From assembly GCA_964504535.1 (NCBI GenBank), contig CAZDED010000007.1, positions 12,353 through 76,352 of the forward strand: a stretch of DNA of 64,000 bases. Reading direction: 5' to 3'. The translations under genes were made by a program, and so were the position numbers. Below the pieces are notes generated by a model. That model made no database searches and was not told the DNA's origin. It saw nothing but the letters and a program-made list of their open reading frames with translations. Shown one piece after another: positions 1-64,000 of the stretch; the stretch's first letter is position 1; each line of letters opens with the position of its first letter. Origin of the DNA: an uncultured Gammaproteobacteria bacterium. GTDB lineage: Bacteria > Patescibacteriota > Microgenomatia > Levybacterales > GWA1-39-11.

Positions 1-188
1 CCGGATACCAAAAAGATATCAGGTAAGCCATTCAAAATGACTGATTTTTATTACACACAAGTTATAAAAGTACGTTCCTTTCTCATAACAAAACGTGCTT
101 ATGTTTTGCCCTGATAAGAAACTAGAGGAAATTATATCACTAACTGAGGATAAATCAAATATTATGGGATGCATAAGATGAATTTTTA

Positions 189-391
189 AGCCAATGGTGG
201 GACTCGAACCCACGACTTGCTCTTTAAATTTTGTGAGCCGCTTCCGAGATTCGAACTCGGGACTTACTCTTTACGAAAGAGTTACTCTACCAACTGAGTT
301 AAAACGGCTCACAAAATTCAAGCTTTGCTTACGAAAGAGTACTCTACTTCATCCCGCCTCTTGCAGGCGGGACAAGCTGAGCCACATCGGC
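189..391 (-). other. tRNA-like 5' and 3' halves flanking the tRNA-Thr (split or disrupted tRNA-like locus)
   Basis: On the minus strand the 5' piece is GCCGATG-T-G-GCTC-AGCTTG (acceptor 5' strand plus start of a D arm). The 3' piece is GAGC-AAGTC-GTGGG-TTCGAGT-CCCAC-CATTGGC-T (T arm plus acceptor 3' strand). GCCGATG pairs with CATTGGC with one G-U. Between them lie a CCCGCC-TGCAAGA-GGCGGG hairpin, a degenerate copy of the Thr anticodon arm (GAGTACTCTTTCGTAAG), and the intact tRNA-Thr. Confidence 0.3.
236..308 (-). tRNA. tRNA-Thr (anticodon CGT)
   Basis: The minus-strand read GCCGTTT-TA-ACTC-AGTTGGTA-GAGT-A-ACTCT-TTCGTAA-AGAGT-AAGTC-CCGAG-TTCGAAT-CTCGG-AAGCGGC-T folds as a canonical 73-nt cloverleaf. 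It has a 7-bp acceptor stem with one G-U pair, a 4-bp D stem, a 5-bp anticodon stem, U33, anticodon CGT, and a TTCGAAT T-loop. No CCA is encoded. Confidence 0.8.
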
Positions 392-943
392 CTACTTTCA
401 TCTTCCATGCAATTTCGAACGTTTCACAAGTTCAAAAAAACTCAAAAGATCCCTTATTTTTCACGGATAAACACTCTAATTGGATTATTATATCGTAAAT
501 TTACCCATTCTGGGCTATATGTATCTGAGACGCTATCATAAGTAGATCAAAGAATATCATTTGAGCTTTACGAAAAGAAGGAAAAATGAATAAATTCTGC
601 TCCCAAGTGAATGGAAAATAGCGATTCCCCGAAACATTAAGCGGGTTAGACTCAGTTACAACCCGAGAGCTGCAACAATTCGCCCTGTTTGTTCCAAATA
701 AATGGAGCATACCCTGTTTCGAAACTTGTAGAGGAAAACATTACCATTTTCCAATCTACTCAAGAGCATATAAAGTATATCGCTCGATCTTTTCTTGTCA
801 ATATATGAGAATTAGATATTTAAAATATAGTATGTTGTATATAGTATTAAGTATATTGCATGGCTATTAAGTGTATATAAACAGTACTCAAACTAACAAT
901 TTTCCTGCTATATACTATATACGATATACCATATACTAAATTT

Positions 944-1735
944 ATGGAACTCTACCAGGTGATTATTCTCTCAATTGTCGAAGGACTAACCGAATTTCTC
1001 CCAATCTCTTCAACTGCACATCTGATACTTACATCCCACATGCTTTCAATACCAATGTCTGAATTTCTATCAACATTTGAAATTGCTATACAAATTGGAG
1101 CTATAGCCGCAGTTGCCGTCGTCTACTACAGAAAAATCCTTGAGAGCAAAGCTTTGTTTTATAAAGCGTGTATCGGATTTATACCTACTGGGATTTTAGG
1201 ACTCCTATTTTTTAAACACATCAAATTACTGCTTAATAGTTCATTCGTACCTGTTGCTGCTCTCTTTATTGGTGGAATTGTAATTATTGCAATTGAGATA
1301 TACTTTAAGTCAGTAGCCAAAAGTCACAAGACAGAAGACAATAGATTGAAAACATTGGATAAATTGAGCTATAAAGATGCGTTACTGGTAGGATTGATAC
1401 AGTCTATATCAATGATTCCTGGCGTCAGTCGCTCTGCTGCATCAATTTTTGGAGGTATGGCTTTGAAATTTGACCGCGAGGCTGCTGTTGAATTTTCATT
1501 CCTGCTTGCCATACCAACCATGGCAGCTGCAACTGGACTTGATATAGTCAAATCTGCTCAGGCTTTTACTTCAACTCAGGTCTTTGACCTTATTTTGGGG
1601 ATAGTTGTCTCTTTCTTTGTTGCACTACTTGTCATAAAGTGGTTACTTAAATACGTTCAAAAAAATAACTTTATTGGATTTGGAATTTATAGAATAGTAC
1701 TTTCAATAGCTTACTACCTCATTTTTGTAAAATAG
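944..1735 (+). CDS. uppP: undecaprenyl-diphosphate phosphatase (UppP/BacA)
   Basis: 263 aa polytopic membrane protein. The N-terminal motif VEGLTEFLPISSTAHL and overall layout match the BacA/UppP family. Confidence 0.9.
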   Translation: MELYQVIILSIVEGLTEFLPISSTAHLILTSHMLSIPMSEFLSTFEIAIQIGAIAAVAVVYYRKILESKALFYKACIGFIPTGILGLLFFKHIKLLLNSSFVPVAALFIGGIVIIAIEIYFKSVAKSHKTEDNRLKTLDKLSYKDALLVGLIQSISMIPGVSRSAASIFGGMALKFDREAAVEFSFLLAIPTMAAATGLDIVKSAQAFTSTQVFDLILGIVVSFFVALLVIKWLLKYVQKNNFIGFGIYRIVLSIAYYLIFVK

Positions 1736-1786
1736 AATGAGGGCCCGCCATAAAGACGGGCCCAAGGATCAGAACGTGCGATCTGA

Positions 1787-2161
1787 TTAGGAGGCCTCGG
1801 GGAGGCGTCCTCCCCATGCTCGCAGCTGCACGACACGCGCCTCGGATATCTCCAATTGGGAGGCCAACCTGACCTCCTGGATGACCTGGCGCGCCAATAG
1901 GTAAACTGCGTACTCGTCCCTGACTTCGTTGAGGCCAGAGCCGCCGAAGGGGACACCCTCGAGGTACACTCCCCCGTACCACGCGATCCGCCCCGCTCTG
2001 AGGCAAGAAGGCCTATTGGCCCACACCCTGGAAAGGGTTTCCTTGTGGTAGAGAGCTTCGAGCGCCTTCAGGCGCACGCTCTCGATGTACCGAGTGAGTT
2101 CATCGGACTCGCCGACGTAGTCCTCCCAGGGGAGGACTGATGACCATGTCGGATCATGCAT
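1787..2161 (-). CDS. hypothetical protein encoded in high-GC island 1
   Basis: 124-aa ORF with GC-rich codon usage, unlike the surrounding genes. No recognisable motif. Confidence 0.3.
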   Translation of the reverse strand: MHDPTWSSVLPWEDYVGESDELTRYIESVRLKALEALYHKETLSRVWANRPSCLRAGRIAWYGGVYLEGVPFGGSGLNEVRDEYAVYLLARQVIQEVRLASQLEISEARVVQLRAWGGRLPEAS

Positions 2162-2176
2162 GATGCCGGCCTCGAC

Positions 2177-2404
2177 TTACTCATAGGTGAGCGTCGGGTT
2201 GAGGACGGCAAACGCAAGCGCTTCCTTGTTGTCCTGCTTGAGAATAGCCTCGAAGGACTCCCTCAAGGTGTCAAAGACCCGATCGCAGAGCTCGCGGGTC
2301 AAGAAGAATAACTGGCTAGGCATGAACCTGCTCCTTTCTGGTGCCGCCTTAGATTGTGACGATTTTCGGTGCCAAACCGCGGCCTTGCTTTGAGATCCGA
2401 TCAT
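2177..2404 (-). CDS. hypothetical small protein in high-GC island 1 (start uncertain; internal Met gives 48 aa)
   Basis: The ORF lies 16 nt upstream of the 124-aa ORF in a different frame. It could be a separate small gene or a frameshifted N-terminus of the same gene. Confidence 0.2.
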   Translation of the reverse strand: MIGSQSKAAVWHRKSSQSKAAPERSRFMPSQLFFLTRELCDRVFDTLRESFEAILKQDNKEALAFAVLNPTLTYE

Positions 2405-2663
2405 CGGGTCCCGAATGAAACACTCGCTACCCGAATTAAGGTCTCTGAGACCAAGCGCTGCTTCTTTTTTATACGGAAAAATGAACTTGTGAGTTTTGAA
2501 GTAAAGAAAGATACTAAACGAAGTGAAACTAATTTACATTCCTTTTTTGCTGAATTCCCAGCAAATATACTTGCTTCGCGCGTTCCTACGGATAATACGG
2601 CTTCTTTCTTAGTGTGCATCGCACACAAAAAGGATTCAAATTAAAATTCTGAGGTATAAAAAA

Positions 2664-2873
2664 CTACATTCCCTTTTGTTGTATACCGAGGAGATATAGA
2701 ACAGCTTCCTTTTTATAACGGCGGTCTCCTCGTGAATTTATTCTAATTGCGGGTAATTTGCCTCTCTTACCCCATCTTTTGATGGTAAGTGGACTAACAC
2801 GAAGGAGTTCTGCTACTTCTCTTACTGTAAGTAGATCTGGAAGATTCTCAATTGATATATTTTGATTAGCCAT
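2664..2873 (-). CDS. helix-turn-helix DNA-binding protein (MerR/excisionase-like HTH_17)
   Basis: From the internal Met (MANQNISIENLPDLLTVREVAELLRVSPLTIKRWGKRGKLPAIRINSRGDRRY) this is a classic excisionase/MerR-type HTH. The six-frame ORF extends to 2993, but that extra N-terminus overlaps the conserved repeat element and looks non-coding. Confidence 0.55.
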   Translation of the reverse strand: MANQNISIENLPDLLTVREVAELLRVSPLTIKRWGKRGKLPAIRINSRGDRRYKKEAVLYLLGIQQKGM

Positions 2874-2983
2874 TTTCTGCCCTATATTGATGCTTTCACT
2901 ATCAAATCTATATTCAGAGTACCAAAGCCTATCACACCTTGTCAATAGGGTAATTGGAGGAAAAAATATATTGAGGTAAAATT

Positions 2984-3148
2984 TGCATTTCAAGGAATGC
3001 GCGTATAAATTTTGCGGATGAAGTGAAGACGGGGGATTCCTCGCAAACTTGTCGAGGGGGGGGTGGAATCACGCACTTCACGAAGTAGCAAAATTAGCGA
3101 CCCTTGACATGCAAAGAGTCTTTGGTTCTTTCGTCGGCACGAAAGAAC
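2984..3148. repeat. conserved structured intergenic element, copy 1 (candidate ncRNA or 3'UTR element)
   Basis: About 165 nt, near-identical to 44867-45030. It has a long imperfect hairpin (AATTTTGC-GGATGAAGTG...CACTTCAC...GCAAAATT) and a second 9-bp hairpin (GGTTCTTTCG-TCGGCA-CGAAAGAAC). Compensatory changes between the two copies support a structured RNA. Confidence 0.5.
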
Positions 3149-3859
3149 TTAAAAAAACTTTTCTTTCAAAACCTTCCCGACAAAAATAGGAAGTGCCATT
3201 TGGCGCCTTGCCCTCCACGGTTGACGGATAAGTCTAAATGCCCATTCCATTCCCATGTCTCGAACTACTTTAGGAGCCCTTGGAACTTTTCCGGAAATAT
3301 AATCAAATGCCCCTCCTACTCCCATGGCTACAGTTACTTTTATATTGGGCAGGTTTTTTGCGATCCATCTTTCTTGTTTTGGAAATCCATATGCCACAAA
3401 AAGTATATCGATATGTGGCACAAAACCAATAGGAAAGTCTTCTGCAGCCAGTACAATTCTAAGACCAGGATACCTTTTTATTAAGCACTCGGCTGTTCTT
3501 TCTGCTACCATATCCCTACCACCTAATAATCCTATGGATAAGCCCTGCTTTGATGCTTCACTACAGAGTTCAAGCATCAAATCTACCCCTGTTATGCGTG
3601 CCTTTACGTCCTTTTTTAAGAATTTGCCAGCCATAAGCACACCTATTCCATCGGGGATACTTACCTCTGCCTTGTTGAGAATGTATTGATACTCTTTTGA
3701 GGCTGAAGCAAAAGTGATTATTTCGGGGTTTGGTGTTACAATATAGAACTTTTTATCCCTATTTTCGAGGGATTTTAGTATATACTCTAAGATCTGACTT
3801 TTAGATGCTGTTGTAACTGACGTTCCTAATATTTTTATGGAAGGCAATTCTATATTCAT
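3149..3859 (-). CDS. WecB/TagA/CpsF-family glycosyltransferase (N-acetylmannosaminyltransferase-like)
   Basis: 236 aa. Family-typical motifs are FYIVTPNPEII, SIPDGIGV and the C-terminal GFPKQERWI...GVGGAFDY. Confidence 0.75.
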   Translation of the reverse strand: MNIELPSIKILGTSVTTASKSQILEYILKSLENRDKKFYIVTPNPEIITFASASKEYQYILNKAEVSIPDGIGVLMAGKFLKKDVKARITGVDLMLELCSEASKQGLSIGLLGGRDMVAERTAECLIKRYPGLRIVLAAEDFPIGFVPHIDILFVAYGFPKQERWIAKNLPNIKVTVAMGVGGAFDYISGKVPRAPKVVRDMGMEWAFRLIRQPWRARRQMALPIFVGKVLKEKFF

Positions 3860-4290
3860 ACTATATATAAATATTGTTAACGTGTTAACGTGTTAAAAAG
3901 TTATCTTTGTTCATATTTTATACCCTAGTTTTTTCTCTATTTTTAAGTTCAATAGTTATTAATTATGCGAAATAATTTTCATTTTTAAAACTTGCTGCCG
4001 TACTCTACTATATGATAGTCATGTGTATCATCAGAACTAATTTTTGTGAAAACATTTCCACTCATTGGTATGTTTCACAATACTATAGTATTAATTTGTA
4101 AAAAAGTTAACGTGTTAAAAAGTTTCTGATTCTTTAACCCGTTAACTCGGAACTAATCTAGTATTCATTTCTGTTTATAGATTTTTTAGCGCAGCCAAGA
4201 AAAGTATCTCATATCAGTATTCATTGCGGTTGATGCTTTTCTTAGCGGAAGCAAAGATTGTCTTTGCGAGAGCCAAGATGTCTTCCTTTC

Positions 4291-5310
4291 TTAATATTCA
4301 TTCCTATTAATAGACTTCTTGTATAGTTCCAAATTCTCTAAAGCAACTCCGGTTCCCCTTACTACACAGTATAAAGGATCCTCGGCAATGTATGCAGGAA
4401 CTCCTGTTTCACGAGTAATATATTTATCAAGATTTCGAAGAAGTGTTGTTCCCCCCGAAAGGACTATTCCTTTGTCGATGATGTCAGATGCCAATTCCGG
4501 TGGTGTCATTTCAAAAGTTTCGCGGATCGCACCAACCATTGCTTTTATGACCGGTTGGATAGCTTCGTTTACTTCGAATTCCGTTACCTCGGTAGAACGA
4601 GGTAACCCTGTGACACTATCTCTACCCTTGACTTCCATCTTTTTTGTCGAAGTTGAAGCTGGGATAGCGTTTGCCATAGTAACCTTTATTTCTTCAGCAG
4701 TCTGCTCTCCTACCATCAGATTGAATTTGCGTTTTATGTATGCTCCAATCGACTCTTCAAGCTTATCTCCAGCAACTCGAATTGATTTATGAACCACAAT
4801 TCCTCCCAAAGAAATGACTGCAACATCTGTTGTTCCTCCACCGGCATCAAGGATCATGTGTCCATTTGGCTGTGCTATTGGAATTTTGGCTCCAATTGCG
4901 GCGGCCAATGGCTCTTCTATGAGGTAGACTGAACGTGCTCCAGCGGCCATTGTTGCATCAAGCACTGCTCTTTTTTCGACCTGGGTGATGCCTGATGGGA
5001 TACACACCATAACCTCAGGCTTTATAAATCTACTTTTTCCCGTAACTTTCTCTATAAAGTATGCAAGCATAGCCTCAGTTATGACGTAATCTGCTATGAC
5101 TCCGTCTTTCAGTGGCCTCGTTGCAACAATATTACCGGGAGTTCTACCCAACATCTCTTTTGCTTCACTACCTACTGCAACGACTTTATTATCATCTGCT
5201 CTGACAGCAACGACTGTTGGTTCATTGAGCACTATTCCCCGACCCGCAACATACACGAGAGTATTTGCGGTACCAAGATCTATTCCAATACGTTTGTTAA
5301 ATATGTTCAT
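4291..5310 (-). CDS. mreB: rod shape-determining actin homologue MreB
   Basis: 339 aa. N-terminus GIDLGTANTLVYV, nucleotide-binding DAGGGTTD, and C-terminal RGTG are the MreB actin-fold signatures. Confidence 0.9.
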   Translation of the reverse strand: MNIFNKRIGIDLGTANTLVYVAGRGIVLNEPTVVAVRADDNKVVAVGSEAKEMLGRTPGNIVATRPLKDGVIADYVITEAMLAYFIEKVTGKSRFIKPEVMVCIPSGITQVEKRAVLDATMAAGARSVYLIEEPLAAAIGAKIPIAQPNGHMILDAGGGTTDVAVISLGGIVVHKSIRVAGDKLEESIGAYIKRKFNLMVGEQTAEEIKVTMANAIPASTSTKKMEVKGRDSVTGLPRSTEVTEFEVNEAIQPVIKAMVGAIRETFEMTPPELASDIIDKGIVLSGGTTLLRNLDKYITRETGVPAYIAEDPLYCVVRGTGVALENLELYKKSINRNEY

Positions 5311-5343
5311 AATCTAGTTTTTAGTTATTAGGAAAAGGAATAG

Positions 5344-5700
5344 TTACTGTTTATTTGAGCTCATTCGATTTAACATTTTACAAATCTCAGTTAATATTTT
5401 CTCAATACCAATATAGTCTACTTCTTCACCATAATTCAATCTTTTTGCTAACAACAATTGTGTTTCTAATTCAAGTGCTGACCCATAAGCTATCTTGTAA
5501 AAATGCTTATAGTCTTTTTCTGACTGTCTTCCAAACCCTTCTGCTATATTTGAAGGAATACTTATAGCAGCTCTTTTTAATTGAGATATGAGTCCAAATT
5601 GCTCATCTTTTGGGAATTGTTTTGTAAGGATATATACAAGTTCTACCAACTCAATTCCTTTCTGCCAAACAATTAATTCTTTATACGAAGTTATCTTCAT
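5344..5700 (-). CDS. four-helix-bundle protein (23S rRNA intervening-sequence protein family)
   Basis: 118 aa. The pattern EQFGLISQLKRAAISIPSNIAEGFGRQS...Y..FYKIAYGSALELETQL matches the TIGR02436/PF05635 family. This family is common in CPR genomes. Confidence 0.7.
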   Translation of the reverse strand: MKITSYKELIVWQKGIELVELVYILTKQFPKDEQFGLISQLKRAAISIPSNIAEGFGRQSEKDYKHFYKIAYGSALELETQLLLAKRLNYGEEVDYIGIEKILTEICKMLNRMSSNKQ

Positions 5701-5875
5701 ATCTAACTTGTCCTACTTCAAACAACTATTCCTATTCCTGACAACTGATAACTATATCGCAAGATATTACTACTGCATCATTTCTGGCTGCTATATTTAC
5801 TATATCATCTTAACTAAATTAAATCGATAGGTGCATGTTGCGCTCAAGCTAAAAAGTGTATACTATTGGTAATAC

Positions 5876-7078
5876 ATGCCTAAAAAAACCCTTTTAACAA
5901 CTGTCGTGGTTCTTCTTCTTGTAAGCGTCATTGCGTACGCCTTTATACTCTATGGAAAGGGATACCGTCTCAATTTTTCAGGCAAGGGAAATAAGATTTT
6001 GGCAGGAACCGGTCTTCTTGTTCTGACAAGTACCCCGAATGGTGCACGCGCATACATTAATGACAATTTAACAACGGCAACAGATGACACCATCAACCTT
6101 CCTCCCGGAGAATACGATGTAAAAATTGAGAAAGACGGATACTACCCATGGAAAAAACATATTGTTCTTAAAAATGAAGCTGTAACTAAAACAGATGCGG
6201 TTCTTTTCCCCGTAGCACCAAAGCTTGAAGGAGCAACCGTTCTTGGAGCTGAAAATCCAGTCGTTGATCCGACCGGAGGCCTGATAGCATATGAGGTTTC
6301 CTCCTCCTCTGCTGAGAATAATGGGCTATATATTCTAAATTTAGGCAAAGGGTCGATTCTCCCGTTTGGAAGTTCTCCCCGCCTTATCGCTTCAGATAAA
6401 TTCGATAACTTCTCAAAAGCGAGAATTGAATTCTCACCCGATGGACAACAGCTGTTAGCATCAATCTCTACTCCCTCACAGGACAGGATTTATCTTCTTA
6501 AAACCGATACGTTAAATGTAGAGCCTCAAAATGTTACGTTTACCGTTGAGCAGGTCAGAAAACAGTGGTCTGCCCTCAAAATTCAGCTGGATCAAAAATT
6601 TGCCCTTGCTCTTCCATCTGCCTCTCGCAAATTTATACTGGAAAACTTTGAAAAGGTTCAACTTTCAGCTGAGGGGGACAAACTGCTCTACATTGCTTCT
6701 CAGAGTGCAACGATGCCTCATTTCATAAAACCATCACTCCCATCAACCAACTCAACTCCCGAAACCAGAAATATAGTAAAAGGAGCGGCTTATGTATACC
6801 AGATAAAAGAAGACAAGAATTACCTTCTCTACCAACCTACTGATGGGGAAGTATTACCTAATTTTATCTGGCATCCATCCTCTTCACACGTAGTATTCAT
6901 ACAGAACAAAAGAATATTTGCGATGGAATATGATGGGGGAAATAAGACTACTTTATACGCTGGACCATTTGATCCTACTTTTCTATATGCATGGCCTGAT
7001 GGATCAGGACTTATTATTCTTACTAATTTCAATGATGAAACAGTCCCAGCTAACCTCTACCGCATTGGCCTGAGGTAA
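5876..7078 (+). CDS. PEGA-domain protein with C-terminal beta-propeller-like region
   Basis: N-terminal TM/signal, then a PEGA motif (GARAYINDNL...LPPGEYDVKIEKDGYYPWKKHI). The C-terminal part has TolB-like repeats (WHPSSSHVVF, AWPDGSGLII). Confidence 0.55.
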   Translation: MPKKTLLTTVVVLLLVSVIAYAFILYGKGYRLNFSGKGNKILAGTGLLVLTSTPNGARAYINDNLTTATDDTINLPPGEYDVKIEKDGYYPWKKHIVLKNEAVTKTDAVLFPVAPKLEGATVLGAENPVVDPTGGLIAYEVSSSSAENNGLYILNLGKGSILPFGSSPRLIASDKFDNFSKARIEFSPDGQQLLASISTPSQDRIYLLKTDTLNVEPQNVTFTVEQVRKQWSALKIQLDQKFALALPSASRKFILENFEKVQLSAEGDKLLYIASQSATMPHFIKPSLPSTNSTPETRNIVKGAAYVYQIKEDKNYLLYQPTDGEVLPNFIWHPSSSHVVFIQNKRIFAMEYDGGNKTTLYAGPFDPTFLYAWPDGSGLIILTNFNDETVPANLYRIGLR

Positions 7079-7120
7079 GTGGACTAAGGGGCGCAAAGCA
7101 AGCTTCACGCCCCGGTCAGG

Positions 7121-7579
7121 TCAGTTCTCTCGGGATTCCTCCGTTGGATGTTTCCATCGCCCATTTACCCATTCGCTGGGATCGACTCTCACCTTGGGGT
7201 GATAATCCTCATCCAGAAAACGTTGGCGTGCGATTTGAAACTGCCGCCTTTCGTCGTTCTGCCTTTCGGCATACAGACGGCAGATACGGTGGGTAACTCC
7301 CATGCATATCAGCGAAGCTGTGAAGCTTGCGATAAATATCACGGAATACCACCCGGACTCCTGGCTGGTGATCAACCCGCCCACTATGGCTGCGGCCGTG
7401 GGCCCGCCAAAGAAGACGCATACCTGAAGGATTTGGTATTTCCACTGCATCCTTCTGCCAGGTGTACGGTAGCCCATTGCCCCCGACAGCATGCAAAGCA
7501 AGCCGATCAGGATTATGGTGCTAGCCGCCAACTGGAATTCCGGCGTGCTGTAGAAGAGCGCGCTTTGATCCTCAGTCAC
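7121..7579 (-). CDS. hypothetical membrane protein in high-GC island 2
   Basis: 152 aa with 3-4 predicted TM segments. GC-rich codons. It follows the 180-aa ORF with a 3-nt gap, suggesting an operon. Confidence 0.4.
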   Translation of the reverse strand: MTEDQSALFYSTPEFQLAASTIILIGLLCMLSGAMGYRTPGRRMQWKYQILQVCVFFGGPTAAAIVGGLITSQESGWYSVIFIASFTASLICMGVTHRICRLYAERQNDERRQFQIARQRFLDEDYHPKVRVDPSEWVNGRWKHPTEESREN

Positions 7580-7582
7580 GTA

Positions 7583-8125
7583 CTAATCCGTTCCTTTTGT
7601 TGTGAGGAAACCCTCACTTGTATGCGGAAGTGTGCCGACGTAGATGACAATCCGCCCCCGGTAGTCGACGTACTGATCTATCTGTTTCTTGGCAGCTTCC
7701 GCTGCCACGAATTTGACGCTGTACGTCGTCTTGAGTTGGTTCTCATCCGAGGATGCTTGCGCATCCTTATTGTGGGCTTGGTAGACAACCTCCTTGGCTA
7801 CCTCGAACATCGTGTCGAGGAGCTGAGGATCCGGGCTGAAGCCCGGTGCTACGCAGGTCTCAAAGACCAAGCCACGGATAGTAACAACGGTACCATCCTC
7901 TCCCTGAACCGTGATGGTCTCAGAGAGTGGTTTTGTGACGGCTTTTGCGTTGACGCAATCGGCAGGAGCTGCTCCTACCGCAATTGCGGTGTTGGTGTTC
8001 TCCTCTTGGTTGGCCAGAGCCATTAGGGCGATGCCCGTTGTGGCAAGCACTGCCAAGAAAAGGACTGTGATGAAGGTGCGGGGTCCAAATGACATGATGG
8101 TTCCTCCCATAGAACCGCTAGGCAA
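7583..8125 (-). CDS. hypothetical secreted protein in high-GC island 2 (likely start at internal MSFGPRTF...)
   Basis: A signal-peptide-like N-terminus (FITVLFLAVLATTGIALMALA) is followed by a soluble domain. GC-rich codon usage. Confidence 0.4.
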   Translation of the reverse strand: MPSGSMGGTIMSFGPRTFITVLFLAVLATTGIALMALANQEENTNTAIAVGAAPADCVNAKAVTKPLSETITVQGEDGTVVTIRGLVFETCVAPGFSPDPQLLDTMFEVAKEVVYQAHNKDAQASSDENQLKTTYSVKFVAAEAAKKQIDQYVDYRGRIVIYVGTLPHTSEGFLTTKGTD

Positions 8126-8390
8126 AGCTTTGGGCTCTGCGATTTGTTAACTGACCTGTTGTTAATGTACAGACGCAGGACGCGTCTCTGATATGCAATA
8201 ACAATCAGGCCGCGCAATGCGCCAAGACATATATTATACCAAAAAAAACAACCAACATCAAAAACTATGGGACTAAATTCTTTACATTTAAGTCACAGAA
8301 TAATTTTTTGAAGCAAAATTTTCACAGGATATTATTAGCTTCAAATTAGTCTCACTTGATACTTATTTCCAAATACTTGATACTAAAGGT

Positions 8391-9281
8391 ATGCGGCTTC
8401 ACAAACTTGCGTCAAAAAAGTTAAAAAGCTTTCCAGTAATTGTGGTTTTTGGATTGTTTTTTATTCTTCTTATTGGTCAGGTATTTAGTGCTACTCTTTT
8501 TCCTCAGTTCTCCCAATCCAAATCATCGGTAGTCACTGCTACTGTCGGAACGTATCATCTATCAGTAACTGGATACCAATCTCCCTATGCGTCTATCATT
8601 TTAAAAACGCAAAACGGAATATTTTTAGCATCTACAACTGCTGATGCAAATGGGTATTTTTCTATATCAAACATATTGATTAATAGTTCAGTTTTGACAT
8701 ATTGTTTCCAAGCAGTCGATTTCAAAAGAATCGGAGAATCAGAAGCCTGCATTACTCTTGATGGCCCTATCAACTCTGATATCACCAGAACTGATATTTT
8801 TCTTCCGCCAACCATCGGCCTTTCCAAAAAACAGATAAACGCAGGACAAGACGCTATTATTTATGGGTACTCCATGCCGGGCGCAACCGTATACCTATAT
8901 ATAGAAGGAGAAGTGGTTACCCTAACCGCCGATATTACAGGATTTTATACTTACACCTATAAAAATGTCCCCGAGGGAGTATTTCGAATAACCACATCAG
9001 CGGAACTCAATGATAAAAAATCATTGGATCCTACCAATGAGGTTGTTCTTGAGTCCTTGTCTGTCGGCCAACAAATAACAAATACGGGTAAAAAAACCAT
9101 TGAGAAAGTCAAAAAAGCTGTGCCTTTTAATCTCCTCCCGTTCCTACTGATTGCATTAGGGTTTCTCGTAGCAATAGGCTTCTTACTCTATAAGCTGAAA
9201 CTGAGAATTTGGGTAATTTTTATAGACTTTTTGAGGCATCGAAAAAAGATGCACCACGACTGGTTCTTAGATAGATGGTAA
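8391..9281 (+). CDS. surface protein with two carboxypeptidase-regulatory-like domains and a C-terminal TM anchor
   Basis: Signal/TM N-terminus, two TADANGYFSI / TADITGFYTY motifs typical of the CarboxypepD_reg fold, then a C-terminal hydrophobic segment (LLPFLLIALGFLVAIGFLLY) followed by basic residues. Confidence 0.5.
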   Translation: MRLHKLASKKLKSFPVIVVFGLFFILLIGQVFSATLFPQFSQSKSSVVTATVGTYHLSVTGYQSPYASIILKTQNGIFLASTTADANGYFSISNILINSSVLTYCFQAVDFKRIGESEACITLDGPINSDITRTDIFLPPTIGLSKKQINAGQDAIIYGYSMPGATVYLYIEGEVVTLTADITGFYTYTYKNVPEGVFRITTSAELNDKKSLDPTNEVVLESLSVGQQITNTGKKTIEKVKKAVPFNLLPFLLIALGFLVAIGFLLYKLKLRIWVIFIDFLRHRKKMHHDWFLDRW

Positions 9282-9343
9282 ACCTGCTTGTTGACATAGT
9301 CAAACTATTCTGTTTTTAATAGTAATGTACGTATTATATCAAT

Positions 9344-10807
9344 ATGGACTTATTGTATTCGTTTAGCTTCAAAAGAGGGCTTCTTGTTCTTTGTGTTTTG
9401 CTGTTTTTCTTCACGATAACCACCAAACAAACTCATGCACTCTCATTCTCTTCAGCAAGTGCTACTCTCACAACCTCACGTCCATCAGCTGCAAGCCCAT
9501 TCAGCTCTGTTGGAGCTGTTAATGATAGCGTTCTAAATATTTTCAACAATGGCTCTCGATTTTTGGCTTCAGATTCAGCCAAAGTCGTACGGGCAACCGG
9601 TACTTCTAATACTGGTCTCAATGTTGCCTCACAGTCAGCCGATCTTCTCAAAGTATTTCTGACAAATGGACTTTCAACGCTTGCCGGTGCGGGAGCTGAT
9701 ATACTTGTTGTTCCTGTTACAGCTATGCATCAAGTTGGTTTTACCCCAAATTCGCCAATACCAAGTGGAGGAAAAATAATAATTTCGTATCCTGGAACAT
9801 TCCAAAATACTGCATCCCCTTCAGCAACAACATTTTCATTCAACAATCTTGTATCTGGCAATGTTAAATGTTTTCCGACAACTGCTTGTAGCGGCTCCAT
9901 CACTATCTCATCCAGTGGTATTCCAACTATTACCTTAGTCACGGGCGCTATACAACCTGCAGGTACTGTTATAACAGTATTTATCGGTTGCTCTGCAATT
10001 ACTGGATCAGCATGTACTACGCAGGTTCCAACTCTTATAAATCCTACAAAGACAAATTCCACTGCCGCTGGCGCTGATATTTGGAGAATAGGAGTGGCTT
10101 CAACAGATGCAAGCAACAATCCAATTGATAATTCAACTATCGCTATCGGTACGATAGAATCAGTAACCGTCCGTGCCACTATTGACCCAAGTCTCACATT
10201 TATCATTAGTGGTGTTACAGATGGACAAGCAGTCAACACTGGAAACACCACTGGATGCCTACAAGTTGAAACAACAAATACTGGTATAACTTCAACTGCC
10301 ACTGATGTTGGACTTGGAAGTCTTGCAAGCGTACCATCAGCAGGTACAAAACTTAACAATATTGCAGCACAACTTTTGGATGTCAGGACTAATGGAGCAA
10401 ATGGATACTCTATTACTGCAACTTCATCAGGGCCTCTTTCAAACCCTTCAACTGGTTTTTCAGTCAATAGTAGCACCACACCGTTGGTTTTCCCTTCAAC
10501 AGGCCATTTCTTTGGAATGCATCCCTGTGGCGCAGATGTAGATAGAATAAATTGGATTCAGGGTTCTACTTCACAACTTTGCAACACATATGTTCCAGGT
10601 GCAAATCCTGTCTGTAAATACGCATGGCCTAATACTGCCCCTATGCTCGTTGCTCAAAGATCAGCTGGTCCAATTGGTACTGGTGCATCATGTGCATCGG
10701 GTGGCTGCGGACTCACTTCAGTATCCTATGCTGCTACACAAGATGTCTCTCTTCCCCCTGGAATCTATCAATCAGTTATCACGTACGTAGCAACGCCGTC
10801 TTTTTAG
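9344..10807 (+). CDS. secreted WxL-like domain protein (Tyr variant), paralogue A
   Basis: 487 aa with an N-terminal signal peptide. A mid-domain GANGYSITATSSG motif and the C-terminal PPGIYQSVITYVATPSF are positionally equivalent to the two WxL motifs of Firmicutes WxL domains, with Y in place of W. Paralogous to 12001-13458 and 27319-28122. Confidence 0.55.
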   Translation: MDLLYSFSFKRGLLVLCVLLFFFTITTKQTHALSFSSASATLTTSRPSAASPFSSVGAVNDSVLNIFNNGSRFLASDSAKVVRATGTSNTGLNVASQSADLLKVFLTNGLSTLAGAGADILVVPVTAMHQVGFTPNSPIPSGGKIIISYPGTFQNTASPSATTFSFNNLVSGNVKCFPTTACSGSITISSSGIPTITLVTGAIQPAGTVITVFIGCSAITGSACTTQVPTLINPTKTNSTAAGADIWRIGVASTDASNNPIDNSTIAIGTIESVTVRATIDPSLTFIISGVTDGQAVNTGNTTGCLQVETTNTGITSTATDVGLGSLASVPSAGTKLNNIAAQLLDVRTNGANGYSITATSSGPLSNPSTGFSVNSSTTPLVFPSTGHFFGMHPCGADVDRINWIQGSTSQLCNTYVPGANPVCKYAWPNTAPMLVAQRSAGPIGTGASCASGGCGLTSVSYAATQDVSLPPGIYQSVITYVATPSF

Positions 10808-10907
10808 TTATTAGTTATTAGGAATAGGACTAGTTACTAAAAAGGGCTGGACAAGAAGAATTAAATACGTATAAACTAAGAACTATTCCTGATAACTAAT
10901 AACTAAC

Positions 10908-11906
10908 ATGTCTACTGCTCGAAAGTGTAAAACAAAATATTTAGCAAAGTCTGCAATTATTTATACTGCGATAAGTGCGGGGCTTATTTTGAGCGTAAAA
11001 ATGATTTTTGCGCAAGAAGCAGTCAGGACCATCACTATCGTCCCACCAGCGAATGAATTTAAAGTAGATCCCGGAGACAAAACAGAAGGAACTCTTAAAG
11101 TTGTTAATGGTGGTACTACTCCACTCACATTTAAAGCCCAGGTAAAAGATTTTGTCGTTGAAGACTCAGTTGGAACCCCACATATTCTTGCAGATGACGT
11201 GCTTTCTCAGAAATATTCAGCTGCCAACTGGGTGGCAATTTCTCCAGATACCTTTACTATTCCTGCGGGACAGACACAAAAAATCAATTTTTACCTACAA
11301 GTACCACAAAATGCACGACCGGGAGGTCACTATGCTGCAATAGTTTATGAACCTCAAGAAGTTTTGGGAGTACAAGGAACAGGAACAGGTGTTGAAACTC
11401 ACGTTGGAACTCTTTTTTATGTCAGGGTCAATGGGGATATAGTCGAAAATGCAACCGTTAAGAAATTTCAACCAGCTCAAAAGATTACTGAATATGGGCC
11501 TGTTACCATCGATACGCAAATTGTTAACTACAGTGATTCCCATATCAGACCTCTTGGTACCGTCTCAATAAAAAATCTTTTTGGACAAGTAGTTGCTACA
11601 CAGACACTTGAAGAACACAATATCTTCCCTGAAGCAACCCGTGACTTTACCAATACTATCGGTAAAAAGTTGATGTTTGGTCCATATACCGCAGAGTTTA
11701 AGGCAACATATGGTACGGCAAACAACCTCACTCTTTTTGCAAGTGCCTCATTTTTTGTTTTCCCATGGAAAATCGTAGCTGTAGTCGTACTTGCCATCGT
11801 AGTCGCGGTTCTTCTTTTCATCTATTTCAGAAAGAAGAAAAAGCAAAACAAGGTAAATCCTATCCAACCTAACGCTCCACAAATGCCTCCAACACCACAG
11901 GTTTAG
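10908..11906 (+). CDS. DUF916/DUF3324-like cell-surface protein with C-terminal membrane anchor
   Basis: 332 aa. Signal peptide, beta-rich ectodomain (PGGHYAAIVYEPQE, SIKNLFGQVVA), then a C-terminal TM (WKIVAVVVLAIVVAVLLFIYF) and a basic tail RKKKKQNK. Homologous to 28592-29584. Confidence 0.55.
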   Translation: MSTARKCKTKYLAKSAIIYTAISAGLILSVKMIFAQEAVRTITIVPPANEFKVDPGDKTEGTLKVVNGGTTPLTFKAQVKDFVVEDSVGTPHILADDVLSQKYSAANWVAISPDTFTIPAGQTQKINFYLQVPQNARPGGHYAAIVYEPQEVLGVQGTGTGVETHVGTLFYVRVNGDIVENATVKKFQPAQKITEYGPVTIDTQIVNYSDSHIRPLGTVSIKNLFGQVVATQTLEEHNIFPEATRDFTNTIGKKLMFGPYTAEFKATYGTANNLTLFASASFFVFPWKIVAVVVLAIVVAVLLFIYFRKKKKQNKVNPIQPNAPQMPPTPQV

Positions 11907-12000
11907 TATTGCTTGATCAATCTCAAATTACTCCTAATCCTGACAACTAGTAACTAATTTCATTGACAAATAGAACCGATATTGTCTTAAATGGTATAGG

Positions 12001-13458
12001 ATGAAATTTTCGGCAAAAATTATTTTTGTCTTTATTTTATGTGGTTTTTATCTTGCCACAGGAACCGCTTATGCCGATGACTTATCAAATGCAAGCGTAA
12101 CCCTCTCAACCTCACGACCCTCGGCTTCAAGTCCATTATCCGCAGCCGCCACTTCCTCAGACGGAATAATTTCGGTATTCAATAATGGATCCCGATATTT
12201 AGCTTCTGATTCAGCACGGATTATTCAAGGATCAAGTGGTCTTCAAATAGTTGGGGGGCTTCCGGTAGCTTCCCAGTCAGCGTCGCTAACAAGCGTCTAT
12301 CTAGGTTCAAGTGTGGGAGTCGCAGCAGGTGCTGGATCTGACATATTGCAAGTACCAATAACAGCAATGCACACGGTTACCTTTACAACGATAAGTTCGG
12401 TACCCAATGGAGGGAAAATAATAATTACCTACCCAGGCTCGGGCAATAATTCCGCTTCTCCTTCTGCTACAACATTTGCTTTTAACGGTCTTCCAAATTC
12501 AACTGCAGCGGTTAAAGCAGCCAACGCTACCGATTGTAACGCTGTGACCGTGAGTGCACCAACAATTACCTGCACGACAAGCGCAATCATCCCAGCGGCG
12601 ACTCAGGTGACAATTTTTATCGGATGCACAGCTGTTAGTGGATCATGTACTACTCAAGCTCCTTATTTGATAAATCCAACAAAAAGCAATCAATCAGCCG
12701 GAACAGCTGATTCTTGGAGAATTCAAGTAAGCACTGCAGATGGCTCCAATAATGTTATTGATTCGCGTACTCTTGCTGTTGGCACAATTGAATCGGTTAC
12801 TGTCCGTGCAAACGTCGACCCATCCCTCACTTTTACCATTGCGGGTATTAATAATGGTGTTGCGGTCAATACGAATAATACGACGGGGTGCCTGCAGACA
12901 GAGCTAACAAGTACTGGTATAAATGCAACTGCAACAGATGTTAATATGGGCACGCTAGCTAACTCACCAAGTGCTACCAATACAACTGTAAGTAATATTT
13001 CTGCCCAATTACTAACAGTGACTACAAATGGAGCTACAGGATATGTGGTGACAGCGACATCGTCTGGACACCTGAGAAATCCTTCTACGGGATTTTTCCT
13101 GACGGATGCAGCTACCCCACAAGCTTTCCCAGCCTCAGGAGCAAATTTCTATGGATTTCATGCCTGTGGCCTTGATACGTATAGCGCTGGAATAGGTACT
13201 ACCTTCTGGAATTCAAGTGCCTCAGATACTAATTGCAATACTTATATAACAGGTTCCTCGGGAAATATTTGTAAATATGGATGGCCTACAACTTCTACGC
13301 CAATTAATATTGCTTCTGACACAACGGGACCAATAGGAAATGCTGTTGTTGCGGGAAGCGGCTTAACCTCAGTGAGCTATGCAGCTGGTGCTGATCCAGC
13401 AGTACCTCCGGGACAATACACGACTGTTGTGACTTACGTAGCAACTCCTTCATTCTAG
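12001..13458 (+). CDS. secreted WxL-like domain protein (Tyr variant), paralogue B
   Basis: 485 aa with a signal peptide. GATGYVVTATSSG and the C-terminal PPGQYTTVVTYVATPSF match paralogue A. The N-terminal motif LSTSRPSASSPLS...VFNNGSRYLASDSA is also shared with A. Confidence 0.55.
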   Translation: MKFSAKIIFVFILCGFYLATGTAYADDLSNASVTLSTSRPSASSPLSAAATSSDGIISVFNNGSRYLASDSARIIQGSSGLQIVGGLPVASQSASLTSVYLGSSVGVAAGAGSDILQVPITAMHTVTFTTISSVPNGGKIIITYPGSGNNSASPSATTFAFNGLPNSTAAVKAANATDCNAVTVSAPTITCTTSAIIPAATQVTIFIGCTAVSGSCTTQAPYLINPTKSNQSAGTADSWRIQVSTADGSNNVIDSRTLAVGTIESVTVRANVDPSLTFTIAGINNGVAVNTNNTTGCLQTELTSTGINATATDVNMGTLANSPSATNTTVSNISAQLLTVTTNGATGYVVTATSSGHLRNPSTGFFLTDAATPQAFPASGANFYGFHACGLDTYSAGIGTTFWNSSASDTNCNTYITGSSGNICKYGWPTTSTPINIASDTTGPIGNAVVAGSGLTSVSYAAGADPAVPPGQYTTVVTYVATPSF

Positions 13459-13499
13459 TTGTCAGTTGTCAGGAACACGAATAGTTAATGAGATTGTAA

Positions 13500-15203
13500 C
13501 TAGTTTGCCAGAGATGGTTGTTCTAACTCTTCCTTCTTATGAATAGGAATCGTAAAAAACACAGATGTGCCTTTCCCTATTTCTGAATGCAACCATATCT
13601 TACCCTCATGCTCGGAAAGAATAGCACGGGAGATGTACAACCCAAGCCCTGTCCCTTTTTCGCGTCTGGCGAAAGTAACCTGTGAGAATGGCTTAAAAAG
13701 ACTATCTATTTTATCGCGCTCAATACCTGCTCCTCTATCTTTGACCTCAACCTCAACGTACCCACTCCGTAACCGTGAAAAAACTTCAATGAGCGTGTGT
13801 GGCTCACTATATTTTATGGAATTTGACAATAAATTTGCCATTACCTGGCCTATTCTAATGGGGTCGAAATAGAAATTAGGTATGTTATCGTCTAAATGAT
13901 TTTCTATCAAAATAGACCTATCCTCGATTGCGTAGGACAATTCTTCAGTTGATTTACGGATCACGTCATTAATGTTTGATGGAATCATTGTAACCAGGGG
14001 TTTTCCAGCGTCAATCTTGGCGCTATCAAGCATGTCATCGATATCGATTAGTAGTCGTTCTGATGCATTTTTGATGATGAGCTTCATTTTTGTACGATCC
14101 TCTTCTTGAGTCTCAGCGCTCAATAATAATTCAGCAGCTCCTTTAATAGCAGTAAGGGGTGCTCTGAGCTCATGTATCATCATGTTCGTAAATCCTTCAC
14201 GTATCTTTTGCGTCTCATGCTCACGGGTTATATCCTGCATAGTAAGTGCCACACCGATGATCTTATCGCTTTCATACGAAAATACCGGAGTAACATAAAT
14301 ATTAAATTTGAGGTCAGTAACGGCAACATTTCTATAGATTGTACTCTTCTTTAAAATAATAACCTCTTTCATTTCAGAAATTATATTTGGCTTTAGGCTA
14401 AAACTTGAAAGAACTTTCAAAAGATCAGGATTGTCTTCCTTTATCCTGAGGAATCTAAGTGCAGCATGATTAATAGTAAACAAGTGTAATGACCCATTCT
14501 CAAGGGTAAAAAATATCTCTCCCGTTGACAAACTTTTTACCAAAGACTCTACTTTCCCTTTCTCTGTCTCAATAACATCCTCGAGACGACCAATAGCAAG
14601 CTGTGCTTTATTTACAATTTTATATAACATACTCATATCTTCTTCCTGGTAAGCATGAGGGATTTTTGAGGTTATTGTTATGATTCCTGTAAAGCGGTTA
14701 TTAAGAACAAGCGGAATATTAAAATAACTTGCTGGCATTGCATCGATTTGTACTGATGCATCAACTAACAGTTCTGCTTGAGGATTGATGTGGGATCCGG
14801 TTGATTTCTCAATAACGGGAAGCTCCTTAAACTCTGAGTCAATATTATAAAGTCCTTGAAGTATTATTTCTTTCACTCCATGGATGTATGAAGGACCAAT
14901 ATTTTCGTGTGTAACAGTCGTCAAGTCTAAATGGTCAGGTTCAATTATGGCATACGACACAGAACTTACTTGAAATATTTTCTCGGCTGTTGCGGCAATA
15001 GTTGAAGCAATATCTTTTGAACTTAGTGAGTATCCTATTTTTTCCGATAATTCTGCAAGAATAGTTAATTCAAAAAGTTTTCTTGCACTTTCTTTATGCT
15101 CTTTTTTATATGTTTCCTTGGTATTTTTTAGCTCAAAATAGAGATAAATGGTTGTTAAAAACAAAATCAAAAAACCAAACATGAAAAATGACTGTAGCAG
15201 CAT
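13500..15203 (-). CDS. sensor histidine kinase (TM, GAF/PAS-like sensor, HisKA, HATPase_c)
   Basis: 567 aa. N-terminal TM, H-box MIHELRAPLTAIKGAAELL, and ATPase motifs (NLLSNSIKYS, DRGAGI, GTGLGLYISR). Confidence 0.85.
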   Translation of the reverse strand: MLLQSFFMFGFLILFLTTIYLYFELKNTKETYKKEHKESARKLFELTILAELSEKIGYSLSSKDIASTIAATAEKIFQVSSVSYAIIEPDHLDLTTVTHENIGPSYIHGVKEIILQGLYNIDSEFKELPVIEKSTGSHINPQAELLVDASVQIDAMPASYFNIPLVLNNRFTGIITITSKIPHAYQEEDMSMLYKIVNKAQLAIGRLEDVIETEKGKVESLVKSLSTGEIFFTLENGSLHLFTINHAALRFLRIKEDNPDLLKVLSSFSLKPNIISEMKEVIILKKSTIYRNVAVTDLKFNIYVTPVFSYESDKIIGVALTMQDITREHETQKIREGFTNMMIHELRAPLTAIKGAAELLLSAETQEEDRTKMKLIIKNASERLLIDIDDMLDSAKIDAGKPLVTMIPSNINDVIRKSTEELSYAIEDRSILIENHLDDNIPNFYFDPIRIGQVMANLLSNSIKYSEPHTLIEVFSRLRSGYVEVEVKDRGAGIERDKIDSLFKPFSQVTFARREKGTGLGLYISRAILSEHEGKIWLHSEIGKGTSVFFTIPIHKKEELEQPSLAN

Positions 15204-15365
15204 ACCTTAAGTATAATAATCCAATAACCCAATAATCAAATGTCAAATTATTTAATTTATCTTGATATTGGATTATTTTTAATTTGTATATTAGATTATT
15301 TGTATATTGAATCCCCGGGCTTTCGCCCGGGGACGGTGGTGCTCTTTCGAGCATGTTCTCGCAGG

Positions 15366-15668
15366 TCATGCGTGGCCGGTACTAAGATGCTGCCAGCTCA
15401 GATCTTGAGGTGGATCCGATACGATCTCTGTTCCCTCTTCCAAGAGGTTATCAGCTACTCTTGCAAGCAGCTGAAGGGTTCGGCGCCTAGAACTAGGAGC
15501 CGCCTTGATGAGCACTTTGGCATACTCACAAACGGCGTCTGCGAGGGCGTCACCCGCGGAGATCTCCTCCCACTCATTTCCACTTGCAATGGCGGCAGCT
15601 ACCGCTGCCTTATCCAGCGCAAGCAATTCTTTGGTGTAATTTGACCGCCAGTCATGAGGCATGATCAT
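15366..15668 (-). CDS. hypothetical protein in high-GC island 3
   Basis: 100-aa ORF with GC-rich codons and an Ala/Leu-rich, helical-looking sequence. No motif recognised. Confidence 0.3.
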   Translation of the reverse strand: MIMPHDWRSNYTKELLALDKAAVAAAIASGNEWEEISAGDALADAVCEYAKVLIKAAPSSRRRTLQLLARVADNLLEEGTEIVSDPPQDLSWQHLSTGHA

Positions 15669-15703
15669 CTCCCTTGCTGGTTTACCAGCTTGTTTGTACC
15701 CGC

Positions 15704-16144
15704 CTACGCGGTTGGGCTTTGCTCATCCGGCCGGAGGGCGCTGAGGCATTCCTGGACGGTGACCTCTCGAAGTCTCTTTCCGCACTTCTTGAGAAGTTCG
15801 ACCTGGAACTGCTGGATCCAAAGGCACGGGATCTGCTCTAGGTCCCTCGTGATTACTTCTCCCAGTCCGACCTGGAGCACATGAAAGCCTTGTGCCCGCA
15901 GAAAGCGGAGTTCCGGGCAATTGTTTGCCAGGCGGGGATCTCCTACCTTTTTGTCGGCAGGAAGGCTCCTGAGCCAGGTCACGAATTCCTCGTCAGTTTC
16001 CATGACCCTGGTGATCTCTTCAACTTCAGACATTACTACTCTCCTTGAGTTGTGTACTCGTGATGTGCGTGCCCCACCGCTTGTAAACGGTGTGGCTTGA
16101 CCTGCGTTGTTAATGTGCTGTTGGAACAGCACCTTCATACGCAT
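15704..16144 (-). CDS. hypothetical protein in high-GC island 3 (start uncertain; internal MSEVEEITRV... gives about 109 aa)
   Basis: ORF in GC-rich DNA between two perfect GC palindromes (15311-15330 and 16147-16164). Confidence 0.3.
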   Translation of the reverse strand: MRMKVLFQQHINNAGQATPFTSGGARTSRVHNSRRVVMSEVEEITRVMETDEEFVTWLRSLPADKKVGDPRLANNCPELRFLRAQGFHVLQVGLGEVITRDLEQIPCLWIQQFQVELLKKCGKRLREVTVQECLSALRPDEQSPTA

Positions 16145-16307
16145 GCTGCCGCCAGCTGGCGGCGCGGATTGGAACTGTTCTAACGTTGGGATAATTATAT
16201 ACCTTAGGAAGACTCAAATCAAATTACTCTAGGATACGCTTAATGGAGAATGGCTGATGGTTAAGGACTAATATCTAAACTATTGTCTATTGTCTAGTGT
16301 CTTTTGT

Positions 16308-16649
16308 CTACTTAGTCAAGTTCTCTAATTTGTCAATTGTTCTTTTACTTCCAATTACAATGATATACATACCAATAACAAAGCACGACCCTTTTATCAG
16401 AAAAATAACGACAGAATAGACATTGCTATAGCTGATCTGAAAATATGAATTGACTGCATCAATTATGATGCCAAGTGCAAGAAAAAGAACCCCGGTACCA
16501 ATAGTCTTAAATCCATGAGCAAGAATACCTGATCCGAATTTCTTTGTGACCTGATACATGATTACTGCAGCAGCAATAGCAGCAAAGGCAGCAATGAATG
16601 AAATGCCATTAACTATAATGGTCAAAAATTGTACGCTATTAAATTCCAT
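16308..16649 (-). CDS. small integral membrane protein (3 TM)
   Basis: 113 aa, hydrophobic, AT-rich codon usage like the host genome. Confidence 0.4.
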   Translation of the reverse strand: MEFNSVQFLTIIVNGISFIAAFAAIAAAVIMYQVTKKFGSGILAHGFKTIGTGVLFLALGIIIDAVNSYFQISYSNVYSVVIFLIKGSCFVIGMYIIVIGSKRTIDKLENLTK

Positions 16650-16754
16650 ACATATTCATTTTAGACATAAAAAGTTCGGAATGTAAATGATAAAAAGTAT
16701 GTAGTATGTTGTATGTTGTATATAGCCTCAAATATAGCACAATACAAACCACTA

Positions 16755-17384
16755 TTAAGCCCCTGCTTGCGGTGATCCTGGGGTTTCTGTGCTCAAAGGT
16801 GCTTTGGAAAGCTCCTCAAGTGCTTTGTTGAGATCCTGCATCTCTTCTGCAGAGAAATTTGTGGAAGCTTCAGGTGCCTTATCACTCTTTTTTGGATCTA
16901 TAGCAAGGCTATCAAGGTTCATATCCGCCATAGACGGAGGTTCTGATGGAGCAGCTGAGGCGCCACTCAAAGGGCTCTCTTCAGAGGAATTTACTGTTAT
17001 ATCTGTAGTAATTGGGCTATCAGGAGAAGGTGGATTGACCGGTGTACTCGTCTGGGTAGTCTCAACAGGAGTTGTTGCTGTTGATGCTTGAACCCCAGCA
17101 CTCATTGATGAGGCCATAGCCATCATTCCAGGATATGAAGTTAGAATAGATTCCATAGTCTTTTTGACGATCATGCCTGAAAGCTCGACAAACTGGTTTA
17201 TAAGTCCCTGCAATAATTTCTGTGGGTCCCCCTCAATTTTTTGCACGTCACCATTTATATCTACCGTAATGCCGATGACATTTTTTACTTTAGCAAGGGT
17301 AATGTCAGGACCCAAAACAAGCATTTGCTTTTTAATTAATTGGGAGAAAAGGGTTTTATAATCAGTATCTGAGGCAGGTTGCAT
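16755..17384 (-). CDS. hypothetical protein with a disordered Ser/Thr/Pro-rich C-terminal half
   Basis: 209 aa, immediately downstream of the response regulator on the same strand (likely co-transcribed). Confidence 0.45.
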   Translation of the reverse strand: MQPASDTDYKTLFSQLIKKQMLVLGPDITLAKVKNVIGITVDINGDVQKIEGDPQKLLQGLINQFVELSGMIVKKTMESILTSYPGMMAMASSMSAGVQASTATTPVETTQTSTPVNPPSPDSPITTDITVNSSEESPLSGASAAPSEPPSMADMNLDSLAIDPKKSDKAPEASTNFSAEEMQDLNKALEELSKAPLSTETPGSPQAGA

Positions 17385-17413
17385 AATAGTTATTAGTTAA
17401 TAGTCATTAGTTA

Positions 17414-17791
17414 TTAGTTTCTATGTACATTCTCTAAGATGCTTTTTACTTTCTTAAGTAAATCTTCATGTGATATCTGATACTTCAAAATATAATCAAT
17501 TGCTCCTCTATTGAGCGCTTCCTTTACTAATTCGTCATGAGAAAAATTAGTAAGCATGGCAACTGGTATACCTTTTATAGCCTCGTCTTCCTTTAAAGCC
17601 CTCAGAACATCATTTCCACTCATATCAGGCATCATTTGATCCAAAAGTATAAGATCAAATTTTTCCGACTTTGCAGAGGCCAACGCTCCTTGACCGTTAT
17701 TGGCTATAGTTACCTCATACCCTCCCTGCTTCAAAACAGTCTCAAATACTGTAGCAGTATCAAGCTCGTCATCAACAAGAAGAATTTTCAT
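17414..17791 (-). CDS. single-domain response regulator (REC only, CheY-like)
   Basis: 125 aa. ILLVDDE, the phospho-acceptor LILLDQMMPDMSG, and the conserved Lys region; no output domain. Confidence 0.85.
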   Translation of the reverse strand: MKILLVDDELDTATVFETVLKQGGYEVTIANNGQGALASAKSEKFDLILLDQMMPDMSGNDVLRALKEDEAIKGIPVAMLTNFSHDELVKEALNRGAIDYILKYQISHEDLLKKVKSILENVHRN

Positions 17792-17967
17792 ATTCTAGTT
17801 TTTAGTTGTCAGGAATAGGAATAGTTAAATTTTGATAACTGCTCCTCATTCTAATAACTAGTACCTATTTTAGGTTACCCGCTATCCACAAAAAATGCAA
17901 GAGGCTTGAATTAATAATTACCCTATAATATTGATCTTTGAGGTAAAATGATGTAAAATAGGGCCCT

Positions 17968-19218
17968 ATGTCAGAACACTTGTCAAATTTTCCCAATCCT
18001 GAAAAATTGAAGAAAGTTTTTCCTCCAGAAAAAGCATCAGATGCTTTTATTTTAGGAATTATTGCTATCCACGGAAATGAACCACAGATCATGACTGCTG
18101 CTATTGGAGCTGATGTCAACGCTATACTTGGGGAAAATGAGCTTCCTGGAGCTGCTATCGTTCTTCCTAGTATTTATGGGGAGCGTACAAGAGACATTTT
18201 ACGGGAGGATTTCCCGGATCAAGAAGGAAACATATATCTTTCTGATGGAATGGGTGAAATTTTAAAAAGAACTGAATTCAGCCGAGCCGGATATCAAGCA
18301 CACATGCGCGAGGTAGCAGCTCATCAGCCTAAAGTGCGTGACGCTCTTTTAGAATATTTAAGTCGCCCATTTCTTGCTACATCTCTTGATGGAAAAACGA
18401 GAGAATTTCAACCAGATGGTAAAAGACTTGAAATAAATGCTGGTGCCAATGTAACAGCATCTTTACCTGGTGAAAAAACAACCCATTTTATATTCCCGGT
18501 TCTTCTTTCTGAAATGATCGATGCCACCCTAGCCGACCCGCAAATTAGCAATTACTTTGACCATAAAACACTTGAAGAAGCAAGAAAAATAGCTGCAGAT
18601 TTCGAATCAACATATAAGACTACTCAAATTCCGTATGTTCATACCCTCTACGGACAGGAAGGGTATGATACAACCGGAAAAATTCTTACACCTCCTCTTA
18701 AAAAGGGGCGTCCTGTCCCACAGCTGGATCTTCCTGATGATAATGGGATCTATATCATGGCCTCAGGTAGTGAAATCGGGAAAGAAATAGTTGAAGACCA
18801 AGCCTTACAGCTGCAAAAACAGGGCCATGAGATATTATTCCCTCCATGGCTGAAATTACCCTTCGGTAAGGCAGCCTTACCCGATTCTGTCTTTCACCCA
18901 GGAGTTAAATTTGTAATGGGAAGAATGGGTTGGGGAATTGGCTGGCAAAGCCAAGTAGCAGGAAAACCATTTGTTGCTATGCCTCATCTATGGTTTGATA
19001 ATCCTGAAATTCACTTCAATCTGACAGCTTTAAAAGAAAGTGGTCTTGGCATGGTATTTCAGGCTGGAGATGATCTTGCAGAAAAAGCACAAACCTTAAC
19101 TCCAAGAATAAGGGAAATGAATACTAAAATAGCGTACGAACTTGGAATTCCTCAGAATATGGATGGAATACGCTTCGCAGCTGAGCAAATTCTAAAATCT
19201 GAGACTTCTATTATTTAG
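17968..19218 (+). CDS. hypothetical protein whose C-terminal region resembles a GT-B glycosyltransferase C-domain (GT1/GT28-like)
   Basis: 416 aa. The C-terminal GRMGWGIGWQSQVAGKPFVAMPHLWFDNPEIHFN resembles the nucleotide-sugar-binding half of MurG/UGT-type enzymes. Weak call. Confidence 0.3.
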   Translation: MSEHLSNFPNPEKLKKVFPPEKASDAFILGIIAIHGNEPQIMTAAIGADVNAILGENELPGAAIVLPSIYGERTRDILREDFPDQEGNIYLSDGMGEILKRTEFSRAGYQAHMREVAAHQPKVRDALLEYLSRPFLATSLDGKTREFQPDGKRLEINAGANVTASLPGEKTTHFIFPVLLSEMIDATLADPQISNYFDHKTLEEARKIAADFESTYKTTQIPYVHTLYGQEGYDTTGKILTPPLKKGRPVPQLDLPDDNGIYIMASGSEIGKEIVEDQALQLQKQGHEILFPPWLKLPFGKAALPDSVFHPGVKFVMGRMGWGIGWQSQVAGKPFVAMPHLWFDNPEIHFNLTALKESGLGMVFQAGDDLAEKAQTLTPRIREMNTKIAYELGIPQNMDGIRFAAEQILKSETSII

Positions 19219-19399
19219 GTTACTCTTCCCTTTTAGGAGGTTCTGTTACAAGAAATGTTGAACCTTCGTGTTCTATTACTTCCATGTCATCAAACCGCCG
19301 AGGTATAAAAGAAGGGTTAGGAGGAAATGATGGGGTTAGGGGGTCTGCTCCCATTATCATGTCATCTTCACGCAGTATAGGGTCTACAATTCTAACGTC

Positions 19400-19912
19400 T
19401 TAGTTTAGATATTTTGCCAATAACTGAGCAGATGTGATCGGATCACCACCCTGAAAGCTTCCTCTCCAAAAATAGCGCATATCATTAAATAATGTATCTG
19501 CTTTATCTTTCTGGGTGCCTAAATAGAAGATGAGTGAAGTAAAATCAACAAGCTGAAGAGGTTTTGTGCCACGGTCTTTCCTGAACTGATCAAATGACTC
19601 TGGAAATATATAGCACTTTGATCCCTTAAACATCGCATCTAATTGAAAAGCGTCTGCATATTTTCCAAGATATTCTTCCAAAGAAGACTCAAAGCTATCC
19701 TGAATTTTCTGTGCGTCTTTAAAGGCCTGACTCTGTGAATTTATAGTTGGACTTTCCAAACTGTAAGGAACATTTAACTGATGCTCCATAAAATTTAGTT
19801 TTACTTGATCATTGCCTACAGCAAATGCCAGTCGATTTAACTTATCCACCCTACTTCGTTGTTCCCAAGGAATATTTCCTTGTGGTACAGGCTCTTTTTC
19901 TTGAGGATCCAT
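19400..19912 (-). CDS. hypothetical protein
   Basis: 170-aa ORF with host-like codon usage. No motif recognised. Confidence 0.4.
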   Translation of the reverse strand: MDPQEKEPVPQGNIPWEQRSRVDKLNRLAFAVGNDQVKLNFMEHQLNVPYSLESPTINSQSQAFKDAQKIQDSFESSLEEYLGKYADAFQLDAMFKGSKCYIFPESFDQFRKDRGTKPLQLVDFTSLIFYLGTQKDKADTLFNDMRYFWRGSFQGGDPITSAQLLAKYLN

Positions 19913-19949
19913 ACTGTATTATTGCGTTAAACCACCAACTTATCAAGGA

Positions 19950-20801
19950 TTACCGGTCAGTTTTTACCCACCACTTTGTTCCTTCTGCTATTACTTCAAC
20001 GTCACCCTTCAAAGTATCTTTATACGGGATGTCGTATTGCTTCAAAATATCAATTACTTGAGGTGAAGGATGATGATATCGGTTGTGATATCCATATGAA
20101 AAAAAAGCATATTTAGGCACGATATGTTGGAATGTGAACTCATCAACTCCTGTTTTTGAACCATGGTGCGGAGGCTTGAATACATCAATATAGTCCAGTT
20201 GGGGCATAATTGAATTGAGATAGGTGGATGGAATATCTCCGGTAAGGAGTGCATGAAACTTCCCATACTTAACCATCTGTACCAATGAGTAGTCATTGGT
20301 CTCCTCACTTTTAAGATCCAAAAATCCACTGGTAGGCCAGTATGTGGAAATGACTACGCCATCTTTTGTTTTTAATCCATCTCCCAAAAGTACTAAATGT
20401 TTTGGGATTTTTTTCTCTTCCAAAAGACTCATCAATTCTTTATAAACGTCCGTTCCTTTTGGTGCATTAGGTATTCCAAAATACCCTACATTATAGGACT
20501 TCACTACTCCGATGAGTCCCGCAAGGTGATCAGCATCCGGATGAGTCAGATATATTACTTCTATTGTCCTATCCCAAAAAGGCAAATGACGTGAAAGGCA
20601 ATCTGTCATGGAATTTTCATGCGGTCCACCATCAATTATTATGTCAAGACCACGAGGAGTTCGTATCAAAATCCCGTCACCCTGCCCGACATTACAAAAA
20701 ATAATATGAAATTTATTGTCAGAGAACTGCGTTAAGTGATAGGCCCCCAAAATGCACAGAAAAGACATTGATAACAACCCAAACAGCAAAATTCGCCTCA
20801 T
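19950..20801 (-). CDS. ComEC C-terminal metallo-beta-lactamase-fold domain protein (separate ORF)
   Basis: 283 aa. An N-terminal TM is followed by the MBL motifs GQGDGILI, IIDGGP and LTHPDADHLAGL. It overlaps the upstream competence-domain ORF by 4 nt (ATGA). Confidence 0.8.
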   Translation of the reverse strand: MRRILLFGLLSMSFLCILGAYHLTQFSDNKFHIIFCNVGQGDGILIRTPRGLDIIIDGGPHENSMTDCLSRHLPFWDRTIEVIYLTHPDADHLAGLIGVVKSYNVGYFGIPNAPKGTDVYKELMSLLEEKKIPKHLVLLGDGLKTKDGVVISTYWPTSGFLDLKSEETNDYSLVQMVKYGKFHALLTGDIPSTYLNSIMPQLDYIDVFKPPHHGSKTGVDEFTFQHIVPKYAFFSYGYHNRYHHPSPQVIDILKQYDIPYKDTLKGDVEVIAEGTKWWVKTDR

Positions 20802-22015
20802 TTTATGAAATTTTTCCTTTCTTTTAGTCTAATAACTACTACTAAAAGTATCAAATAGTACCCAAAAATGCATGCAATTGGTACTGTATCTATACTTATC
20901 TGTAAGTTTATTTTGGAGAATAACTCTACTATAGTCGTAAAATAAGACAGAAAATGATAGCAAAGAAGTATTAAAGGATGTGCTAGAAATGGCAGAAATA
21001 AGGAAAGCAATCCAGCAAGCCCTCCAAAAATCATTATGATTGGAATAGTCCAAAGGACTAATATATTTACCGGAAAGGAAAGTAATGAATAAGCTCCAAA
21101 GACTGTTATCATGAGAGGAAATGTAGCTATTTGAGCTGAAAGCGTCGTCGTTATATCATCTTTTATAAAACTCAAGAGTTTAAAACGTAATAAAGAATCT
21201 AGGATGGGTTTGACCGTTAATATTCCAAAAGTCGACAAAAAAGACAGTTGAAATGAAACGTCAACTATCTCTTCCGGCTGCACAAAAAGCATCGCCCACC
21301 CAGTCAGAAAAAGTACATAAATGCTACTTATTTGTCTACCGGTAAATAGTGCAGTAAATGCCAAAATCGCCATAATACTTGCCCTGACAATTGGCGGGTC
21401 AAATCCTGCTAGAACTGCATAGACCAACACTCCAAGCGCCGTGAAAAGTAATGCAAGTCTTCTTTTCACGAAGGTGCTAAAGATTACCAAAAGAAGCATT
21501 GCAGCTATGCTGACGTTCTGTCCTGAGGCTGCGATAACATGCAGTACTCCTGCATTTTTCAGCTGTTGATAATACTGACTATCTATCTTGTCTCTGACTC
21601 CTAAAATTATGCCAAGAAGGAGCCCGCCCTCTCTTGATGGTAAAGTTGTCATGACAGCATCCTCCACTTTTTGTCTTACTGATTTTGAAAAAGACAACAG
21701 AAAGTTGTGACTTTTTATCTTTGTGATCTTTGGATTTTCAACAACCAATAATTGCCCTTTTTTAGAATCTTTCTTTAGGATCTTTCCTTCTATCATTACT
21801 CTGTCTCCATAGTGAAAGGACGGATATAGTGGTAGTGTGACAAGCAACCCGTCTGTAAAAAAGTATTGAGAAAGCGAATTTTTCTTTGGCTCATGAACAA
21901 AGCTATAGGATTTTTTGTATGTTTCGTTTTCTTGATAAATATGACGCTCCTCTATCCAAAAAAACTCTCTTGTTAGTAGCGCTAAAAGTAGTATGCCGAT
22001 AAATAAGTGTTTCAT
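20798..22015 (-). CDS. comEC: ComEC/Rec2 competence-domain membrane protein (DNA internalisation channel)
   Basis: 405 aa polytopic membrane protein. The conserved core (VLHVIAASGQNVSI, GFDPPIVRAS) is typical of the ComEC competence domain. Confidence 0.8.
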   Translation of the reverse strand: MKHLFIGILLLALLTREFFWIEERHIYQENETYKKSYSFVHEPKKNSLSQYFFTDGLLVTLPLYPSFHYGDRVMIEGKILKKDSKKGQLLVVENPKITKIKSHNFLLSFSKSVRQKVEDAVMTTLPSREGGLLLGIILGVRDKIDSQYYQQLKNAGVLHVIAASGQNVSIAAMLLLVIFSTFVKRRLALLFTALGVLVYAVLAGFDPPIVRASIMAILAFTALFTGRQISSIYVLFLTGWAMLFVQPEEIVDVSFQLSFLSTFGILTVKPILDSLLRFKLLSFIKDDITTTLSAQIATFPLMITVFGAYSLLSFPVNILVLWTIPIIMIFGGLAGLLSLFLPFLAHPLILLCYHFLSYFTTIVELFSKINLQISIDTVPIACIFGYYLILLVVVIRLKERKNFIK

Positions 22016-22021
22016 TGGTAC

Positions 22022-22684
22022 CTACTCTGCCACTATCTCGTCCTTTATCCCTTCGAATGTCTTTTGTCCTAAGATTTTCTTGCTGACTAGCTCGTTTGTA
22101 TTAGAATATGGACGACCAGCAATAATCTTTCTTGCAGTTACTGGTCCAACTTTCTGAAGAGTATCTAATTCTGATTCACTCGCTGAATTTATATTGATCA
22201 TTCCATTACTTTCTACTGTTGAGGCTGAGAAGTTACTTATTGTAGTATCATGTGCCTCTACTGGTATATTTGCAGTTTGAGTCTCACCGATAGCTGGAAT
22301 ATAGATTTTGCCTCCATCTACTACTTTTTGAGCCTGGTTAAGATGCTTGCTAACATATACTCTGTCAGCAGATGATGACAAACCACCGGCTGCTATAAGG
22401 GCATCTTGAATCCTTGATCCATCTGCAAGTACATATACACCTGGATGCAGCACTTTTCCTTCAACATCAACAGAAATCTTGTTGGTAGTAGATGCCCCTT
22501 TTATATCAGTGGTTTGATTTTCACTTGATGTAAATTCAATATCTGAAGTGTCACTTATTGTGGCTAAATATTGGAACACTCCAAGAACCATAAGTAAGAC
22601 TCCAAGCACAATAAGTCCTACGAAAAGGAGATTTTTCTTGATAAATTCTAAAAGACGTTCTTGGCGGGATTGTGTTTCCTCCAC
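22022..22684 (-). CDS. comEA: ComEA DNA receptor (SLBB + helix-hairpin-helix)
   Basis: 220 aa. N-terminal TM, an SLBB-like region (KVLHPGVYVLADGSRIQDALIAAGG), and the C-terminal HhH pair INSASESELDTLQKVGPVTARKII. Confidence 0.85.
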   Translation of the reverse strand: MEETQSRQERLLEFIKKNLLFVGLIVLGVLLMVLGVFQYLATISDTSDIEFTSSENQTTDIKGASTTNKISVDVEGKVLHPGVYVLADGSRIQDALIAAGGLSSSADRVYVSKHLNQAQKVVDGGKIYIPAIGETQTANIPVEAHDTTISNFSASTVESNGMININSASESELDTLQKVGPVTARKIIAGRPYSNTNELVSKKILGQKTFEGIKDEIVAE

Positions 22685-22722
22685 TCCTTATCTTATGGCT
22701 GGTTTGAACATAAATACAAGTA

Positions 22723-23181
22723 TTAATTTTGAATGGTTGATTGTACCGCTAAAAATTCCCGTGGTTTAATTTTTTTTGCCTCACTTTTAGTATAATTACA
22801 AATGAATACAAGAACTACCCCATCAGGATCTTTCACTACCATTTCAAGCGTACCCCAATAATAATGTATCGGCTGTTTGGAAATTTTTATGTTATTTTTT
22901 TTACAAACCTTAATTAATGATGAAAGACTATCAACGCCTATCATCAAGGAGATTTTTGCAGATTCTACTTTATCTTTAAATACCTGAGGCGCTACTGCTC
23001 TATGTCCATCTGCTATTTCAAGTCTAGTACCATTAAGCTCAAATACCGTTCCGCTGTAATCTTCTCTTACTGACTTGTTTGGACCATACTCAAACACTTT
23101 CTTGAATCCAAGGTGTTGATAAAAGCTTACAGATTTTTTGAAGTCAGCAACTTTAATATGAATTCCGATTGAATTAATCAT
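22723..23181 (-). CDS. VOC-family (glyoxalase/bleomycin-resistance fold) protein
   Basis: 152 aa. GIHIKVADFKKSVSFYQHLGF and the TVFELNGTRLEI pattern match the VOC fold. Confidence 0.55.
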   Translation of the reverse strand: MINSIGIHIKVADFKKSVSFYQHLGFKKVFEYGPNKSVREDYSGTVFELNGTRLEIADGHRAVAPQVFKDKVESAKISLMIGVDSLSSLIKVCKKNNIKISKQPIHYYWGTLEMVVKDPDGVVLVFICNYTKSEAKKIKPREFLAVQSTIQN

Positions 23182-23370
23182 ACATATATCCTAAATACTA
23201 TATATTATTTTGCTTCAATTACAAGATTATGGGATACATATATATGTATACGATTATTTTATACAGCCTCTTTTTATGGAAAAGCAAAATATCAGGGTTA
23301 TTATGATCTTGTTCTAAAAGCAATTAAATCTACCGGTGTTGAGCTTATATCTCCTGAGTTTGGAAATTAC

Positions 23371-23796
23371 TTGAGCCTTCTCAAGCTTGAAGACTATTCC
23401 AAGGTCAAATCTAAGAAAAAGCTCCATTATGAGGCCATAAGACGCGGAATTATTTGGGCGGATATTGTTATTATGGAGATAAGTCACGAGGACTTTCAGT
23501 TAGGACATGAGGCATCACTTGCTATCCAGTACAAAAAACCGGTCCTCTGTGTCTCGATACATGAAGACTTCTCTCAAAAAATAAAGAGCCCCTATTTTTT
23601 TGGAGCCAAATACAACGAGTACAACATAGAGGAGCTTATAGAAAATTTTATTGCCAGACATCAAAAAGAAGCACTAAAAGAGAGATTTAATCTTTTTTTA
23701 AGTACAAGCCAACTTCACAAACTTGAAACTTCAGCCAAAAGAATGGGATTTAACAACTCGGAATATGTAAGAATGCTGTTAGACAAAAATAGTTAG
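23371..23796 (+). CDS. hypothetical protein with nucleoside 2-deoxyribosyltransferase-like core and RHH-like C-terminus (TTG start; possibly N-terminally truncated)
   Basis: GIIWADIVIMEISHEDFQLGHEASLAIQYKKPVLCV resembles PF05014. The C-terminal FNLFLSTSQLHKLETSAKRMGFNNSEYVRMLL looks like a ribbon-helix-helix. The frame stays open upstream to 23173 with no ATG, and the 3' end overlaps leuS by 4 nt. Confidence 0.35.
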   Translation: MSLLKLEDYSKVKSKKKLHYEAIRRGIIWADIVIMEISHEDFQLGHEASLAIQYKKPVLCVSIHEDFSQKIKSPYFFGAKYNEYNIEELIENFIARHQKEALKERFNLFLSTSQLHKLETSAKRMGFNNSEYVRMLLDKNS

Positions 23797-26378
23797 ACAA
23801 CAAAATTCACGATCTTCCCTGGGATATAGATAACTTTTTTGACCTCAATACCTTCAAGATTTTTGCTGACCGCCTCCCTTGCCAATTTTTCAATCTGTGC
23901 ACTGTCCCCTGTACCCTGTCCGCTGACTGTTATCTCTCCCCTTCTTTTTCCGTTGATCTGAACCGGAATAATAAGATTAGAACTAATTAAATGGTACTCA
24001 TCAAACTTCGGCCATTTTTGCATATGGATAGAACTGAACCCTGCGCCCTGTTTTCTGTACCCTAAAGATTGCCATAATTCCTCAGTCATATGAGGAGCAA
24101 AAGGAGCAAGAAGCCTTAAATAAACCCCAACCTCTTCCTTACTTAATTCCTGGTTGTTTACTCTTACCTCCTGGTTGAGGGAGTTATACCATTCCATGAG
24201 TTTTGCTATTGCAGTGTTGTAGCCAAATTCGGAAATATCTTTAGTGACCCCCTGGATGGTTTTATGCATCATCATCGTCCTTTCATTACTCAATTGTGCT
24301 TCATCCTTTGATGATTGGGAAAGAAGTTTCCAGACTTTTCGTAAAAATCTATTCATTCCCTCTATTCCACTGTCCCTAAAGTCTCCACCGTCAGAGTATG
24401 GGCCTATGAACATGAGGTAAGTGCGCAACGTATCAGCCCCATATTTACCGATATACTCGTCTGGAACGACCACATTACCCTTGCTTTTACTCATCTTTGC
24501 TCCGTCTTTGATAATGAGGCCATGAGCAAAGAATGTTGAGAATGGCTCCTCGAAGTTCAAATACCCCAGATCTTTCAATACCATCGTGACAAAACGTGAA
24601 TACAAAAGGTGTAGCACACTGTGTTCTGCTCCGCCAATGTACATGTTAACCGGTAGCCACTTTCTAGTTGTTTGTATATCAAAAGGTGCTGTAGATACAT
24701 CAGTTGAGGGGTATCTAAGGAAATACCAGCTACTGTCAAGGAACGTATCTGATACATCGGTCTCTCGGGTTGCTTCTCCACCACAAGATGGACAGGTAGT
24801 CTTGTAAAATTCAGGATGATTGGCAAGTGGAGCTTTTCCTGTCCCCATTGGTTTCCAATCCTCAACATCTGGCAAAAGTATAGGAAGTTGAGCTTCGGGT
24901 ACGCAAAACCATCCCTCCATACCTTCTACCTCAGCTTTACCATTTTTTTGACAAGAGTCGCAGAAGATCATGGGTATTGGCGGCCCCCAATATCTTTGGC
25001 GGGAGATCAACCAATCACGAAGATGATAGGTTGAATGTGTCGTTGCAAAACCCTTGTCCTTGGCAAATGTAATTATTTCTTCTCTAACTTCCCCGGCTCT
25101 CCTGCCTTTAAATTCTGAGGGTTCAGCTAGAACTCCATTCACCATATCCGTATAGCAAACTTCAAGGTTTTTTACTTTTTCAGCTTCAACACTATCTTCT
25201 GGAAATAAGACCGGCTTTAACCGAATTCCATACTTCTTTGCAAAAGCAAAATCTCTTGTATCGTGAGCAGAACACTTTACTATTCCGGTTCCATAGTCTT
25301 TTAAGGCAAAATTTGCCACCCAAATAGGTAAGTCTCCATTCCCAATCGGATCTATGATGTATCTTCCTGTAAAAATTCCTTCAGGCTCTTTTTCTTCCCC
25401 TTCTCTCTCAATTGCCCTCTTATTAAGAGTCTCCTTACAAAACGCCTTAATTTCTTCCCTGTTCTCAACCCCCTCAAGTATACTTTCTAAAAATGGGTGA
25501 TCTGGTGCTATTACTACAAAGGTATCTGCATAAAATGCCTCAAAATGAGCTGAAAAAGTCTTTAGTGTTAGCTTGGTATCCTTTACTGGTGCTTCAAATA
25601 CTAATCCTTCGCTTTTTCCTATCCAATTCGTTTGGGCAATTTTAACTTTATTTGACCAGTCAAGCCCTTCAATATTTTTAAGTAGTCTGTCTGCATATTT
25701 AGTAATTCTAAAAAACCACTGCTCTAGATTTTTCTTCTCGACTTTTTCTCCACAACGCTCACAGCACCCATCTATCACCTGCTCATCAGACAAAACCGTC
25801 ATGTCTTTTGGACACCAATTTACAAGCGCAGTATCTCTGTAGGCAAGTCCCGCTTTGAAAAGTGTCACAAAAAGCCACTGAGTCCATTTATAGTAATTTG
25901 GGTTATAGGTCTCAACAGTTCTTTGCCAGTCAAATGAGTTGCCAATACTTCTCATTTGCCTATAAAAGTTCTTTTCAGCGATTTCTGCCTGTTCTTTGGG
26001 GTGTCGACCGACTTTGAGGGCGTAGTTCTCACTATGAATACCAAATCCGTCGAGTCCAATAGGCTCAAGGACATCGTTCCCTTGCATCCGTTGGAACTTT
26101 GCGTATACATCAGCACCAGTAAATGCGTACATATTACCCACATGAAGCCCCTCTGCTGATGGATATGGAAACATCATGAGGTTGAAGTATGGATCTTTTG
26201 CTGCTTTTATATCAGGGCTAAAAGTCCTGTTACTCTCCCATTTATCCTGCCATTTAGCCTCAATATCTGCTGGGGTATATTTGTTTTCTATTGACTTTTG
26301 CTGGTTCATATAGATATCTTCTATTCTATCAAATCCAACCCTAGACTTCACTATTTTTGAAGTGAGCGAATATATCAC
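23793..26378 (-). CDS. leuS: leucine--tRNA ligase
   Basis: 861 aa class I aminoacyl-tRNA synthetase. Has the HIGH-region variant (LHVGNMYAF), KMSKSKGN, and the CP1 editing insert and zinc-knuckle Cys clusters. Confidence 0.95.
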   Translation of the reverse strand: MIYSLTSKIVKSRVGFDRIEDIYMNQQKSIENKYTPADIEAKWQDKWESNRTFSPDIKAAKDPYFNLMMFPYPSAEGLHVGNMYAFTGADVYAKFQRMQGNDVLEPIGLDGFGIHSENYALKVGRHPKEQAEIAEKNFYRQMRSIGNSFDWQRTVETYNPNYYKWTQWLFVTLFKAGLAYRDTALVNWCPKDMTVLSDEQVIDGCCERCGEKVEKKNLEQWFFRITKYADRLLKNIEGLDWSNKVKIAQTNWIGKSEGLVFEAPVKDTKLTLKTFSAHFEAFYADTFVVIAPDHPFLESILEGVENREEIKAFCKETLNKRAIEREGEEKEPEGIFTGRYIIDPIGNGDLPIWVANFALKDYGTGIVKCSAHDTRDFAFAKKYGIRLKPVLFPEDSVEAEKVKNLEVCYTDMVNGVLAEPSEFKGRRAGEVREEIITFAKDKGFATTHSTYHLRDWLISRQRYWGPPIPMIFCDSCQKNGKAEVEGMEGWFCVPEAQLPILLPDVEDWKPMGTGKAPLANHPEFYKTTCPSCGGEATRETDVSDTFLDSSWYFLRYPSTDVSTAPFDIQTTRKWLPVNMYIGGAEHSVLHLLYSRFVTMVLKDLGYLNFEEPFSTFFAHGLIIKDGAKMSKSKGNVVVPDEYIGKYGADTLRTYLMFIGPYSDGGDFRDSGIEGMNRFLRKVWKLLSQSSKDEAQLSNERTMMMHKTIQGVTKDISEFGYNTAIAKLMEWYNSLNQEVRVNNQELSKEEVGVYLRLLAPFAPHMTEELWQSLGYRKQGAGFSSIHMQKWPKFDEYHLISSNLIIPVQINGKRRGEITVSGQGTGDSAQIEKLAREAVSKNLEGIEVKKVIYIPGKIVNFVV

Positions 26379-26563
26379 GAGCAGATAATGCTAGACACAA
26401 CTTACAGCCAGTCAAGATAGATCACCTCTTAATTGTTATCATAAAAAATAATTAATCCAATACGACTTTACTTCTATTTCTAATGGTAAACCTCCCCTTA
26501 CCCTTTCCTATGTGCCTTACCTTTCTTTGACTCTTTTTCAAATTTGAGATACCATTAACTTAT

Positions 26564-27184
26564 ATGAAAAGTAAACAAATTTTGGAAGGCTCCTCGATCG
26601 TTTTGGCAGTATTTACGGTCTTTATTGTGATGTCAACAGCACTTAGCGCTTATTCCACATATTTGCTAGCCATACTAATTATCTTTTCTGCAATATATAT
26701 AAGTATAAAAAAAAGATCGAAATCAGCTTCAAATTTATTCTCAGGAGGATCTGTTGAGCTGTATGGCCTGATTGCTATTATCACTCTTATGATTAGTTTG
26801 ACAAATGGCCTCAACTCCCCCCTTTTCTTCTTTACGTATTTTATATTGTTCTTACTCGCATTCTTATGCGAACCAATTACAATACTTGTGTACCTAATAT
26901 CGGCATTACTTTTCTTTATGCCTCAGGCTACGGCCAACCCCAACACAGACATGTTGATAAAAATGGGCTCATTAATTTTAATCGCACCAATAGCTTATTT
27001 TATAGGTCAAGAATTTGAGCGTAGAAAAATATTAGATGAAAAAATAGAAAGCAAAACTGATGAGATCATTCAGGAAGCGCGACTGCTAAAAGAGGATGGA
27101 AACCCTAAAGCGCAAGACGAATCTGAGGCTATTGATGAAATAATCGAAGAAGCAAGTTCTCTAAAAAAAGATTCAGAAGAATAA
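26564..27184 (+). CDS. hypothetical membrane protein with acidic coiled C-terminus
   Basis: 206 aa with 5-6 TM segments followed by an E/D/K-rich tail. Confidence 0.45.
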   Translation: MKSKQILEGSSIVLAVFTVFIVMSTALSAYSTYLLAILIIFSAIYISIKKRSKSASNLFSGGSVELYGLIAIITLMISLTNGLNSPLFFFTYFILFLLAFLCEPITILVYLISALLFFMPQATANPNTDMLIKMGSLILIAPIAYFIGQEFERRKILDEKIESKTDEIIQEARLLKEDGNPKAQDESEAIDEIIEEASSLKKDSEE

Positions 27185-27318
27185 GTACCAATACTGAAAT
27201 GAATTCTTATTTCGTTAAAAGTGATTTGAAGGCTAAATCACGCAAGTGATTGAACTAAGAAAACATATACAGGAAGACTTCACATAGCGAAGCTCCACAC
27301 CGAGCGTCACTTTTAAAG

Positions 27319-28122
27319 ATGAGAAGAAGCGACCAGAAAAGGAAATCAACTATGAAAAATTGGCCAATTTTACTACTTTTCTCACCAAAAGGAACTGCAA
27401 TATTCCTTACGCTTAACTTTGCCCTTTTTTGCTTATTCATAGGTAAGAGTATTTATGCAGAAACGATGTCTAATTCATCGTATAAAATCAGGTTTGGCAA
27501 CCTCAATTCATTTGCTGGTAAGCCTTCAAATGCCTCATACAGCCTTGGGATAACCGGAGGACAAATAGCCCCAGGTCTATATTCGGGCACAAATTTCAAG
27601 GTGAGAGCTGGGTTCCAATACATAAAGTCCATCATTCCATTCACCTTTAGCATTAGCAGCATCTTCATAGACTTTGGGCCCATAACTCCTGGCACGCCTA
27701 TCACACGCACAAATATACTTACAATTTCAAATGGTTCTGCATATGGCTACACGGTTCTTGCAAGCGAAAATCACCCTCTTTTGATCAACAGTACGGGCAT
27801 ATCAATTCCTGATACTACCTGCGACACGGGAACGTGTAGTGAGTCTGTGCCTGCAGCGTGGGCAAATCCTACAACATTTGGCTTTGGCTATCGTTGTGAC
27901 AATATTGTCGGCACTGATTGTCAATCTGGTTTTAGTACAGCTACAAATTACCGACAGTTCTCCGCAAGTAATTCAGGAGAGCTGGCCTACCCGGTAATGC
28001 GTGGGGTAAATGTAGGACGGAATATTCAAGGACAGATCACCTATAAAGTCAATGTCAGTGCTGCTCAAGCGACAGGCGAATATCAGAATGTCATCTCATT
28101 TGTTGCGGTTCCTTCAATATAA
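27319..28122 (+). CDS. secreted WxL-like domain protein (Tyr variant), short paralogue C
   Basis: 267 aa (likely start MKNWPILLL at 27352). GSAYGYTVLASENHPL and the C-terminal TGEYQNVISFVAVPSI match paralogues A and B. Confidence 0.5.
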   Translation: MRRSDQKRKSTMKNWPILLLFSPKGTAIFLTLNFALFCLFIGKSIYAETMSNSSYKIRFGNLNSFAGKPSNASYSLGITGGQIAPGLYSGTNFKVRAGFQYIKSIIPFTFSISSIFIDFGPITPGTPITRTNILTISNGSAYGYTVLASENHPLLINSTGISIPDTTCDTGTCSESVPAAWANPTTFGFGYRCDNIVGTDCQSGFSTATNYRQFSASNSGELAYPVMRGVNVGRNIQGQITYKVNVSAAQATGEYQNVISFVAVPSI

Positions 28123-28591
28123 ATCTAACAGCAAACCTGACAGTAGGTGCATCTTCTCTAAATCATGGTTATCCGAGATAGCTATTTTTCACGGTCATTT
28201 TTTTACCTTTGCACATCAATATCTTAATTCGGTGCCTCATAGGTAATTTTAATTATATGTGGATTTATATCATTTGAGTACCGATAGATTCTCTAAAATC
28301 CAAACTTTCACCAATTTGTCGATTATACTATGCCCATAGGCTAAAACCCTCTTTTTTAAGCCTATCACTCAGGACTATCAAATGCTGAGATGCAAGTCAT
28401 TCGCACATAATTTTACCTGATATACTTTGATATACTCTATAGTTTTAACGGCAAAAAATACTATTTCCAAATATATCAAACGTTGCCTATTACCGCGTAT
28501 TAGAAATATTCTAGAAATTTGAGGTTAAATTTTTTTACCGCAGAAGATGATTCACCGTGAAATAAAGAGTATTCTTTCCTTTTAAAATGAT

Positions 28592-29584
28592 TTGGGATAC
28601 TATAAATGTATGAAAAGAAAAGCTATTTTTCGCATACTTATCCTTCTTGTATTTCTCTCTATAGCAAAAAGTAACATCTTTGCCCAAGAACAATCCTTAA
28701 GTATTTTTCCTCCGGTAATAGAGGTCCAAACCACTCCTCCATCTTCACCTTTAACCCCAATCACTATCCAAAATAATGCAGAAAATGACCTTAAGTTAAA
28801 AATTGAACTTATACCGTTCAAAACAAACAACATTACTGGTGAAATAAGACTAGTTCCAAATGATATTTCTAAAGGTTTTTATCCATACTACCGTGACCGT
28901 ATTCAGTTTTTAGTTGATGGTAAAAAGACAGATACGGTTATTCTAGCACCCCTTGAATCCAAGCAAGTTGAACTCAATATAAATCTAGCAAAAGGCGATC
29001 CTCCCGGTGATTACTATTACTCTATTGTTTTTATCAACCAACAAGAGGCTTCTTCAGGCTCAAGTGTGTCTCAAATGCCGGCAGGAATTGCTACAAATCT
29101 TCTCCTTTCTATCGGACCAAAAGATCAGTCATCAGGATCAATTTCCCAGTTCAAAACATCATCATTTAAAACAAATGGTCCTGTTGATTTTGAGCTTAAA
29201 ATTCACAATTCTAGTAAACATCTTATCAACCCTACGGGATCTATTCAGATTAAAAATCTTTTTGGCCAAACGGTAGGCGCTGTTAAAATCTTGCCTCAGT
29301 ACATACTTGCTGGTTCAGATAGGTTTATGCTTGATGATAAACAAAGCTCGCCTGAGGCTCAACTAGCCTCTCAGCAACTCAACTCTACCCCTAAAGTCAT
29401 ATGGCCGGAAAAATTCTTACTTGGCTGGTACGAGGCAAAGGCTACGATATTACTTGAGGAGGATGGCAGAAAATACACACAATCACTCTACTTCTTTGCC
29501 TTTCCACTTTACCTTTTCTTCCCACTGGTTACAGCAATATTTATTGCACTCAGCGTTTACCTCAGAGTGAAAAAGAAAATATAG
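28592..29584 (+). CDS. DUF916/DUF3324-like cell-surface protein with C-terminal membrane anchor (paralogue of 10908-11906)
   Basis: 330 aa. Signal peptide, PPGDYYYSIVFINQQEA and SIQIKNLFGQTVGA motifs shared with 10908-11906, then a C-terminal TM (LYLFFPLVTAIFIALSVYL) and basic tail RVKKKI. Confidence 0.55.
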   Translation: MGYYKCMKRKAIFRILILLVFLSIAKSNIFAQEQSLSIFPPVIEVQTTPPSSPLTPITIQNNAENDLKLKIELIPFKTNNITGEIRLVPNDISKGFYPYYRDRIQFLVDGKKTDTVILAPLESKQVELNINLAKGDPPGDYYYSIVFINQQEASSGSSVSQMPAGIATNLLLSIGPKDQSSGSISQFKTSSFKTNGPVDFELKIHNSSKHLINPTGSIQIKNLFGQTVGAVKILPQYILAGSDRFMLDDKQSSPEAQLASQQLNSTPKVIWPEKFLLGWYEAKATILLEEDGRKYTQSLYFFAFPLYLFFPLVTAIFIALSVYLRVKKKI

Positions 29585-30274
29585 ATCAGCTTAGAGTGCG
29601 AAAGAATGCCTAAATAACCCCCATAAATACCTTCAAACCAAAGAAGCCTATTTATATTCCTATAGCGACAGCCCATATGTATAACCGGAGTATAAAAAAA
29701 TCAATTTAGATTATGAATAATGGATAATTTAAATTTACAATCCTTATCACTCTATGCTTATAAATGATTTTTACTGTCCGATAATTCTCAAGTTAAGATT
29801 AAGATTGTTCTCTTTTCTCTGATTAATGTATATCCCAATAGTATATTATTTTCACATGACTATTACTTCTTATCTTTCACGAAAAGCTTCCAAAGGAGGC
29901 AATTTTTTTTGTTTGTAACTATCCTAAAGTAATTTTTGAGGCTAATACATCACTTTGATCTACTCTTTTTACCAGATTTTTGTGATTTCAAAAAAAACTT
30001 TTTTGTCCTAAAAATGCCTCAAGCAATTGTTGGTATTTAATGTATCCAAATATAACATAATGCATCACAGCCTCAGAACTACTCTTGACAGCGTGGTATA
30101 AGATTCTTTACTCTGTTTATACCCATGAAAAATATGGCGTGTAAACTATATAATCGGTATAATTTTGAGGCTAAATACACTACTTGCGGTAATAAATTTT
30201 TTTGGTTTTTTGCGTTATTAAATGATAATGAAAATATATCCTCTAGCTTTTCACGATAAATACCCATTCTGCCT

Positions 30275-33200
30275 ATGGAATTACTAGAACTATTCAAAAG
30301 ACAATTAGCATCTACACCTAACACTTCTTCCAAGAATACGATCAAGAATTATGTCTCCGACGTGCGTCATTTTATCTCCTGGTTTGAGGCTGTTACAGCT
30401 TCAAAATTTGAAGCTAGTTCTATCACTCCTGATGTGATTCTTCTCTACCAAAACAGCATGGGAGGCCTCCTTTTGGATGGTCAATTACAAATCAACAGCC
30501 AACTTTCAGCGGCGTCCATGAAAAGACACTTATCCTCAATTCGTAAGTTTTTCACAGTGCTTGAGGGAGAAAATATACTCCGTGAAAACCCTTTTAAAAA
30601 AATTGTCACGGAAGAGACAGTAGAACCGACCGACTATTGGCACCTAAAGTCATTCAGGGATTATCTGATGATGGGAAAGGCATCAAAGATCACTGTCAAG
30701 AATTATCTATCAGACATTTCGGGCTTTGCACGTTGGTATGAAGAAGCGGTTCTTCCAACTGTAGAAAATCCGGTAAGTTCAAATCAGGGATTTTATCTTA
30801 TTACTCAAGCAATTGTTGAGGATTATAGAAAAAGACTTGTTGAAATCCAAAATGCTGCTCCTAGAACTATCAACAGAAAACTCTCAGCTCTAAGACGTTA
30901 TTTGGAATTTGCTACAAAAAAAGGTTTTATCACAAATCGGGAGATAAATATAAGCTCGGTTGAAGCTGAAATCGCTCAAGAGGTTCAGGATCTACCGAAA
31001 GTTCCCCTATCTGAAATATCCACACAACTAACTCCACAGAAGCGAATGTATTCAAAAATACCACCGGTTCGATTAGTTCAAAAACTATTTGTTAACCCCT
31101 ATCTTCTCCTCGAAGAAGGTGCTGCCAATGCAATAACTACCTTTCTCATCGGTAAAAAAGTGACAGGCATTGCAAATCTTCCTCAGAAATTATCTGCTCA
31201 AATTGTCGCTAAAAATGCTCTTAGGGTTCAAAATCAAGGATTAAGCACTCTTCTTAGCGTAAGAAATATAGAGAAAGAATTCTATGCCCCAGAAAAAATT
31301 TCTCTCTCAGGTCTTCCCATACACCAAAAACTGTTCCATCATGTCAGATTTAATAGACCTAATTGGTATAAAAGATATCATAACTATGCATTTGTTCATT
31401 ACATCCACTTCGCTCTCCTTGTTATTTTTGCATCAGGTGTAGGAGTTGCTTTATATCAAAATTTAGTTGTCCAAAAACAAACACCAACCTTTGCCGCCGC
31501 TACTGCTCCACCGAGAATTTTGTCTTTTCAGGGAAGACTTACCGATGCACTCGACAATCCAATTACCTCACCTCAACCAGTGAGGTTCATGATTTATAAC
31601 AGCCTTGCTGCAACTGGAGCTGCAGAGCTTTGGGAAGAGACAAGGACAATTTCTCCCGACCAGGATGGTATATTTTCTGTACTTTTGGGTAGCGACTCAA
31701 CTGGTGCTAACGCGTCATCCTGCGGATCATTCCCGCCAGGAAGTCCATATAATACTGCTTGTCTTATCCCTTCAACGGTATTTTCAGACAATAGCCAAAT
31801 TTGGCTTGGAGTTACTATTGCCAATAGCACTGAGCTTGCACCTCGTCAAAAAATAGCTACCGTCGGATACGCTAGCAATTCAGAATTCCTTCAAGGGTTA
31901 CCACCAACTTCAGCAGTCAGTAGCTTTGTAAATGCAGTTCTTGCACTTGACAGTACTGGAAGTTTTAACCTAAATGATGGAATTGAACATACATTTCAGG
32001 TAAGTAACGGCACCCTCACCCTAAAAGCTCAAACCCTAAATTTAACTACTAGTCTTGGTACAAATGGTAATATAATCTTGAATCCTGAGGGATCAGGTAA
32101 GGTCGACATTCAAAAACCTATTATCAACAATTCAAATACCGGCAATCTTGTGCCTGGTGGGGTTGAGATTAATGATAAGTTTGGAGTCCTTGCTACCGAA
32201 TCAGCAGTAGCTGCTTTTATAGTAAATAACAATACCACAGGTGGTGATATTTTTGCAGCCTCATCTTCAGGTACAACGAGATTCAAAATTGCAAATGATG
32301 GATCAATCACCTCAGGCTTTTATACCGGTCAAAATGCAGTGCTCTATGGCACTCAAACAACAGGAGTGATAGGTCAAGTAACTACCGCTTCAACGGGACT
32401 TTGCCTTCAATCCGGAGCTTCCCTCCCTACCTGGGGAACATGCGGAACCAGCTACTGGAATCTCACTACTGACAATGGTGCACTAACCCCATTCAGTAGC
32501 ACACTTGACTTGCTTATTGGCGGTCAATCAACAGCTTCTGCTAAATTTGCTTTCATCAATAATGCTTCAGGGTCACCTACCGCTTCGATATCTGGCAATT
32601 TATCAATTGCAGTGCCAACTGGAGCCAATGGGGCAAATCTTTTCAATATCTTTAACGGGGGAAGCCTTAACTTTCAAACCTCAGGAGGTGGTAACGCTGG
32701 CCTTACTTCCCGTCTCTTTATAGCAAATGACGGCAGAATCGGCATCGGAACTACGAGCCCATTTAGTAGAAATGCTTTAGATATCAGGGGATTAAGTGGA
32801 ACATCTTCAACAGCTTCTATCTCTGCTACTTCTTCATATGCAACTCTCGTTGTTGATAATGCAGGCAGTGGGGATCTTATAGCAGCGAGCGCCTCTGGAG
32901 TTCCCAACTTTGTAGTCAAAAATAATGGAGACATAATTGTTGGACCTGGTGGTGGAGGAAAAATTACGGCAGCTATCATTGACCCATATCTTATTCAAAA
33001 TCAAAAAACAACAGGAATCCAAAGCCTCACTTTCCAAACCCTAGGTGCTTCAAATGCTGATTTTGTCTTTCAGAATACAAGCACAACCCTCTCAACACTG
33101 ACAATGGCAGGTCAATTCCAATTGCCAATAACCGGATCTACTGGTGGAATTGTACTAGGTGGTGATACTCAATTATTTAGGGGGGCTGCTGACAGAATTG

Positions 33201-36200
33201 ACATTGCGGCAAATGACTCTCTTAACTTTCTTTCTGGATCTGGAGGATTACTAACTAATGGAACAACAAGGATAGATGCATCGGGTAATGGGACATTTGC
33301 AAATATTAATATTACTGGTACATGCACAGGATGTATAACTACTGGAAATTCTCCTTTCTATGTGTCAGAGGGTACGATTGTCCCAGGTAATACAACTGAA
33401 GACTTTATATTGGGAGGAACAGCATCAAGTAGTGCCCGATTTATTGTAAATGGCCTTGCAACAGGAATTGCACCAACTGCATCGATATCTGCTACTAATG
33501 GTAACGGAATATATCTTTCAGCACAAAATAGTACAGTCCAAACACTCAGGAATAACACACTGTCAATTGGAGGAAATACAACCGGTGCCGTAGCTATCAA
33601 TCCACTAGCCACAAATTTTACTGGTGTTGGCACCTCTAACCCGATGGCCTCGCTGGATATCAGAGGTTCGCTCGGCATTATTGGTGGAGGGACACTTGCA
33701 GTTGCTTCAATTTCTGGTAGAACATCATATGCAGCACTAGCTATAGACAACTTAAATACCGCAGGTGACCTGTTCACCGCTTCGTCTTCCTCGAATATGC
33801 AATTCGTGATCAAAAACAACGGATTTGTTGGCTTTGCAACAGCCGCCCCTACTGCCCGACTTGACGTCAATGGTTCGGCCTCAATTTCTAGTGCGCTAAC
33901 ATTTAGAACTGGCTCCGGAACTATTCAAACTTCAGCTAGCAATTCTCTTACTATAGGGGGCAATACAACTGGTTTTATAACAATCGATTCAGGCTCAGGA
34001 CTTGTGAATATTTTAGACAATACTAATATATCGGGTGCACTCACCGGCCTTACAGGGCTGACTCTAGCCAGTGGGGGCATAACATTAGGGGGAACAGTTG
34101 GTACAGGTACTCAATGTCTCCTTGGTGGTGCAACAGCCTCATGGGGCTCTTGTGGTAGCGGCGGAACCTCTCCCTTCCAATATACTACCTCGCCTACTGG
34201 TGCCATAATACCTATTAATTCTACCGTAGATTTTCTCATTGGTGGACAAGCAACCGAAAGTGCAAAATTTTCCATTCTCAATATAGCTGGAGGAACACCT
34301 ACGGCCTCAATTTCAGCTAATTCAGGTAATAATGCTGTCTATCTAACAGGAGATGGTACACTTGCAACAACAAATAGGCGTACGTTGACTATAGGCAATT
34401 CCTCAACATATGACACAACAGGAAATGTCCTGATCAACCCTAACGGAACAGGAAATGTTGGCATAGGCACAAATACATCAACTGTAAAACTAGAAATAGT
34501 TGATAATAATGGTACGGGAGGAATATTATTAAACGGACCCGTTAACGATACAGCCAACATTAGGTTTAGAAATACTAATCAGACTCCAAGCGATTTTAAT
34601 ATTGATTATGCAGGAGCAACTCTCAGATTTTTTACTGAAACAGGACTTGGCACTGGTGGAGTTTATAGAGGCGGGATTACGAATAATGGGCTCTTTGGAC
34701 TTGGAGTATCAGTACCGAGCTCCGAACTTCATGTATCGCGTCTTCTTACCCAACAAACCGCAACTGGTAAGGCCTTAGTACTATTTGATCAAAATGAAAA
34801 TCAAGATATTTTCACCGCTTCAGCATCAGGCACAACACGCTTTGTAATCCAGAACGATGGAGACGTTGGCATTGGAACCGATAGCCCACTAGCACCCCTT
34901 CATTTATCCGGATCTTCCCGTTCTATTTACCTGTCGGATGCTGGTCAATCCATAAGCTCCCAATGGTTCCTTTCTCCTGGTGCCAATAACTACCTTAATG
35001 GTACTGCTGCTGGCGATGGAGGAATAAAATTTCATTCAACTACTGGCTCCTTCGTAATAGGCCGAGATACAGGCAGTGTTGAATTTAAAATAACAAACAC
35101 TGGGAATCTAGGACTCGGAACGTACTATTCCCCCACAGGTGTTAATCCAACAGCAAAATTACAAGTATATTCTCTTGGCACCACCCCAGTAGCCTCAATT
35201 TCCGGTAAGACTTCTGGTCCTACTCTACTTCTATCAAATGATGGAACTGGTGATATTCTAGCTGCTTCAGTATCAGGAGTTCAAAAGTTCAGGATCAATG
35301 CTGCAGGAGATCTTATTGTTGGAGACGGATCAGGCAAGATATATGGTGGAGGATTTGATCCACTATTCACAATCGATGGCAAGAAATTCTCTACATACGC
35401 TTCTGGTATTAACGGTATGAAGGAAGAATATATCGGTAGTGCAAATCTTGCTTATGATGCAGCTGCTGGTGGGTACGCATATACTCTGGACTTCAACAAT
35501 TTTGAGTACGGCAGTGAATTGTGGACCTTCTCCCGTGTAATTGACCCTGATCTGACGAAAGTCAATGTCCTTCTCACCCCCACCTCACAGGCAAGGACAT
35601 GGTTCCGCCGTGACCCAGTCAACAGAAAACTCATACTTTATTCCGACCGCCCAACCAGTGTTACATTTAGGTTCACTGCTCCCCGCTTTGACTATGCTCT
35701 GTATCCATCTTCAAATCATTCCCATGATATTGCTGGTTTACAAGCACCAGTAGCACCAAACACTATCGGAACTGGCGAGGCTGATCCAATGGATTCTTTC
35801 CTTGCTTCCCTCTCAATTCAGTTCAATAATGGTCTATTTGTAGTATTGGATGGATTTGGCAACATGGTTCACCGGGTCGATGGATTCTCAAATCTCATCG
35901 CAGCAAATCTTGAAGCTGGTTTTATTCATACAAGAAATCTAGCAGCAGACACTTTGTCAGCTGGAAGTGCTTCACTTGGCAACGCAACCGCAAATACTTT
36001 TGCCGTTGCTGCAAATACAATCACAATTGGTGGAAAAGACATCAGACAATTTATCATAGATACTGTCACAGCAGCAGGATTTGGCCAAAATACAATCATT
36101 TCACCGTTAGCAGAAGTTGAAACGATAAAAACAAACACCATTCGTCCTCTAGCCGACGGTGGGGATATAACTGTAAAAGGAAAACTCATTACTGAGTCAG

Positions 36201-37177
36201 ATAAATCAGCTACTGATAGTGCTAGTATCTCACTTGACGTGAGAGGATCAGCTTCCATATCAGGCAATCTCACTGTAAACAATATACAAACCAATAATGC
36301 AACTCTTGCAGGATCTCTTACAACAACAAATGCCTCAATAAGTGGCACCCTTGCCGCAAGGGATATCAACGTTAATCAGCTTCAAATCCGTGATAATCTT
36401 AAGGTAGGCACTGTACGGGCAGATTTTGGAATATTTGAACAAGGAATAACCTCAATGGGGCCTGTAACTGCAAATATCTTAACCGCAACAGACCAATTAG
36501 CGGTAGGCAGCAACTTCACCATCTCAAATAATGCGATAAATACCGTAGGAACAGATCTTGCTATCCAGTCTTTGAGGCAAGGAGATATCGCATTTCAAGG
36601 TGGGCTTATCCGAATGGACACGGATGGCAATATGACAGTTAATGGTAATTTCAATCTTCTCGGGGAAATTGATGCAGTTCATGGAGTATTTAGCGGTACA
36701 CTCACTACCCCTGCCTTGGCAACCGACCTTATCTCACCGGTTGCGGATTCAAATATCTCCCTTTCATTCAAAGATTCTAAATTCAATATTCAGAATTCCA
36801 AAACTGCTACTGGAAGCGCTGTTCTTTCTATAGACAATAAAGGGAACATCCAGTCATCAGGATCTGCAACATTTGCAAAACTCAACTTCAATCTGGTTGG
36901 GAAGGCTGAGGCTACTAGCCTTACCGAAGCTGTTGCAACGGGAAGCGCTGGATTTGCTACGTTAAGAGCGGGACAACCAGAACTAACTATAAAGAACAGG
37001 ATCATCACACCAAAATCATTGATCTATATCACACCATTTGGAAATACTGACAACAAAGTCCTTTACCTGCTCCGTCAAATACCTGACTCTGACACCGAAG
37101 ATGGGTCATTTACAATAGGGATTTCTGGCCAAGTTCCAAATCATGATATACAATTTAACTGGTTGGTTGTGAATTAA
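30275..37177 (+). CDS. giant (2300 aa) membrane-anchored surface protein: two tandem integrase SAM-like N-terminal domains, one TM, tail-fibre-like repeat ectodomain
   Basis: Residues ~1-120 and ~135-235 each look like the XerC/D-type core-binding domain (KNYVSDVRHFISWF...SMKRHLSSIRKFF; VKNYLSDISGFARWY...INRKLSALRRYLEF). A TM helix follows (FVHYIHFALLVIFASGVGVALY). About 1900 aa of Gly/Thr/Ser-rich repeats carry recurring GIGTTSP..L.V-type motifs known from tail-fibre-like beta-helical proteins. Confidence 0.8.
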   Translation: MELLELFKRQLASTPNTSSKNTIKNYVSDVRHFISWFEAVTASKFEASSITPDVILLYQNSMGGLLLDGQLQINSQLSAASMKRHLSSIRKFFTVLEGENILRENPFKKIVTEETVEPTDYWHLKSFRDYLMMGKASKITVKNYLSDISGFARWYEEAVLPTVENPVSSNQGFYLITQAIVEDYRKRLVEIQNAAPRTINRKLSALRRYLEFATKKGFITNREINISSVEAEIAQEVQDLPKVPLSEISTQLTPQKRMYSKIPPVRLVQKLFVNPYLLLEEGAANAITTFLIGKKVTGIANLPQKLSAQIVAKNALRVQNQGLSTLLSVRNIEKEFYAPEKISLSGLPIHQKLFHHVRFNRPNWYKRYHNYAFVHYIHFALLVIFASGVGVALYQNLVVQKQTPTFAAATAPPRILSFQGRLTDALDNPITSPQPVRFMIYNSLAATGAAELWEETRTISPDQDGIFSVLLGSDSTGANASSCGSFPPGSPYNTACLIPSTVFSDNSQIWLGVTIANSTELAPRQKIATVGYASNSEFLQGLPPTSAVSSFVNAVLALDSTGSFNLNDGIEHTFQVSNGTLTLKAQTLNLTTSLGTNGNIILNPEGSGKVDIQKPIINNSNTGNLVPGGVEINDKFGVLATESAVAAFIVNNNTTGGDIFAASSSGTTRFKIANDGSITSGFYTGQNAVLYGTQTTGVIGQVTTASTGLCLQSGASLPTWGTCGTSYWNLTTDNGALTPFSSTLDLLIGGQSTASAKFAFINNASGSPTASISGNLSIAVPTGANGANLFNIFNGGSLNFQTSGGGNAGLTSRLFIANDGRIGIGTTSPFSRNALDIRGLSGTSSTASISATSSYATLVVDNAGSGDLIAASASGVPNFVVKNNGDIIVGPGGGGKITAAIIDPYLIQNQKTTGIQSLTFQTLGASNADFVFQNTSTTLSTLTMAGQFQLPITGSTGGIVLGGDTQLFRGAADRIDIAANDSLNFLSGSGGLLTNGTTRIDASGNGTFANINITGTCTGCITTGNSPFYVSEGTIVPGNTTEDFILGGTASSSARFIVNGLATGIAPTASISATNGNGIYLSAQNSTVQTLRNNTLSIGGNTTGAVAINPLATNFTGVGTSNPMASLDIRGSLGIIGGGTLAVASISGRTSYAALAIDNLNTAGDLFTASSSSNMQFVIKNNGFVGFATAAPTARLDVNGSASISSALTFRTGSGTIQTSASNSLTIGGNTTGFITIDSGSGLVNILDNTNISGALTGLTGLTLASGGITLGGTVGTGTQCLLGGATASWGSCGSGGTSPFQYTTSPTGAIIPINSTVDFLIGGQATESAKFSILNIAGGTPTASISANSGNNAVYLTGDGTLATTNRRTLTIGNSSTYDTTGNVLINPNGTGNVGIGTNTSTVKLEIVDNNGTGGILLNGPVNDTANIRFRNTNQTPSDFNIDYAGATLRFFTETGLGTGGVYRGGITNNGLFGLGVSVPSSELHVSRLLTQQTATGKALVLFDQNENQDIFTASASGTTRFVIQNDGDVGIGTDSPLAPLHLSGSSRSIYLSDAGQSISSQWFLSPGANNYLNGTAAGDGGIKFHSTTGSFVIGRDTGSVEFKITNTGNLGLGTYYSPTGVNPTAKLQVYSLGTTPVASISGKTSGPTLLLSNDGTGDILAASVSGVQKFRINAAGDLIVGDGSGKIYGGGFDPLFTIDGKKFSTYASGINGMKEEYIGSANLAYDAAAGGYAYTLDFNNFEYGSELWTFSRVIDPDLTKVNVLLTPTSQARTWFRRDPVNRKLILYSDRPTSVTFRFTAPRFDYALYPSSNHSHDIAGLQAPVAPNTIGTGEADPMDSFLASLSIQFNNGLFVVLDGFGNMVHRVDGFSNLIAANLEAGFIHTRNLAADTLSAGSASLGNATANTFAVAANTITIGGKDIRQFIIDTVTAAGFGQNTIISPLAEVETIKTNTIRPLADGGDITVKGKLITESDKSATDSASISLDVRGSASISGNLTVNNIQTNNATLAGSLTTTNASISGTLAARDINVNQLQIRDNLKVGTVRADFGIFEQGITSMGPVTANILTATDQLAVGSNFTISNNAINTVGTDLAIQSLRQGDIAFQGGLIRMDTDGNMTVNGNFNLLGEIDAVHGVFSGTLTTPALATDLISPVADSNISLSFKDSKFNIQNSKTATGSAVLSIDNKGNIQSSGSATFAKLNFNLVGKAEATSLTEAVATGSAGFATLRAGQPELTIKNRIITPKSLIYITPFGNTDNKVLYLLRQIPDSDTEDGSFTIGISGQVPNHDIQFNWLVVN

Positions 37178-37224
37178 GAGAAAAGAGCTTGACAAGCACA
37201 AAAAAATGGGCGTAATATTAAGAT

Positions 37225-37887
37225 ATGGACCCTAATCAATCTGCCAATTCTGTTCCTCCAAGGAAAGTACCACATCTACCCATATCAGAAGCTGAAAGTC
37301 ACCCGGAGATATATCAAGACGATCTTTCAAGTTCAAAGAATGCCCTTCTCACACTGGCTTCTTTACTAATTCTTGTCGGGATTATCGGAATTACTCTTTG
37401 GCTCTATATTCAGAATAAAACTGGAATTCAAGTTACATACCAATCAAAAAAAGAAGATACTAATAAAAGCTCTTCCAATATTCAAAAAAACCAAGCAACT
37501 TCTATTAACACCATGAGAAGTAAAGAGCTTATAAATAAGTATGGAACTGTTTGCAAAAGGTTTACAATACTTGAGGATGCCCTTAAAACTCCAGAAATCG
37601 TCTGTACGCTAGACTTATCAAATCAGGGTCTCAAAAGCCTAACAAAAGAGATTGGACAGTTCAAACAATTACATACCATAATATTGTCAAACAATAACTT
37701 GGAAATCTTTCCAAAAGAACTATACAGTTTATCTTCTTTAATAAGTATAGACTTCAGAAATAATCAACTAACAGAAAATCCGGATTTCAACAAATTTCCA
37801 AATCTTCAGTCTATAGAGCTTTCGGGAAATAAAATTTCTGAGAAAATTACAATTAAACGATTCCCTCCTCTAGTCATACAGTATTAA
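37225..37887 (+). CDS. leucine-rich-repeat protein with N-terminal TM
   Basis: 220 aa. One TM, then LRRs (LDLSNQGLKSL, LSNNNLEIFPKEL, DFRNNQLTENPD, LSGNKISEK). Confidence 0.55.
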   Translation: MDPNQSANSVPPRKVPHLPISEAESHPEIYQDDLSSSKNALLTLASLLILVGIIGITLWLYIQNKTGIQVTYQSKKEDTNKSSSNIQKNQATSINTMRSKELINKYGTVCKRFTILEDALKTPEIVCTLDLSNQGLKSLTKEIGQFKQLHTIILSNNNLEIFPKELYSLSSLISIDFRNNQLTENPDFNKFPNLQSIELSGNKISEKITIKRFPPLVIQY

Positions 37888-37926
37888 GAAAAAACAGTAT
37901 CGCTACGCTTTTGACTCTTAAATCTC

Positions 37927-40728
37927 TTATCTACAAGATTGAGTCCAGAGGCCTTTGTACCCTGGAGTACACTGGTTACCTGTGCTATATACATCACCAC
38001 TTGAGCCATAAGTACCCCAATTACCACAGCATACTACATTTGCGTTATTTTGATCCCTACATGTATCGTCTGCTGCAACCCCAGCAGAGCTACATGCATC
38101 GATAGTTCCAGGATTACTAATACAAGGAACTTGTCCTCCTATTAACATGTAGCTATAGGAAAAGTTCACAAATGAAGAGTTACATACTAAATTACCTCCA
38201 CTTGCTGCTGGCATACCGTAAGTTAGCCCACCACTACAATCATAATCATAACTTCCATCTCCTCTATCTGTAGAAAAATATAAAGTTTGTCCTGGCTTTG
38301 CACTCGAATTAGAATCATAACAGTCATTTGTGCCAGTAACACTAGCTTTGTAATTTAAGGGGAGTACAAGACCAGAACAAACCTGCTGCGAACCAGATGG
38401 AGAATAGTTGTCATTATCAACATCTAAATATCCAGTGAGATTTTGCCATAAACTTCCACTATTACTATCACAATCTGTACCTGATGATCCGCTTACACCA
38501 GGTCGCAATGAAGCCCCAGAGCAAGCACCTGCTAGTGATGATGGATTAACCCCATCACCATCGTTATCTGGATACCCGGTTGAAAGATTCTGATAATATC
38601 CGCTTAGCGTATCATCACAGTCAGTATTATCTGCTGACCAGGCACCTGTGACCGGAGGAGTACACTGAGTTGTAGTTGATGGAGCAAGTCTCTTTATTTC
38701 AACCATTATTGATGCGTAGGTAGCAGATGAACTGAAGGTTGATGTCCTAGAGCTTGTTGCACCTGATCCAGTTCTCCACTCGGTAAATCCGGCAACACTA
38801 TCAATAGAAGTCACTCCTTTTCCATAAAGACTGCTCATGCCAGACGGAATAGTGTATATACCTCCATCTGTTGCAGTACCAACAGCCATTACTAGCATAT
38901 AATTTCCTGCTGTTGGGGTAATAGTAGAGCCAGTTTGGTTACTACTATTCCCCGTATTTGTGGCTACTGTACCGATAGGGCTTGCTGTTGCGACATTTCC
39001 AAAGGAAGTTAGAAACGCATGAGCATCAGATGAAGAACCAGTTACATTCACAGTATATGAGGCAGGTTCAGATCCATTCGCATATTTCCAGAACATTTGT
39101 ACTCCAACATTTGTACTGTTATTAGCTGTGCCAACAGAATTCCATGCAGCCCCCGCAGCAGTTATAGATACTGTTCTCCCAGTACCTCCTGTGTACTCTA
39201 TTGTCATGAGCATAAATGATCCACTCACAACATCTGCTGGCTTGGAAACTGTAAAGCTTGTACCGGCATTTACGGAACCGGATGTTGTCACACCTCTTGT
39301 AATTGTGCCAGAATTACCATGACCGTCGCCATCATTATCAGAATAGACTGTTGTATTGGAACAGGCTGCAGCTGTAGTTGCATATTGATTTGGTGTTGAA
39401 TAGGTCCCTGTTCCAGCTGCATTCTTTGCAGCCACTGCATACCCATAAACCGTACTTGGGTTTGCAGAAAAGGTGTGGCTATAAACTGATGTTACATTTG
39501 TAAGGGTAGCAGATGGACTACAGCTTCCACCTGTACACCACTTGAGATCAAAACCAGTACCAGCAGGTACTGCTCCACCAGTCTGTGTGCCGCTCCAGGT
39601 TATATCGTTTTGGGTTTGGGAAGAAGGATTGTTTACACTTACACTTGAGGGTGCACAGGGAGTCCCATTTGGATCATCCTGACAATCTGTCGCTCCTCCA
39701 CCTAACGCAGCACCTACCCCCATCCAGATATTAGTATTTGAAATTCCTTTAAAATAATTTCTACCACTAATAACGGATGGAGCACCTACACACTGGGTGG
39801 AAGCAGCTGATGAAGTTTTGTATCCATCGTTATCCACGTCAGTGACCATACCAAATAAATTCTGAAAGGTATATGCATTGTTTGGATTGCAGTCGAAGGT
39901 TGCAGACCCAGAAGACATTTTCCATGCGTAATTATAGTTTGAGTTGATAAGATTCCTTCTGACAAATTCGTTTGAGGCTGATGCAGTAGATAGCACATAC
40001 TGAGTTAAATCATCAATAAATCCATCAGCATCTTTATCATGAACAAAAACCCCACCTTTCTTTACTGAACCTCCGCGGGCAATAATAAGTGAAGAATTGG
40101 GTTTTTGTAAAATAAAACTCCCGAATGCCACCTGCTGAGAAGGTCCGACCGTCATTTGTGAACCTGGACTAAGGGTAAGCCCTGCAGTATTTGTTGTGCC
40201 TGATCCACTGTCTACTCCATTAAAATTTCCATTTAAATTACATGCTGCACCAACTGGAATTGTAAGCGCTCCAGTCGTTGGAGGGTCACAGGGACTTGCT
40301 GGACCATCTGACGTTGTGAATGTCACTGCTGAGGCTGCACCCGTTGTACCGCTCGCATTTATTGCGTATGCACAATACCAATACGGAGTATAGGGGTTAA
40401 GAAAGGTAGTAGAACTAGCTGGAATTGTAAATGTGAAATTGTGAGAGGTACTATCTGAACCCACAACTAAATCACTCCCCTGTGTCTGAGGATATCTGAT
40501 ACCACCGGTGTCGCTATTACAGTTTCCTGGGTTTGTTGAATAAACCCTGAAATGTCCGGTTGTGGCAAGAGCATTTGGATTGGCCGCTCCGTTAAGTGTT
40601 ACATAGTAAGAATTAACATTAGTCTGAGCACTAGTTGTGACCCCTGTAGGAGGAGCAGCATCAACTTTTGTACTAATAATCAAACCTAAAAATAGTATAA
40701 AAATTAAGCCTACGACTTTTTTGTTCAT
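37927..40728 (-). CDS. large secreted Gly/Thr/Ser-rich surface protein with Cys-rich DxDxDG metal-binding-like repeats (putative adhesin, downstream of pilin)
   Basis: 933 aa. Signal peptide MNKKVVGLIFILFLGLIISTKVDA. Repeated DNDGDG / DVDNDGY / DVDNDNY motifs are flanked by Cys. It is the last gene of the pilin operon. Confidence 0.65.
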   Translation of the reverse strand: MNKKVVGLIFILFLGLIISTKVDAAPPTGVTTSAQTNVNSYYVTLNGAANPNALATTGHFRVYSTNPGNCNSDTGGIRYPQTQGSDLVVGSDSTSHNFTFTIPASSTTFLNPYTPYWYCAYAINASGTTGAASAVTFTTSDGPASPCDPPTTGALTIPVGAACNLNGNFNGVDSGSGTTNTAGLTLSPGSQMTVGPSQQVAFGSFILQKPNSSLIIARGGSVKKGGVFVHDKDADGFIDDLTQYVLSTASASNEFVRRNLINSNYNYAWKMSSGSATFDCNPNNAYTFQNLFGMVTDVDNDGYKTSSAASTQCVGAPSVISGRNYFKGISNTNIWMGVGAALGGGATDCQDDPNGTPCAPSSVSVNNPSSQTQNDITWSGTQTGGAVPAGTGFDLKWCTGGSCSPSATLTNVTSVYSHTFSANPSTVYGYAVAAKNAAGTGTYSTPNQYATTAAACSNTTVYSDNDGDGHGNSGTITRGVTTSGSVNAGTSFTVSKPADVVSGSFMLMTIEYTGGTGRTVSITAAGAAWNSVGTANNSTNVGVQMFWKYANGSEPASYTVNVTGSSSDAHAFLTSFGNVATASPIGTVATNTGNSSNQTGSTITPTAGNYMLVMAVGTATDGGIYTIPSGMSSLYGKGVTSIDSVAGFTEWRTGSGATSSRTSTFSSSATYASIMVEIKRLAPSTTTQCTPPVTGAWSADNTDCDDTLSGYYQNLSTGYPDNDGDGVNPSSLAGACSGASLRPGVSGSSGTDCDSNSGSLWQNLTGYLDVDNDNYSPSGSQQVCSGLVLPLNYKASVTGTNDCYDSNSSAKPGQTLYFSTDRGDGSYDYDCSGGLTYGMPAASGGNLVCNSSFVNFSYSYMLIGGQVPCISNPGTIDACSSAGVAADDTCRDQNNANVVCCGNWGTYGSSGDVYSTGNQCTPGYKGLWTQSCR

Positions 40729-40737
40729 ATGTTTTAC

Positions 40738-41751
40738 CTATTGATTTGCACGAATTGAGCCTGTTTGCGTATTTCCCTGATCATCTGTTCCGACAATATC
40801 ATACCCATAATGGGTGTATGTATCGGTCACTTGCCATGTTCCGGTCCATGTTCCACTCTGGGCAGTTCCGCCAGTTCTTGAGAGTGTAAATTCACGGGCA
40901 TCTCCATCAGAATAAAGGATAGCCTTCATAGACGTTATGTTGCCTACAGTGTCATCAGCCAGTACCTGAATTGACTGTGCTAGCCCAATAGTCTGATATA
41001 ACGGCATGACTGTTACTTGATAGATGTCAGGATTTACGCCTGCATGGTTACCCAAATTATAAGTGACTGATCCTACTGGAGGAGTTGGTGTTGGAGTTGG
41101 CGTAGCAGATGGCAATGGCGTAGGTGTAGGCGTTGGACTTATAGACTCCACGCCTCCAGCGATAGAAGAAGCTGAAGCAAGAGCACTACAATTTACAGCA
41201 CCTGACAGGGTGCATGCCCATACCCCACTGGTATATCCGCTTGGAGTACAATCTGACAATGATGACAGAGGACATACATTGGTCAATGCAGAAGATTTAC
41301 TGACTTGAGAAAAAATTACATTCCATTGAGGACAAGAGGCAGTGGATTCTGTTCTATACTTATAGCATTCTCCAGTCCCACCATTACATTTTGGATCCTG
41401 AGGAACCTTCTTCATATATGTAGTGTCATTCACTTTCCACTCCTGGCCAAATGGGAGCTGAGCCGGATAACATTTTGTATCACTGTAGTAAAGATCAACT
41501 GCAGTTTTTATAGCCTGAAGGTCTGCTAGTCTTTGTGTATCTTGCCCTTTATTGATCTGAGCAATTGGATTTAAGGTCAGAAGCACTCCACCGATAAGAG
41601 TTGAGAGTATTGTTGCAGCTACCAATACCTCGACGAGAGTAAAACCAAATTTAGGAGATATGAGATGGGAGATGGAAGATGGGAATTCATTTTTTCCCAA
41701 ACTCCTAACTCCTAACTTCTTTTTGGTAATTAATTTTTGGGCAGTATTCAT
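40738..41751 (-). CDS. type IV pilin-like protein (prepilin N-terminal cleavage/methylation domain)
   Basis: The class III signal KFG|FTLVEVLVAATILSTLIGGVLL has the conserved Glu at +5. A Pro/Thr linker (TPTPTPLPSATPTPTPTPP) and a C-terminal globular domain follow. Confidence 0.7.
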   Translation of the reverse strand: MNTAQKLITKKKLGVRSLGKNEFPSSISHLISPKFGFTLVEVLVAATILSTLIGGVLLTLNPIAQINKGQDTQRLADLQAIKTAVDLYYSDTKCYPAQLPFGQEWKVNDTTYMKKVPQDPKCNGGTGECYKYRTESTASCPQWNVIFSQVSKSSALTNVCPLSSLSDCTPSGYTSGVWACTLSGAVNCSALASASSIAGGVESISPTPTPTPLPSATPTPTPTPPVGSVTYNLGNHAGVNPDIYQVTVMPLYQTIGLAQSIQVLADDTVGNITSMKAILYSDGDAREFTLSRTGGTAQSGTWTGTWQVTDTYTHYGYDIVGTDDQGNTQTGSIRANQ

Positions 41752-41753
41752 AT

Positions 41754-42278
41754 TTACTTTATTATTATGATTCCAGTCATTTCAGGTTTTGCTTTGTTCC
41801 TATATGTATAGGTACCCGGTGTATTAAATCTAACCTCTTTCATGTCAGAAGGTTCTATCGTACCGATATTTAAGATTTTACTATTTTCATCATTTCCCTC
41901 AATTGTTATCGCCTCTCCATCAATATTCAAAAACTCTATAAAACCTTTTTTTGGAATCGTTGCAATAGATGGATTAAATCTTCTTGAATTCACCATAACA
42001 GTCGTATTGACTATTGGTGGAATGGTTGGATAGGGAGTATGGGTTGTCATGTTGGTTGGTATTGTTGGTAAATTATTAGTACCTGTTTTTCCGGAATTCC
42101 CTTTCCCAAACAATACTATTATGGAAAGGATGAGAAAAACAATTATCCCAGCGACCAATATACCCATGATTACTTTCTCATTTTTATTCATAGTCCTTTT
42201 TATTTCATCAGAAAGAAATCCCTCTTGTGATTGGTTTGATTGAGGATGTGCTTTATGTTCATGTCTTCTCTTCAACAT
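41754..42278 (-). CDS. membrane-anchored cupredoxin-like domain protein (no obvious Cu ligands)
   Basis: 174 aa. One TM, then a beta-sandwich resembling plastocyanin/amicyanin topology (GFIEFLNIDGEAITIEG...NTPGTYTYRNKAKPEMTGIIII) but lacking the His/Cys/Met ligands. Confidence 0.45.
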   Translation of the reverse strand: MLKRRHEHKAHPQSNQSQEGFLSDEIKRTMNKNEKVIMGILVAGIIVFLILSIIVLFGKGNSGKTGTNNLPTIPTNMTTHTPYPTIPPIVNTTVMVNSRRFNPSIATIPKKGFIEFLNIDGEAITIEGNDENSKILNIGTIEPSDMKEVRFNTPGTYTYRNKAKPEMTGIIIIK

Positions 42279-42659
42279 ATATAAATTCTATACAGAAAAA
42301 ATCCTTTTCAGGCTTGTATGCCTATTTAGTATAGGTACGTTTTTTTTCCCTTGTCAAGCCCCTCAAATTGGGGCGCAGTGCAGGCATCTTTTGATGCGGG
42401 GTGCAAGCACATATTTTGTTCAAAATGTTAGTATTTAACCACTTACAAACTGTGTACATATACTCATATTTACATATAACTATATCTTTTAGTACTTCTT
42501 CCTAACAGAATTGTTGTGCATAATCACCTACCTATATATGGGATGCAAAACTGTAGTAGTTTGAATTCTTGACATCCAAATCACTACTTTGCTAATGTGG
42601 AGTATACCCTAATTTCTTTTTTCAGCTTTTTTTCAGAAAAAGCATAGTACGCTAAATAT

Positions 42660-44828
42660 ATGAGTAAATCTGTCTTATCACTTTTATCATCAGTTGCCAC
42701 GATTATTACAGCAACAATATTTCTCTTGTTCCCTCTATTCTTTCTTACCATAACTACTGACTTCTTTACATTCCCAAAGCAAATACTAATAGTCATCGGC
42801 TCACTTTTGCTCTTGGTTCTTTGGGGGATTAAAGTAGTTGTTGAAAAAAGAATTACTTTTCTTCTCAACCCACTCAATTTACCAATCCTTCTTTTTGGGC
42901 TGGTTCTTATTCTTTCGAACTTCTTTTCGCTTTCATCTCAAGATGCAGTCATTCAATCAGTTCCAGTTATTCTTCTTTGCGTACTTTTCGTCACGACAGT
43001 CAATTTTATTAGCGAAAAGTCATCTTTTACAATAGTTGTCACATCTCTTATTATAGGAAGTGCTCTTTCTACCCTACTTAGCATCTTTGCTTACTTTAAT
43101 ATTTATCTTCTCCCCTTTGAGGCTATCAAAAATCCTAGTTTTAATACACATGGTTCACCTATCCAGTATGCAGCCTATTTGATCCCACTTCTTATATTAT
43201 GTGCTGCTTCTCTCCTGGATATCGTTAAAAAAGGAAAGATGAAGTCAATTACAAAAGACTACTCATATATCTTGCAGTTAGTTTCTGCTGTTATTTTTGC
43301 GATTGGTCTTGGAATAGTAATCTTCCAAATAGCTACAGCACCTCAAAAACCAATTCTTTTACCCTTCAATCACGGGTTTCAGGTAGCATTTGCAACTATC
43401 AGTCAAGATGTTCCCCAAAGACTAGCCCAGTCGTTACTTCTTGGAAGCGGATATGGAACGTTCTCTACCGACTTCACAAGGTATGTATCCCCAGCTTTCA
43501 ATACTCTTCCCTTCTGGAATCTGACTTTTGCTTTCTCTTCCTCTTATGTTCTGGAACTATTGGCAACTACTGGTATATTAGGACTTTTCACCTTCGCCTT
43601 CATATTCCTGAATTTCTTAAGAAGCAAAGCTGCACCATCAAATCCGCTATTCCTTGCGACACTTGCGGTCTTTATCATGACACTGCTTGTACCATTTTCG
43701 TATTCATTAGTCTTTCTTCTTTTTGCTCTTTTAAGCTTATTCGTCTGCTATAGAGCAATTGCAAAAGCGAAAGGTTTTGATAGTATAGTTATCAATTTAG
43801 TGGCTTTGCGCCAAGGGCTTATCTCTGTCACTGAAGAAGGAACAAAAAAGAATAAAGAGAATCTGGTTTTGCCTACTGTTGTTTTAGCTATTTCAATACT
43901 TATTTCTGTTTTTGTGCTTTTCTACCTGACTGGAACGGGGTCAACACCAAGAAAAGGATATCTGTCACTTATTAGCTCTGATATTAAATTTGCAAAATCA
44001 TTCTCACAAGAAGCTTTAAGGTCTGGTACTCAAACATACAACCTGGAGACACAAGCCATTTCAGAATATCCTTACCGGAGTGACTACTATAGACTTTTCT
44101 CACAAATCAATCTTGCTCTTGCAGCTAACATAGTGACTGCCCAACAAGGCAGAAAACCATCAGAAGAAGTACAAAACAACATAATTGCCCTTCTTCAACA
44201 AAGCATAAATAGCGCCCGTCAAGCTGTTACCCTCTCACCTCTTTCATCGGTCAATTGGCAAAATCTAGGCCAAATTTACAGAAATCTCATCGGGGTTGGT
44301 CAAAATGCAGAACAATTCGCTGTGGCCTCATACAATCAAGCATCAACCCTAAATCCATCAAACCCTGGTCTTAGAATCGAACTTGGAGGTATTTACTATC
44401 AATTGAAGCAATGGGATTTGGCCCAAAATCAGTTCAATATTGCGCAGCAATTAAAGAACGACTATCCAAATGCATACTACAATCTAGGTCATGTGTATGA
44501 GGAGAAAGGTGATCTCCAAAATGCTCTAGCTCAATACAAGATGGTTGCTCAACTCGTTGCCAATGATAAGCCTAATTTGGATAAAATAAATACCGAAATA
44601 AAAGCACTTGAGGACAAAATTGGAGCTGCAGAGGCTCAAAACACAGAGGCAAAACAACCCACAACAGATACTACCCCACTTGGAGTAGACAAACCTCAAA
44701 CGGAATTTCCTCCAAAAGATCCTAAAGAAACAATTCCGGCTCCTCCAAAAGGTGTTGTGACTCCAAAACCAACAGCTACTGTGTCACCAACCCCTACGGT
44801 TGAGGCATCTCCAACCCCAGTTAACTAA
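42660..44828 (+). CDS. O-antigen-ligase-like (Wzy_C/PglL-type) polytopic membrane protein with C-terminal TPR repeats and Pro/Thr tail
   Basis: 722 aa. About 12 TM segments N-terminally, then TPR units (AYYNLGHVYEEKGDLQNALAQY) and a TPKPTATVSPTPTVEASPTP tail. The architecture is common in O-antigen-ligase-family proteins of CPR and Firmicutes. Confidence 0.5.
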   Translation: MSKSVLSLLSSVATIITATIFLLFPLFFLTITTDFFTFPKQILIVIGSLLLLVLWGIKVVVEKRITFLLNPLNLPILLFGLVLILSNFFSLSSQDAVIQSVPVILLCVLFVTTVNFISEKSSFTIVVTSLIIGSALSTLLSIFAYFNIYLLPFEAIKNPSFNTHGSPIQYAAYLIPLLILCAASLLDIVKKGKMKSITKDYSYILQLVSAVIFAIGLGIVIFQIATAPQKPILLPFNHGFQVAFATISQDVPQRLAQSLLLGSGYGTFSTDFTRYVSPAFNTLPFWNLTFAFSSSYVLELLATTGILGLFTFAFIFLNFLRSKAAPSNPLFLATLAVFIMTLLVPFSYSLVFLLFALLSLFVCYRAIAKAKGFDSIVINLVALRQGLISVTEEGTKKNKENLVLPTVVLAISILISVFVLFYLTGTGSTPRKGYLSLISSDIKFAKSFSQEALRSGTQTYNLETQAISEYPYRSDYYRLFSQINLALAANIVTAQQGRKPSEEVQNNIIALLQQSINSARQAVTLSPLSSVNWQNLGQIYRNLIGVGQNAEQFAVASYNQASTLNPSNPGLRIELGGIYYQLKQWDLAQNQFNIAQQLKNDYPNAYYNLGHVYEEKGDLQNALAQYKMVAQLVANDKPNLDKINTEIKALEDKIGAAEAQNTEAKQPTTDTTPLGVDKPQTEFPPKDPKETIPAPPKGVVTPKPTATVSPTPTVEASPTPVN

Positions 44829-44866
44829 TAGCTAATATTACTATCACCGATTTTTGGTTATATTGT

Positions 44867-45030
44867 TTGCATTTCAAGGAAGCGCGCCCGAATTTTTCGA
44901 ACGAAGTGAAGACGGGGGATTCCTCGCAAATTTGTCGAGGAGGGGGTGAAATCACACACTTCACGAGTGAGAAAAATTAGCGACCCTTGATATGCAAGAG
45001 GCTTTGGTACTTTCTCCGGCCAGAAAGTGC
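44867..45030. repeat. conserved structured intergenic element, copy 2
   Basis: Aligns to 2984-3148 at about 85% identity. Substitutions in both hairpin stems are compensatory (AATTTTGC/GCAAAATT becomes AATTTTTC/GAAAAATT; GTTCTTTCG/CGAAAGAAC becomes GTACTTTCT/AGAAAGTGC). Confidence 0.5.
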
Positions 45031-45093
45031 AATAAATAAATAGACTAGTTAAGAAACCCAGAGGGTCGTCACTCAATCTACTGAGTCATATAT

Positions 45094-46269
45094 TTAATGA
45101 AGGAAGCTTAATGGGTCGTAGAAAGTTCCACCACTTCTCACCTCAAAATGAAGATGTGCACCTGTTGTTCTACCTGTTAGACCTACCCATCCTACTACGG
45201 TTGAACCAGCAACAACGCTTTGACCGGAACTAACATTCAACCCACTCATGTGCGCATATAAGGTTTGGTAACCGTTATTACCTGTCACAATAACATGTGT
45301 TCCATAACCATAATTCCAACCGCCAGCAACTGCATAACTGACAGTACCACTTGAAGCCGCAACAATCGGTGTTCCAATTGGAGCACCGATATCAATTCCT
45401 TGATGATACCAACTATAGTATTGATTCATCGTTCCTTGTATTGGCCATGTAAATCCAGCTCCCGATACGGAAACCGATCCTGAAGGTATAAAAGTACGCC
45501 GCGCTATATAAGTTGGAGCAGACTTTGGTGGGACCCCTTCGGGTACGATTAGGGTTTGACCTATGACAAGTGAAAAGGTCTGTGGGTCTGCAAAGTCGTT
45601 GAATGGGAAGTCGACTATAGCCTGAGCATTTGAACTATACTTCTTGGCTATAGTGTAAATAGTGTCTCCTGAAGTAACTTTATGCGCTACTCCACTCACA
45701 GGCAATATCTGCAATGTATCTCCTACTGTTATATCATCATCAGTTAGATCATTCTGCCAACGTACTGTATCCTCAGATACTGAAAATTTCTTTGCTATAC
45801 CAGACAATGTGTCACCCTTTTGAACAGTATAAGTAATAATTTCTGAGCGTGGTTTATCAGAAAGCTGAGTATGAAAGACGTCTTGAGGGGCAAGACTCTG
45901 CTTTTGCTCAGAGATGTCTTGCGCAAATGAAAGAAGGTTCTTGTCTTTAGAGAAAGGATTTTGGTCTGTTATAAATGGTGAGATAAGAACTCCGAAAGAA
46001 AGTACTGCCATAGCTGCTACATGGAGAAAAAATCTATTGCGCTTTCCACGCTTTATCAAAATTGACTTGACGACTGTATTCTTGTTCTTCTCAAAAATAT
46101 TTGAGAAGAACATCACTTTGTCTTTGGTATAAGTCGAAAGGAATAAAAGAAAACTTCCAAACTCGCTTTTGAGGCCAGAAAGTGCTTTTACAGCATTTTT
46201 GAAGAACGAGGGTTTTTTTGCTCCTGTATGAACTTTGCCCAATGAGGGGGCCATCTTGTGACGATTCAT
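45094..46269 (-). CDS. LysM-domain M23 family metallopeptidase
   Basis: 391 aa. Two LysM repeats (YTVQKGDTLSGIAKKF; HKVTSGDTIYTIAKKY) and M23 motifs HQGIDIGAP and GTHVIV...YAHMS. Confidence 0.8.
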   Translation of the reverse strand: MNRHKMAPSLGKVHTGAKKPSFFKNAVKALSGLKSEFGSFLLFLSTYTKDKVMFFSNIFEKNKNTVVKSILIKRGKRNRFFLHVAAMAVLSFGVLISPFITDQNPFSKDKNLLSFAQDISEQKQSLAPQDVFHTQLSDKPRSEIITYTVQKGDTLSGIAKKFSVSEDTVRWQNDLTDDDITVGDTLQILPVSGVAHKVTSGDTIYTIAKKYSSNAQAIVDFPFNDFADPQTFSLVIGQTLIVPEGVPPKSAPTYIARRTFIPSGSVSVSGAGFTWPIQGTMNQYYSWYHQGIDIGAPIGTPIVAASSGTVSYAVAGGWNYGYGTHVIVTGNNGYQTLYAHMSGLNVSSGQSVVAGSTVVGWVGLTGRTTGAHLHFEVRSGGTFYDPLSFLH

Positions 46270-46314
46270 GGAAGTCTAAGTGTACCAGAATTGATGATTT
46301 GAAGCAAATAGGCT

Positions 46315-47532
46315 CTATTCCTTGCCTAATCCGCTGAGGAATTCTTCATTGTTTTCAGTTTGTTGTAGCCTCTCGATAAGAATTTGAGTACGCTCATCAG
46401 GTCCTAATACATCCATCATACGTCTCATTGTCGCAATCTTCTTGTAATCCTTCTCAGATAACAATAGTTCTTCTTTTCTAGTACCTGATCTTTCAATATT
46501 AATTGAAGGGAAGATGCGACGTTCTGCAAGTCTACGGTCAAGATGAAGTTCCATATTTCCGGTTCCCTTGAACTCTTCATAGATAAGATCATCCATTCTG
46601 CTTCCGGTATCAACAAGTGCAGTTCCGATAACAGTTAGTGACCCACCCTCTTCGCATTTTCTGGCTGCTCCAAAAAATCTCTTTGCTGGCCATAATGCTG
46701 CTGGGTCAAATCCTCCCGTAAGAGTTCTTCCTGAAGGCTCAATTGAAAGATTATATGCTCTTGCAAGACGAGTAATAGAATCAAGTAAAATAACGACATC
46801 CGCTCCACCCTCAACGAGTCTTTTGGCGCGATCAAGTGCAATTTCTGCTGCATTGGTTTGAGCCTCAGGTGGTTCGTCGAAATTTGAGGCTACAACCTCA
46901 CCCTTAACTGATCGCGAAATGTCAGTTACTTCCTCAGGTCTTTCTCCAATAAGACATGCCATAAGATGAACTTTGGGGAAATTTTCAGCAATTCCTGCTG
47001 CTAGATCCTTTAGAATAGTAGTTTTTCCTGCTTTAGGTGGGGATACTATCATTCCTCTTTGACCAAACCCAATAGGACTTACGATGTCGATAATGCGAGA
47101 TGACAATGGCGTTTTGCCGGTAGAAAGAACAAGCTGCTTGATAGGATATATAGGAGTCAGGTCTTCAAAATAAACTCTTTTGACGCCCTCTGCAGCTATT
47201 TTTCCGTTAATTTTCTCTATCTTCAAAAGTCCATAATATCTCTCGTTGTCTTTTGGAGGACGCCCAAGACCTTCTACAGCATCTCCATTACGAAGCCAAA
47301 AACGTCTGATTTGGGAAGAAGATATATAAATGTCTTTTTCGGATGGTCTGAATTTTGGACGTAAAAATCCGTGTCCTTCAGGCTTTATATCCAAAATTCC
47401 AGCTACTACTTCAGTGGCCTGGTCTCCGCGGGGTCTTCCATACTCTCCTCTGTCTTCAACCACGGAAGATGCCTCCACAGGTTGATTTGCAGATTCATCA
47501 ATGTCTTCTTGAGATTTCTTTACTGGGCTCAT
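46315..47532 (-). CDS. rho: transcription termination factor Rho
   Basis: 405 aa. Cold-shock-like RNA-binding domain, Walker A GQRGMIVSPPKAGKTT, and Q/R loops. Confidence 0.9.
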   Translation of the reverse strand: MSPVKKSQEDIDESANQPVEASSVVEDRGEYGRPRGDQATEVVAGILDIKPEGHGFLRPKFRPSEKDIYISSSQIRRFWLRNGDAVEGLGRPPKDNERYYGLLKIEKINGKIAAEGVKRVYFEDLTPIYPIKQLVLSTGKTPLSSRIIDIVSPIGFGQRGMIVSPPKAGKTTILKDLAAGIAENFPKVHLMACLIGERPEEVTDISRSVKGEVVASNFDEPPEAQTNAAEIALDRAKRLVEGGADVVILLDSITRLARAYNLSIEPSGRTLTGGFDPAALWPAKRFFGAARKCEEGGSLTVIGTALVDTGSRMDDLIYEEFKGTGNMELHLDRRLAERRIFPSINIERSGTRKEELLLSEKDYKKIATMRRMMDVLGPDERTQILIERLQQTENNEEFLSGLGKE

Positions 47533-47814
47533 ACGTAATTTCGAGGCTTAATTTGTCTGGAAAAATTAACGAAGCGAGAAAATTAAAATCTTCTCGAACG
47601 TTATAATTATTAAACCACGCACCCTCAGGAATGTCAACAGACAACATAGGGAACAGAAAACAGCGCACAGAATCCTGTTAATAACTTATAGTAATTGTAT
47701 ACTATCATAACTACAGGATAAACTGAATCCTATTCCCTGTACCCTGCACCCTTTAATTTACATCCCATAGCACTTGACAAACAACTCTTTCTCTGTTACA
47801 ATCCCAAAATCAAT

Positions 47815-48513
47815 ATGAATTTTAAAAGATTTGTCGCAACTTCTTTTGTAACAGCAGCTTTTCTTGCAACAGCAGGAAGTGCTATTGCTTCTGGTACCGG
47901 ATACGGTACAAGTAACTGCCAAGTAATCTACGGTGGAGGACAAGTATGTCCAACTACTCTACAATTCTCTATAGATAAAAAAGTTCTTGCACCAACAAAA
48001 GGTGGAACATTCGTTGACAACCTGGGATTTAATGACGCAAAATTCCAACCAGGTGATCAGGTTTCATTTAAAATAAGCCTTAAAAATACTGGGGACAAGA
48101 CAATTGATCAAATTACTATTGTTGATACTCTTCCAGCTTATCTTACATTTACATCTGGGCCTGGAACATATGATGCAACTTCAAGAACAGTTACCTATAT
48201 TATAAAAAATATTGCTGCCAACCAATCAAATGATCAGACAATAGTTGCAACTATTGCAAATGTTGATGCCCTTCCAAAAGATCAAGGAGTTATGTGTCTT
48301 ACAAACAATGTAAAAGGTAATGACAATCAAAGTGATGTAGCAAATGACAGCTCTGCTTTTTGTATCCAAAAAGAAGCTATGACTCCAAAAGTATTCACAA
48401 CAGTTCCACCTAAATCTATTCCAAATACTGGACCTGAAATGCTTCCTTTGCTCGGACTTATTCCAGCTGGAATCGCAGGATTTACACTTCGAAAAAAATC
48501 AAAACTCGGCTAA
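47815..48513 (+). CDS. DUF11-repeat surface protein with LPXTG-like sorting signal (IPNTG)
   Basis: 232 aa. Signal peptide, a DUF11-like segment (ISLKNTGDKTIDQITIVDTLPAYLTFTSG), then IPNTG + hydrophobic stretch + RKKSKLG at the C-terminus. Confidence 0.6.
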   Translation: MNFKRFVATSFVTAAFLATAGSAIASGTGYGTSNCQVIYGGGQVCPTTLQFSIDKKVLAPTKGGTFVDNLGFNDAKFQPGDQVSFKISLKNTGDKTIDQITIVDTLPAYLTFTSGPGTYDATSRTVTYIIKNIAANQSNDQTIVATIANVDALPKDQGVMCLTNNVKGNDNQSDVANDSSAFCIQKEAMTPKVFTTVPPKSIPNTGPEMLPLLGLIPAGIAGFTLRKKSKLG

Positions 48514-48938
48514 GCGTATACTCGTTAGGCTTGAGGTTAGAGAAGGCAGCTTTCATAAATTCTCCCCCAAATTTCCAAAAGCTCTCTTCCCTGATCTTGA
48601 AGATTAGGAAAGTAGTATGAAGCAGACTATCCAATAGCTGGATAACTTTGCTTATAAGTACCACTTTGTTCTTTGACAATTGGTATACAGAAAAATTATT
48701 TCGGTTGACACTTTGGTGTCGGATTGAGCGTTCCGTTGGCATGAAAGCTGCACAACGGGCCGCTCAACCCGGCACTGTAAGTTACAACCGGAAAAACAAC
48801 ACTAAGGAGAAGAACATATTGGAGGCTCGATCTCCGCCCACCATTCCCCAACCGCAAGGCTGGGTCAAAAGAATGTAAGCGGTATCGTCCGCCTACATTC
48901 TTCCACTAAGTCAGAGTTCAGTTCCGGAGGAAAACACC

Positions 48939-49949
48939 TTGTCCAAGACTTGGATCGCTATCACCTCCATCGTTCTGACGATGGCCGTGATGATCGGTGG
49001 AGGCTGGGTTATCGCCCACCTTCCTAGCACGTCCGCCAACGCGGACGGCCCCGACGGAAGCCCCACGGCTTCCGCCACCGCGACCGTCACTGCGACGGCC
49101 ACCCAGACGCCCACTCCGGGCACCGACAAGAAGGACCAGCCGCCGGTGCCAAGCGCCGTCTGCCGGCTCGACAAGGTGGGCACATTCGCCGAGGTATCCT
49201 CGGCTGGCCCACAACGCATCGAAGTTGGCGGGGGGGGAACCCAGCACGTTGACTTCTATCCTGACCGCGGTGTCCCATCCGTTTCCTACATCGTAGGACC
49301 CGGTAAGGTCATAGTGGCACATGGATTTGGGAGCATCTGGGAGGGCAACCTTCCGGACTGTGCTCAGTTCAAATGGGTCGCCGATGCGACCGAATACGCT
49401 CTCGGCAACGTGGGCAACAATCGGCCGGACCGGCTTACGAAAGGTCACAGCGGCATCGTCATCGACATGAGGAGCAATCCTCCTGAAATCGTTGCGAACG
49501 CTCTCGGCCTCAACACGGCGCAGATCGTAAATCTGCTCGCAAAGCACGTGAAGGGAATGGAACTCACCGATAGCCAGAAGCAAATGCTGATGACTATCCG
49601 GATGGCCGCCGGCGTCACAACGCCTGCCGCCGGATCCAATACTGCTACGTGCAGCGAAGGTACCCGCGCCGACCACAAGCCGGCCAAGGATACCGCGTGG
49701 GACATTACGCCTACAGACTCCTTCCGCGTGGTCAACGTCTGGTCCAACCAGCGTGACCCCAACCTGGGAGACCACAAGCTCCTTCTCAAGCCTGGTGAGA
49801 GCGCAAGCCTCATGGGCGGCGGCGGTGCCGCCTGGTCCTTCCCGGCAAGCTGTGGCGACGCTGCCCAGGCCGCCTATGAGGCCAATACGAACCCGGCCAT
49901 AAGCCTGGCTCAGTACAAGGCCTACGTCGAAAAGGGCACCATGCCCTAG
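48939..49949 (+). CDS. hypothetical membrane-anchored protein in high-GC island 4 (N-terminal TM, Thr/Pro/Ala linker, C-terminal domain)
   Basis: 336 aa with strongly GC-rich codons (about 65% GC region). The strand was chosen because it gives TM, linker and globular domain; the antisense ORF looks like noise. Confidence 0.4.
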   Translation: MSKTWIAITSIVLTMAVMIGGGWVIAHLPSTSANADGPDGSPTASATATVTATATQTPTPGTDKKDQPPVPSAVCRLDKVGTFAEVSSAGPQRIEVGGGGTQHVDFYPDRGVPSVSYIVGPGKVIVAHGFGSIWEGNLPDCAQFKWVADATEYALGNVGNNRPDRLTKGHSGIVIDMRSNPPEIVANALGLNTAQIVNLLAKHVKGMELTDSQKQMLMTIRMAAGVTTPAAGSNTATCSEGTRADHKPAKDTAWDITPTDSFRVVNVWSNQRDPNLGDHKLLLKPGESASLMGGGGAAWSFPASCGDAAQAAYEANTNPAISLAQYKAYVEKGTMP

Positions 49950-50112
49950 ACATGAGTACCTCTGTATACCAAGCTCGGGATGCCCCCTACTGGGGGGCAT
50001 CCCGGCACAAGAGGGGAGGCGCTAACACCGCCTTCGAAGAACAAACCGGGCTTGCCCGGCAGAATGCTTCGGAGTCGATTGCCTCCCCCCTTTCCCCCTG
50101 TACATAAATATT

Positions 50113-50343
50113 TTGTGTATAGAGCCGAAAGGTATGAAAATTTTACAAATTACAGTAATTGCACTTATAGGAATAGGCCTCATTGGGGTCATATATTTCC
50201 TTGGTTCAAAGCATATCCGCAATGAAGCGATTGACAAATGTTTGGCTTCCGGAAAGACGCAATTTGTGAGAGATGGACAAACGCTTACTGGTCCTGATGG
50301 ATACTGGTACCAGTTCTGCATGAAAGAAAAAAACATTAAATAA
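50113..50343 (+). CDS. small single-TM protein (likely start MKILQITVIALIG at 50134)
   Basis: 69-76 aa with one hydrophobic helix, directly upstream of the GT2 gene. Confidence 0.3.
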   Translation: MCIEPKGMKILQITVIALIGIGLIGVIYFLGSKHIRNEAIDKCLASGKTQFVRDGQTLTGPDGYWYQFCMKEKNIK

Positions 50344-50348
50344 GCCGT

Positions 50349-51236
50349 ATGAAAAAACCTTTAATATCAGTCATCATGCCCGTCTACAATGCAGGAAAAT
50401 ACCTAAAACCTGCGATTGATAGTATTTTGGCACAAACATTTCAAGATTTTGAACTGATTCTTATCGATGATGCATCCTCAGATGGTTCACGTGAAATATT
50501 GGAACAATATAAAAGACGGTTCCCATTTAGAGTTAAAGTCATAGAATTACGCAAAAACCTGAATTGCGGGGGAGATAGATGTGCCAATGAAGGACTGAAG
50601 ATTGCAAAAGGAACATTTATCGCCAGAATGGATGCTGACGATGTAGCTCATAAAAGCAGACTTCAAAAACAAGTTGAGTTTCTCAAGAAGAATAAAGATG
50701 TTTTCTTGGTGGGTTCAAATGCGTATGTGATTGATAAAAAAGGAAAAATAATTGGTGAAAAAAATGAACCATCAACCCACAAAGAAATATATAATTCCTA
50801 TTTCTCTTTTCACCCACTTATCCATCCCACGTGCATGATGAGAAGAAATTTCAAGAATAAAAAATTTAGCTACAAACTTTCATACAATGCAAATAACGAC
50901 TACCTGACTTTCTTTACTCTTATCTGTAGTGGTGCAAAATTTGCCAACCTCAAAGATAAGCTCTTGTACTATAGAATTCATGGAAAGAACGATACATTTG
51001 TCCACATGAAGCAAAAATTCGTAAATACCATGAAAATCAGAATAAAAATGATATCAAAACATGGATACAGACCAAGCAAACGAGCTGTTGCTTTGAGTAT
51101 TCTCCAAACAACCGCATTTTTGTTACTTCCCGAAAAAGTGCTTTTCAATATGTACCTTACGAGCCGCGGGATCATAAAAAGACCGGTATTTAATTTTTCA
51201 TATAAAAATTTTGTATCAGTGAGACTTAGTGCCTAA
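50349..51236 (+). CDS. family 2 glycosyltransferase
   Basis: 295 aa. SVIMPVYNAGKYL, the DxD motif LILIDDASSDGS and RMDADD are classic GT-A/GT2 signatures. Confidence 0.8.
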   Translation: MKKPLISVIMPVYNAGKYLKPAIDSILAQTFQDFELILIDDASSDGSREILEQYKRRFPFRVKVIELRKNLNCGGDRCANEGLKIAKGTFIARMDADDVAHKSRLQKQVEFLKKNKDVFLVGSNAYVIDKKGKIIGEKNEPSTHKEIYNSYFSFHPLIHPTCMMRRNFKNKKFSYKLSYNANNDYLTFFTLICSGAKFANLKDKLLYYRIHGKNDTFVHMKQKFVNTMKIRIKMISKHGYRPSKRAVALSILQTTAFLLLPEKVLFNMYLTSRGIIKRPVFNFSYKNFVSVRLSA

Positions 51237-54200
51237 TATGAATTTAGTTAAGAAAATATGGAAAAACTTCTCATACCCCCTGCTTCTCATAGTCATTGAA
51301 GCAGTACTTTTTGCGGCAAACTACACTCCAAAAACATTCCTCATCGGCTGGGACAATGTAATGCCTGAGTTCAATCTGAGGTTAAATTACCTCAGAGCTT
51401 TAAGTGCAGTATGGCAAGACTATAGAGGGCTTGGAACATTGGACGGGATGGCACATGCTGCCAATCTCTTCCACGTTATATACATTAACATTCTTAGTTT
51501 CTTCCTGCCTCAAAACTTGCTTCGCTACTCATTTATTGACCTTACCCATCTTATTGGTGGAATCGCTTTTTACTTTTTAGCTGTAAAGTTATTTAAAAAC
51601 AAACATGGAGCATTTTTAGGAGCTCTCTTTTACCTTTTCAATCTTGGGGTTATCCAAATGTACTTTGCACCCCTTGAGGTGTTTACAATGCACTTTGCCG
51701 CACTTCCCGTGATGGGTCTTGCGATACTCAACGCATTAAAGAAAAAGTCTAAAACCTCCTTATTTGTTCTTGGAGCGGCAAGCCTACTTACAACTCCGCA
51801 GGCTTTTGTTCCAACAGTATTTATCTCCTACTCACTTTTTGTTGCCCTACTTGTGGTTTTTTCATTCAAAAAAACCTTGATCAATAGATTTATTCTAATT
51901 TTAGGAATTCTCTTTATTACCAATGCTTTTTGGTTGCTTCCTTTTTCATATACTGCCGTTTTTAAATCGAAAGTCATCCAAAACACAAGGATCAATGAAT
52001 TCTCATCTGAAGAGATCTATTACCGCAACAAAGCAAAGGGTACTCTAACTGACGTGATGACTCTTAAGGGATTTATGATAGATACTATCGAATATGATTC
52101 ATTTAAGAAAGGAAATTTTAACTTCATGCAGAAGTGGCTTGACCAAACAAAAACTGTCCCATTTACAGTAATTTCAACAATTATCGCAGGGCTTATGATA
52201 CTTGGGTCATTTCTTGTCATCCGCTTCAGACTTAGGTCTCTCTACCCTTTTTTGGCTACAAACCTAATCTCACTCGTTCTTCTTGCCAATAATACTCCTG
52301 GCTTGACAGTAATTAATGACGGGCTAAGGACAATTTTCCCACTTTTTGGTGAGGCCTTCCGCTTCCCATTTACTAAGTTCATTACAGTTTTTGCATTTAC
52401 ATACGCTATGCTTTTTGGACTTGGTGTGAGTTTTGCCATCAAATTTTTTCTCAACGGCTTTTCTTCAGTCCTTAAACAGGTAGAATTTTTAAAACATAAG
52501 GCAATACTTCTATCTTTAATATTCTACATTCTGATTATCGCAATCATCTCTGCCTCAATTGTGTGGTATGCGAAACCAGCATTTACCGGCAACTTCACCT
52601 CACCATTCTTAAGGCTTTCAGTGCCTACAGACTATCAAGCCACAATGACATACTTTAATGGCCAAAATCCAGATGGAAGAATTCTAACATTCCCACTCAC
52701 TAGTTTTTGGAATTGGGAATATCGAAATTGGGGTCACAGAGGTTCAGGCTTTTTGTGGTATGGAATTTCCCAGCCCCTTCTTACTAGAGCATTTGATCCA
52801 TGGAGTAACTTTAACGAACAACTCTTCAATGAGTTTGCAACGTCTTATTCAAATAAGAATATTGCTTCATTTGATACATTACTTAAGAAATATGATATCT
52901 CATACATATTAATCGATAAGACTCTTCTGAACACTATCTCTCCAAAACCAGTTGATTATGGCGAGATTGAGGAATTTTTAGGTAAAAGCTTATTGCTCAA
53001 AAAAGATGCTTTATTCGGTTCTCAACTGATATATAAGTCAAAAGTATTACCTTCGAAGGTGTCACAATTGCCACTACGTAGTACGGTCAGTTCGTATCCT
53101 GCTGTAACACAACAGTCAATAGATGGTTTAATTTCATCATTAGGTAACTATTATGAATCAACAAACAATCCAGACATCACAACTCCCCTGCCTTCACTAT
53201 CTACATTGAAACTTCAAAAAGATAACCAATTCAATTGGATATACAAGAACAATGTCTTAACATTTAACTCAAAAAATATTCCCTTCGATTCTAAGGGTAA
53301 AAAAATCCTGCTCCCTTCTCTATTTAAGGAAGAATTTTTAATACCTGTTAACGTTTCGGCTGGGGAAAATACAGTTACCATAACACCCATATATCCAAAT
53401 GTTGTCATAAATGGTAAAAGCTTGACGGTGCCTGTAAAACCCATTGTTATCCATACAGAAAATGTCATCTATCCAACCAAAATAAGTTTTGTAGATACCA
53501 ACAATACTGTCGAAATTGGTGAAAATATCAATAGTTTTCTTCTGAATAACTTTACCAACACCATAAAAATTAGTGATGGGATCAATGAAGAATATGCGAC
53601 TATAGATACAACTATTATTGATAAGTCGCCTGTAATCTTTGACCTTCCTACTGACAAAATAACTACATTTGAAATTTCAGTGCCAACTTTTGATACTGAG
53701 CTTGGTAAGGCAAATTATGTGAAGAACAAGCAGTACATCATCACAAAAGCATCTGATCAGTCAAAGATCAAAAACAACGCATCAAACTCAAAAACTACGG
53801 TTACCAAAAATGGTGTAAGCCTTGAGGCCATAAATGACACGACATCACTTGATATATATCTTGATACTCTATACCACGCGGCATCATATGCTGTGGTTGG
53901 CTCCATTAACCACAAAAAGGGTCTCCCTGTAAATTTTTATGTTGATAATCCTAAAGAATCAAAACCAATTCTAGAGACAAAAATGGGATCTGGTCAAAAT
54001 ATTGCGATAGTTGCCGGCACCGATACGTATTCAACAGGATACGGATTTCATTTCGGGGTAAAATCAGTAGGAAGTGAGGAGGCTAACTCACAAATAAATG
54101 AGGTAAACATCTTTCCTATACCTCAAAAGACAATTGAATCCGTACGTATTTTTAACCCAGACTCTTATATATTATCCGGTCAAACCTCAGAAAAGGATAG

Positions 54201-54654
54201 TCTTTCCTATACAAAAACAAGTGATTTCGTATTTGAGACTGTGGCCAGGAATGACTCTATCCTTGTACTATCCGAGTCCTTTGACAGAGGATGGAAAGCT
54301 TACGACACAGGAGACAGTGGACAGGAGACAGGAGTTAAAAAAACACTCGCTTCAATATTTCCGTTCATTTTTGGGAAAGAAGTAAAGTCACATGTCTTAG
54401 TCAACAACTGGGCAAATGGGTGGATACTGGATAACAAACAACAAACCTCAAACAATAAACTAAATTTAGTCTATTTGCCTCAATATCTTGAGATTTTGGG
54501 ACTTTTATTTCTTGGGATTCCGTTACTTTTTATTCTCATTTCTTTATATGAAAGATTCATACTACCTATTACTACCAATGTGGATGCATTCTTTGATCTA
54601 AAAGCCAACGCGCTTCGCAAGAAAATAAACAAAAGTCTCCATCCTAATTCCTAA
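51229..54654 (+). CDS. large polytopic membrane protein with big extracytoplasmic domain (possible YfhO-like glycan-modifying protein), translationally coupled to the GT2
   Basis: 1141 aa. About 12 N-terminal TMs, a roughly 600-aa soluble region, and a C-terminal TM. It overlaps the GT2 stop by 8 nt. Function inferred only from architecture and neighbour. Confidence 0.55.
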   Translation: MPNMNLVKKIWKNFSYPLLLIVIEAVLFAANYTPKTFLIGWDNVMPEFNLRLNYLRALSAVWQDYRGLGTLDGMAHAANLFHVIYINILSFFLPQNLLRYSFIDLTHLIGGIAFYFLAVKLFKNKHGAFLGALFYLFNLGVIQMYFAPLEVFTMHFAALPVMGLAILNALKKKSKTSLFVLGAASLLTTPQAFVPTVFISYSLFVALLVVFSFKKTLINRFILILGILFITNAFWLLPFSYTAVFKSKVIQNTRINEFSSEEIYYRNKAKGTLTDVMTLKGFMIDTIEYDSFKKGNFNFMQKWLDQTKTVPFTVISTIIAGLMILGSFLVIRFRLRSLYPFLATNLISLVLLANNTPGLTVINDGLRTIFPLFGEAFRFPFTKFITVFAFTYAMLFGLGVSFAIKFFLNGFSSVLKQVEFLKHKAILLSLIFYILIIAIISASIVWYAKPAFTGNFTSPFLRLSVPTDYQATMTYFNGQNPDGRILTFPLTSFWNWEYRNWGHRGSGFLWYGISQPLLTRAFDPWSNFNEQLFNEFATSYSNKNIASFDTLLKKYDISYILIDKTLLNTISPKPVDYGEIEEFLGKSLLLKKDALFGSQLIYKSKVLPSKVSQLPLRSTVSSYPAVTQQSIDGLISSLGNYYESTNNPDITTPLPSLSTLKLQKDNQFNWIYKNNVLTFNSKNIPFDSKGKKILLPSLFKEEFLIPVNVSAGENTVTITPIYPNVVINGKSLTVPVKPIVIHTENVIYPTKISFVDTNNTVEIGENINSFLLNNFTNTIKISDGINEEYATIDTTIIDKSPVIFDLPTDKITTFEISVPTFDTELGKANYVKNKQYIITKASDQSKIKNNASNSKTTVTKNGVSLEAINDTTSLDIYLDTLYHAASYAVVGSINHKKGLPVNFYVDNPKESKPILETKMGSGQNIAIVAGTDTYSTGYGFHFGVKSVGSEEANSQINEVNIFPIPQKTIESVRIFNPDSYILSGQTSEKDSLSYTKTSDFVFETVARNDSILVLSESFDRGWKAYDTGDSGQETGVKKTLASIFPFIFGKEVKSHVLVNNWANGWILDNKQQTSNNKLNLVYLPQYLEILGLLFLGIPLLFILISLYERFILPITTNVDAFFDLKANALRKKINKSLHPNS

Positions 54655-55345
54655 TTGCTAATTTCTAAATTCGGACTTATTCCCAAGTTATCCACATTAA
54701 ATCATCTGTGTCAATTTAGCCTATTATATCAGCGTAAATCATATTTCTCACAACTCTAGGTCTACATCATAATATATCACTTTTGTTATAGGTTGAAGAG
54801 GTTGACAAGATGTGTTATACTTTTGATAATTATGAAACTTTTTTCATTCACCACCAAAAAACGCTCCAAAAACAATAGAAGTAAAAGGATTTTTGCGGAC
54901 TATCAACAGGAGTCTATAAACAACTACGGGAAACAACAATTAAAATCACTCATCAGCAAGGGCATTAGTGTCCAGTGGTAAGTAAACTTGAGACCTTCGG
55001 TCTTAAGCAAGCATTGCCAAGATTGGTGAGGCAGGATCTTTAAAATCAAGCGCAGTTTGATTTCAAGCTTCGCTTAAAATAACGGGTTTTTGGTTAACAG
55101 TTGTCTTTCTTTCTTTGACGAGGAGAAAGAAAAAGAGCATCGCTTTCGCTACTCATAAATAAATTCAAGTACGAAAAGCAATGCTCTTTTAACTGTTAGC
55201 TATTAGTCTTTAGGCAGGGTAAGACTATGCTAAGAATCAAATTAGCAAATTCTACTCTGCGTTGTCAAGAAAAAACGATGAAGCGGATTGTGATCATTTA
55301 GATTGTTAAATGGACACTTTTCACGAGTCGTGAAAATTTCTTATT

Positions 55346-55416
55346 AAGGGTATTTGATCGGGAGTGAGTGAGTTGGGCAGGCTTTCTCACTTCCGATTAA
55401 GTACCCTTTTATTTTG
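55346..55416 (+). terminator. strong hairpin followed by T-run (intrinsic-terminator-like) closing a gene-free region
   Basis: AAGGGTA-TTTG-ATCGGGAGTGAG-(17-nt loop)-CTCACTTCCGAT-TAAG-TACCCTT is followed by TTTATTTTGGG on the plus strand. Confidence 0.35.
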
Positions 55417-55452
55417 GGAAACAACAAACTGAGGGCTTCTAGCTTCTAGCTA

Positions 55453-56949
55453 TTATTTTGAGGGGGTAATTACCTTAATTGTGCTGACTCTACCTTCAAC
55501 CATCCAGTTATCTCCGTATAGAAGAATATAATATTTACTGTCATCAAAAACCTCTATCTTTTTAAGGTAACTTATTGCATTTTTCATATCATCCAGCTTC
55601 ACAGGTTGGCCTTTTTTAAATATTTTCGGCTGTACAAAAGGGAAAACTCCATAATTTACAGTCAAACTGTCACGAACTTTCTCATTTGGTGCAAAAACAA
55701 AAATCGGAGCTTCTGCTCTATATCTTGAAAGCTTCCGGGCTGTCCTACCACCTTCTGTAAAGACCACAAAGCCACCAAAATTGAAGTTTTTCTTACGGAA
55801 CTGTAGGTATAGGTTGTATGCGGTGTCACAAAGCATTTCTTCAGCATCTACGGTTATGAAATCAAATGTGTTTCGTGTATCTTTAACGAGAACGTTCTTT
55901 TCGTTAAAAACGATAGTCTTTTTCATCATAGATACAGCCTCTAAAGGATATTGACCTGCAGCTGATTCTTCTGAAAGCATGACCATGTCGGTCAAATCAA
56001 AAGCTGCGTTTGCTATATCTGAGATCTCAGCACGTGTTGGGTATGGCTTTTCTATCATTGAGTGGATCATTTGAGTAGCTGTTATAACTGGAAAACCACG
56101 CTCCATACATTTCTTGATCATAATTTTCTGATAGTAAGGCACTTGCTCAATTGGTAGCTCTACTCCCAAATCACCTCGGGCAACCATAATTCCCTCAGAT
56201 GCATCAATAACCTCATCTAGCGCATCAATTGCTAATTTTGTCTCAATTTTTGAAATGACACGACCGGCAAATCCATTCTTTGCCATAAATTTCTTGAGAT
56301 CAAAAACATCTTGTGCAGTTCTGACAAATGACAGTGCCACAAAATCAACAGGAGAATCGGCAAATCCCTTTATTGCCTCTTTATCCCGGTCAGTAATTGC
56401 AGCTAATGGAAAATATACACCGGGAACGCTCAACGTTTTTCTTGTCTTGAGCGATCCATTAGAATGAGCCACAAGTGTGACAGCGTCTTTCCCTGCCTTT
56501 ATGACTTCGAATTGGAATTTTCCGTCATCTACAACTACCTTCTGGCCTTTCTCAAGATACGAAAGTACTACATCGTCAGTCAAAGAAAAACTGTCGTTGT
56601 CTTTTTGCTGCTTTGTTATGGTTATTTCACTACCCTTAACAATAGCAATCTCAGAACTCTGAGGAGTAACGAGTCTGATTTCTGGTCCTTGAAGGTCAAT
56701 AAGAACTCCAATTGCCCTATCCATTTTCTTTGCGATTGATTTAACAAGACTGATTTTTTCTTTATGCCATGATAGTTCGTTGTGCTTGAGGTTAAACCGA
56801 AAAACGTCAACTCCTTCTTCGATGAGTTTTTTGATCATTTCTTCACTCTCAGAAGCTGGACCAATGGTTGCAATTATTTTTGTATATTCGTGTACGTTCA
56901 TTTTCTTCATGTTTAAGACCAAAAAAGCGGCATCCATTTGATACCGCAA
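55453..56949 (-). CDS. pyk: pyruvate kinase
   Basis: About 480 aa (true start probably MKKMNVHEY). IIATIGPAS, MVARGDLGVE and the C-terminal regulatory domain match pyruvate kinase. Confidence 0.9.
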   Translation of the reverse strand: MRYQMDAAFLVLNMKKMNVHEYTKIIATIGPASESEEMIKKLIEEGVDVFRFNLKHNELSWHKEKISLVKSIAKKMDRAIGVLIDLQGPEIRLVTPQSSEIAIVKGSEITITKQQKDNDSFSLTDDVVLSYLEKGQKVVVDDGKFQFEVIKAGKDAVTLVAHSNGSLKTRKTLSVPGVYFPLAAITDRDKEAIKGFADSPVDFVALSFVRTAQDVFDLKKFMAKNGFAGRVISKIETKLAIDALDEVIDASEGIMVARGDLGVELPIEQVPYYQKIMIKKCMERGFPVITATQMIHSMIEKPYPTRAEISDIANAAFDLTDMVMLSEESAAGQYPLEAVSMMKKTIVFNEKNVLVKDTRNTFDFITVDAEEMLCDTAYNLYLQFRKKNFNFGGFVVFTEGGRTARKLSRYRAEAPIFVFAPNEKVRDSLTVNYGVFPFVQPKIFKKGQPVKLDDMKNAISYLKKIEVFDDSKYYILLYGDNWMVEGRVSTIKVITPSK

Positions 56950-57118
56950 GAACTCATTTTAATACGGATGAACTCATTTGTAAAGAGATTAGTTGAATAA
57001 CTACTAATTAATGCTATACTACGAGTCGTTTATTGGTTCTACCTGAAGTTATAAGCTTAACTTCAATAGAAGAGCCAGTAAATAGTCGATTCGGCAATTA
57101 AGAAAGGACAAAAAGGCA

Positions 57119-57394
57119 ATGGCTGTTCTTCTCATCCTGACCGCAGGTACAATCCTCGGGGTTGTAGCTGGCGTTCACCTAGTAGAGGCATTCCTTGGAA
57201 AGAGGGACCTGCTCATAACCATCATCTGGGCTGCTGTTGCTTCTGCGCTGGTAAGCTTAGGGGTTAGCCTCGAAGCTCAGCAATTGGATGCAGCATTCCA
57301 TGCAGTCATTGTGATGACTGCACTCCTGGCATCGATTGCGTTGAGTATTGGAATGCTATTTAGAGGAGTGTACTATCTCATTTGCCTCAGGTAA
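57119..57394 (+). CDS. small hydrophobic protein in high-GC island 5
   Basis: 91 aa with 3 TM segments. About 50% GC locally. Followed by a GC hairpin GCCCCACC...GGTGGGGC. Confidence 0.3.
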   Translation: MAVLLILTAGTILGVVAGVHLVEAFLGKRDLLITIIWAAVASALVSLGVSLEAQQLDAAFHAVIVMTALLASIALSIGMLFRGVYYLICLR

Positions 57395-57419
57395 TGAATC
57401 GCCGAACAACAAGCCCCAC

Positions 57420-58250
57420 CTATTTTTTGGAAGAAGGTGGGGCACCTACCCCCCCAACTATCTTTCCGAAAAATATCCTTCCAACGTCTGTCTGGATCAC
57501 TCTTGAGATTATTACCTTCACGGTTTCATCAATGAGATCCTCCCCCTCTTCAACAACAACCATAGTTCCATCAGGCAAATACCCTACTCCTTGCCTATCA
57601 CCTTTTCCTTTTTGAATAACTTTTATAAAAAAGGCTTCTCCCGGAAGGGCTGTCGTTTTTAGGACGTTTGCCATCTCGTACATGTCAATTGCGGTGACTC
57701 CCGAGATTTGTCCTTTTTTTGAAAGGTTGAAATCACAGGTGATAATTTTGCCCTTTGTCTTTTTAGCAGCTTCGATGATACGCTCATCTACAGGTTTTTT
57801 TATACTAGAATCGTCATACGTCTCAAAAAGAATTCCTTTGCTTTTTCTGAGAATTTCAAGCAGGGTCAACCCTTTTCTCCCCCGCTCTTTTTTCAATTCA
57901 TCTTTTGAATCGGCAATATGCTTTAACTCATCCAAAACTCCGTCTAAAACAACAAAGGTTCCGGTAAAAACTCCTAAACGAATTAGCTCAAAAACTCGTG
58001 CGTCAATAATTGCTGACGTATCTAAAAATAATGGGTTATCGAGTTTTTTTTGTGAATCAGGGGCTGAAGGTGCTCTTTTGAGCCTATTTGAAACCCTCAT
58101 TGCTACCTCTTCTGCAATTTGACTAACAACGCGCTGTGGAAGTAGGATTCCCTCAAGGATTCTGTTCGCTTCATGTACATGAGGGACTACTGTCCCTTTT
58201 GTAGATTTTTTAACAACTTTCTTAGTTGATTTATTATTTTCCTTAGCCAT
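57420..58250 (-). CDS. PIN + TRAM domain protein (YacL-like)
   Basis: 276 aa. PIN motif LFLDTSAIIDARVFELI, and a C-terminal TRAM-like barrel (GEAFFIKVIQKGKGDRQGVGYLPDGTMVVVEEG). It sits immediately downstream of radA, as in Firmicutes. The last ~20 codons run into GC island 5. Confidence 0.7.
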   Translation of the reverse strand: MAKENNKSTKKVVKKSTKGTVVPHVHEANRILEGILLPQRVVSQIAEEVAMRVSNRLKRAPSAPDSQKKLDNPLFLDTSAIIDARVFELIRLGVFTGTFVVLDGVLDELKHIADSKDELKKERGRKGLTLLEILRKSKGILFETYDDSSIKKPVDERIIEAAKKTKGKIITCDFNLSKKGQISGVTAIDMYEMANVLKTTALPGEAFFIKVIQKGKGDRQGVGYLPDGTMVVVEEGEDLIDETVKVIISRVIQTDVGRIFFGKIVGGVGAPPSSKK

Positions 58251-58339
58251 ATTTTCTATTAACTGATATTTATATTTATTAATTGTTAGAATTTTACGTA
58301 TAATAAGCTTAAATTTAACTGAATCCTTACTCCTGTATT

Positions 58340-59689
58340 CTATTTGTTAGCTGCTAGATTGAGTGCTTTTTTCAAGAATGGAGCTGTTTTAAAAGTAATG
58401 ACATTTTTATACCCAAACTTAACAGCTTCTTTTTCCCGTTTCTCCAAGTTTATCACGCCTTTCGTTTCACCTAATAGCCCAACTTCTGCAATCGCAACCG
58501 TTGAATTTAAAGTAAACCCTTTGATGCTTGAAGCTATCGCTAGACTAATTGCGAGGTCTGATGCGGTCTCGGAAATTTTAAGTCCTCCAACAACATTTAC
58601 AAAAACATCGTATTTATCAGTACTTATTGTACCATGCCTTTGTAAAACAGCGAGTAAAAGTTCCAATCTTCTATCAGCAATTCCCTGAGCAACCCGTCTC
58701 GGAAATGCCAATTGCGAGGGAACGGCAAGCGCCTGGACTTCAACGAGTAAAGGACGGGATCCTTCCATGACTACTGTTATACAAGAACCTGGAACAGTTT
58801 TTTCATTCGTACCCAAGAAAAAGTCTTTTACATTTGCGATTTCGGATAATCCTTTCTCCTCCATAATAAAAATTCCTACTTCACTTGTATCCCCAAATCT
58901 ATTTTTGAGTGCACGTAAAATTCTTGTCCCGGTCAAAGATTCACCTTCAAGATACAAAACGCAGTCAACCATATGAGCAAGAAGTTGAGGACCAGCGATC
59001 GTTCCTTCTTTGGTCACATGTCCGATGAAAAAAACAGGTATTTGACTGCTCTTTGCAAAATTAACCAACTTCATTGTTGAATATCGTAGCTGTGGCAATG
59101 AGCCTGGAAATCCGGTAGCATCATCTGATGAAACAGTCTGGATAGAATCTATGATCAGAAGGTCTACTTTTTTGTCAGTAGCCGCGGCTACTGCCTGATC
59201 AATATCTGTACTTGAAAGTATGAAAAGGTCTTGATTTGATAGTACTTTTTCACTCACTATTCTTTCTGCTCTAATGCGGATTTGCGATTCACTCTCTTCT
59301 CCACTAACATATAATACTTTCTTTCCACTACCGGCAATATTTAACGCAATCTGAAGCATTATGGTAGATTTTCCAATCCCAGGATCTCCAGATAGAAGAA
59401 TTACCTCTCCTGGAACTATCCCCTGGAATTTCTCTTTGCCTCCCAAAACGCGATCAAATTCTGAGATTGTTGTTGTAATACGGGATAATTGTGTACTCTT
59501 GATTTGTCCAATTTTCTGTACATTTTGAGGCATAATTGGACTTTTTCGGCTCGCAACTCCTCCCTTTGGTTTTTCTGGAAGGATCATTTCTTGGAATGTA
59601 TTCCAGCTCTGACAATTAGGACAAAGACCTAACCATTTAGAGGATTCATTGCCGCAGTTGTTGCATACGAATATTCTTTTAGCAGCCAT
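58340..59689 (-). CDS. radA: DNA repair protein RadA/Sms
   Basis: 449 aa. N-terminal C4 zinc finger CNNCGNESSKWLGLCPNCQSWNT, Walker A GDPGIGKST, KNRFG motif, and a Lon-like C-domain. Confidence 0.9.
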   Translation of the reverse strand: MAAKRIFVCNNCGNESSKWLGLCPNCQSWNTFQEMILPEKPKGGVASRKSPIMPQNVQKIGQIKSTQLSRITTTISEFDRVLGGKEKFQGIVPGEVILLSGDPGIGKSTIMLQIALNIAGSGKKVLYVSGEESESQIRIRAERIVSEKVLSNQDLFILSSTDIDQAVAAATDKKVDLLIIDSIQTVSSDDATGFPGSLPQLRYSTMKLVNFAKSSQIPVFFIGHVTKEGTIAGPQLLAHMVDCVLYLEGESLTGTRILRALKNRFGDTSEVGIFIMEEKGLSEIANVKDFFLGTNEKTVPGSCITVVMEGSRPLLVEVQALAVPSQLAFPRRVAQGIADRRLELLLAVLQRHGTISTDKYDVFVNVVGGLKISETASDLAISLAIASSIKGFTLNSTVAIAEVGLLGETKGVINLEKREKEAVKFGYKNVITFKTAPFLKKALNLAANK

Positions 59690-59776
59690 AATGGAAGCGT
59701 TTAGTTAATAGCGTTTAGCGTTTAGTTAATTTAAATTTTGAAACTAAACCCTATACCCTAACACCTAAACCCTACG

Positions 59777-60901
59777 TTAGCGGTATCCAATGACTTTTGT
59801 CTTGAGAACTGGGGAAACAAGTATGAGTCTCTTTTTGTCGTCAAAATCAGTTATTTCAACCTCAACCTTGTCATCTTTCTTATATTCTTTGTCCGTAGGG
59901 ATCTTTGAAGACGAAATAAATGCGGTGACGTTCTCCTCAACTTGAAGTGTAATTCCTTTTGATTTAACATCAACTACTGTTGCTGTTAATGTGTCTTCTT
60001 TCTTATATTTCTTCTTAACGTCCTCAAAATTATCTTTCTCAAGCCTCTTTAGCGAAAGATTTACTCTCTTGTTCTCTACATCTACTCCTATTATTTGTGT
60101 TTCAAGAGTCTGTCCAATCTTGAATTTACCCTCAAGTCCTTCTACTCTTTGGTGACTGACCTCTGAAATATGGATAAATCCTTCGATCAAAACGCCTTCC
60201 CGTGGAGAGACCTCAAGGTAAATCCCGTATGGTGTAACGAGCGTAACTAGTGCTTTTACAACAGTATCTCTCTTTACTTCTTTCTCAATCTCAGAAATAT
60301 TCATGAGGTAGTGCGTTGCCTTTTGACTAACAATTACTCTCTTTTTCTCGCGGTCAAATTCGATCACCTTTACGTCAACTAAATCCCCTTGCATAAGTCG
60401 CGCGTCCAAAAGCTGGGAGTTAGGAAGAAATCCCTTAATTCCCTCTTTAGTTTCGATGAAATATCCGCCACGAGTTACCTCAAGTACATAAGCTTTGAGC
60501 GTCGTATCAGCTTTAAATACTCCTTCAAGAGCTCCATATACTTTCTCTTCAAGCATCCTTCTTAATGAAAGAACGGGAAACCCTTCTTCAGATTCAGGCG
60601 AAATAACGCTTGCAGTAACAGTATCTCCAACTTTTAGAAGACCTAATAGATTCTCCATGTTTTGTTTGTCGTATTCGATAACTAAAGCGTCAGACTTATA
60701 ACCGATATCAAGAAGTATCTCTTTTGGAGTTAATTTTTTAACTGTACCTTTAACATTATCCCCTCTCTTTAGAGAATGGAATTGTGGAGATTGACGAGCC
60801 ATAAGCTCCGCCATAGAAGACGCATTGCCTTTTGTGTTTGAGGTTTGAGCTTTGCTTTGCATAGGCTCTGCCTTGCTAATTGTTTTTGAAGTTGTTGGCA
60901 T
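59777..60901 (-). CDS. rpsA: 30S ribosomal protein S1 (four S1 domains)
   Basis: 374 aa with repeated S1 OB-fold units (GDLVDVKVIEFDREKKRVIVS, GQTLETQIIGVDVENKRVNLS, etc.). Confidence 0.85.
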   Translation of the reverse strand: MPTTSKTISKAEPMQSKAQTSNTKGNASSMAELMARQSPQFHSLKRGDNVKGTVKKLTPKEILLDIGYKSDALVIEYDKQNMENLLGLLKVGDTVTASVISPESEEGFPVLSLRRMLEEKVYGALEGVFKADTTLKAYVLEVTRGGYFIETKEGIKGFLPNSQLLDARLMQGDLVDVKVIEFDREKKRVIVSQKATHYLMNISEIEKEVKRDTVVKALVTLVTPYGIYLEVSPREGVLIEGFIHISEVSHQRVEGLEGKFKIGQTLETQIIGVDVENKRVNLSLKRLEKDNFEDVKKKYKKEDTLTATVVDVKSKGITLQVEENVTAFISSSKIPTDKEYKKDDKVEVEITDFDDKKRLILVSPVLKTKVIGYR

Positions 60902-60971
60902 CTGTATATGTTCCTTTCATGTTAGATGAATGAATTTTACCATAATATAAGCCTAAATGTAAAGAAATAAT

Positions 60972-62234
60972 GTGTTGAATACCAATAAACCTATTGCTAT
61001 ACTCAAAAAAATAATCATGAACAAAGAAGCTGAAACTAGAGCGTCTACTCGAGCATCATTTAAAGGAGGACAAACAACTGTTCTTCATGGTGATGAACAG
61101 GAACATACTCATGATGATATTGTTGCATTCGGACAGCTCCTACGAGAATCTTATACACCAACCAATGGATTCATCCCACTCATTCTTGACTCGTTCGCAA
61201 CCCCCCAAAATCCATTAAGTAAAATTGAATTGGCGAATGCATTACATGAAATCTTCCCATCCTTGGAATTCCCGTCGACCAATACCTCCAACCTTTTGAG
61301 AATTTCTAGAACATTAGGCCATAATATTGCCATAACTAAAGCTGGCAGAAATTCTAGTTACTATTTGGACAGTATGTCCGAAAATACTGAAATAGCCCCT
61401 ACTTATAAATCTAGAGCAACCAAAACTGAAACTCTAAGACAACTCATTGAAGAAGGCACACATAGTAACAGTCAAATCATCGATACTTTATTTCCAAATA
61501 TGAGAACGGAGAGACAATCTAAAAATTTCTCAGTTCACCTCACCGAACTCAGAAACAGATTGAAAGAAGAAGGTGCATATATACCTGATAGGAGATTGTC
61601 TCCCGAAGCTAATTTGAGAATACTCCACAATCCCCCAACCCTATTGAAAGAAGGAGCAGAAACGGCTCTAGCATCAGACATACCATCAAATCCCACATCA
61701 GATAGAGGTCAAGAAAGAACAGAAAGGACAACAATACCCTCAGATCCCAGAAATGTTAAACAAATCCCTGACGTAATCGAAAAACGCTCTGTCCTAAGAA
61801 ATGAGAACAACATACCAAGACTTATTAGATATAAAGACCCTGATACACAACTTTTATATGTACAGATAGAGACTCCAGATGGCAAACATACAAAGCCATT
61901 ACATTTTACTTCTGACGAAATCAACCTCTTCCGCACGATTTTTGAAAATTCTGATATATACTCCCGAGTTAGATTAGAGATCGCTATGGTTGATATTTCA
62001 AGAAGTACGACGTATGAAGGAAGTGGAGGTTTTGAGCTTACATTTAATACACTGAATCAGAAATTGCTCAAAGAGTGGAACATTTGCATGACCTTCAATG
62101 AAGAAGGACGTGCGGTCTTAGGTAATCCCGATCAACATCAGAACCTGACGATAGATACTAAGCGTAGCATAATAAACCAAAACTCAGAGAGACAGCCTGG
62201 ACAGGTCCGAAAAAGAATGGCTCCACGCGGTTAA
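60972..62234 (+). CDS. hypothetical protein
   Basis: 420-aa ORF with host-like composition. No motif recognised. Confidence 0.4.
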   Translation: MLNTNKPIAILKKIIMNKEAETRASTRASFKGGQTTVLHGDEQEHTHDDIVAFGQLLRESYTPTNGFIPLILDSFATPQNPLSKIELANALHEIFPSLEFPSTNTSNLLRISRTLGHNIAITKAGRNSSYYLDSMSENTEIAPTYKSRATKTETLRQLIEEGTHSNSQIIDTLFPNMRTERQSKNFSVHLTELRNRLKEEGAYIPDRRLSPEANLRILHNPPTLLKEGAETALASDIPSNPTSDRGQERTERTTIPSDPRNVKQIPDVIEKRSVLRNENNIPRLIRYKDPDTQLLYVQIETPDGKHTKPLHFTSDEINLFRTIFENSDIYSRVRLEIAMVDISRSTTYEGSGGFELTFNTLNQKLLKEWNICMTFNEEGRAVLGNPDQHQNLTIDTKRSIINQNSERQPGQVRKRMAPRG

Positions 62235-62288
62235 GCCCTCTTTGATGTATACTACAATACTAGAAAAACAATTTGGTATTATATATAA

Positions 62289-62909
62289 ATGGAAGGAATA
62301 ATAATTGGAATTATAGTGCTGGTTTTTTCAGCAATTCTGCATGAAGTTGCTCATGGGTTTGTGGCTGATAGACTTGGTGATCCAACAGCCCGCCTGGCAG
62401 GACGCCTGACTTTAAACCCCCTACCCCATATTGATCCAGTCATGAGTATTGCTGTCCCCCTTCTTCTTATTGTCTCTGGGTCTCCTCTTATTTTTGGCGC
62501 AGCTCGACCAGTGCCTATAAATCCTCTTATGCTTCGTGAGGGAAGAAAGGATGTTGCACTCGTAGCCCTAGCTGGGCCTCTTACAAATCTTTTTCTTGCT
62601 CTAACGGGAGCGTTATTACTAAAACTTCTTGGAGGATTTGCACCTCAAATCATTCCCTTTCTTAAAATTGTTGTTTTTTATAACCTAGCATTGGGTTTCT
62701 TAAATCTCATTCCTATTCCACCGCTTGACGGCTCTAAATTTTTCTCAATAATTCTGCCAGAAAGGGCAGCGCAACAATATTTTGCTCTTGCTCCTTTTGG
62801 AATATTTCTTCTATTTCTCCTTCTTCTTGCAACTCCACTTGGCGATATTCTAAACGTCCTTATATTCAATTCCCTTCACGCCCTAGGTATAAGTTCTATC
62901 ATCAATTAA
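62289..62909 (+). CDS. site-2 protease family (M50) zinc metalloprotease
   Basis: 206 aa polytopic. HExxH in a TM (ILHEVAHGFVADRLGD) and a downstream LDGS-type motif (PPLDGSKFF). Confidence 0.65.
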   Translation: MEGIIIGIIVLVFSAILHEVAHGFVADRLGDPTARLAGRLTLNPLPHIDPVMSIAVPLLLIVSGSPLIFGAARPVPINPLMLREGRKDVALVALAGPLTNLFLALTGALLLKLLGGFAPQIIPFLKIVVFYNLALGFLNLIPIPPLDGSKFFSIILPERAAQQYFALAPFGIFLLFLLLLATPLGDILNVLIFNSLHALGISSIIN

Positions 62910-62961
62910 GTATTGTGTCCTAGAGATTTTCCTGCTATATTCATCGCAACCGAATTTATAT

Positions 62962-64000
62962 ATGGTAGAACATCCCTTATCGGCTCGTGATCTTGGAATT
63001 GAAGTCTCCCACCATGCTGTTCCCATACCAGTAATAACCGAATTACTTGTATCCACCGGAAAAGTTTTCCCTACAGCAAAAACCCTTGGTCTTGCAGAAG
63101 GAAGCATATTCTCTAGAATTTATGATACTTCCAGGATCGCTGAACTAGAAGACAAAGGGTTAGATACTGACGAAATAGCAGCAATTGCGTTTGAGGAAGA
63201 AATACGCCTGGGAAAAATAGAATTACCAGTAATATCAAAAAGGGTTAGAACAAATATCACAGTTCAGGGAGTGTTACTACGTGACAAAACAGGTATTGGG
63301 TATAAAAATATCCCCACAGAAGGAAGACGCAAGGGCAAATACAGACTTTTTTATGATGTCGAGGGTGAGTTCACTCCACTGCTTAGACGAGGGAGTAAAT
63401 CAACTGATGAAAACCAACATGATATCACTGGGGTGATTCTTAGCGATCAAGAAGGAGAAGTCCGTAATAGAGAATTATTCTCTCATCCAGAAAATATTGG
63501 AGAGGAAGGAAGTCAAGTAAGAATTGTAGCAGATTTACTATTCTCACGCGCACTCACCCACAGAAGCTCGAGCAGAGAACTTTTGCTTGAGGATTTTACT
63601 TCACGCTACTTACATTTTCATCCTGGAACCGATACAGTTATGATTCGAAGCGCTTTTGACTATGGACTTGTGTTGCTAGAAAAAAAACTTATCAAAATTG
63701 ACAGCGCTTTCCAGATACCAAATTCAAAAAGACATCATAAAGATGCAATCGTAAAAATCGGATATAATCCACCTGCACCGATAGAAAAACAAGAGAACAA
63801 GATCCAACAAACCCCTGATATAAAGACTCCAGATCCTTCAGAAAAAGAAGGAGAAGAAATAGAGAATCCTATCGATTTATCGGTATTTGGTCAGTCAAAA
63901 ACTACTCTGCTTCGATATCTATTAAATTCAGGAAAGCCCAGAAGTCTAGAACATATAGCAATGATTCGCAGAAAAGAAGGCAAAACTGGTCCTCTTCAGG
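62962..64000 (+). CDS. hypothetical protein (3' partial, runs off the window)
   Basis: ATG at 62962; open frame to the window end (at least 346 aa). No motif recognised. Confidence 0.4.
   Translation, partial: MVEHPLSARDLGIEVSHHAVPIPVITELLVSTGKVFPTAKTLGLAEGSIFSRIYDTSRIAELEDKGLDTDEIAAIAFEEEIRLGKIELPVISKRVRTNITVQGVLLRDKTGIGYKNIPTEGRRKGKYRLFYDVEGEFTPLLRRGSKSTDENQHDITGVILSDQEGEVRNRELFSHPENIGEEGSQVRIVADLLFSRALTHRSSSRELLLEDFTSRYLHFHPGTDTVMIRSAFDYGLVLLEKKLIKIDSAFQIPNSKRHHKDAIVKIGYNPPAPIEKQENKIQQTPDIKTPDPSEKEGEEIENPIDLSVFGQSKTTLLRYLLNSGKPRSLEHIAMIRRKEGKTGPLQ

Follow-up and report, generated by a model that had tools for sequence, protein, structure and literature searches.

A Levybacteria-type (CPR) genome carries, side by side, a three-gene pilin/adhesin cassette and a divergent gene for a 722-aa transmembrane-TPR (TM-TPR) protein, and we tentatively favour the view that these are two adjoining units and not a dedicated pair, namely an island adhesin cassette and a core TM-TPR envelope gene serving surface acceptors. 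Attachment to other cells is the way of life of CPR bacteria and is generally ascribed to giant surface proteins and pili. The locus is well characterised; the function of the TM-TPR protein is putative.

The window, that is, the whole 64-kb stretch of DNA analysed, contains all four ORFs that a first-pass annotation had called here (174, 337, 933 and 722 aa), each where it had been placed. The 933-aa gene exists as reported, although at 37927-40728 it falls outside the start of the interval whose title named it. The features are as follows.

30275-37177, plus strand: 2300-aa giant surface protein (PF02899, E 1e-14)
37225-37887, plus strand: 220-aa membrane-anchored LRR protein (LRR_4, E 5e-10)
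37927-40728, minus strand: 933-aa secreted Cys/Asp-rich protein, third cassette gene (Sec signal, motifs, weak fn3)
40738-41751, minus strand: 337-aa prepilin of the GspG/PulG type (PF07963; TIGR01710 below cut-off)
41754-42278, minus strand: 174-aa protein, first cassette gene (membrane-anchored, P/T-rich linker, cupredoxin-like beta-sandwich)
42328-42357, minus strand: promoter-like site TTGACA-18-TATACT (11/12 matches)
42660-44828, plus strand: 722-aa TM-TPR protein (11 predicted TM helices, TPR)
43242-43634, plus strand: Wzy_C-equivalent core of the TM-TPR protein (residues ~195-325)
43959-44639, plus strand: extracytoplasmic TPR domain of the TM-TPR protein (TPR_11, TPR fold matches, positive-inside topology)
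45094-46269, minus strand: LysM + M23 peptidase (PF01551, E 6.5e-27; LysM, E 6.5e-21)

The three minus-strand genes of the cassette are separated by only 2 and 9 nt and thus form an operon-like unit, in agreement with the pilin operon proposed earlier. The promoter-like site ~50 nt 5' of the 174-aa gene is only suggestive as the cassette promoter because such sites are no more numerous hereabouts than chance would give. In the giant surface protein, two Phage_int_SAM domains at the N-terminus are accompanied by a single TM helix and a vast Ser/Thr/Gly/Asn-rich external region. The 220-aa LRR gene accompanies the cassette, and LRR genes also border it in the P0010 contig and at loci L001 and L062. 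No glycan-assembly gene (initiating transferase or flippase) adjoins the TM-TPR gene, the nearest glycan-type genes being a GT2 and that of a 1141-aa protein, 5.5 kb off.

The pilin bears a complete class III signal (G at -1, a hydrophobic residue at +1, E at +5, then a hydrophobic helix) in the cleavage context KFG|FTLVEVLVAATIL, also given as KFG|FTLVEVLVAATILSTLIGGVLL. It exceeds the cut-offs of N_methyl PF07963 (E 6e-6, 26 bits; cut-off 21.2) and TIGR02532 (19.7 bits; cut-off 16.3) and matches TIGR01710 below the cut-off (E 1e-7), so that the classic G|FTLVE prepilin signal recognized at first reading (KFG|FTLVE) is borne out. A 35-aa leader precedes G|FTLVE and a globular domain containing 8 Cys; beyond these come a Pro/Thr linker (PTPTPTPLPSATPTPTPTPP, residues ~206-226) and, at the C-terminus, a beta domain of ~110 aa. 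The linker, likewise described before, is present and is kept in 56 of 69 full-length pilin homologues; the homologues match PF07963/PF08334/PF22434. Genes for PilD, PilB, PilC and PilM were not found within the 64-kb window, and related genomes hold them in separate loci (L061, L063).

Homologues of the 174-aa protein, at 29-80% identity, occur at L001, L005, L006, L028, L059, L060 and L062. Its match to PF13473 (E 0.004, 17.6 bits) lies below the cut-off of 27, and its whole sequence contains zero Cys, which makes a type-1 copper site impossible; identification as a true cupredoxin with Cys/His/Met copper ligands was accordingly rejected. Fold-level similarity alone is suggested, helped by an unmarked Cupredoxin_1 match of the L060 homologue, and the label "cupredoxin-like" survives in this restricted sense. 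The cassette's third gene, which is variable, encodes a probable adhesin, the 933-aa protein, with a Sec-type signal peptide, 5 DxDxD[G/N] motifs, 4 xDCxD motifs, 26 Cys and a weak fn3 match; its counterparts bear F5_F8_type_C, fn3, LVIVD or LamG domains. Its proposed partnership with the pilin gains from co-inheritance of the two genes and from a fusion protein at L002 in which a pilin337-like N-terminus is joined to big933-like segments.

The adjacency of pilin and TM-TPR genes, which the first-pass annotation had expected to be conserved, fails from the enzyme side: of 43 informative TM-TPR loci, only 5 contain the cassette, whereas 32 instead have a co-directional giant surface-protein gene upstream (median gap 101 nt). 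The TM-TPR gene belongs to the core and keeps its synteny with M23, Rho and DUF11. A LysM-M23 gene follows it at 36 loci, at 28 of them on the opposite strand, and this mostly convergent arrangement indicates synteny, not an operon. From the cassette side, by contrast, adjacency is regular: cassettes were at a TM-TPR locus in 11/11 cases examined, with pilin identity down to 37%, all 11 full-length pilin homologues in this count were no more than ~2 kb from a TM-TPR gene, and pilin and TM-TPR identities co-diverge. Vertical inheritance in a strongly syntenic region explains this pattern equally well. Unrelated small genes sometimes separate the cassette from the TM-TPR gene (L028, L060, L062). 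Given the asymmetric adjacency and the co-divergence, the cassette is best read as a variable island within a conserved surface-protein neighbourhood. Its occurrence at exactly the TM-TPR locus in four phylogenetically separate cases could, against the favoured view, reflect a functional tie.

In the TM-TPR protein, 11 predicted TM helices span residues 1-424 and include a large external loop at 227-295; the external TPR domain lies at ~434-660, and the tail (661-722) is P/T-rich. The TPRs were recognized by PF13414 (TPR_11, E 5e-11), by other TPR families and by TPR fold matches, and the positive-inside rule places both the loop and the TPR domain outside. The Wzy_C-equivalent core runs from TM7 through the external loop, with GSGYGTF, N281, W286 and S293-S294-S295, to TM8. 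Direct detection of Wzy_C, the check proposed with the original "Wzy_C-like/TPR" label, was negative: PF04932 gave no match to the full 722-aa protein at E≤0.01 or to its N-terminal 494 aa even at E≤10, and was absent from all 120 closest homologues; PF15864 (PglL_A) likewise produced no match in Pfam scans of the protein or its relatives. The kinship emerges further out. A family profile search retrieved 3,542 CPR cluster representatives, and among 60 distant family members, 18 matched PF04932, two of them above the gathering score of 31.7 (P0195, 46.6 bits; P0260, 36.9 bits; model positions 2-149 of 149); the A2 family profile recovers both (E 6.8e-37 and 5.3e-30, respectively). In Foldseek searches, WaaL (7tpg) was the only meaningful PDB match, with a probability of 0.98 and a TM-score of just 0.39/0.42, and profile-profile comparison (hhalign) of the family with enterobacterial WaaL was not significant. 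Because distant members pass the Wzy_C cut-off and WaaL is the sole meaningful fold match, we take the TM-TPR protein, on these profile and fold comparisons, to be a remote member of the O-antigen-ligase (Wzy_C/GT-C_B) superfamily. The TPR and superfamily parts of the original label thus stand.

The conserved catalytic His assumed at first reading is missing. When the family HMM was aligned to 7tpg and compared with the WaaL profile by hhalign, low-scoring alignments in which the E/G/G register nevertheless agrees (TM-TPR E299, G305 and G308 with WaaL E, G and G), Ser294 came to lie opposite the catalytic His (E. coli WaaL H338 = PglL H349 = PglS H324). In this column, 216 of 250 family members have Ser and 4 have His. 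The Arg of WaaL R-x-x-x-W falls on F236 in the weak 7tpg alignment, in a column of F/Y/L, and the same weak alignment shows no conserved Arg near G165 (WaaL R215/R288 = PglL R224/R298). R254 is confined to the subfamily of the window protein, and R/K is found at position 274 in 202/250 members. Other positions are strongly conserved, including the external-loop polar residues K40 (236/239) and N281 (247/250), W286 (248/250), the invariant G262/G264/G305 and an SS[SN] motif. With the catalytic His absent and, by the weak alignment, no conserved Arg at the WaaL positions, any enzymatic activity would have to use other chemistry, or there would be none.

Under the favoured two-unit reading, the cassette would be expressed from its own promoter region, with the LRR gene alongside, and its products would most likely make up an adhesin module presented on a type IV pilus or pseudopilus, or together with one; the assembly ATPase, platform protein and prepilin peptidase would be encoded elsewhere in the genome. 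Placed between the giant gene and the TM-TPR gene, the cassette appears to be lineage-variable, vertically inherited and repeatedly lost. The TM-TPR gene would belong to the core envelope genes of Levybacteria-like CPR bacteria, and its product would most likely act on a lipid-linked glycan on the external side of the membrane and pass the glycan on to a surface acceptor that the TPR domain holds. Gene order, the sole basis here, makes the giant surface protein the best-supported candidate acceptor, and P/T-rich surface proteins such as the pilin could be further substrates, as with general O-OTases. Counted against this reading are the missing Wzy_C/PglL_A match, the loss of the catalytic His, the non-significant WaaL profile comparison and the lack of adjoining glycan-assembly genes.

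In a clearly less probable alternative, the TM-TPR protein would polymerise or ligate a cell-wall glycopolymer in the manner of Wzy or WaaL, its acceptor being a carbohydrate or lipid and not a protein, and its gene neighbours would reflect envelope biogenesis. PF04932 includes polymerases and ligases with non-protein acceptors, the missing ligase His fits a different reaction, a peptidoglycan hydrolase (LysM-M23) is conserved downstream in 36 loci, and a GT2 and a large membrane protein also lie downstream, with a "faint" GT-C_AftD match at L001. This reading is weakened by the mostly convergent M23 gene (28/36, no operon link), the TPR domain, which points to a protein partner, the giant protein gene being the tightest and most frequent linkage, and the lack of Wzx/Wzz-type genes nearby. 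We consider it rather unlikely that the His-less Wzy_C/TPR family is a CPR surface-protein glycan transferase with a different catalytic set (K40, D/E34, N281, SS[SN]) that decorates the giant protein and, where present, the cassette; if so, it would be the first defined CPR protein-glycosylation enzyme and a mechanistic O-OTase variant. More doubtful still is a non-enzymatic scaffold of ligase fold, the TPR of which would help to anchor, export or assemble the giant protein and/or pili. The family-wide loss of the canonical His, and apparently of the Arg residues too, speaks for it, as do the frequent role of TPR domains in assembly interactions, weak TPR similarity to PilW/Tgl/TadD-type proteins (JGI name "TadD") and the tight co-directional pairing with the giant gene; however, the very strong conservation of K40, N281, W286, G262/G264/G305 and SS[SN] resembles an active or ligand-binding site, and the TPR similarities are generic and well under family cut-offs.

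A TfpO/PglL-like O-oligosaccharyltransferase devoted to the Pro/Thr linker of the adjacent pilin, as in the dedicated pilin O-glycosylation module first proposed, is improbable: remote superfamily membership, an external TPR domain as described for PglL (PMC2943079), the 21 of 31 pglL homologues that adjoin pilin genes (PMC3643930), the 11/11 proximity of pilin homologues and the conserved linker are outweighed by the rarity of the cassette at loci of a core gene syntenic with M23/Rho/DUF11, the divergent orientation with occasional intervening genes, the His-to-Ser replacement, the lack of PF04932 and PF15864 matches, the accord of co-divergence with simple vertical inheritance, and the GT-C gene (TMEM260_N/PMT_2) that canonical T4P loci of related genomes themselves contain, flanked by the pilin gene and PilD. 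This TMEM260/PMT_2-type GT-C within pilus operons is the better-placed candidate for pilin glycosylation.

The analysis names the giant surface protein as the usual genomic partner of a large, uniformly mis-annotated CPR family, which spans thousands of lineages, is listed today only as "TPR repeat protein" and is tied here to the O-antigen-ligase/O-OTase superfamily with the canonical His replaced. If active, the family would add a new catalytic variant to the lipid-linked glycan transferases; if inactive, it would be an enzyme fold recruited as a scaffold.

Among known systems, PglL, TfpO (PilO) and PglS are likewise polytopic and have a large external loop that joins late TM helices, an extracytoplasmic C-terminal domain and a GxGxGxF plus "..N..L..L...G..G" motif leading into the next TM helix, and in some genomes a pilin gene is found beside the TM-TPR gene as well. 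Unlike them, the TM-TPR protein lacks a PF04932/PglL_A match, has Ser for the His (PglL H349, PglS H324) and, in a weak alignment, shows no Arg conserved where WaaL has R215/R288; its gene, in a monoderm-like CPR bacterium, is core, divergent and mostly without a pilin neighbour, whereas tfpO/pglL is usually co-oriented with the pilin gene (PMC3643930). The WaaL GT-C_B fold is also found in RodA. WaaL itself (PDB 7TPG/7TPJ), the sole meaningful structural match, shares the E299/G305/G308 register and differs in the TM-score of ~0.4, the non-significant hhalign comparison, 12 TM helices against 11 plus an added TPR domain, a catalytic His and, by the weak alignment, Arg that are not conserved in the TM-TPR protein, and the lipid A-core acceptor, which the organisms here lack.

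The cassette resembles type IV minor pilins and T2SS pseudopilins with adhesin partners (PilY1-/PilX-like tip adhesins) in its prepilin signal, GspG-like N-terminal domain and co-encoded large secreted protein with lectin/adhesion domains, as well as in the L002 pilin-adhesin fusion; it differs in its location away from pilus machinery, the added cupredoxin-like and LRR proteins, and a third gene product with a Sec signal but no prepilin signal. In Saccharibacteria, large minor pilins have been proposed as adhesins (PMC11623550). By architecture, the TM-TPR protein compares with WsfB of Paenibacillus alvei and WsaB+WsaA of Geobacillus, whose surrounding slg-type glycan biosynthesis cluster has no counterpart here (no rml, wzm/wzt or initiating transferase) and from which it also differs in the absent His. 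Like the TM-TPR protein, they combine a Wzy_C-type domain with C-terminal TPR in organisms without an outer membrane; PglL and the S-layer O-OTase WsfB share the Wzy_C membrane domain plus TPR architecture, and S-layer genes sometimes adjoin their glycosylation cluster. The transferase gene can sit near the surface-protein gene it serves (PMC2943079), matching the prevailing giant-to-TM-TPR gene order.

The first-pass annotation had grouped a pilin operon and a divergent membrane protein into a possible pilin O-glycosylation module, after the example of TfpO and PglL, and all the genes that it named are present in the ORF list.

Genes of the pilin cassette and the divergent TM-TPR gene (ORF list)
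41754-42278, minus strand, 174-aa cupredoxin-like gene
40738-41751, minus strand, 337-aa pilin gene
37927-40728, minus strand, 933-aa secreted protein gene
42660-44828, plus strand, 722-aa TM-TPR gene (membrane protein with a TPR domain)

The three minus-strand genes are separated by gaps of 2 and 9 nt, and a 381-bp spacer lies between this cassette and the divergent 722-aa gene. The spacer was also searched for remnants of a tRNA, a terminator and structured RNA, and none was found: it has no tRNA, terminator or Rfam match, and its folding z is -1.6. The prepilin signal of the 337-aa protein, KFG|FTLVEVLVAATIL, is genuine: N_methyl (PF07963) scores 26 bits against a cut-off of 21.2, TIGR02532 also exceeds its cut-off, and a GspG-like similarity falls below its own, with homologues matching PF07963, PF08334 (T2SSG) and PF22434. 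The Pro/Thr linker, PTPTPTPLPSATPTPTPTPP, is likewise real and is kept in 56 of 69 full-length pilin homologues. The 174-aa protein is anchored by a TM segment at its N terminus, followed by a linker rich in P/T; Cupredoxin_1 is matched weakly (E 0.004), and the homologue at locus L060 gives a proper match. The 174-aa protein contains no Cys, so that type-1 copper binding is impossible. In the 933-aa protein, a Sec signal peptide is accompanied by 26 Cys residues and by five DxDxD[G/N] and four xDCxD motifs, and fn3 is matched faintly. At locus L002, a single 1858-aa protein (1908-7484) joins a prepilin N-terminus like that of the 337-aa pilin (GFTLIE) to three segments resembling the 933-aa protein and to Laminin_G_3 homology; this is a natural pilin-adhesin fusion, and as a Rosetta-stone case it supports the earlier suggestion, which took the 933-aa protein for a possible pilus-associated adhesin. 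No PilB, PilC, PilD or PilM is encoded in the window. The only DNA-uptake-related gene pair there is an apparently split ComEC (19950-22015), comprising two adjacent minus-strand ORFs with the Competence domain (405 aa) and the metallo-beta-lactamase domain (283 aa).

Pfam and NCBIfam searches with the 722-aa protein, described earlier as Wzy_C-like with TPRs, returned TPRs alone (residues ~520-640) and no Wzy_C. PF04932 matched neither this protein nor any of its 120 closest homologues (0/120), all of which come from Patescibacteria, the named matches being Woesebacteria and Levybacteria. The membrane domain by itself had no match at E≤10, its profile found nothing among PDB sequences at E≤10, and hhalign against E. 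coli WaaL alone or against an 18-sequence WaaL profile was not significant. The membrane-domain profile recovered 3,542 cluster representatives, of which 1,512 reached E≤1e-10 and most were 650-750 aa long, and PF04932 matches were present in 18 of 60 distant family members (22-33% identity). Two of these homologues, P0195 (46.6 bits) and P0260 (36.9 bits), exceed the 31.7-bit gathering score and cover the whole model; the matched part, their residues ~205-384, corresponds in the 722-aa protein to the stretch from TM7 through the large loop to TM8. The membrane domain was modeled by AlphaFold with a pLDDT of 76 and a pTM of 0.81. Because Foldseek with the full-length model was dominated by TPR matches, the search was repeated with the membrane domain alone, and the sole meaningful PDB match was WaaL 7tpg_B (probability 0.98, TM 0.39/0.42; the rest at ~0.14). 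Given the PF04932 scores of the distant members and the WaaL fold match, the 722-aa protein is assigned, on profile and structure-model grounds, to the O-antigen-ligase superfamily as a remote member. The earlier designation holds for the TPRs and for the superfamily; a direct PF04932 match is absent. This superfamily is classed as GT-C_B together with RodA (PMC12800693).

By the positive-inside rule, odd-numbered (cytoplasmic) loops of the 722-aa protein contain 13 K+R compared with 4 in the even-numbered (external) loops, so that the 227-295 loop is predicted to face the cell exterior, together with the TPR domain and the P/T-rich tail. A PilF/PilW/TadD-type pilus TPR protein was considered and rejected, since the generic TPR similarities lie far below the cut-offs and 11 TM helices are present. 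Tandem paralogues of 710 and 707 aa at locus L012 (~7596-9888) suggest that the family is occasionally duplicated.

[quoted passage not shown] The authentic WaaL motif, H-x-HN-[DE]-I-[IV]-EA-x-S-x-x-G-x-x-G, corresponds in the window protein to S-S-S-Y-V-L-E-L-L-A-T-T-G-I-L-G, in which the Glu and the two Gly keep the WaaL register. Ser294 falls opposite the WaaL His in two weak alignments, of the family HMM with the 7tpg fragment (8.9 bits) and of hhalign with the 18-sequence WaaL profile (probability <1%). Of 250 family members, 216 carry Ser in the His-aligned column and 4 carry His; one of those retaining His is P0195, the strongest Wzy_C match. In the same weak alignments, the family shows no conserved Arg opposite WaaL R288 or around the expected R215 site. 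The conserved Arg/His loop, named in the first-pass annotation as a criterion, is thus not seen in canonical form in the 722-aa protein. The near-invariant polar residues of the family are K40 (236/239), D/E34 (219/239), N281 (247/250), W286 (248/250) and R/K274 (202/250). A glycopolymer polymerase or ligase is one rival reading of the protein, a non-catalytic scaffold is another, and a pilin-specific O-OTase is a third.

Gene neighborhoods were compared across 53 species-representative loci, mostly from Levybacteria, supplemented with loci from contig look-ups, in all of which genes were called; counts from the TM-TPR side refer to the 43 loci in which the sequence upstream of the TM-TPR gene reaches 3 kb or more. 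Although the locus is clearly of Levybacteria type, many of its MAG records (L005-L057) were deposited under the title 'uncultured Gammaproteobacteria bacterium', which is apparently a placeholder or a mislabel. A co-directional giant gene, homologous to window 30275-37177 and encoding an N-terminal Phage_int_SAM domain, lies within three genes of TM-TPR in 32 of the 43 loci and is its immediate neighbor in 22 (median gap 101 nt). In the window, a co-directional cluster (26564-37177), conserved in most Levybacteria, precedes TM-TPR and encodes, in order, a polytopic membrane protein of 206 aa, two secreted proteins of 267 and 330 aa, and the giant, which is 2300 aa long and has its Phage_int_SAM domains at the N terminus. 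The 330-aa protein ends in a TM anchor and gives a faint WxLIP_PGBD match (E 0.027). The same order (~200/234/315 aa plus giant) recurs in L003, L011, L014, L020, L021, L046-L048 and others, and the cluster resembles a dedicated surface-complex locus.

Nearly all loci keep genes for a LysM-M23 peptidase, Rho and a DUF11 protein downstream of TM-TPR. The M23 gene is convergent with TM-TPR in 28 of 36 loci and co-directional in 8 (gaps 47-170 nt), which indicates synteny, not an operon, and the peptidase was therefore rejected as an operon partner; its orientation flips between lineages (window 45094-46269 compared with L001-L004) while its slot between TM-TPR and Rho is constant. The slot between the DUF11 gene and a GT2 gene varies in relatives and in the window holds a sharp ~1.4-kb island (48700-50100) of 55-70% GC, compared with ~37% for the genome. 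This island has long overlapping ORFs on both strands (336 aa, plus; 360 aa, minus), the plus-strand product looking membrane-anchored with a Thr/Ala/Pro-rich linker, and no Pfam or Rfam match; it may have been acquired horizontally from an organism of high GC content, or the assembly may be chimeric here.

Adjacency of cassette and TM-TPR depends on the side from which it is viewed: the cassette occurs at only 5 of the 43 TM-TPR loci, but every full-length pilin homologue with readable context has a TM-TPR gene within ~2 kb. The cassette-side set comprises the window, the P0010 contig, L001, L002, L005, L006 (at a contig end, with the cupredoxin-like gene alone visible), L015, L028, L059, L060 and L062, spanning 94% to 37% identity. 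Each cassette locus combines the cupredoxin-like gene with a variable large protein containing F5_F8_type_C, fn3, LVIVD or LamG domains. On the TM-TPR tree, these loci are spread over at least four separate positions. The identities of pilin and TM-TPR fall together (94/94, 63/58, 47/49, 46/42 and 40/40%), and in the window and L059 the cassette lies between the giant and TM-TPR genes. The simplest reading makes the cassette a variable island, inherited vertically and often lost, within a syntenic block that is otherwise rigid; a functional tie to the TM-TPR gene may exist.

Two matches to the N-terminal half of the pilin only lie in canonical T4P loci, L061 and L063, which contain T2SSE, T2SSF, Peptidase_A24, PilM and five or six small pilins. 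Both loci also encode a TMEM260_N/PMT_2-type GT-C (L061 2029-5249; L063 3169-5180), which lies between PilD and the first of the pilin genes and is a better-placed candidate for pilin O-glycosylation than TM-TPR; L061 also has a Mannosyl_trans2-like gene. Our literature search found no paper connecting TMEM260/DUF2723 to pilins and none joining CPR, O-antigen ligases and pili. For Patescibacteria, glycosylation of pilins is to date a prediction only (PMC11623550). In the window (50349-54654), a GT2 glycosyltransferase gene (PF00535, E 6e-36) shares 8 nt with the start of the gene for a 1141-aa protein with no Pfam match, the L001 counterpart of which has a faint GT-C_AftD match. This pair is syntenic in relatives and looks like a lipid-sugar synthase with a large membrane glycosyltransferase.

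The earlier interpretation is supported in part: the superfamily and adhesin suggestions hold. The dedicated pilin O-glycosylation module, with TM-TPR as a pilin-specific O-OTase, is not supported, given the rarity of the cassette at TM-TPR loci, the lack of a direct PF04932 match and the Ser in place of the catalytic His. Most likely, TM-TPR is a core extracytoplasmic protein with a ligase fold and altered catalytic residues that would handle a glycan outside the cytoplasm, while its TPR domain would engage a surface protein, the leading candidate being the giant. TM-TPR, with its ligase-type membrane domain and external TPR, has the architecture that is reported for PglL and for the S-layer O-OTase WsfB from Paenibacillus alvei (PMC2943079). 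In Geobacillus, the S-layer gene adjoins its glycosylation cluster (PMC2943079), and the dominant pairing of giant and TM-TPR is closer to this situation than to that of pilA and tfpO.

Follow-up and report, generated by a model that had tools for sequence, protein, structure and literature searches.

The window analysed here is a 64-kb stretch of DNA that contains, at 48700-50100, a GC-rich island made up of one gene for a putative surface protein and the non-coding arms on either side of it. The island lies between a DUF11 gene and a pair of genes for a GT2 and a predicted GT-C glycosyltransferase. Its features and those of its neighbours are the following:

47815-48513, + strand: surface protein with DUF11/CLIPPER repeats and an IPNTG sorting signal at the C-terminus, GC3 0.17 (Pfam DUF11, 1.9e-13; TIGR01451)
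48514-48699, + strand: AT-rich intergenic stretch, GC 0.37 (sequence; motif positions)
48700-48938, + strand: structured 5' leader, GC 0.51 (near-invariance, MFE, consensus fold)
48939-49949, + strand: 336-aa ORF for a hypervariable putative surface protein of an undescribed two-domain family (homologue family, fold, selection)
48951-49019, + strand: hydrophobic helix, residues 5-27 (Kyte-Doolittle maximum 1.97 over residues 6-24; helix in the AF2 model)
49020-49160, + strand: disordered Thr/Pro/Ala stalk, residues 28-74 (pLDDT below 50; alignments)
49161-49598, + strand: domain 1, residues 75-220, with C75/C141 (alignment A1; pLDDT 82-96)
49599-49649, + strand: inter-domain linker, residues 221-237 (breakpoint of the L024/L025 mosaic allele, sliding-window identity)
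49650-49946, + strand: domain 2, residues 238-336, with C238/C305 (alignment; sliding-window identity)
49963-50098, + strand: structured 3' element, GC 0.63, with a 15-bp hairpin and a branched domain (alignments, MFE)
50092-50343, + strand: hairpin in which CCUUUC pairs with a GAAAGG Shine-Dalgarno, followed by a small one-TM ORF (folds; ORF list)
50349-51236, + strand: GT2 glycosyltransferase, EpsE/TuaG-like, GC 0.35 (Pfam, 6.2e-36; NCBIfam; synteny)
51229-54654, + strand: 1141-aa membrane protein with a predicted GT-C fold, AftD-like (AF2 pLDDT 87, pTM 0.84; Foldseek)

At 60.2% GC (62.0% within the 336-aa ORF), the island stands well above the window as a whole (40.1%). The initial annotation had recognised this GC-rich island, although its figure of about 65% was slightly high. 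In 1-kb windows the island is indeed the strongest compositional outlier (0.623, the second being 0.535), though a 375-nt ORF at 1787-2161 also has 62% GC; several further GC-rich ORFan islets lie elsewhere in the window. The borders first placed at 48700 and 50100 are good to about 50 nt: GC in 100-nt windows is 0.39 at 48650-48749 but 0.52 at 48700-48799, reaches a maximum of 0.72-0.74 within 49000-49149, and drops to 0.45 (50050-50149) and 0.31 (50100-50199). GC1, GC2 and GC3 of the ORF are 0.60, 0.52 and 0.74, compared with a GC3 of 0.17-0.35 (about 0.3) in the adjacent genes. Recoding the protein with the codon usage of the window yields 47% GC, so amino-acid content accounts for only part of the excess. 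Across the island, GC skew is for the most part slightly negative, with a C-rich coding strand, and the idea of a G-quadruplex was dropped, since the island contains no canonical G4 motif.

The ORF starts with a TTG codon, 8 nt past GGAGGA. Homology searches identified 29 homologues of its product, and 264 representatives at E<=1e-3. Inside an allele class, dN/dS is 0.19-0.28, and pN is far below pS in the + frame; 48939-49949 is a real gene on which purifying selection acts. An antisense 360-aa ORF (48918-50000), which matches no Pfam family, was rejected because the homologue family, the confident fold and the low pN relative to pS belong to the + frame only; it is the usual shadow ORF of GC-rich DNA. 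The protein has no family match in Pfam, NCBIfam or PHROGs, and a profile search of the PDB reached a best E of only 0.017. Likewise, Foldseek comparison of the AF2 model with PDB and BFVD gave best E values of 0.012 and 0.013, with a TM-score of 0.12, and a homologue search with profile A3 (79 sequences) added no relatives.

The AF2 model (pLDDT 81 overall, above 90 in both domains) bears out the earlier proposal of a membrane-anchored protein with an N-terminal TM segment, a Thr/Pro linker and a Cys-containing domain, which correspond to the helix (residues 5-27), the stalk (28-74) and the two domains that follow. The N-terminal helix may serve as a membrane anchor or as a long signal peptide; residues 33-35 form an A-N-A motif. 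Together with the conserved Cys pairs, this hydrophobic helix suggests an extracytoplasmic location. A Thr/Pro linker had been rightly noted before, but the letters then quoted are off by one or two at the start; the linker actually reads ...TASATATVTATATQTPTPGTDKKDQPPVPS. The stalk terminates in KDQPPVPSAV, and this junction is kept at the nucleotide level between allele classes. The "Cys-containing C-terminal domain" of the initial annotation is a Cys-bearing folded region as described, but comprises two domains rather than one, with four Cys distributed as two per domain (C75/C141 and C238/C305).

Domain 1 is characterised by the motifs IEVGGGGxQHxDFYP, GFGSIWEG, DATxYA and GHSGxVxD, and includes a G8 homopolymer in the window's allele (49230-49237). 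It occurs alone in 18 relatives, and in P0098 it stands behind a Ser/Thr kinase and a TM segment. Domain 2 carries the motifs RVVNxWSN, KLLLxPGE and GGGxxWxxPxxC, comes in three or more sequence types and is swapped as a patch of about 350 nt. It is found alone in 27 relatives, in tandem arrays of up to six copies, fused with SH3_3 in P0062, and behind a cellulase-family hydrolase in P0110. The partners in these fusions, namely a Ser/Thr kinase, a hydrolase of the cellulase family and SH3, lead us to infer that the two domains are binding modules, with glycans or cell-envelope components as the probable ligands.

The non-coding arms are themselves distinctive, combining strong structure with a conservation above that of the synonymous sites of neighbouring genes. 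Within the AT-rich stretch, a long imperfect hairpin lies 3' of the DUF11 gene (about 48525-48607), and a block conserved in six related loci ends in TTGACA (48673) and TGGTATACA (48682-48689). This block is a possible promoter, which would place the transcription start near 48697; a consensus scan of the + strand found no canonical sigma-70 site. The leader is near-invariant among loci whose flanking genes range from dS 0.3 to saturation. Its MFE is -94.9 kcal/mol (z = -4.9), with an extended 73-nt hairpin (about 48711-48784), three small hairpins and a GUUCC stretch predicted to pair with the Shine-Dalgarno GGAGGAA (48926). A small coding ORF in the leader (48648-48878) was ruled out by indels in relatives that are not multiples of 3. 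The predicted long structured leader, the conserved TTG start and the sequestered Shine-Dalgarno suggest post-transcriptional control.

On the 3' side, the segment 49950-50145 has an MFE of -88.1 kcal/mol (z = -6.5), and the structured element shows compensatory GC<->AU changes at column pairs 96:130 and 110:115 of alignment A4. Its covariance model, R1, recovered copies in the window's own clade only; with 0.67 effective sequences the model is narrow, so the absence of copies elsewhere says little. At gathering thresholds, the sole Rfam match in the window is a tRNA-Thr (235-308), and a relaxed search over 48400-50400 returned only chance-level matches. The small one-TM ORF downstream begins at ATG 50134 (69 aa) or TTG 50113 (76 aa) and is specific to the clade, with 64-97% identity in L006, L007, L009, L016 and L024/25.

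Both neighbouring gene sets are conserved. The DUF11 gene is found upstream in L001, L007, L009, L015, L019-L021, L024, L026 and L027; in most loci it forms a conserved boundary on the left of the variable interval. The downstream GT2 scores best with the EpsE/TuaG models of NCBIfam (ArnC-type only 4e-8) and is closer to these cytoplasmic enzymes than to polyprenyl-phosphate sugar synthases, so that a donor pathway from GT2 to GT-C is an assumption. The 1141-aa protein consists of an N-terminal TM domain, beta-sandwich ectodomains and C-terminal TM helices. Foldseek ranks AftD first (6W98, E=1.4e-19), followed by STT3, PglB, AglB, DPY19 and AftA, and the predicted structure shows this neighbour to be a GT-C glycosyltransferase with an AftD-like architecture. 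Pfam PF11847 has no match in the window's protein and scores below the cut-off in orthologues (E=0.0012 and 0.035); a precomputed match exists for some orthologues. A nearly invariant D42 and an invariant E47 are candidates for the catalytic acidic residue that GT-C enzymes have in their first extracytoplasmic loop. The gene is low in GC and its relatives are widespread in Patescibacteria, with named homologues in Levybacteria, Levyibacteriota, Patescibacteria and Roizmanbacteria.

In more than 20 independent public loci, taken from assemblies in NCBI, ENA, JGI and Logan, the family gene is followed by the GT2 and then by the gene for the large membrane protein (1050-1160 aa). DUF11 and Rho also lie upstream in most of them, and the GT2 directly follows the family gene in every locus that reaches that far. 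All 20+ loci, including the most divergent, L020 and L028, were retrieved in low-GC CPR genomes (Levybacteria-like). The family gene nevertheless has a GC of 0.53-0.67 and a GC3 of 0.56-0.81, versus 0.32-0.38 and 0.31-0.40 in the adjacent GT2; L026 has a weaker anomaly (0.46-0.49). The same locus and the same high GC extend to relatives with only 53-60% GT2 identity, and the anomaly persists across lineages even where the synonymous sites of the neighbouring genes have reached saturation. Paralogue arrays occur within the island in L005, L010, L013 and L026, some lineages having 2-3 intact paralogues. The interval between DUF11 and GT2 is a general hot spot, and in other lineages it also holds a TraG/DUF87 ATPase and toxin-antitoxin genes.

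A GC-rich family gene at one locus in 20+ low-GC CPR loci takes a chimera out of consideration and argues against a recent inter-phylum transfer. The abrupt compositional shift at both borders is what would be expected had a GC-rich contaminant been mis-joined to a CPR contig. Both junctions, however, recur with near-identical arms in assemblies from different projects (L006, L007, L009, L016, L024 and L025), and up to 11 contigs, as long as 13.9 kb, encode this very protein or members with an identity of 90% or more to it. An assembly artefact thus has a negligible probability, and the island is real, a point on which the initial annotation had made its reading depend.

That reading was a transfer from an actinobacterial host or neighbour. 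The codon usage is indeed foreign to the surrounding genome (GC3 0.74 vs about 0.3), but a GC3 of 0.74, with C3 at 0.47 and G3 at 0.27, falls below typical actinobacterial values. Thr/Pro linkers are common in actinobacterial secreted proteins, and the closest solved structure to the GT-C neighbour is mycobacterial AftD; the AftD-like gene, however, is itself low in GC and widespread in Patescibacteria. No actinobacterial homologue of the family was found, and neither a tRNA nor a repeat marks the borders. The best hits are instead CPR proteins of similar GC at the same syntenic position, an outcome that the initial annotation itself had named as speaking against its proposal. Given that locus and GC are shared down to 53-60% GT2 identity, a recent transfer from a high-GC Gram-positive is very unlikely.

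The family protein is far more variable than its surroundings. Strains whose flanking proteins are 90-98% identical carry island alleles that are only 39-43% identical; the flanking proteins of L007 are 85-98% identical to those of the window, and its island protein only 39%. In the species-level clade, identity is 89% or more for the GT2 and 43-83% for the family protein. Comparison of dS shows that cassette and flank histories are decoupled in both directions. Between L009 and L016, flank dS is 0.02-0.03 and island dS 0.27, whereas between L007 and L009 the flanks are saturated (pS 0.75, dS 1.9) and island dS is 0.38. For the pairs window/L006 and L001/L017, at dS of about 0.5, island and flanks have congruent genealogies and GC is kept. 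L024 equals L007 up to about 49590, and from there to the stop codon it resembles the allele of the window (78-98%, mostly 90% or more). In this single precisely mapped mosaic (L024/L025), exactly domain 2 has been replaced, with breakpoints in the inter-domain linker and near the stop codon. In P0016, the first 29 residues are as in the window at an overall identity of only 41%. The blocks that alleles have in common are the non-coding arms, the KDQPPxPSAVC junction and the inter-domain linker. These alignments show deeply divergent allele classes that are exchanged, whole or domain by domain, among strains and sister lineages by homologous recombination.

Allele classes A and B differ in how their composition evolves. 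At class-A third positions, 41 S->W changes stand against 33 W->S changes, where flank-like rates would predict about 4:1 (p<=3.5e-5), and S->W changes occur at a rate of 0.17-0.19 per GC site, versus 0.36-0.46 in the flanks. Class A is thus near compositional equilibrium. Class-B alleles, with 43 S->W and 15 W->S changes, are compatible with ordinary decay towards low GC. The high GC of the cassette is a long-standing property and no mark of recent foreign origin.

Of the features expected of a genomic island, atypical composition and codon usage are present (GC 0.60 vs 0.40; GC3 0.74 vs about 0.31). The borders carry no mark of mobility: the window's sole tRNA lies at 235-308, and no repeat and no integrase-domain gene adjoins the island. 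An empty site in close relatives was not found, a homologue being present in all 20+ related loci; nor was a donor lineage with close homologues, the best matches lying in syntenic CPR loci. Searches for plasmid, phage and viral-contig homologues (tblastn of phage and plasmid records, viral contigs, PHROGs) gave no match, and a phage or plasmid origin was rejected on these grounds. No repeat in the 64-kb window involves any island segment; att sites were dropped for this reason, as was the target of a diversity-generating retroelement, there being no template/variable pair.

Import could also be repeated, the family residing in GC-richer organisms, either other phyla or GC-richer CPR, with alleles captured by recombination and then decaying slowly. 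Some of the 264 representatives are fused to domains of GC type, such as the P0098 kinase (GARP 0.42, FYMINK 0.12), and P0110, P0137 and P0139 have similar compositions. The class-B excess of S->W changes, the hot-spot nature of the DUF11-to-GT2 interval and the other GC-rich ORFan islets in the window point the same way. Against this stand the near-equilibrium of class A, the window/L006 and L001/L017 pairs, which track their flanks without GC loss, and the low-GC CPR context of every locus retrieved, L020 and L028 included. Moreover, the conserved arms are confined to the recipient clade in the search with the narrow R1 model, and no donor context, plasmid copy or phage copy was seen. Repeated import as the source of the anomaly is unlikely on this balance; an ancient foreign origin of the cassette is possible, as is an external GC-rich reservoir of family alleles.

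Selection at the level of RNA or translation could likewise keep GC high, either through a structured, stable mRNA for an abundant coat (S-layer-like) protein or through rare GC-ending codons that pace translation or secretion. Leader and trailer included, the inferred transcript covers the same stretch as the high GC, and the structured leader, conserved TTG and sequestered Shine-Dalgarno point to post-transcriptional control; in other bacteria, structured leaders give S-layer mRNAs their long half-lives. However, GC1 and GC2 are raised as well, which suggests pressure on all codon positions, and a protein of about 30 kDa with a TM anchor is an atypical S-layer protein. The window's ribosomal protein S1 gene, with an ordinary GC3 of 0.33, speaks against GC-ending codons being preferred throughout the genome where expression is high, and translational selection as a genome-wide habit was rejected. 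We consider the RNA-level explanation rather improbable.

Upkeep of GC by a recombination-tied process such as GC-biased conversion, or by selection on DNA or mRNA, is the most likely explanation and the least secure step of our account. The narrower proposal that a GC some 20-25 points above the genome is actively held up in a recombination-linked manner, by GC-biased gene conversion or by selection for recombination-proficient DNA, in a surface-protein gene that CPR strains swap all the time, is tentative and in our view somewhat doubtful. Recombination hot spots of other bacteria are usually AT-rich, and we know of no case of bacterial GC-biased conversion of such size. If it were true, the locus would parallel the Borrelia vls phenomenon in CPR bacteria and be the strongest recombination-tied local elevation of GC in any bacterium known to us, in a cassette that would also bear two binding domains with new folds and, as RNA structures, two new cis-regulatory elements.

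Our main reading, to which we assign a probability of about 0.6, is that the island is a transcription-unit-sized cassette, native to a conserved locus of Levybacteria-like CPR, that encodes a recombining surface protein and whose GC is held by a recombination-linked process or by selection. The cassette would comprise structured leader, ORF and structured trailer immediately upstream of the GT2/GT-C (AftD-like) pair. Its product would be held at the cell surface by the N-terminal helix and raised by the Thr/Pro stalk, possibly O-glycosylated, so as to present two disulfide-stabilised domains that would bind ligands, probably glycans or parts of the cell envelope. It may act with the neighbouring extracytoplasmic glycosylation machinery, as acceptor or partner. 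Variability would reflect diversifying selection at the surface, by phage or through host-cell recognition in an episymbiont, while recombination-tied GC-biased conversion, or selection on DNA or mRNA, would keep GC high.

CPR/Patescibacteria are thought to live attached to other cells, and their surface molecules are almost unknown. The locus provides a concrete candidate that is conserved widely: its putative surface protein, with two domains, is linked genetically to a GT2/GT-C pair, and the allele classes and domain swapping of this protein are the population-genetic signature expected of a molecule that meets phages or hosts. Its two uncharacterised domains recur in kinases and glycoside hydrolases outside the lineage, and the two conserved structured RNA elements may regulate envelope genes. 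The island is also a test case for a base composition far from genome equilibrium where horizontal origin, as the customary explanation, fails in its simple form, and a caution for island-finding and contamination filters applied to metagenome-assembled genomes, since a sharp GC island can be native.

Several known systems resemble parts of this locus. In actinobacterial O-mannosylation, a GT2 (Ppm1) and a GT-C enzyme (Pmt) act on Thr/Pro-rich linkers, and here, too, GT2 and GT-C genes lie beside a putatively secreted or anchored protein with a Thr/Pro/Ala linker. In contrast to that system, the GT2 is nearest to EpsE/TuaG and not of the Ppm1/DPM1 type, the GT-C is AftD-like with no PMT entry among the 50 PDB matches listed, some family members have almost no linker, and glycosylation is only putative. 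The 1141-aa protein matches the fold of mycobacterial AftD over its full length (TM-score 0.41-0.47), with a GT-C domain and beta-sandwich ectodomains, but is 10% identical in sequence and encoded by a low-GC CPR gene; CPR bacteria are not known to synthesise arabinan.

Another parallel is the C. difficile S-layer cassette, for which Dingle et al. reportedly described recombinational switching in 2013, and which is not known to be a GC outlier. Like slpA and other mosaic surface loci, the island holds divergent allele classes at one conserved chromosomal position, with decoupled genealogies and mosaic alleles. In both systems, recombination uncouples the cassette from the strain background and glycosylation genes adjoin; cassette type 11 carries a glycan cluster (PMC6254364). 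The protein families are unrelated, however, with a predicted TM anchor here versus CWB2 wall-binding domains there; single domains are swapped here as well, and an S-layer role is only putative.

The closest precedent is the vls locus of Borrelia, with a G+C of 49.1% versus about 28.6% in the genome (PMC11499132). The island differs from vls in its unrelated protein, in having no silent-cassette array within 64 kb, in exchange between strains rather than within a cell, and in its C-rich coding strand without positive GC skew or canonical G-quadruplex. Both are variable surface-protein loci with a G+C far above that of the genome, a feature that is kept across lineages in the case described here.

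The 336-aa open reading frame (ORF) at 48939–49949, termed here, together with its homologues, the family gene, lies in a compositional island that the initial annotation placed correctly at 48700–50100. The 100-nt GC profile shifts at both borders, stepping from 0.39 to 0.52 at 48700, reaching a maximum of 0.72–0.74 around 49000–49150 and declining to 0.45, then 0.31, between 50050 and 50200. GC content is 60.2% across the island and 62.0% in the ORF, compared with 40.1% in the window. The locus comprises the following features:

48700–48938: 5′ non-coding arm, a 73-nt extended hairpin plus smaller hairpins (z = −4.9)
48939–49949, + strand: family ORF, 336 aa, TTG start preceded by a GGAGGA Shine–Dalgarno sequence
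Residues 5–27 of the 336-aa protein: hydrophobic helix
Residues 28–74: disordered Thr/Pro/Ala stretch
Residues 75–220 (D1) and 238–336 (D2): folded domains, both carrying a conserved pair of Cys residues (C75/C141 in D1, C238/C305 in D2)
49963–50098: 3′ non-coding arm, one hairpin plus a branched domain; compensatory GC↔AU changes are seen
50349–51236, + strand: glycosyltransferase gene (GT2)
51229–54654, + strand: gene for a 1141-aa membrane protein

Genomic contexts of the family gene, taken from NCBI, ENA, JGI and Logan assemblies, place it in a conserved order: at every retrieved locus it is followed by GT2 (~300 aa) and a membrane protein of 1050–1160 aa, with one or two additional genes intercalated in two lineages. 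Upstream, most loci encode Rho and a DUF11 sortase-type protein; at one locus (L028) the upstream context differs, yet the family gene still adjoins the same pair. Throughout these loci, the family gene has a high GC content (GC 0.53–0.67, GC3 0.56–0.81) relative to the adjacent GT2 (GC 0.32–0.38, GC3 0.31–0.40); the anomaly is smaller (0.46–0.49) at a further, more distant locus of Levybacteria type. The lineages sharing the GC-rich gene are far apart, with GT2 identity down to 50–60% and saturated synonymous sites.

The initial annotation had read the island as actinobacterial in flavour and, if not a chimera, as suggestive of inter-phylum transfer. A recent actinobacterial transfer is rejected, given the GC-rich gene at the same position across distant lineages of the ultra-small Patescibacteria (CPR), and an assembly chimera is rejected as well, since near-identical sequence recurs at both island junctions in six independent assemblies. 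The best matches of the protein are CPR proteins of similar GC, encoded at the same locus, an outcome that the initial annotation had itself named as refuting its reading. Searches of phages, viral contigs and plasmids found no copy of the family gene or protein, no tRNA or repeat was found at the island borders, and the adjoining genes encode the DUF11 protein and GT2, not an integrase; the cassette does not qualify as a recent genomic island. It is instead a native GC-rich cassette for a predicted surface protein of an undescribed family, recombining in modules, tied to the GT2/membrane-protein pair in Levybacteria-like CPR and bordered by conserved, structured RNA-like arms.

Homologues of the 1141-aa protein with a named source come from Candidatus Levybacteria/Levyibacteriota, 'Patescibacteria group' and Roizmanbacteria, which assigns the window to a Microgenomates-type CPR bacterium. 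The nearest public genomes (loci L007, L008 and L009) are titled 'uncultured Gammaproteobacteria bacterium', probably a taxonomic mislabel, as their gene content and named protein homologues are those of Levybacteria/Patescibacteria. The DUF11–GT2 interval is a general accessory-gene hot spot, its content also varying in more distant Microgenomates: L026 (2952–8810) has a TraG/DUF87-type ATPase there, and L027 (3614–7263) has toxin–antitoxin ORFs and an ORFan of GC 0.52. Close relatives also carry a 512-aa sigma-70-like gene between a LysM/M23 peptidase gene and rho (L007 5775–7313, L024 128–1666), which the window lacks at the equivalent site between 46269 and 46315.

The 336-aa protein has no family match in Pfam, NCBIfam or PHROG. 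A word-indexed search returned 29 homologues and an exhaustive profile search 264 representatives, among which D1 and D2, two undescribed and probably extracellular domain families, also recur outside the window's lineage (P0098, P0110, P0062, P0067). In P0098, D1 lies outside the membrane behind a Ser/Thr protein kinase domain (Pkinase, 5.6e-27) as the ectodomain of that enzyme. D2 occurs singly or in tandem arrays of up to six copies; it follows a cellulase-family glycoside hydrolase in two copies in P0110 and accompanies a bacterial SH3 domain (SH3_3) in three copies in P0062. Fusion to kinases, hydrolases and SH3 domains, together with tandem repetition, is typical of extracellular ligand- or glycan-binding modules, and because of this resemblance we infer that both domains have a binding partner on the envelope or beyond it.

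GT2, downstream of the family gene, resembles EpsE/TuaG. The 1141-aa protein itself hits no Pfam family; its own family is common in Patescibacteria, and 296 homologues were counted at E ≤ 1e-5. The AF2 model of the protein (pLDDT 87, pTM 0.84) matches mycobacterial AftD best in Foldseek (6W98, E = 1.4e-19), followed by STT3, PglB, AglB, DPY19 and AftA, and on this predicted structure it is a GT-C glycosyltransferase of AftD-like architecture. That the family gene always adjoins the GT2/GT-C pair, including at L028 with its different upstream genes, argues for a functional tie. The family protein may be an acceptor glycosylated by the pair through its Thr/Pro stalk or, alternatively, a partner that binds the pair's product.

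The cassette is hypervariable, and the genealogy of the island is uncoupled from that of its flanks in both directions. Within a clade sharing at least 89% identical GT2, family proteins are only 43–83% identical, and they fall into at least two allele classes, class A (the window, L014, L006, L022) and class B (L007, L009, L016). Flanking proteins of L007 and the window are 85–98% identical, but their island proteins only 39%; L009 and L016 differ by an island dS of 0.27 despite nearly identical flanks (dS 0.02–0.03). Conversely, island dS between L007 and L009 is only 0.38 despite saturated flanks (GT2 pS 0.75, membrane protein dS 1.9). Two loci, L024 and L025, are mosaic: they equal L007 from the DUF11 gene up to ~49590 (window coordinate), are 78–98% (mostly ≥90%) identical to the window allele from there to the stop codon, and are L007-like once more beyond it. 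As the breakpoint falls in the inter-domain linker (residues 221–237), exactly D2 has been exchanged. Another relative, P0016, combines the window's first 29 residues with a class-B-like body, and some lineages hold two or three paralogues in the island (a D1-only gene, a three-D2-copy gene and a D1+D2 gene). Within allele classes the ORF is under purifying selection (dN/dS 0.19–0.28), though the constraint is 3–5 times looser than on the flanking genes (0.04–0.13). A G8 homopolymer (49230–49237) encoding the GGGG of an IEVGGGG motif is present in the window and L014 alleles and absent in all others; it is possibly a slipped-strand on/off site or a sequencing-error-prone spot.

Both arms lie in the GC-rich stretch and are conserved above the ORF itself and above synonymous sites of neighbouring genes; neither matches Rfam. 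Indels of lengths not divisible by 3 exclude a coding role for the 5′ arm, in which one smaller hairpin is predicted to pair with the Shine–Dalgarno sequence of the ORF. After the 3′ arm, a predicted hairpin pairs CCUUUC with the GAAAGG Shine–Dalgarno sequence of a small one-TM ORF; arm and hairpin together span 49963–50136 (z = −6.5). A covariance model of the 3′ element, itself a narrow model, matches in the window's own clade only. The arms may serve as recombination anchors, as regulatory RNAs or as both; 48700–48938 and 49963–50136 are cis-regulatory RNA candidates for the putative surface-protein gene and for the small-ORF/GT2/GT-C genes.

GC-rich ORFan genes seem to recur in this low-GC genome. 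Three further islets (GC 0.49–0.62) at 1787–2161, 7121–8125 and 15366–16144, all on the − strand, encode ORFs of 100–180 aa that match nothing in Pfam or PHROG; two of the three have N-terminal or multiple hydrophobic helices. An intergenic repeat of ~165 nt (2985–3150 and 44868–45033; 91% identical, abundant hairpin-forming G/C runs) matches no Rfam family at gathering thresholds and may represent a miniature mobile element, a small RNA or a terminator module. A further intergenic motif recurs in both orientations, at times with two copies inverted at a spacing of 55 nt:

5303–5346, 5724–5754, 10793–10836, 10883–10906, 11916–11956, 13444–13487, 17784–17836: motif TAGTTATTAGTTATTAGGAATAGGA

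What is truly odd about the cassette is that its GC anomaly persists. Recoded in the window's codon usage, the protein would yield 47% GC, so amino-acid content accounts for only part of the excess. GC1/GC2/GC3 of the ORF are 0.60/0.52/0.74 (neighbouring genes, GC3 0.17–0.35), with C (0.47) and G (0.27) both enriched at third positions. The pattern reaches too deep across lineages for simple amelioration of a recent import. When substitutions were polarised on three-taxon sets, a test blurred by recombination imports, class A third positions showed 41 S→W and 33 W→S changes against the ~4:1 expected at flank-like rates (p ≤ 3.5e-5), with an S→W rate per site of 0.17–0.19 versus 0.36–0.46 in flanks; class B (43 and 15) was indistinguishable from flank-like decay. 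GC1 and GC2 are also raised, and because the arms are GC-rich too, the pressure is regional. Codon usage is ordinary in the window's gene for ribosomal protein S1. Three candidate explanations were considered. Selection may act on the structure or stability of the mRNA, or at the level of translation. The family might also be imported repeatedly from a GC-richer reservoir, and the composition of the fused domains suggests that GC-richer organisms with the family probably exist. Finally, recombination-linked bias or selection on DNA could hold GC up; Borrelia vls is a documented variable surface-protein locus kept at 49% G+C within a 28.6% genome (PMC11499132).

The cassette resembles vls in this compositional behaviour, but it differs in its new protein family, in having no silent-cassette array within 64 kb, and in lacking GC skew and a G4 motif. 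With the C. difficile S-layer cassette types, one of which is described as bearing a glycan cluster (PMC6254364), it shares the behaviour of a recombining surface-protein cassette; it differs again in its new protein family, and any S-layer role would be hypothetical. The cassette belongs to neither system.
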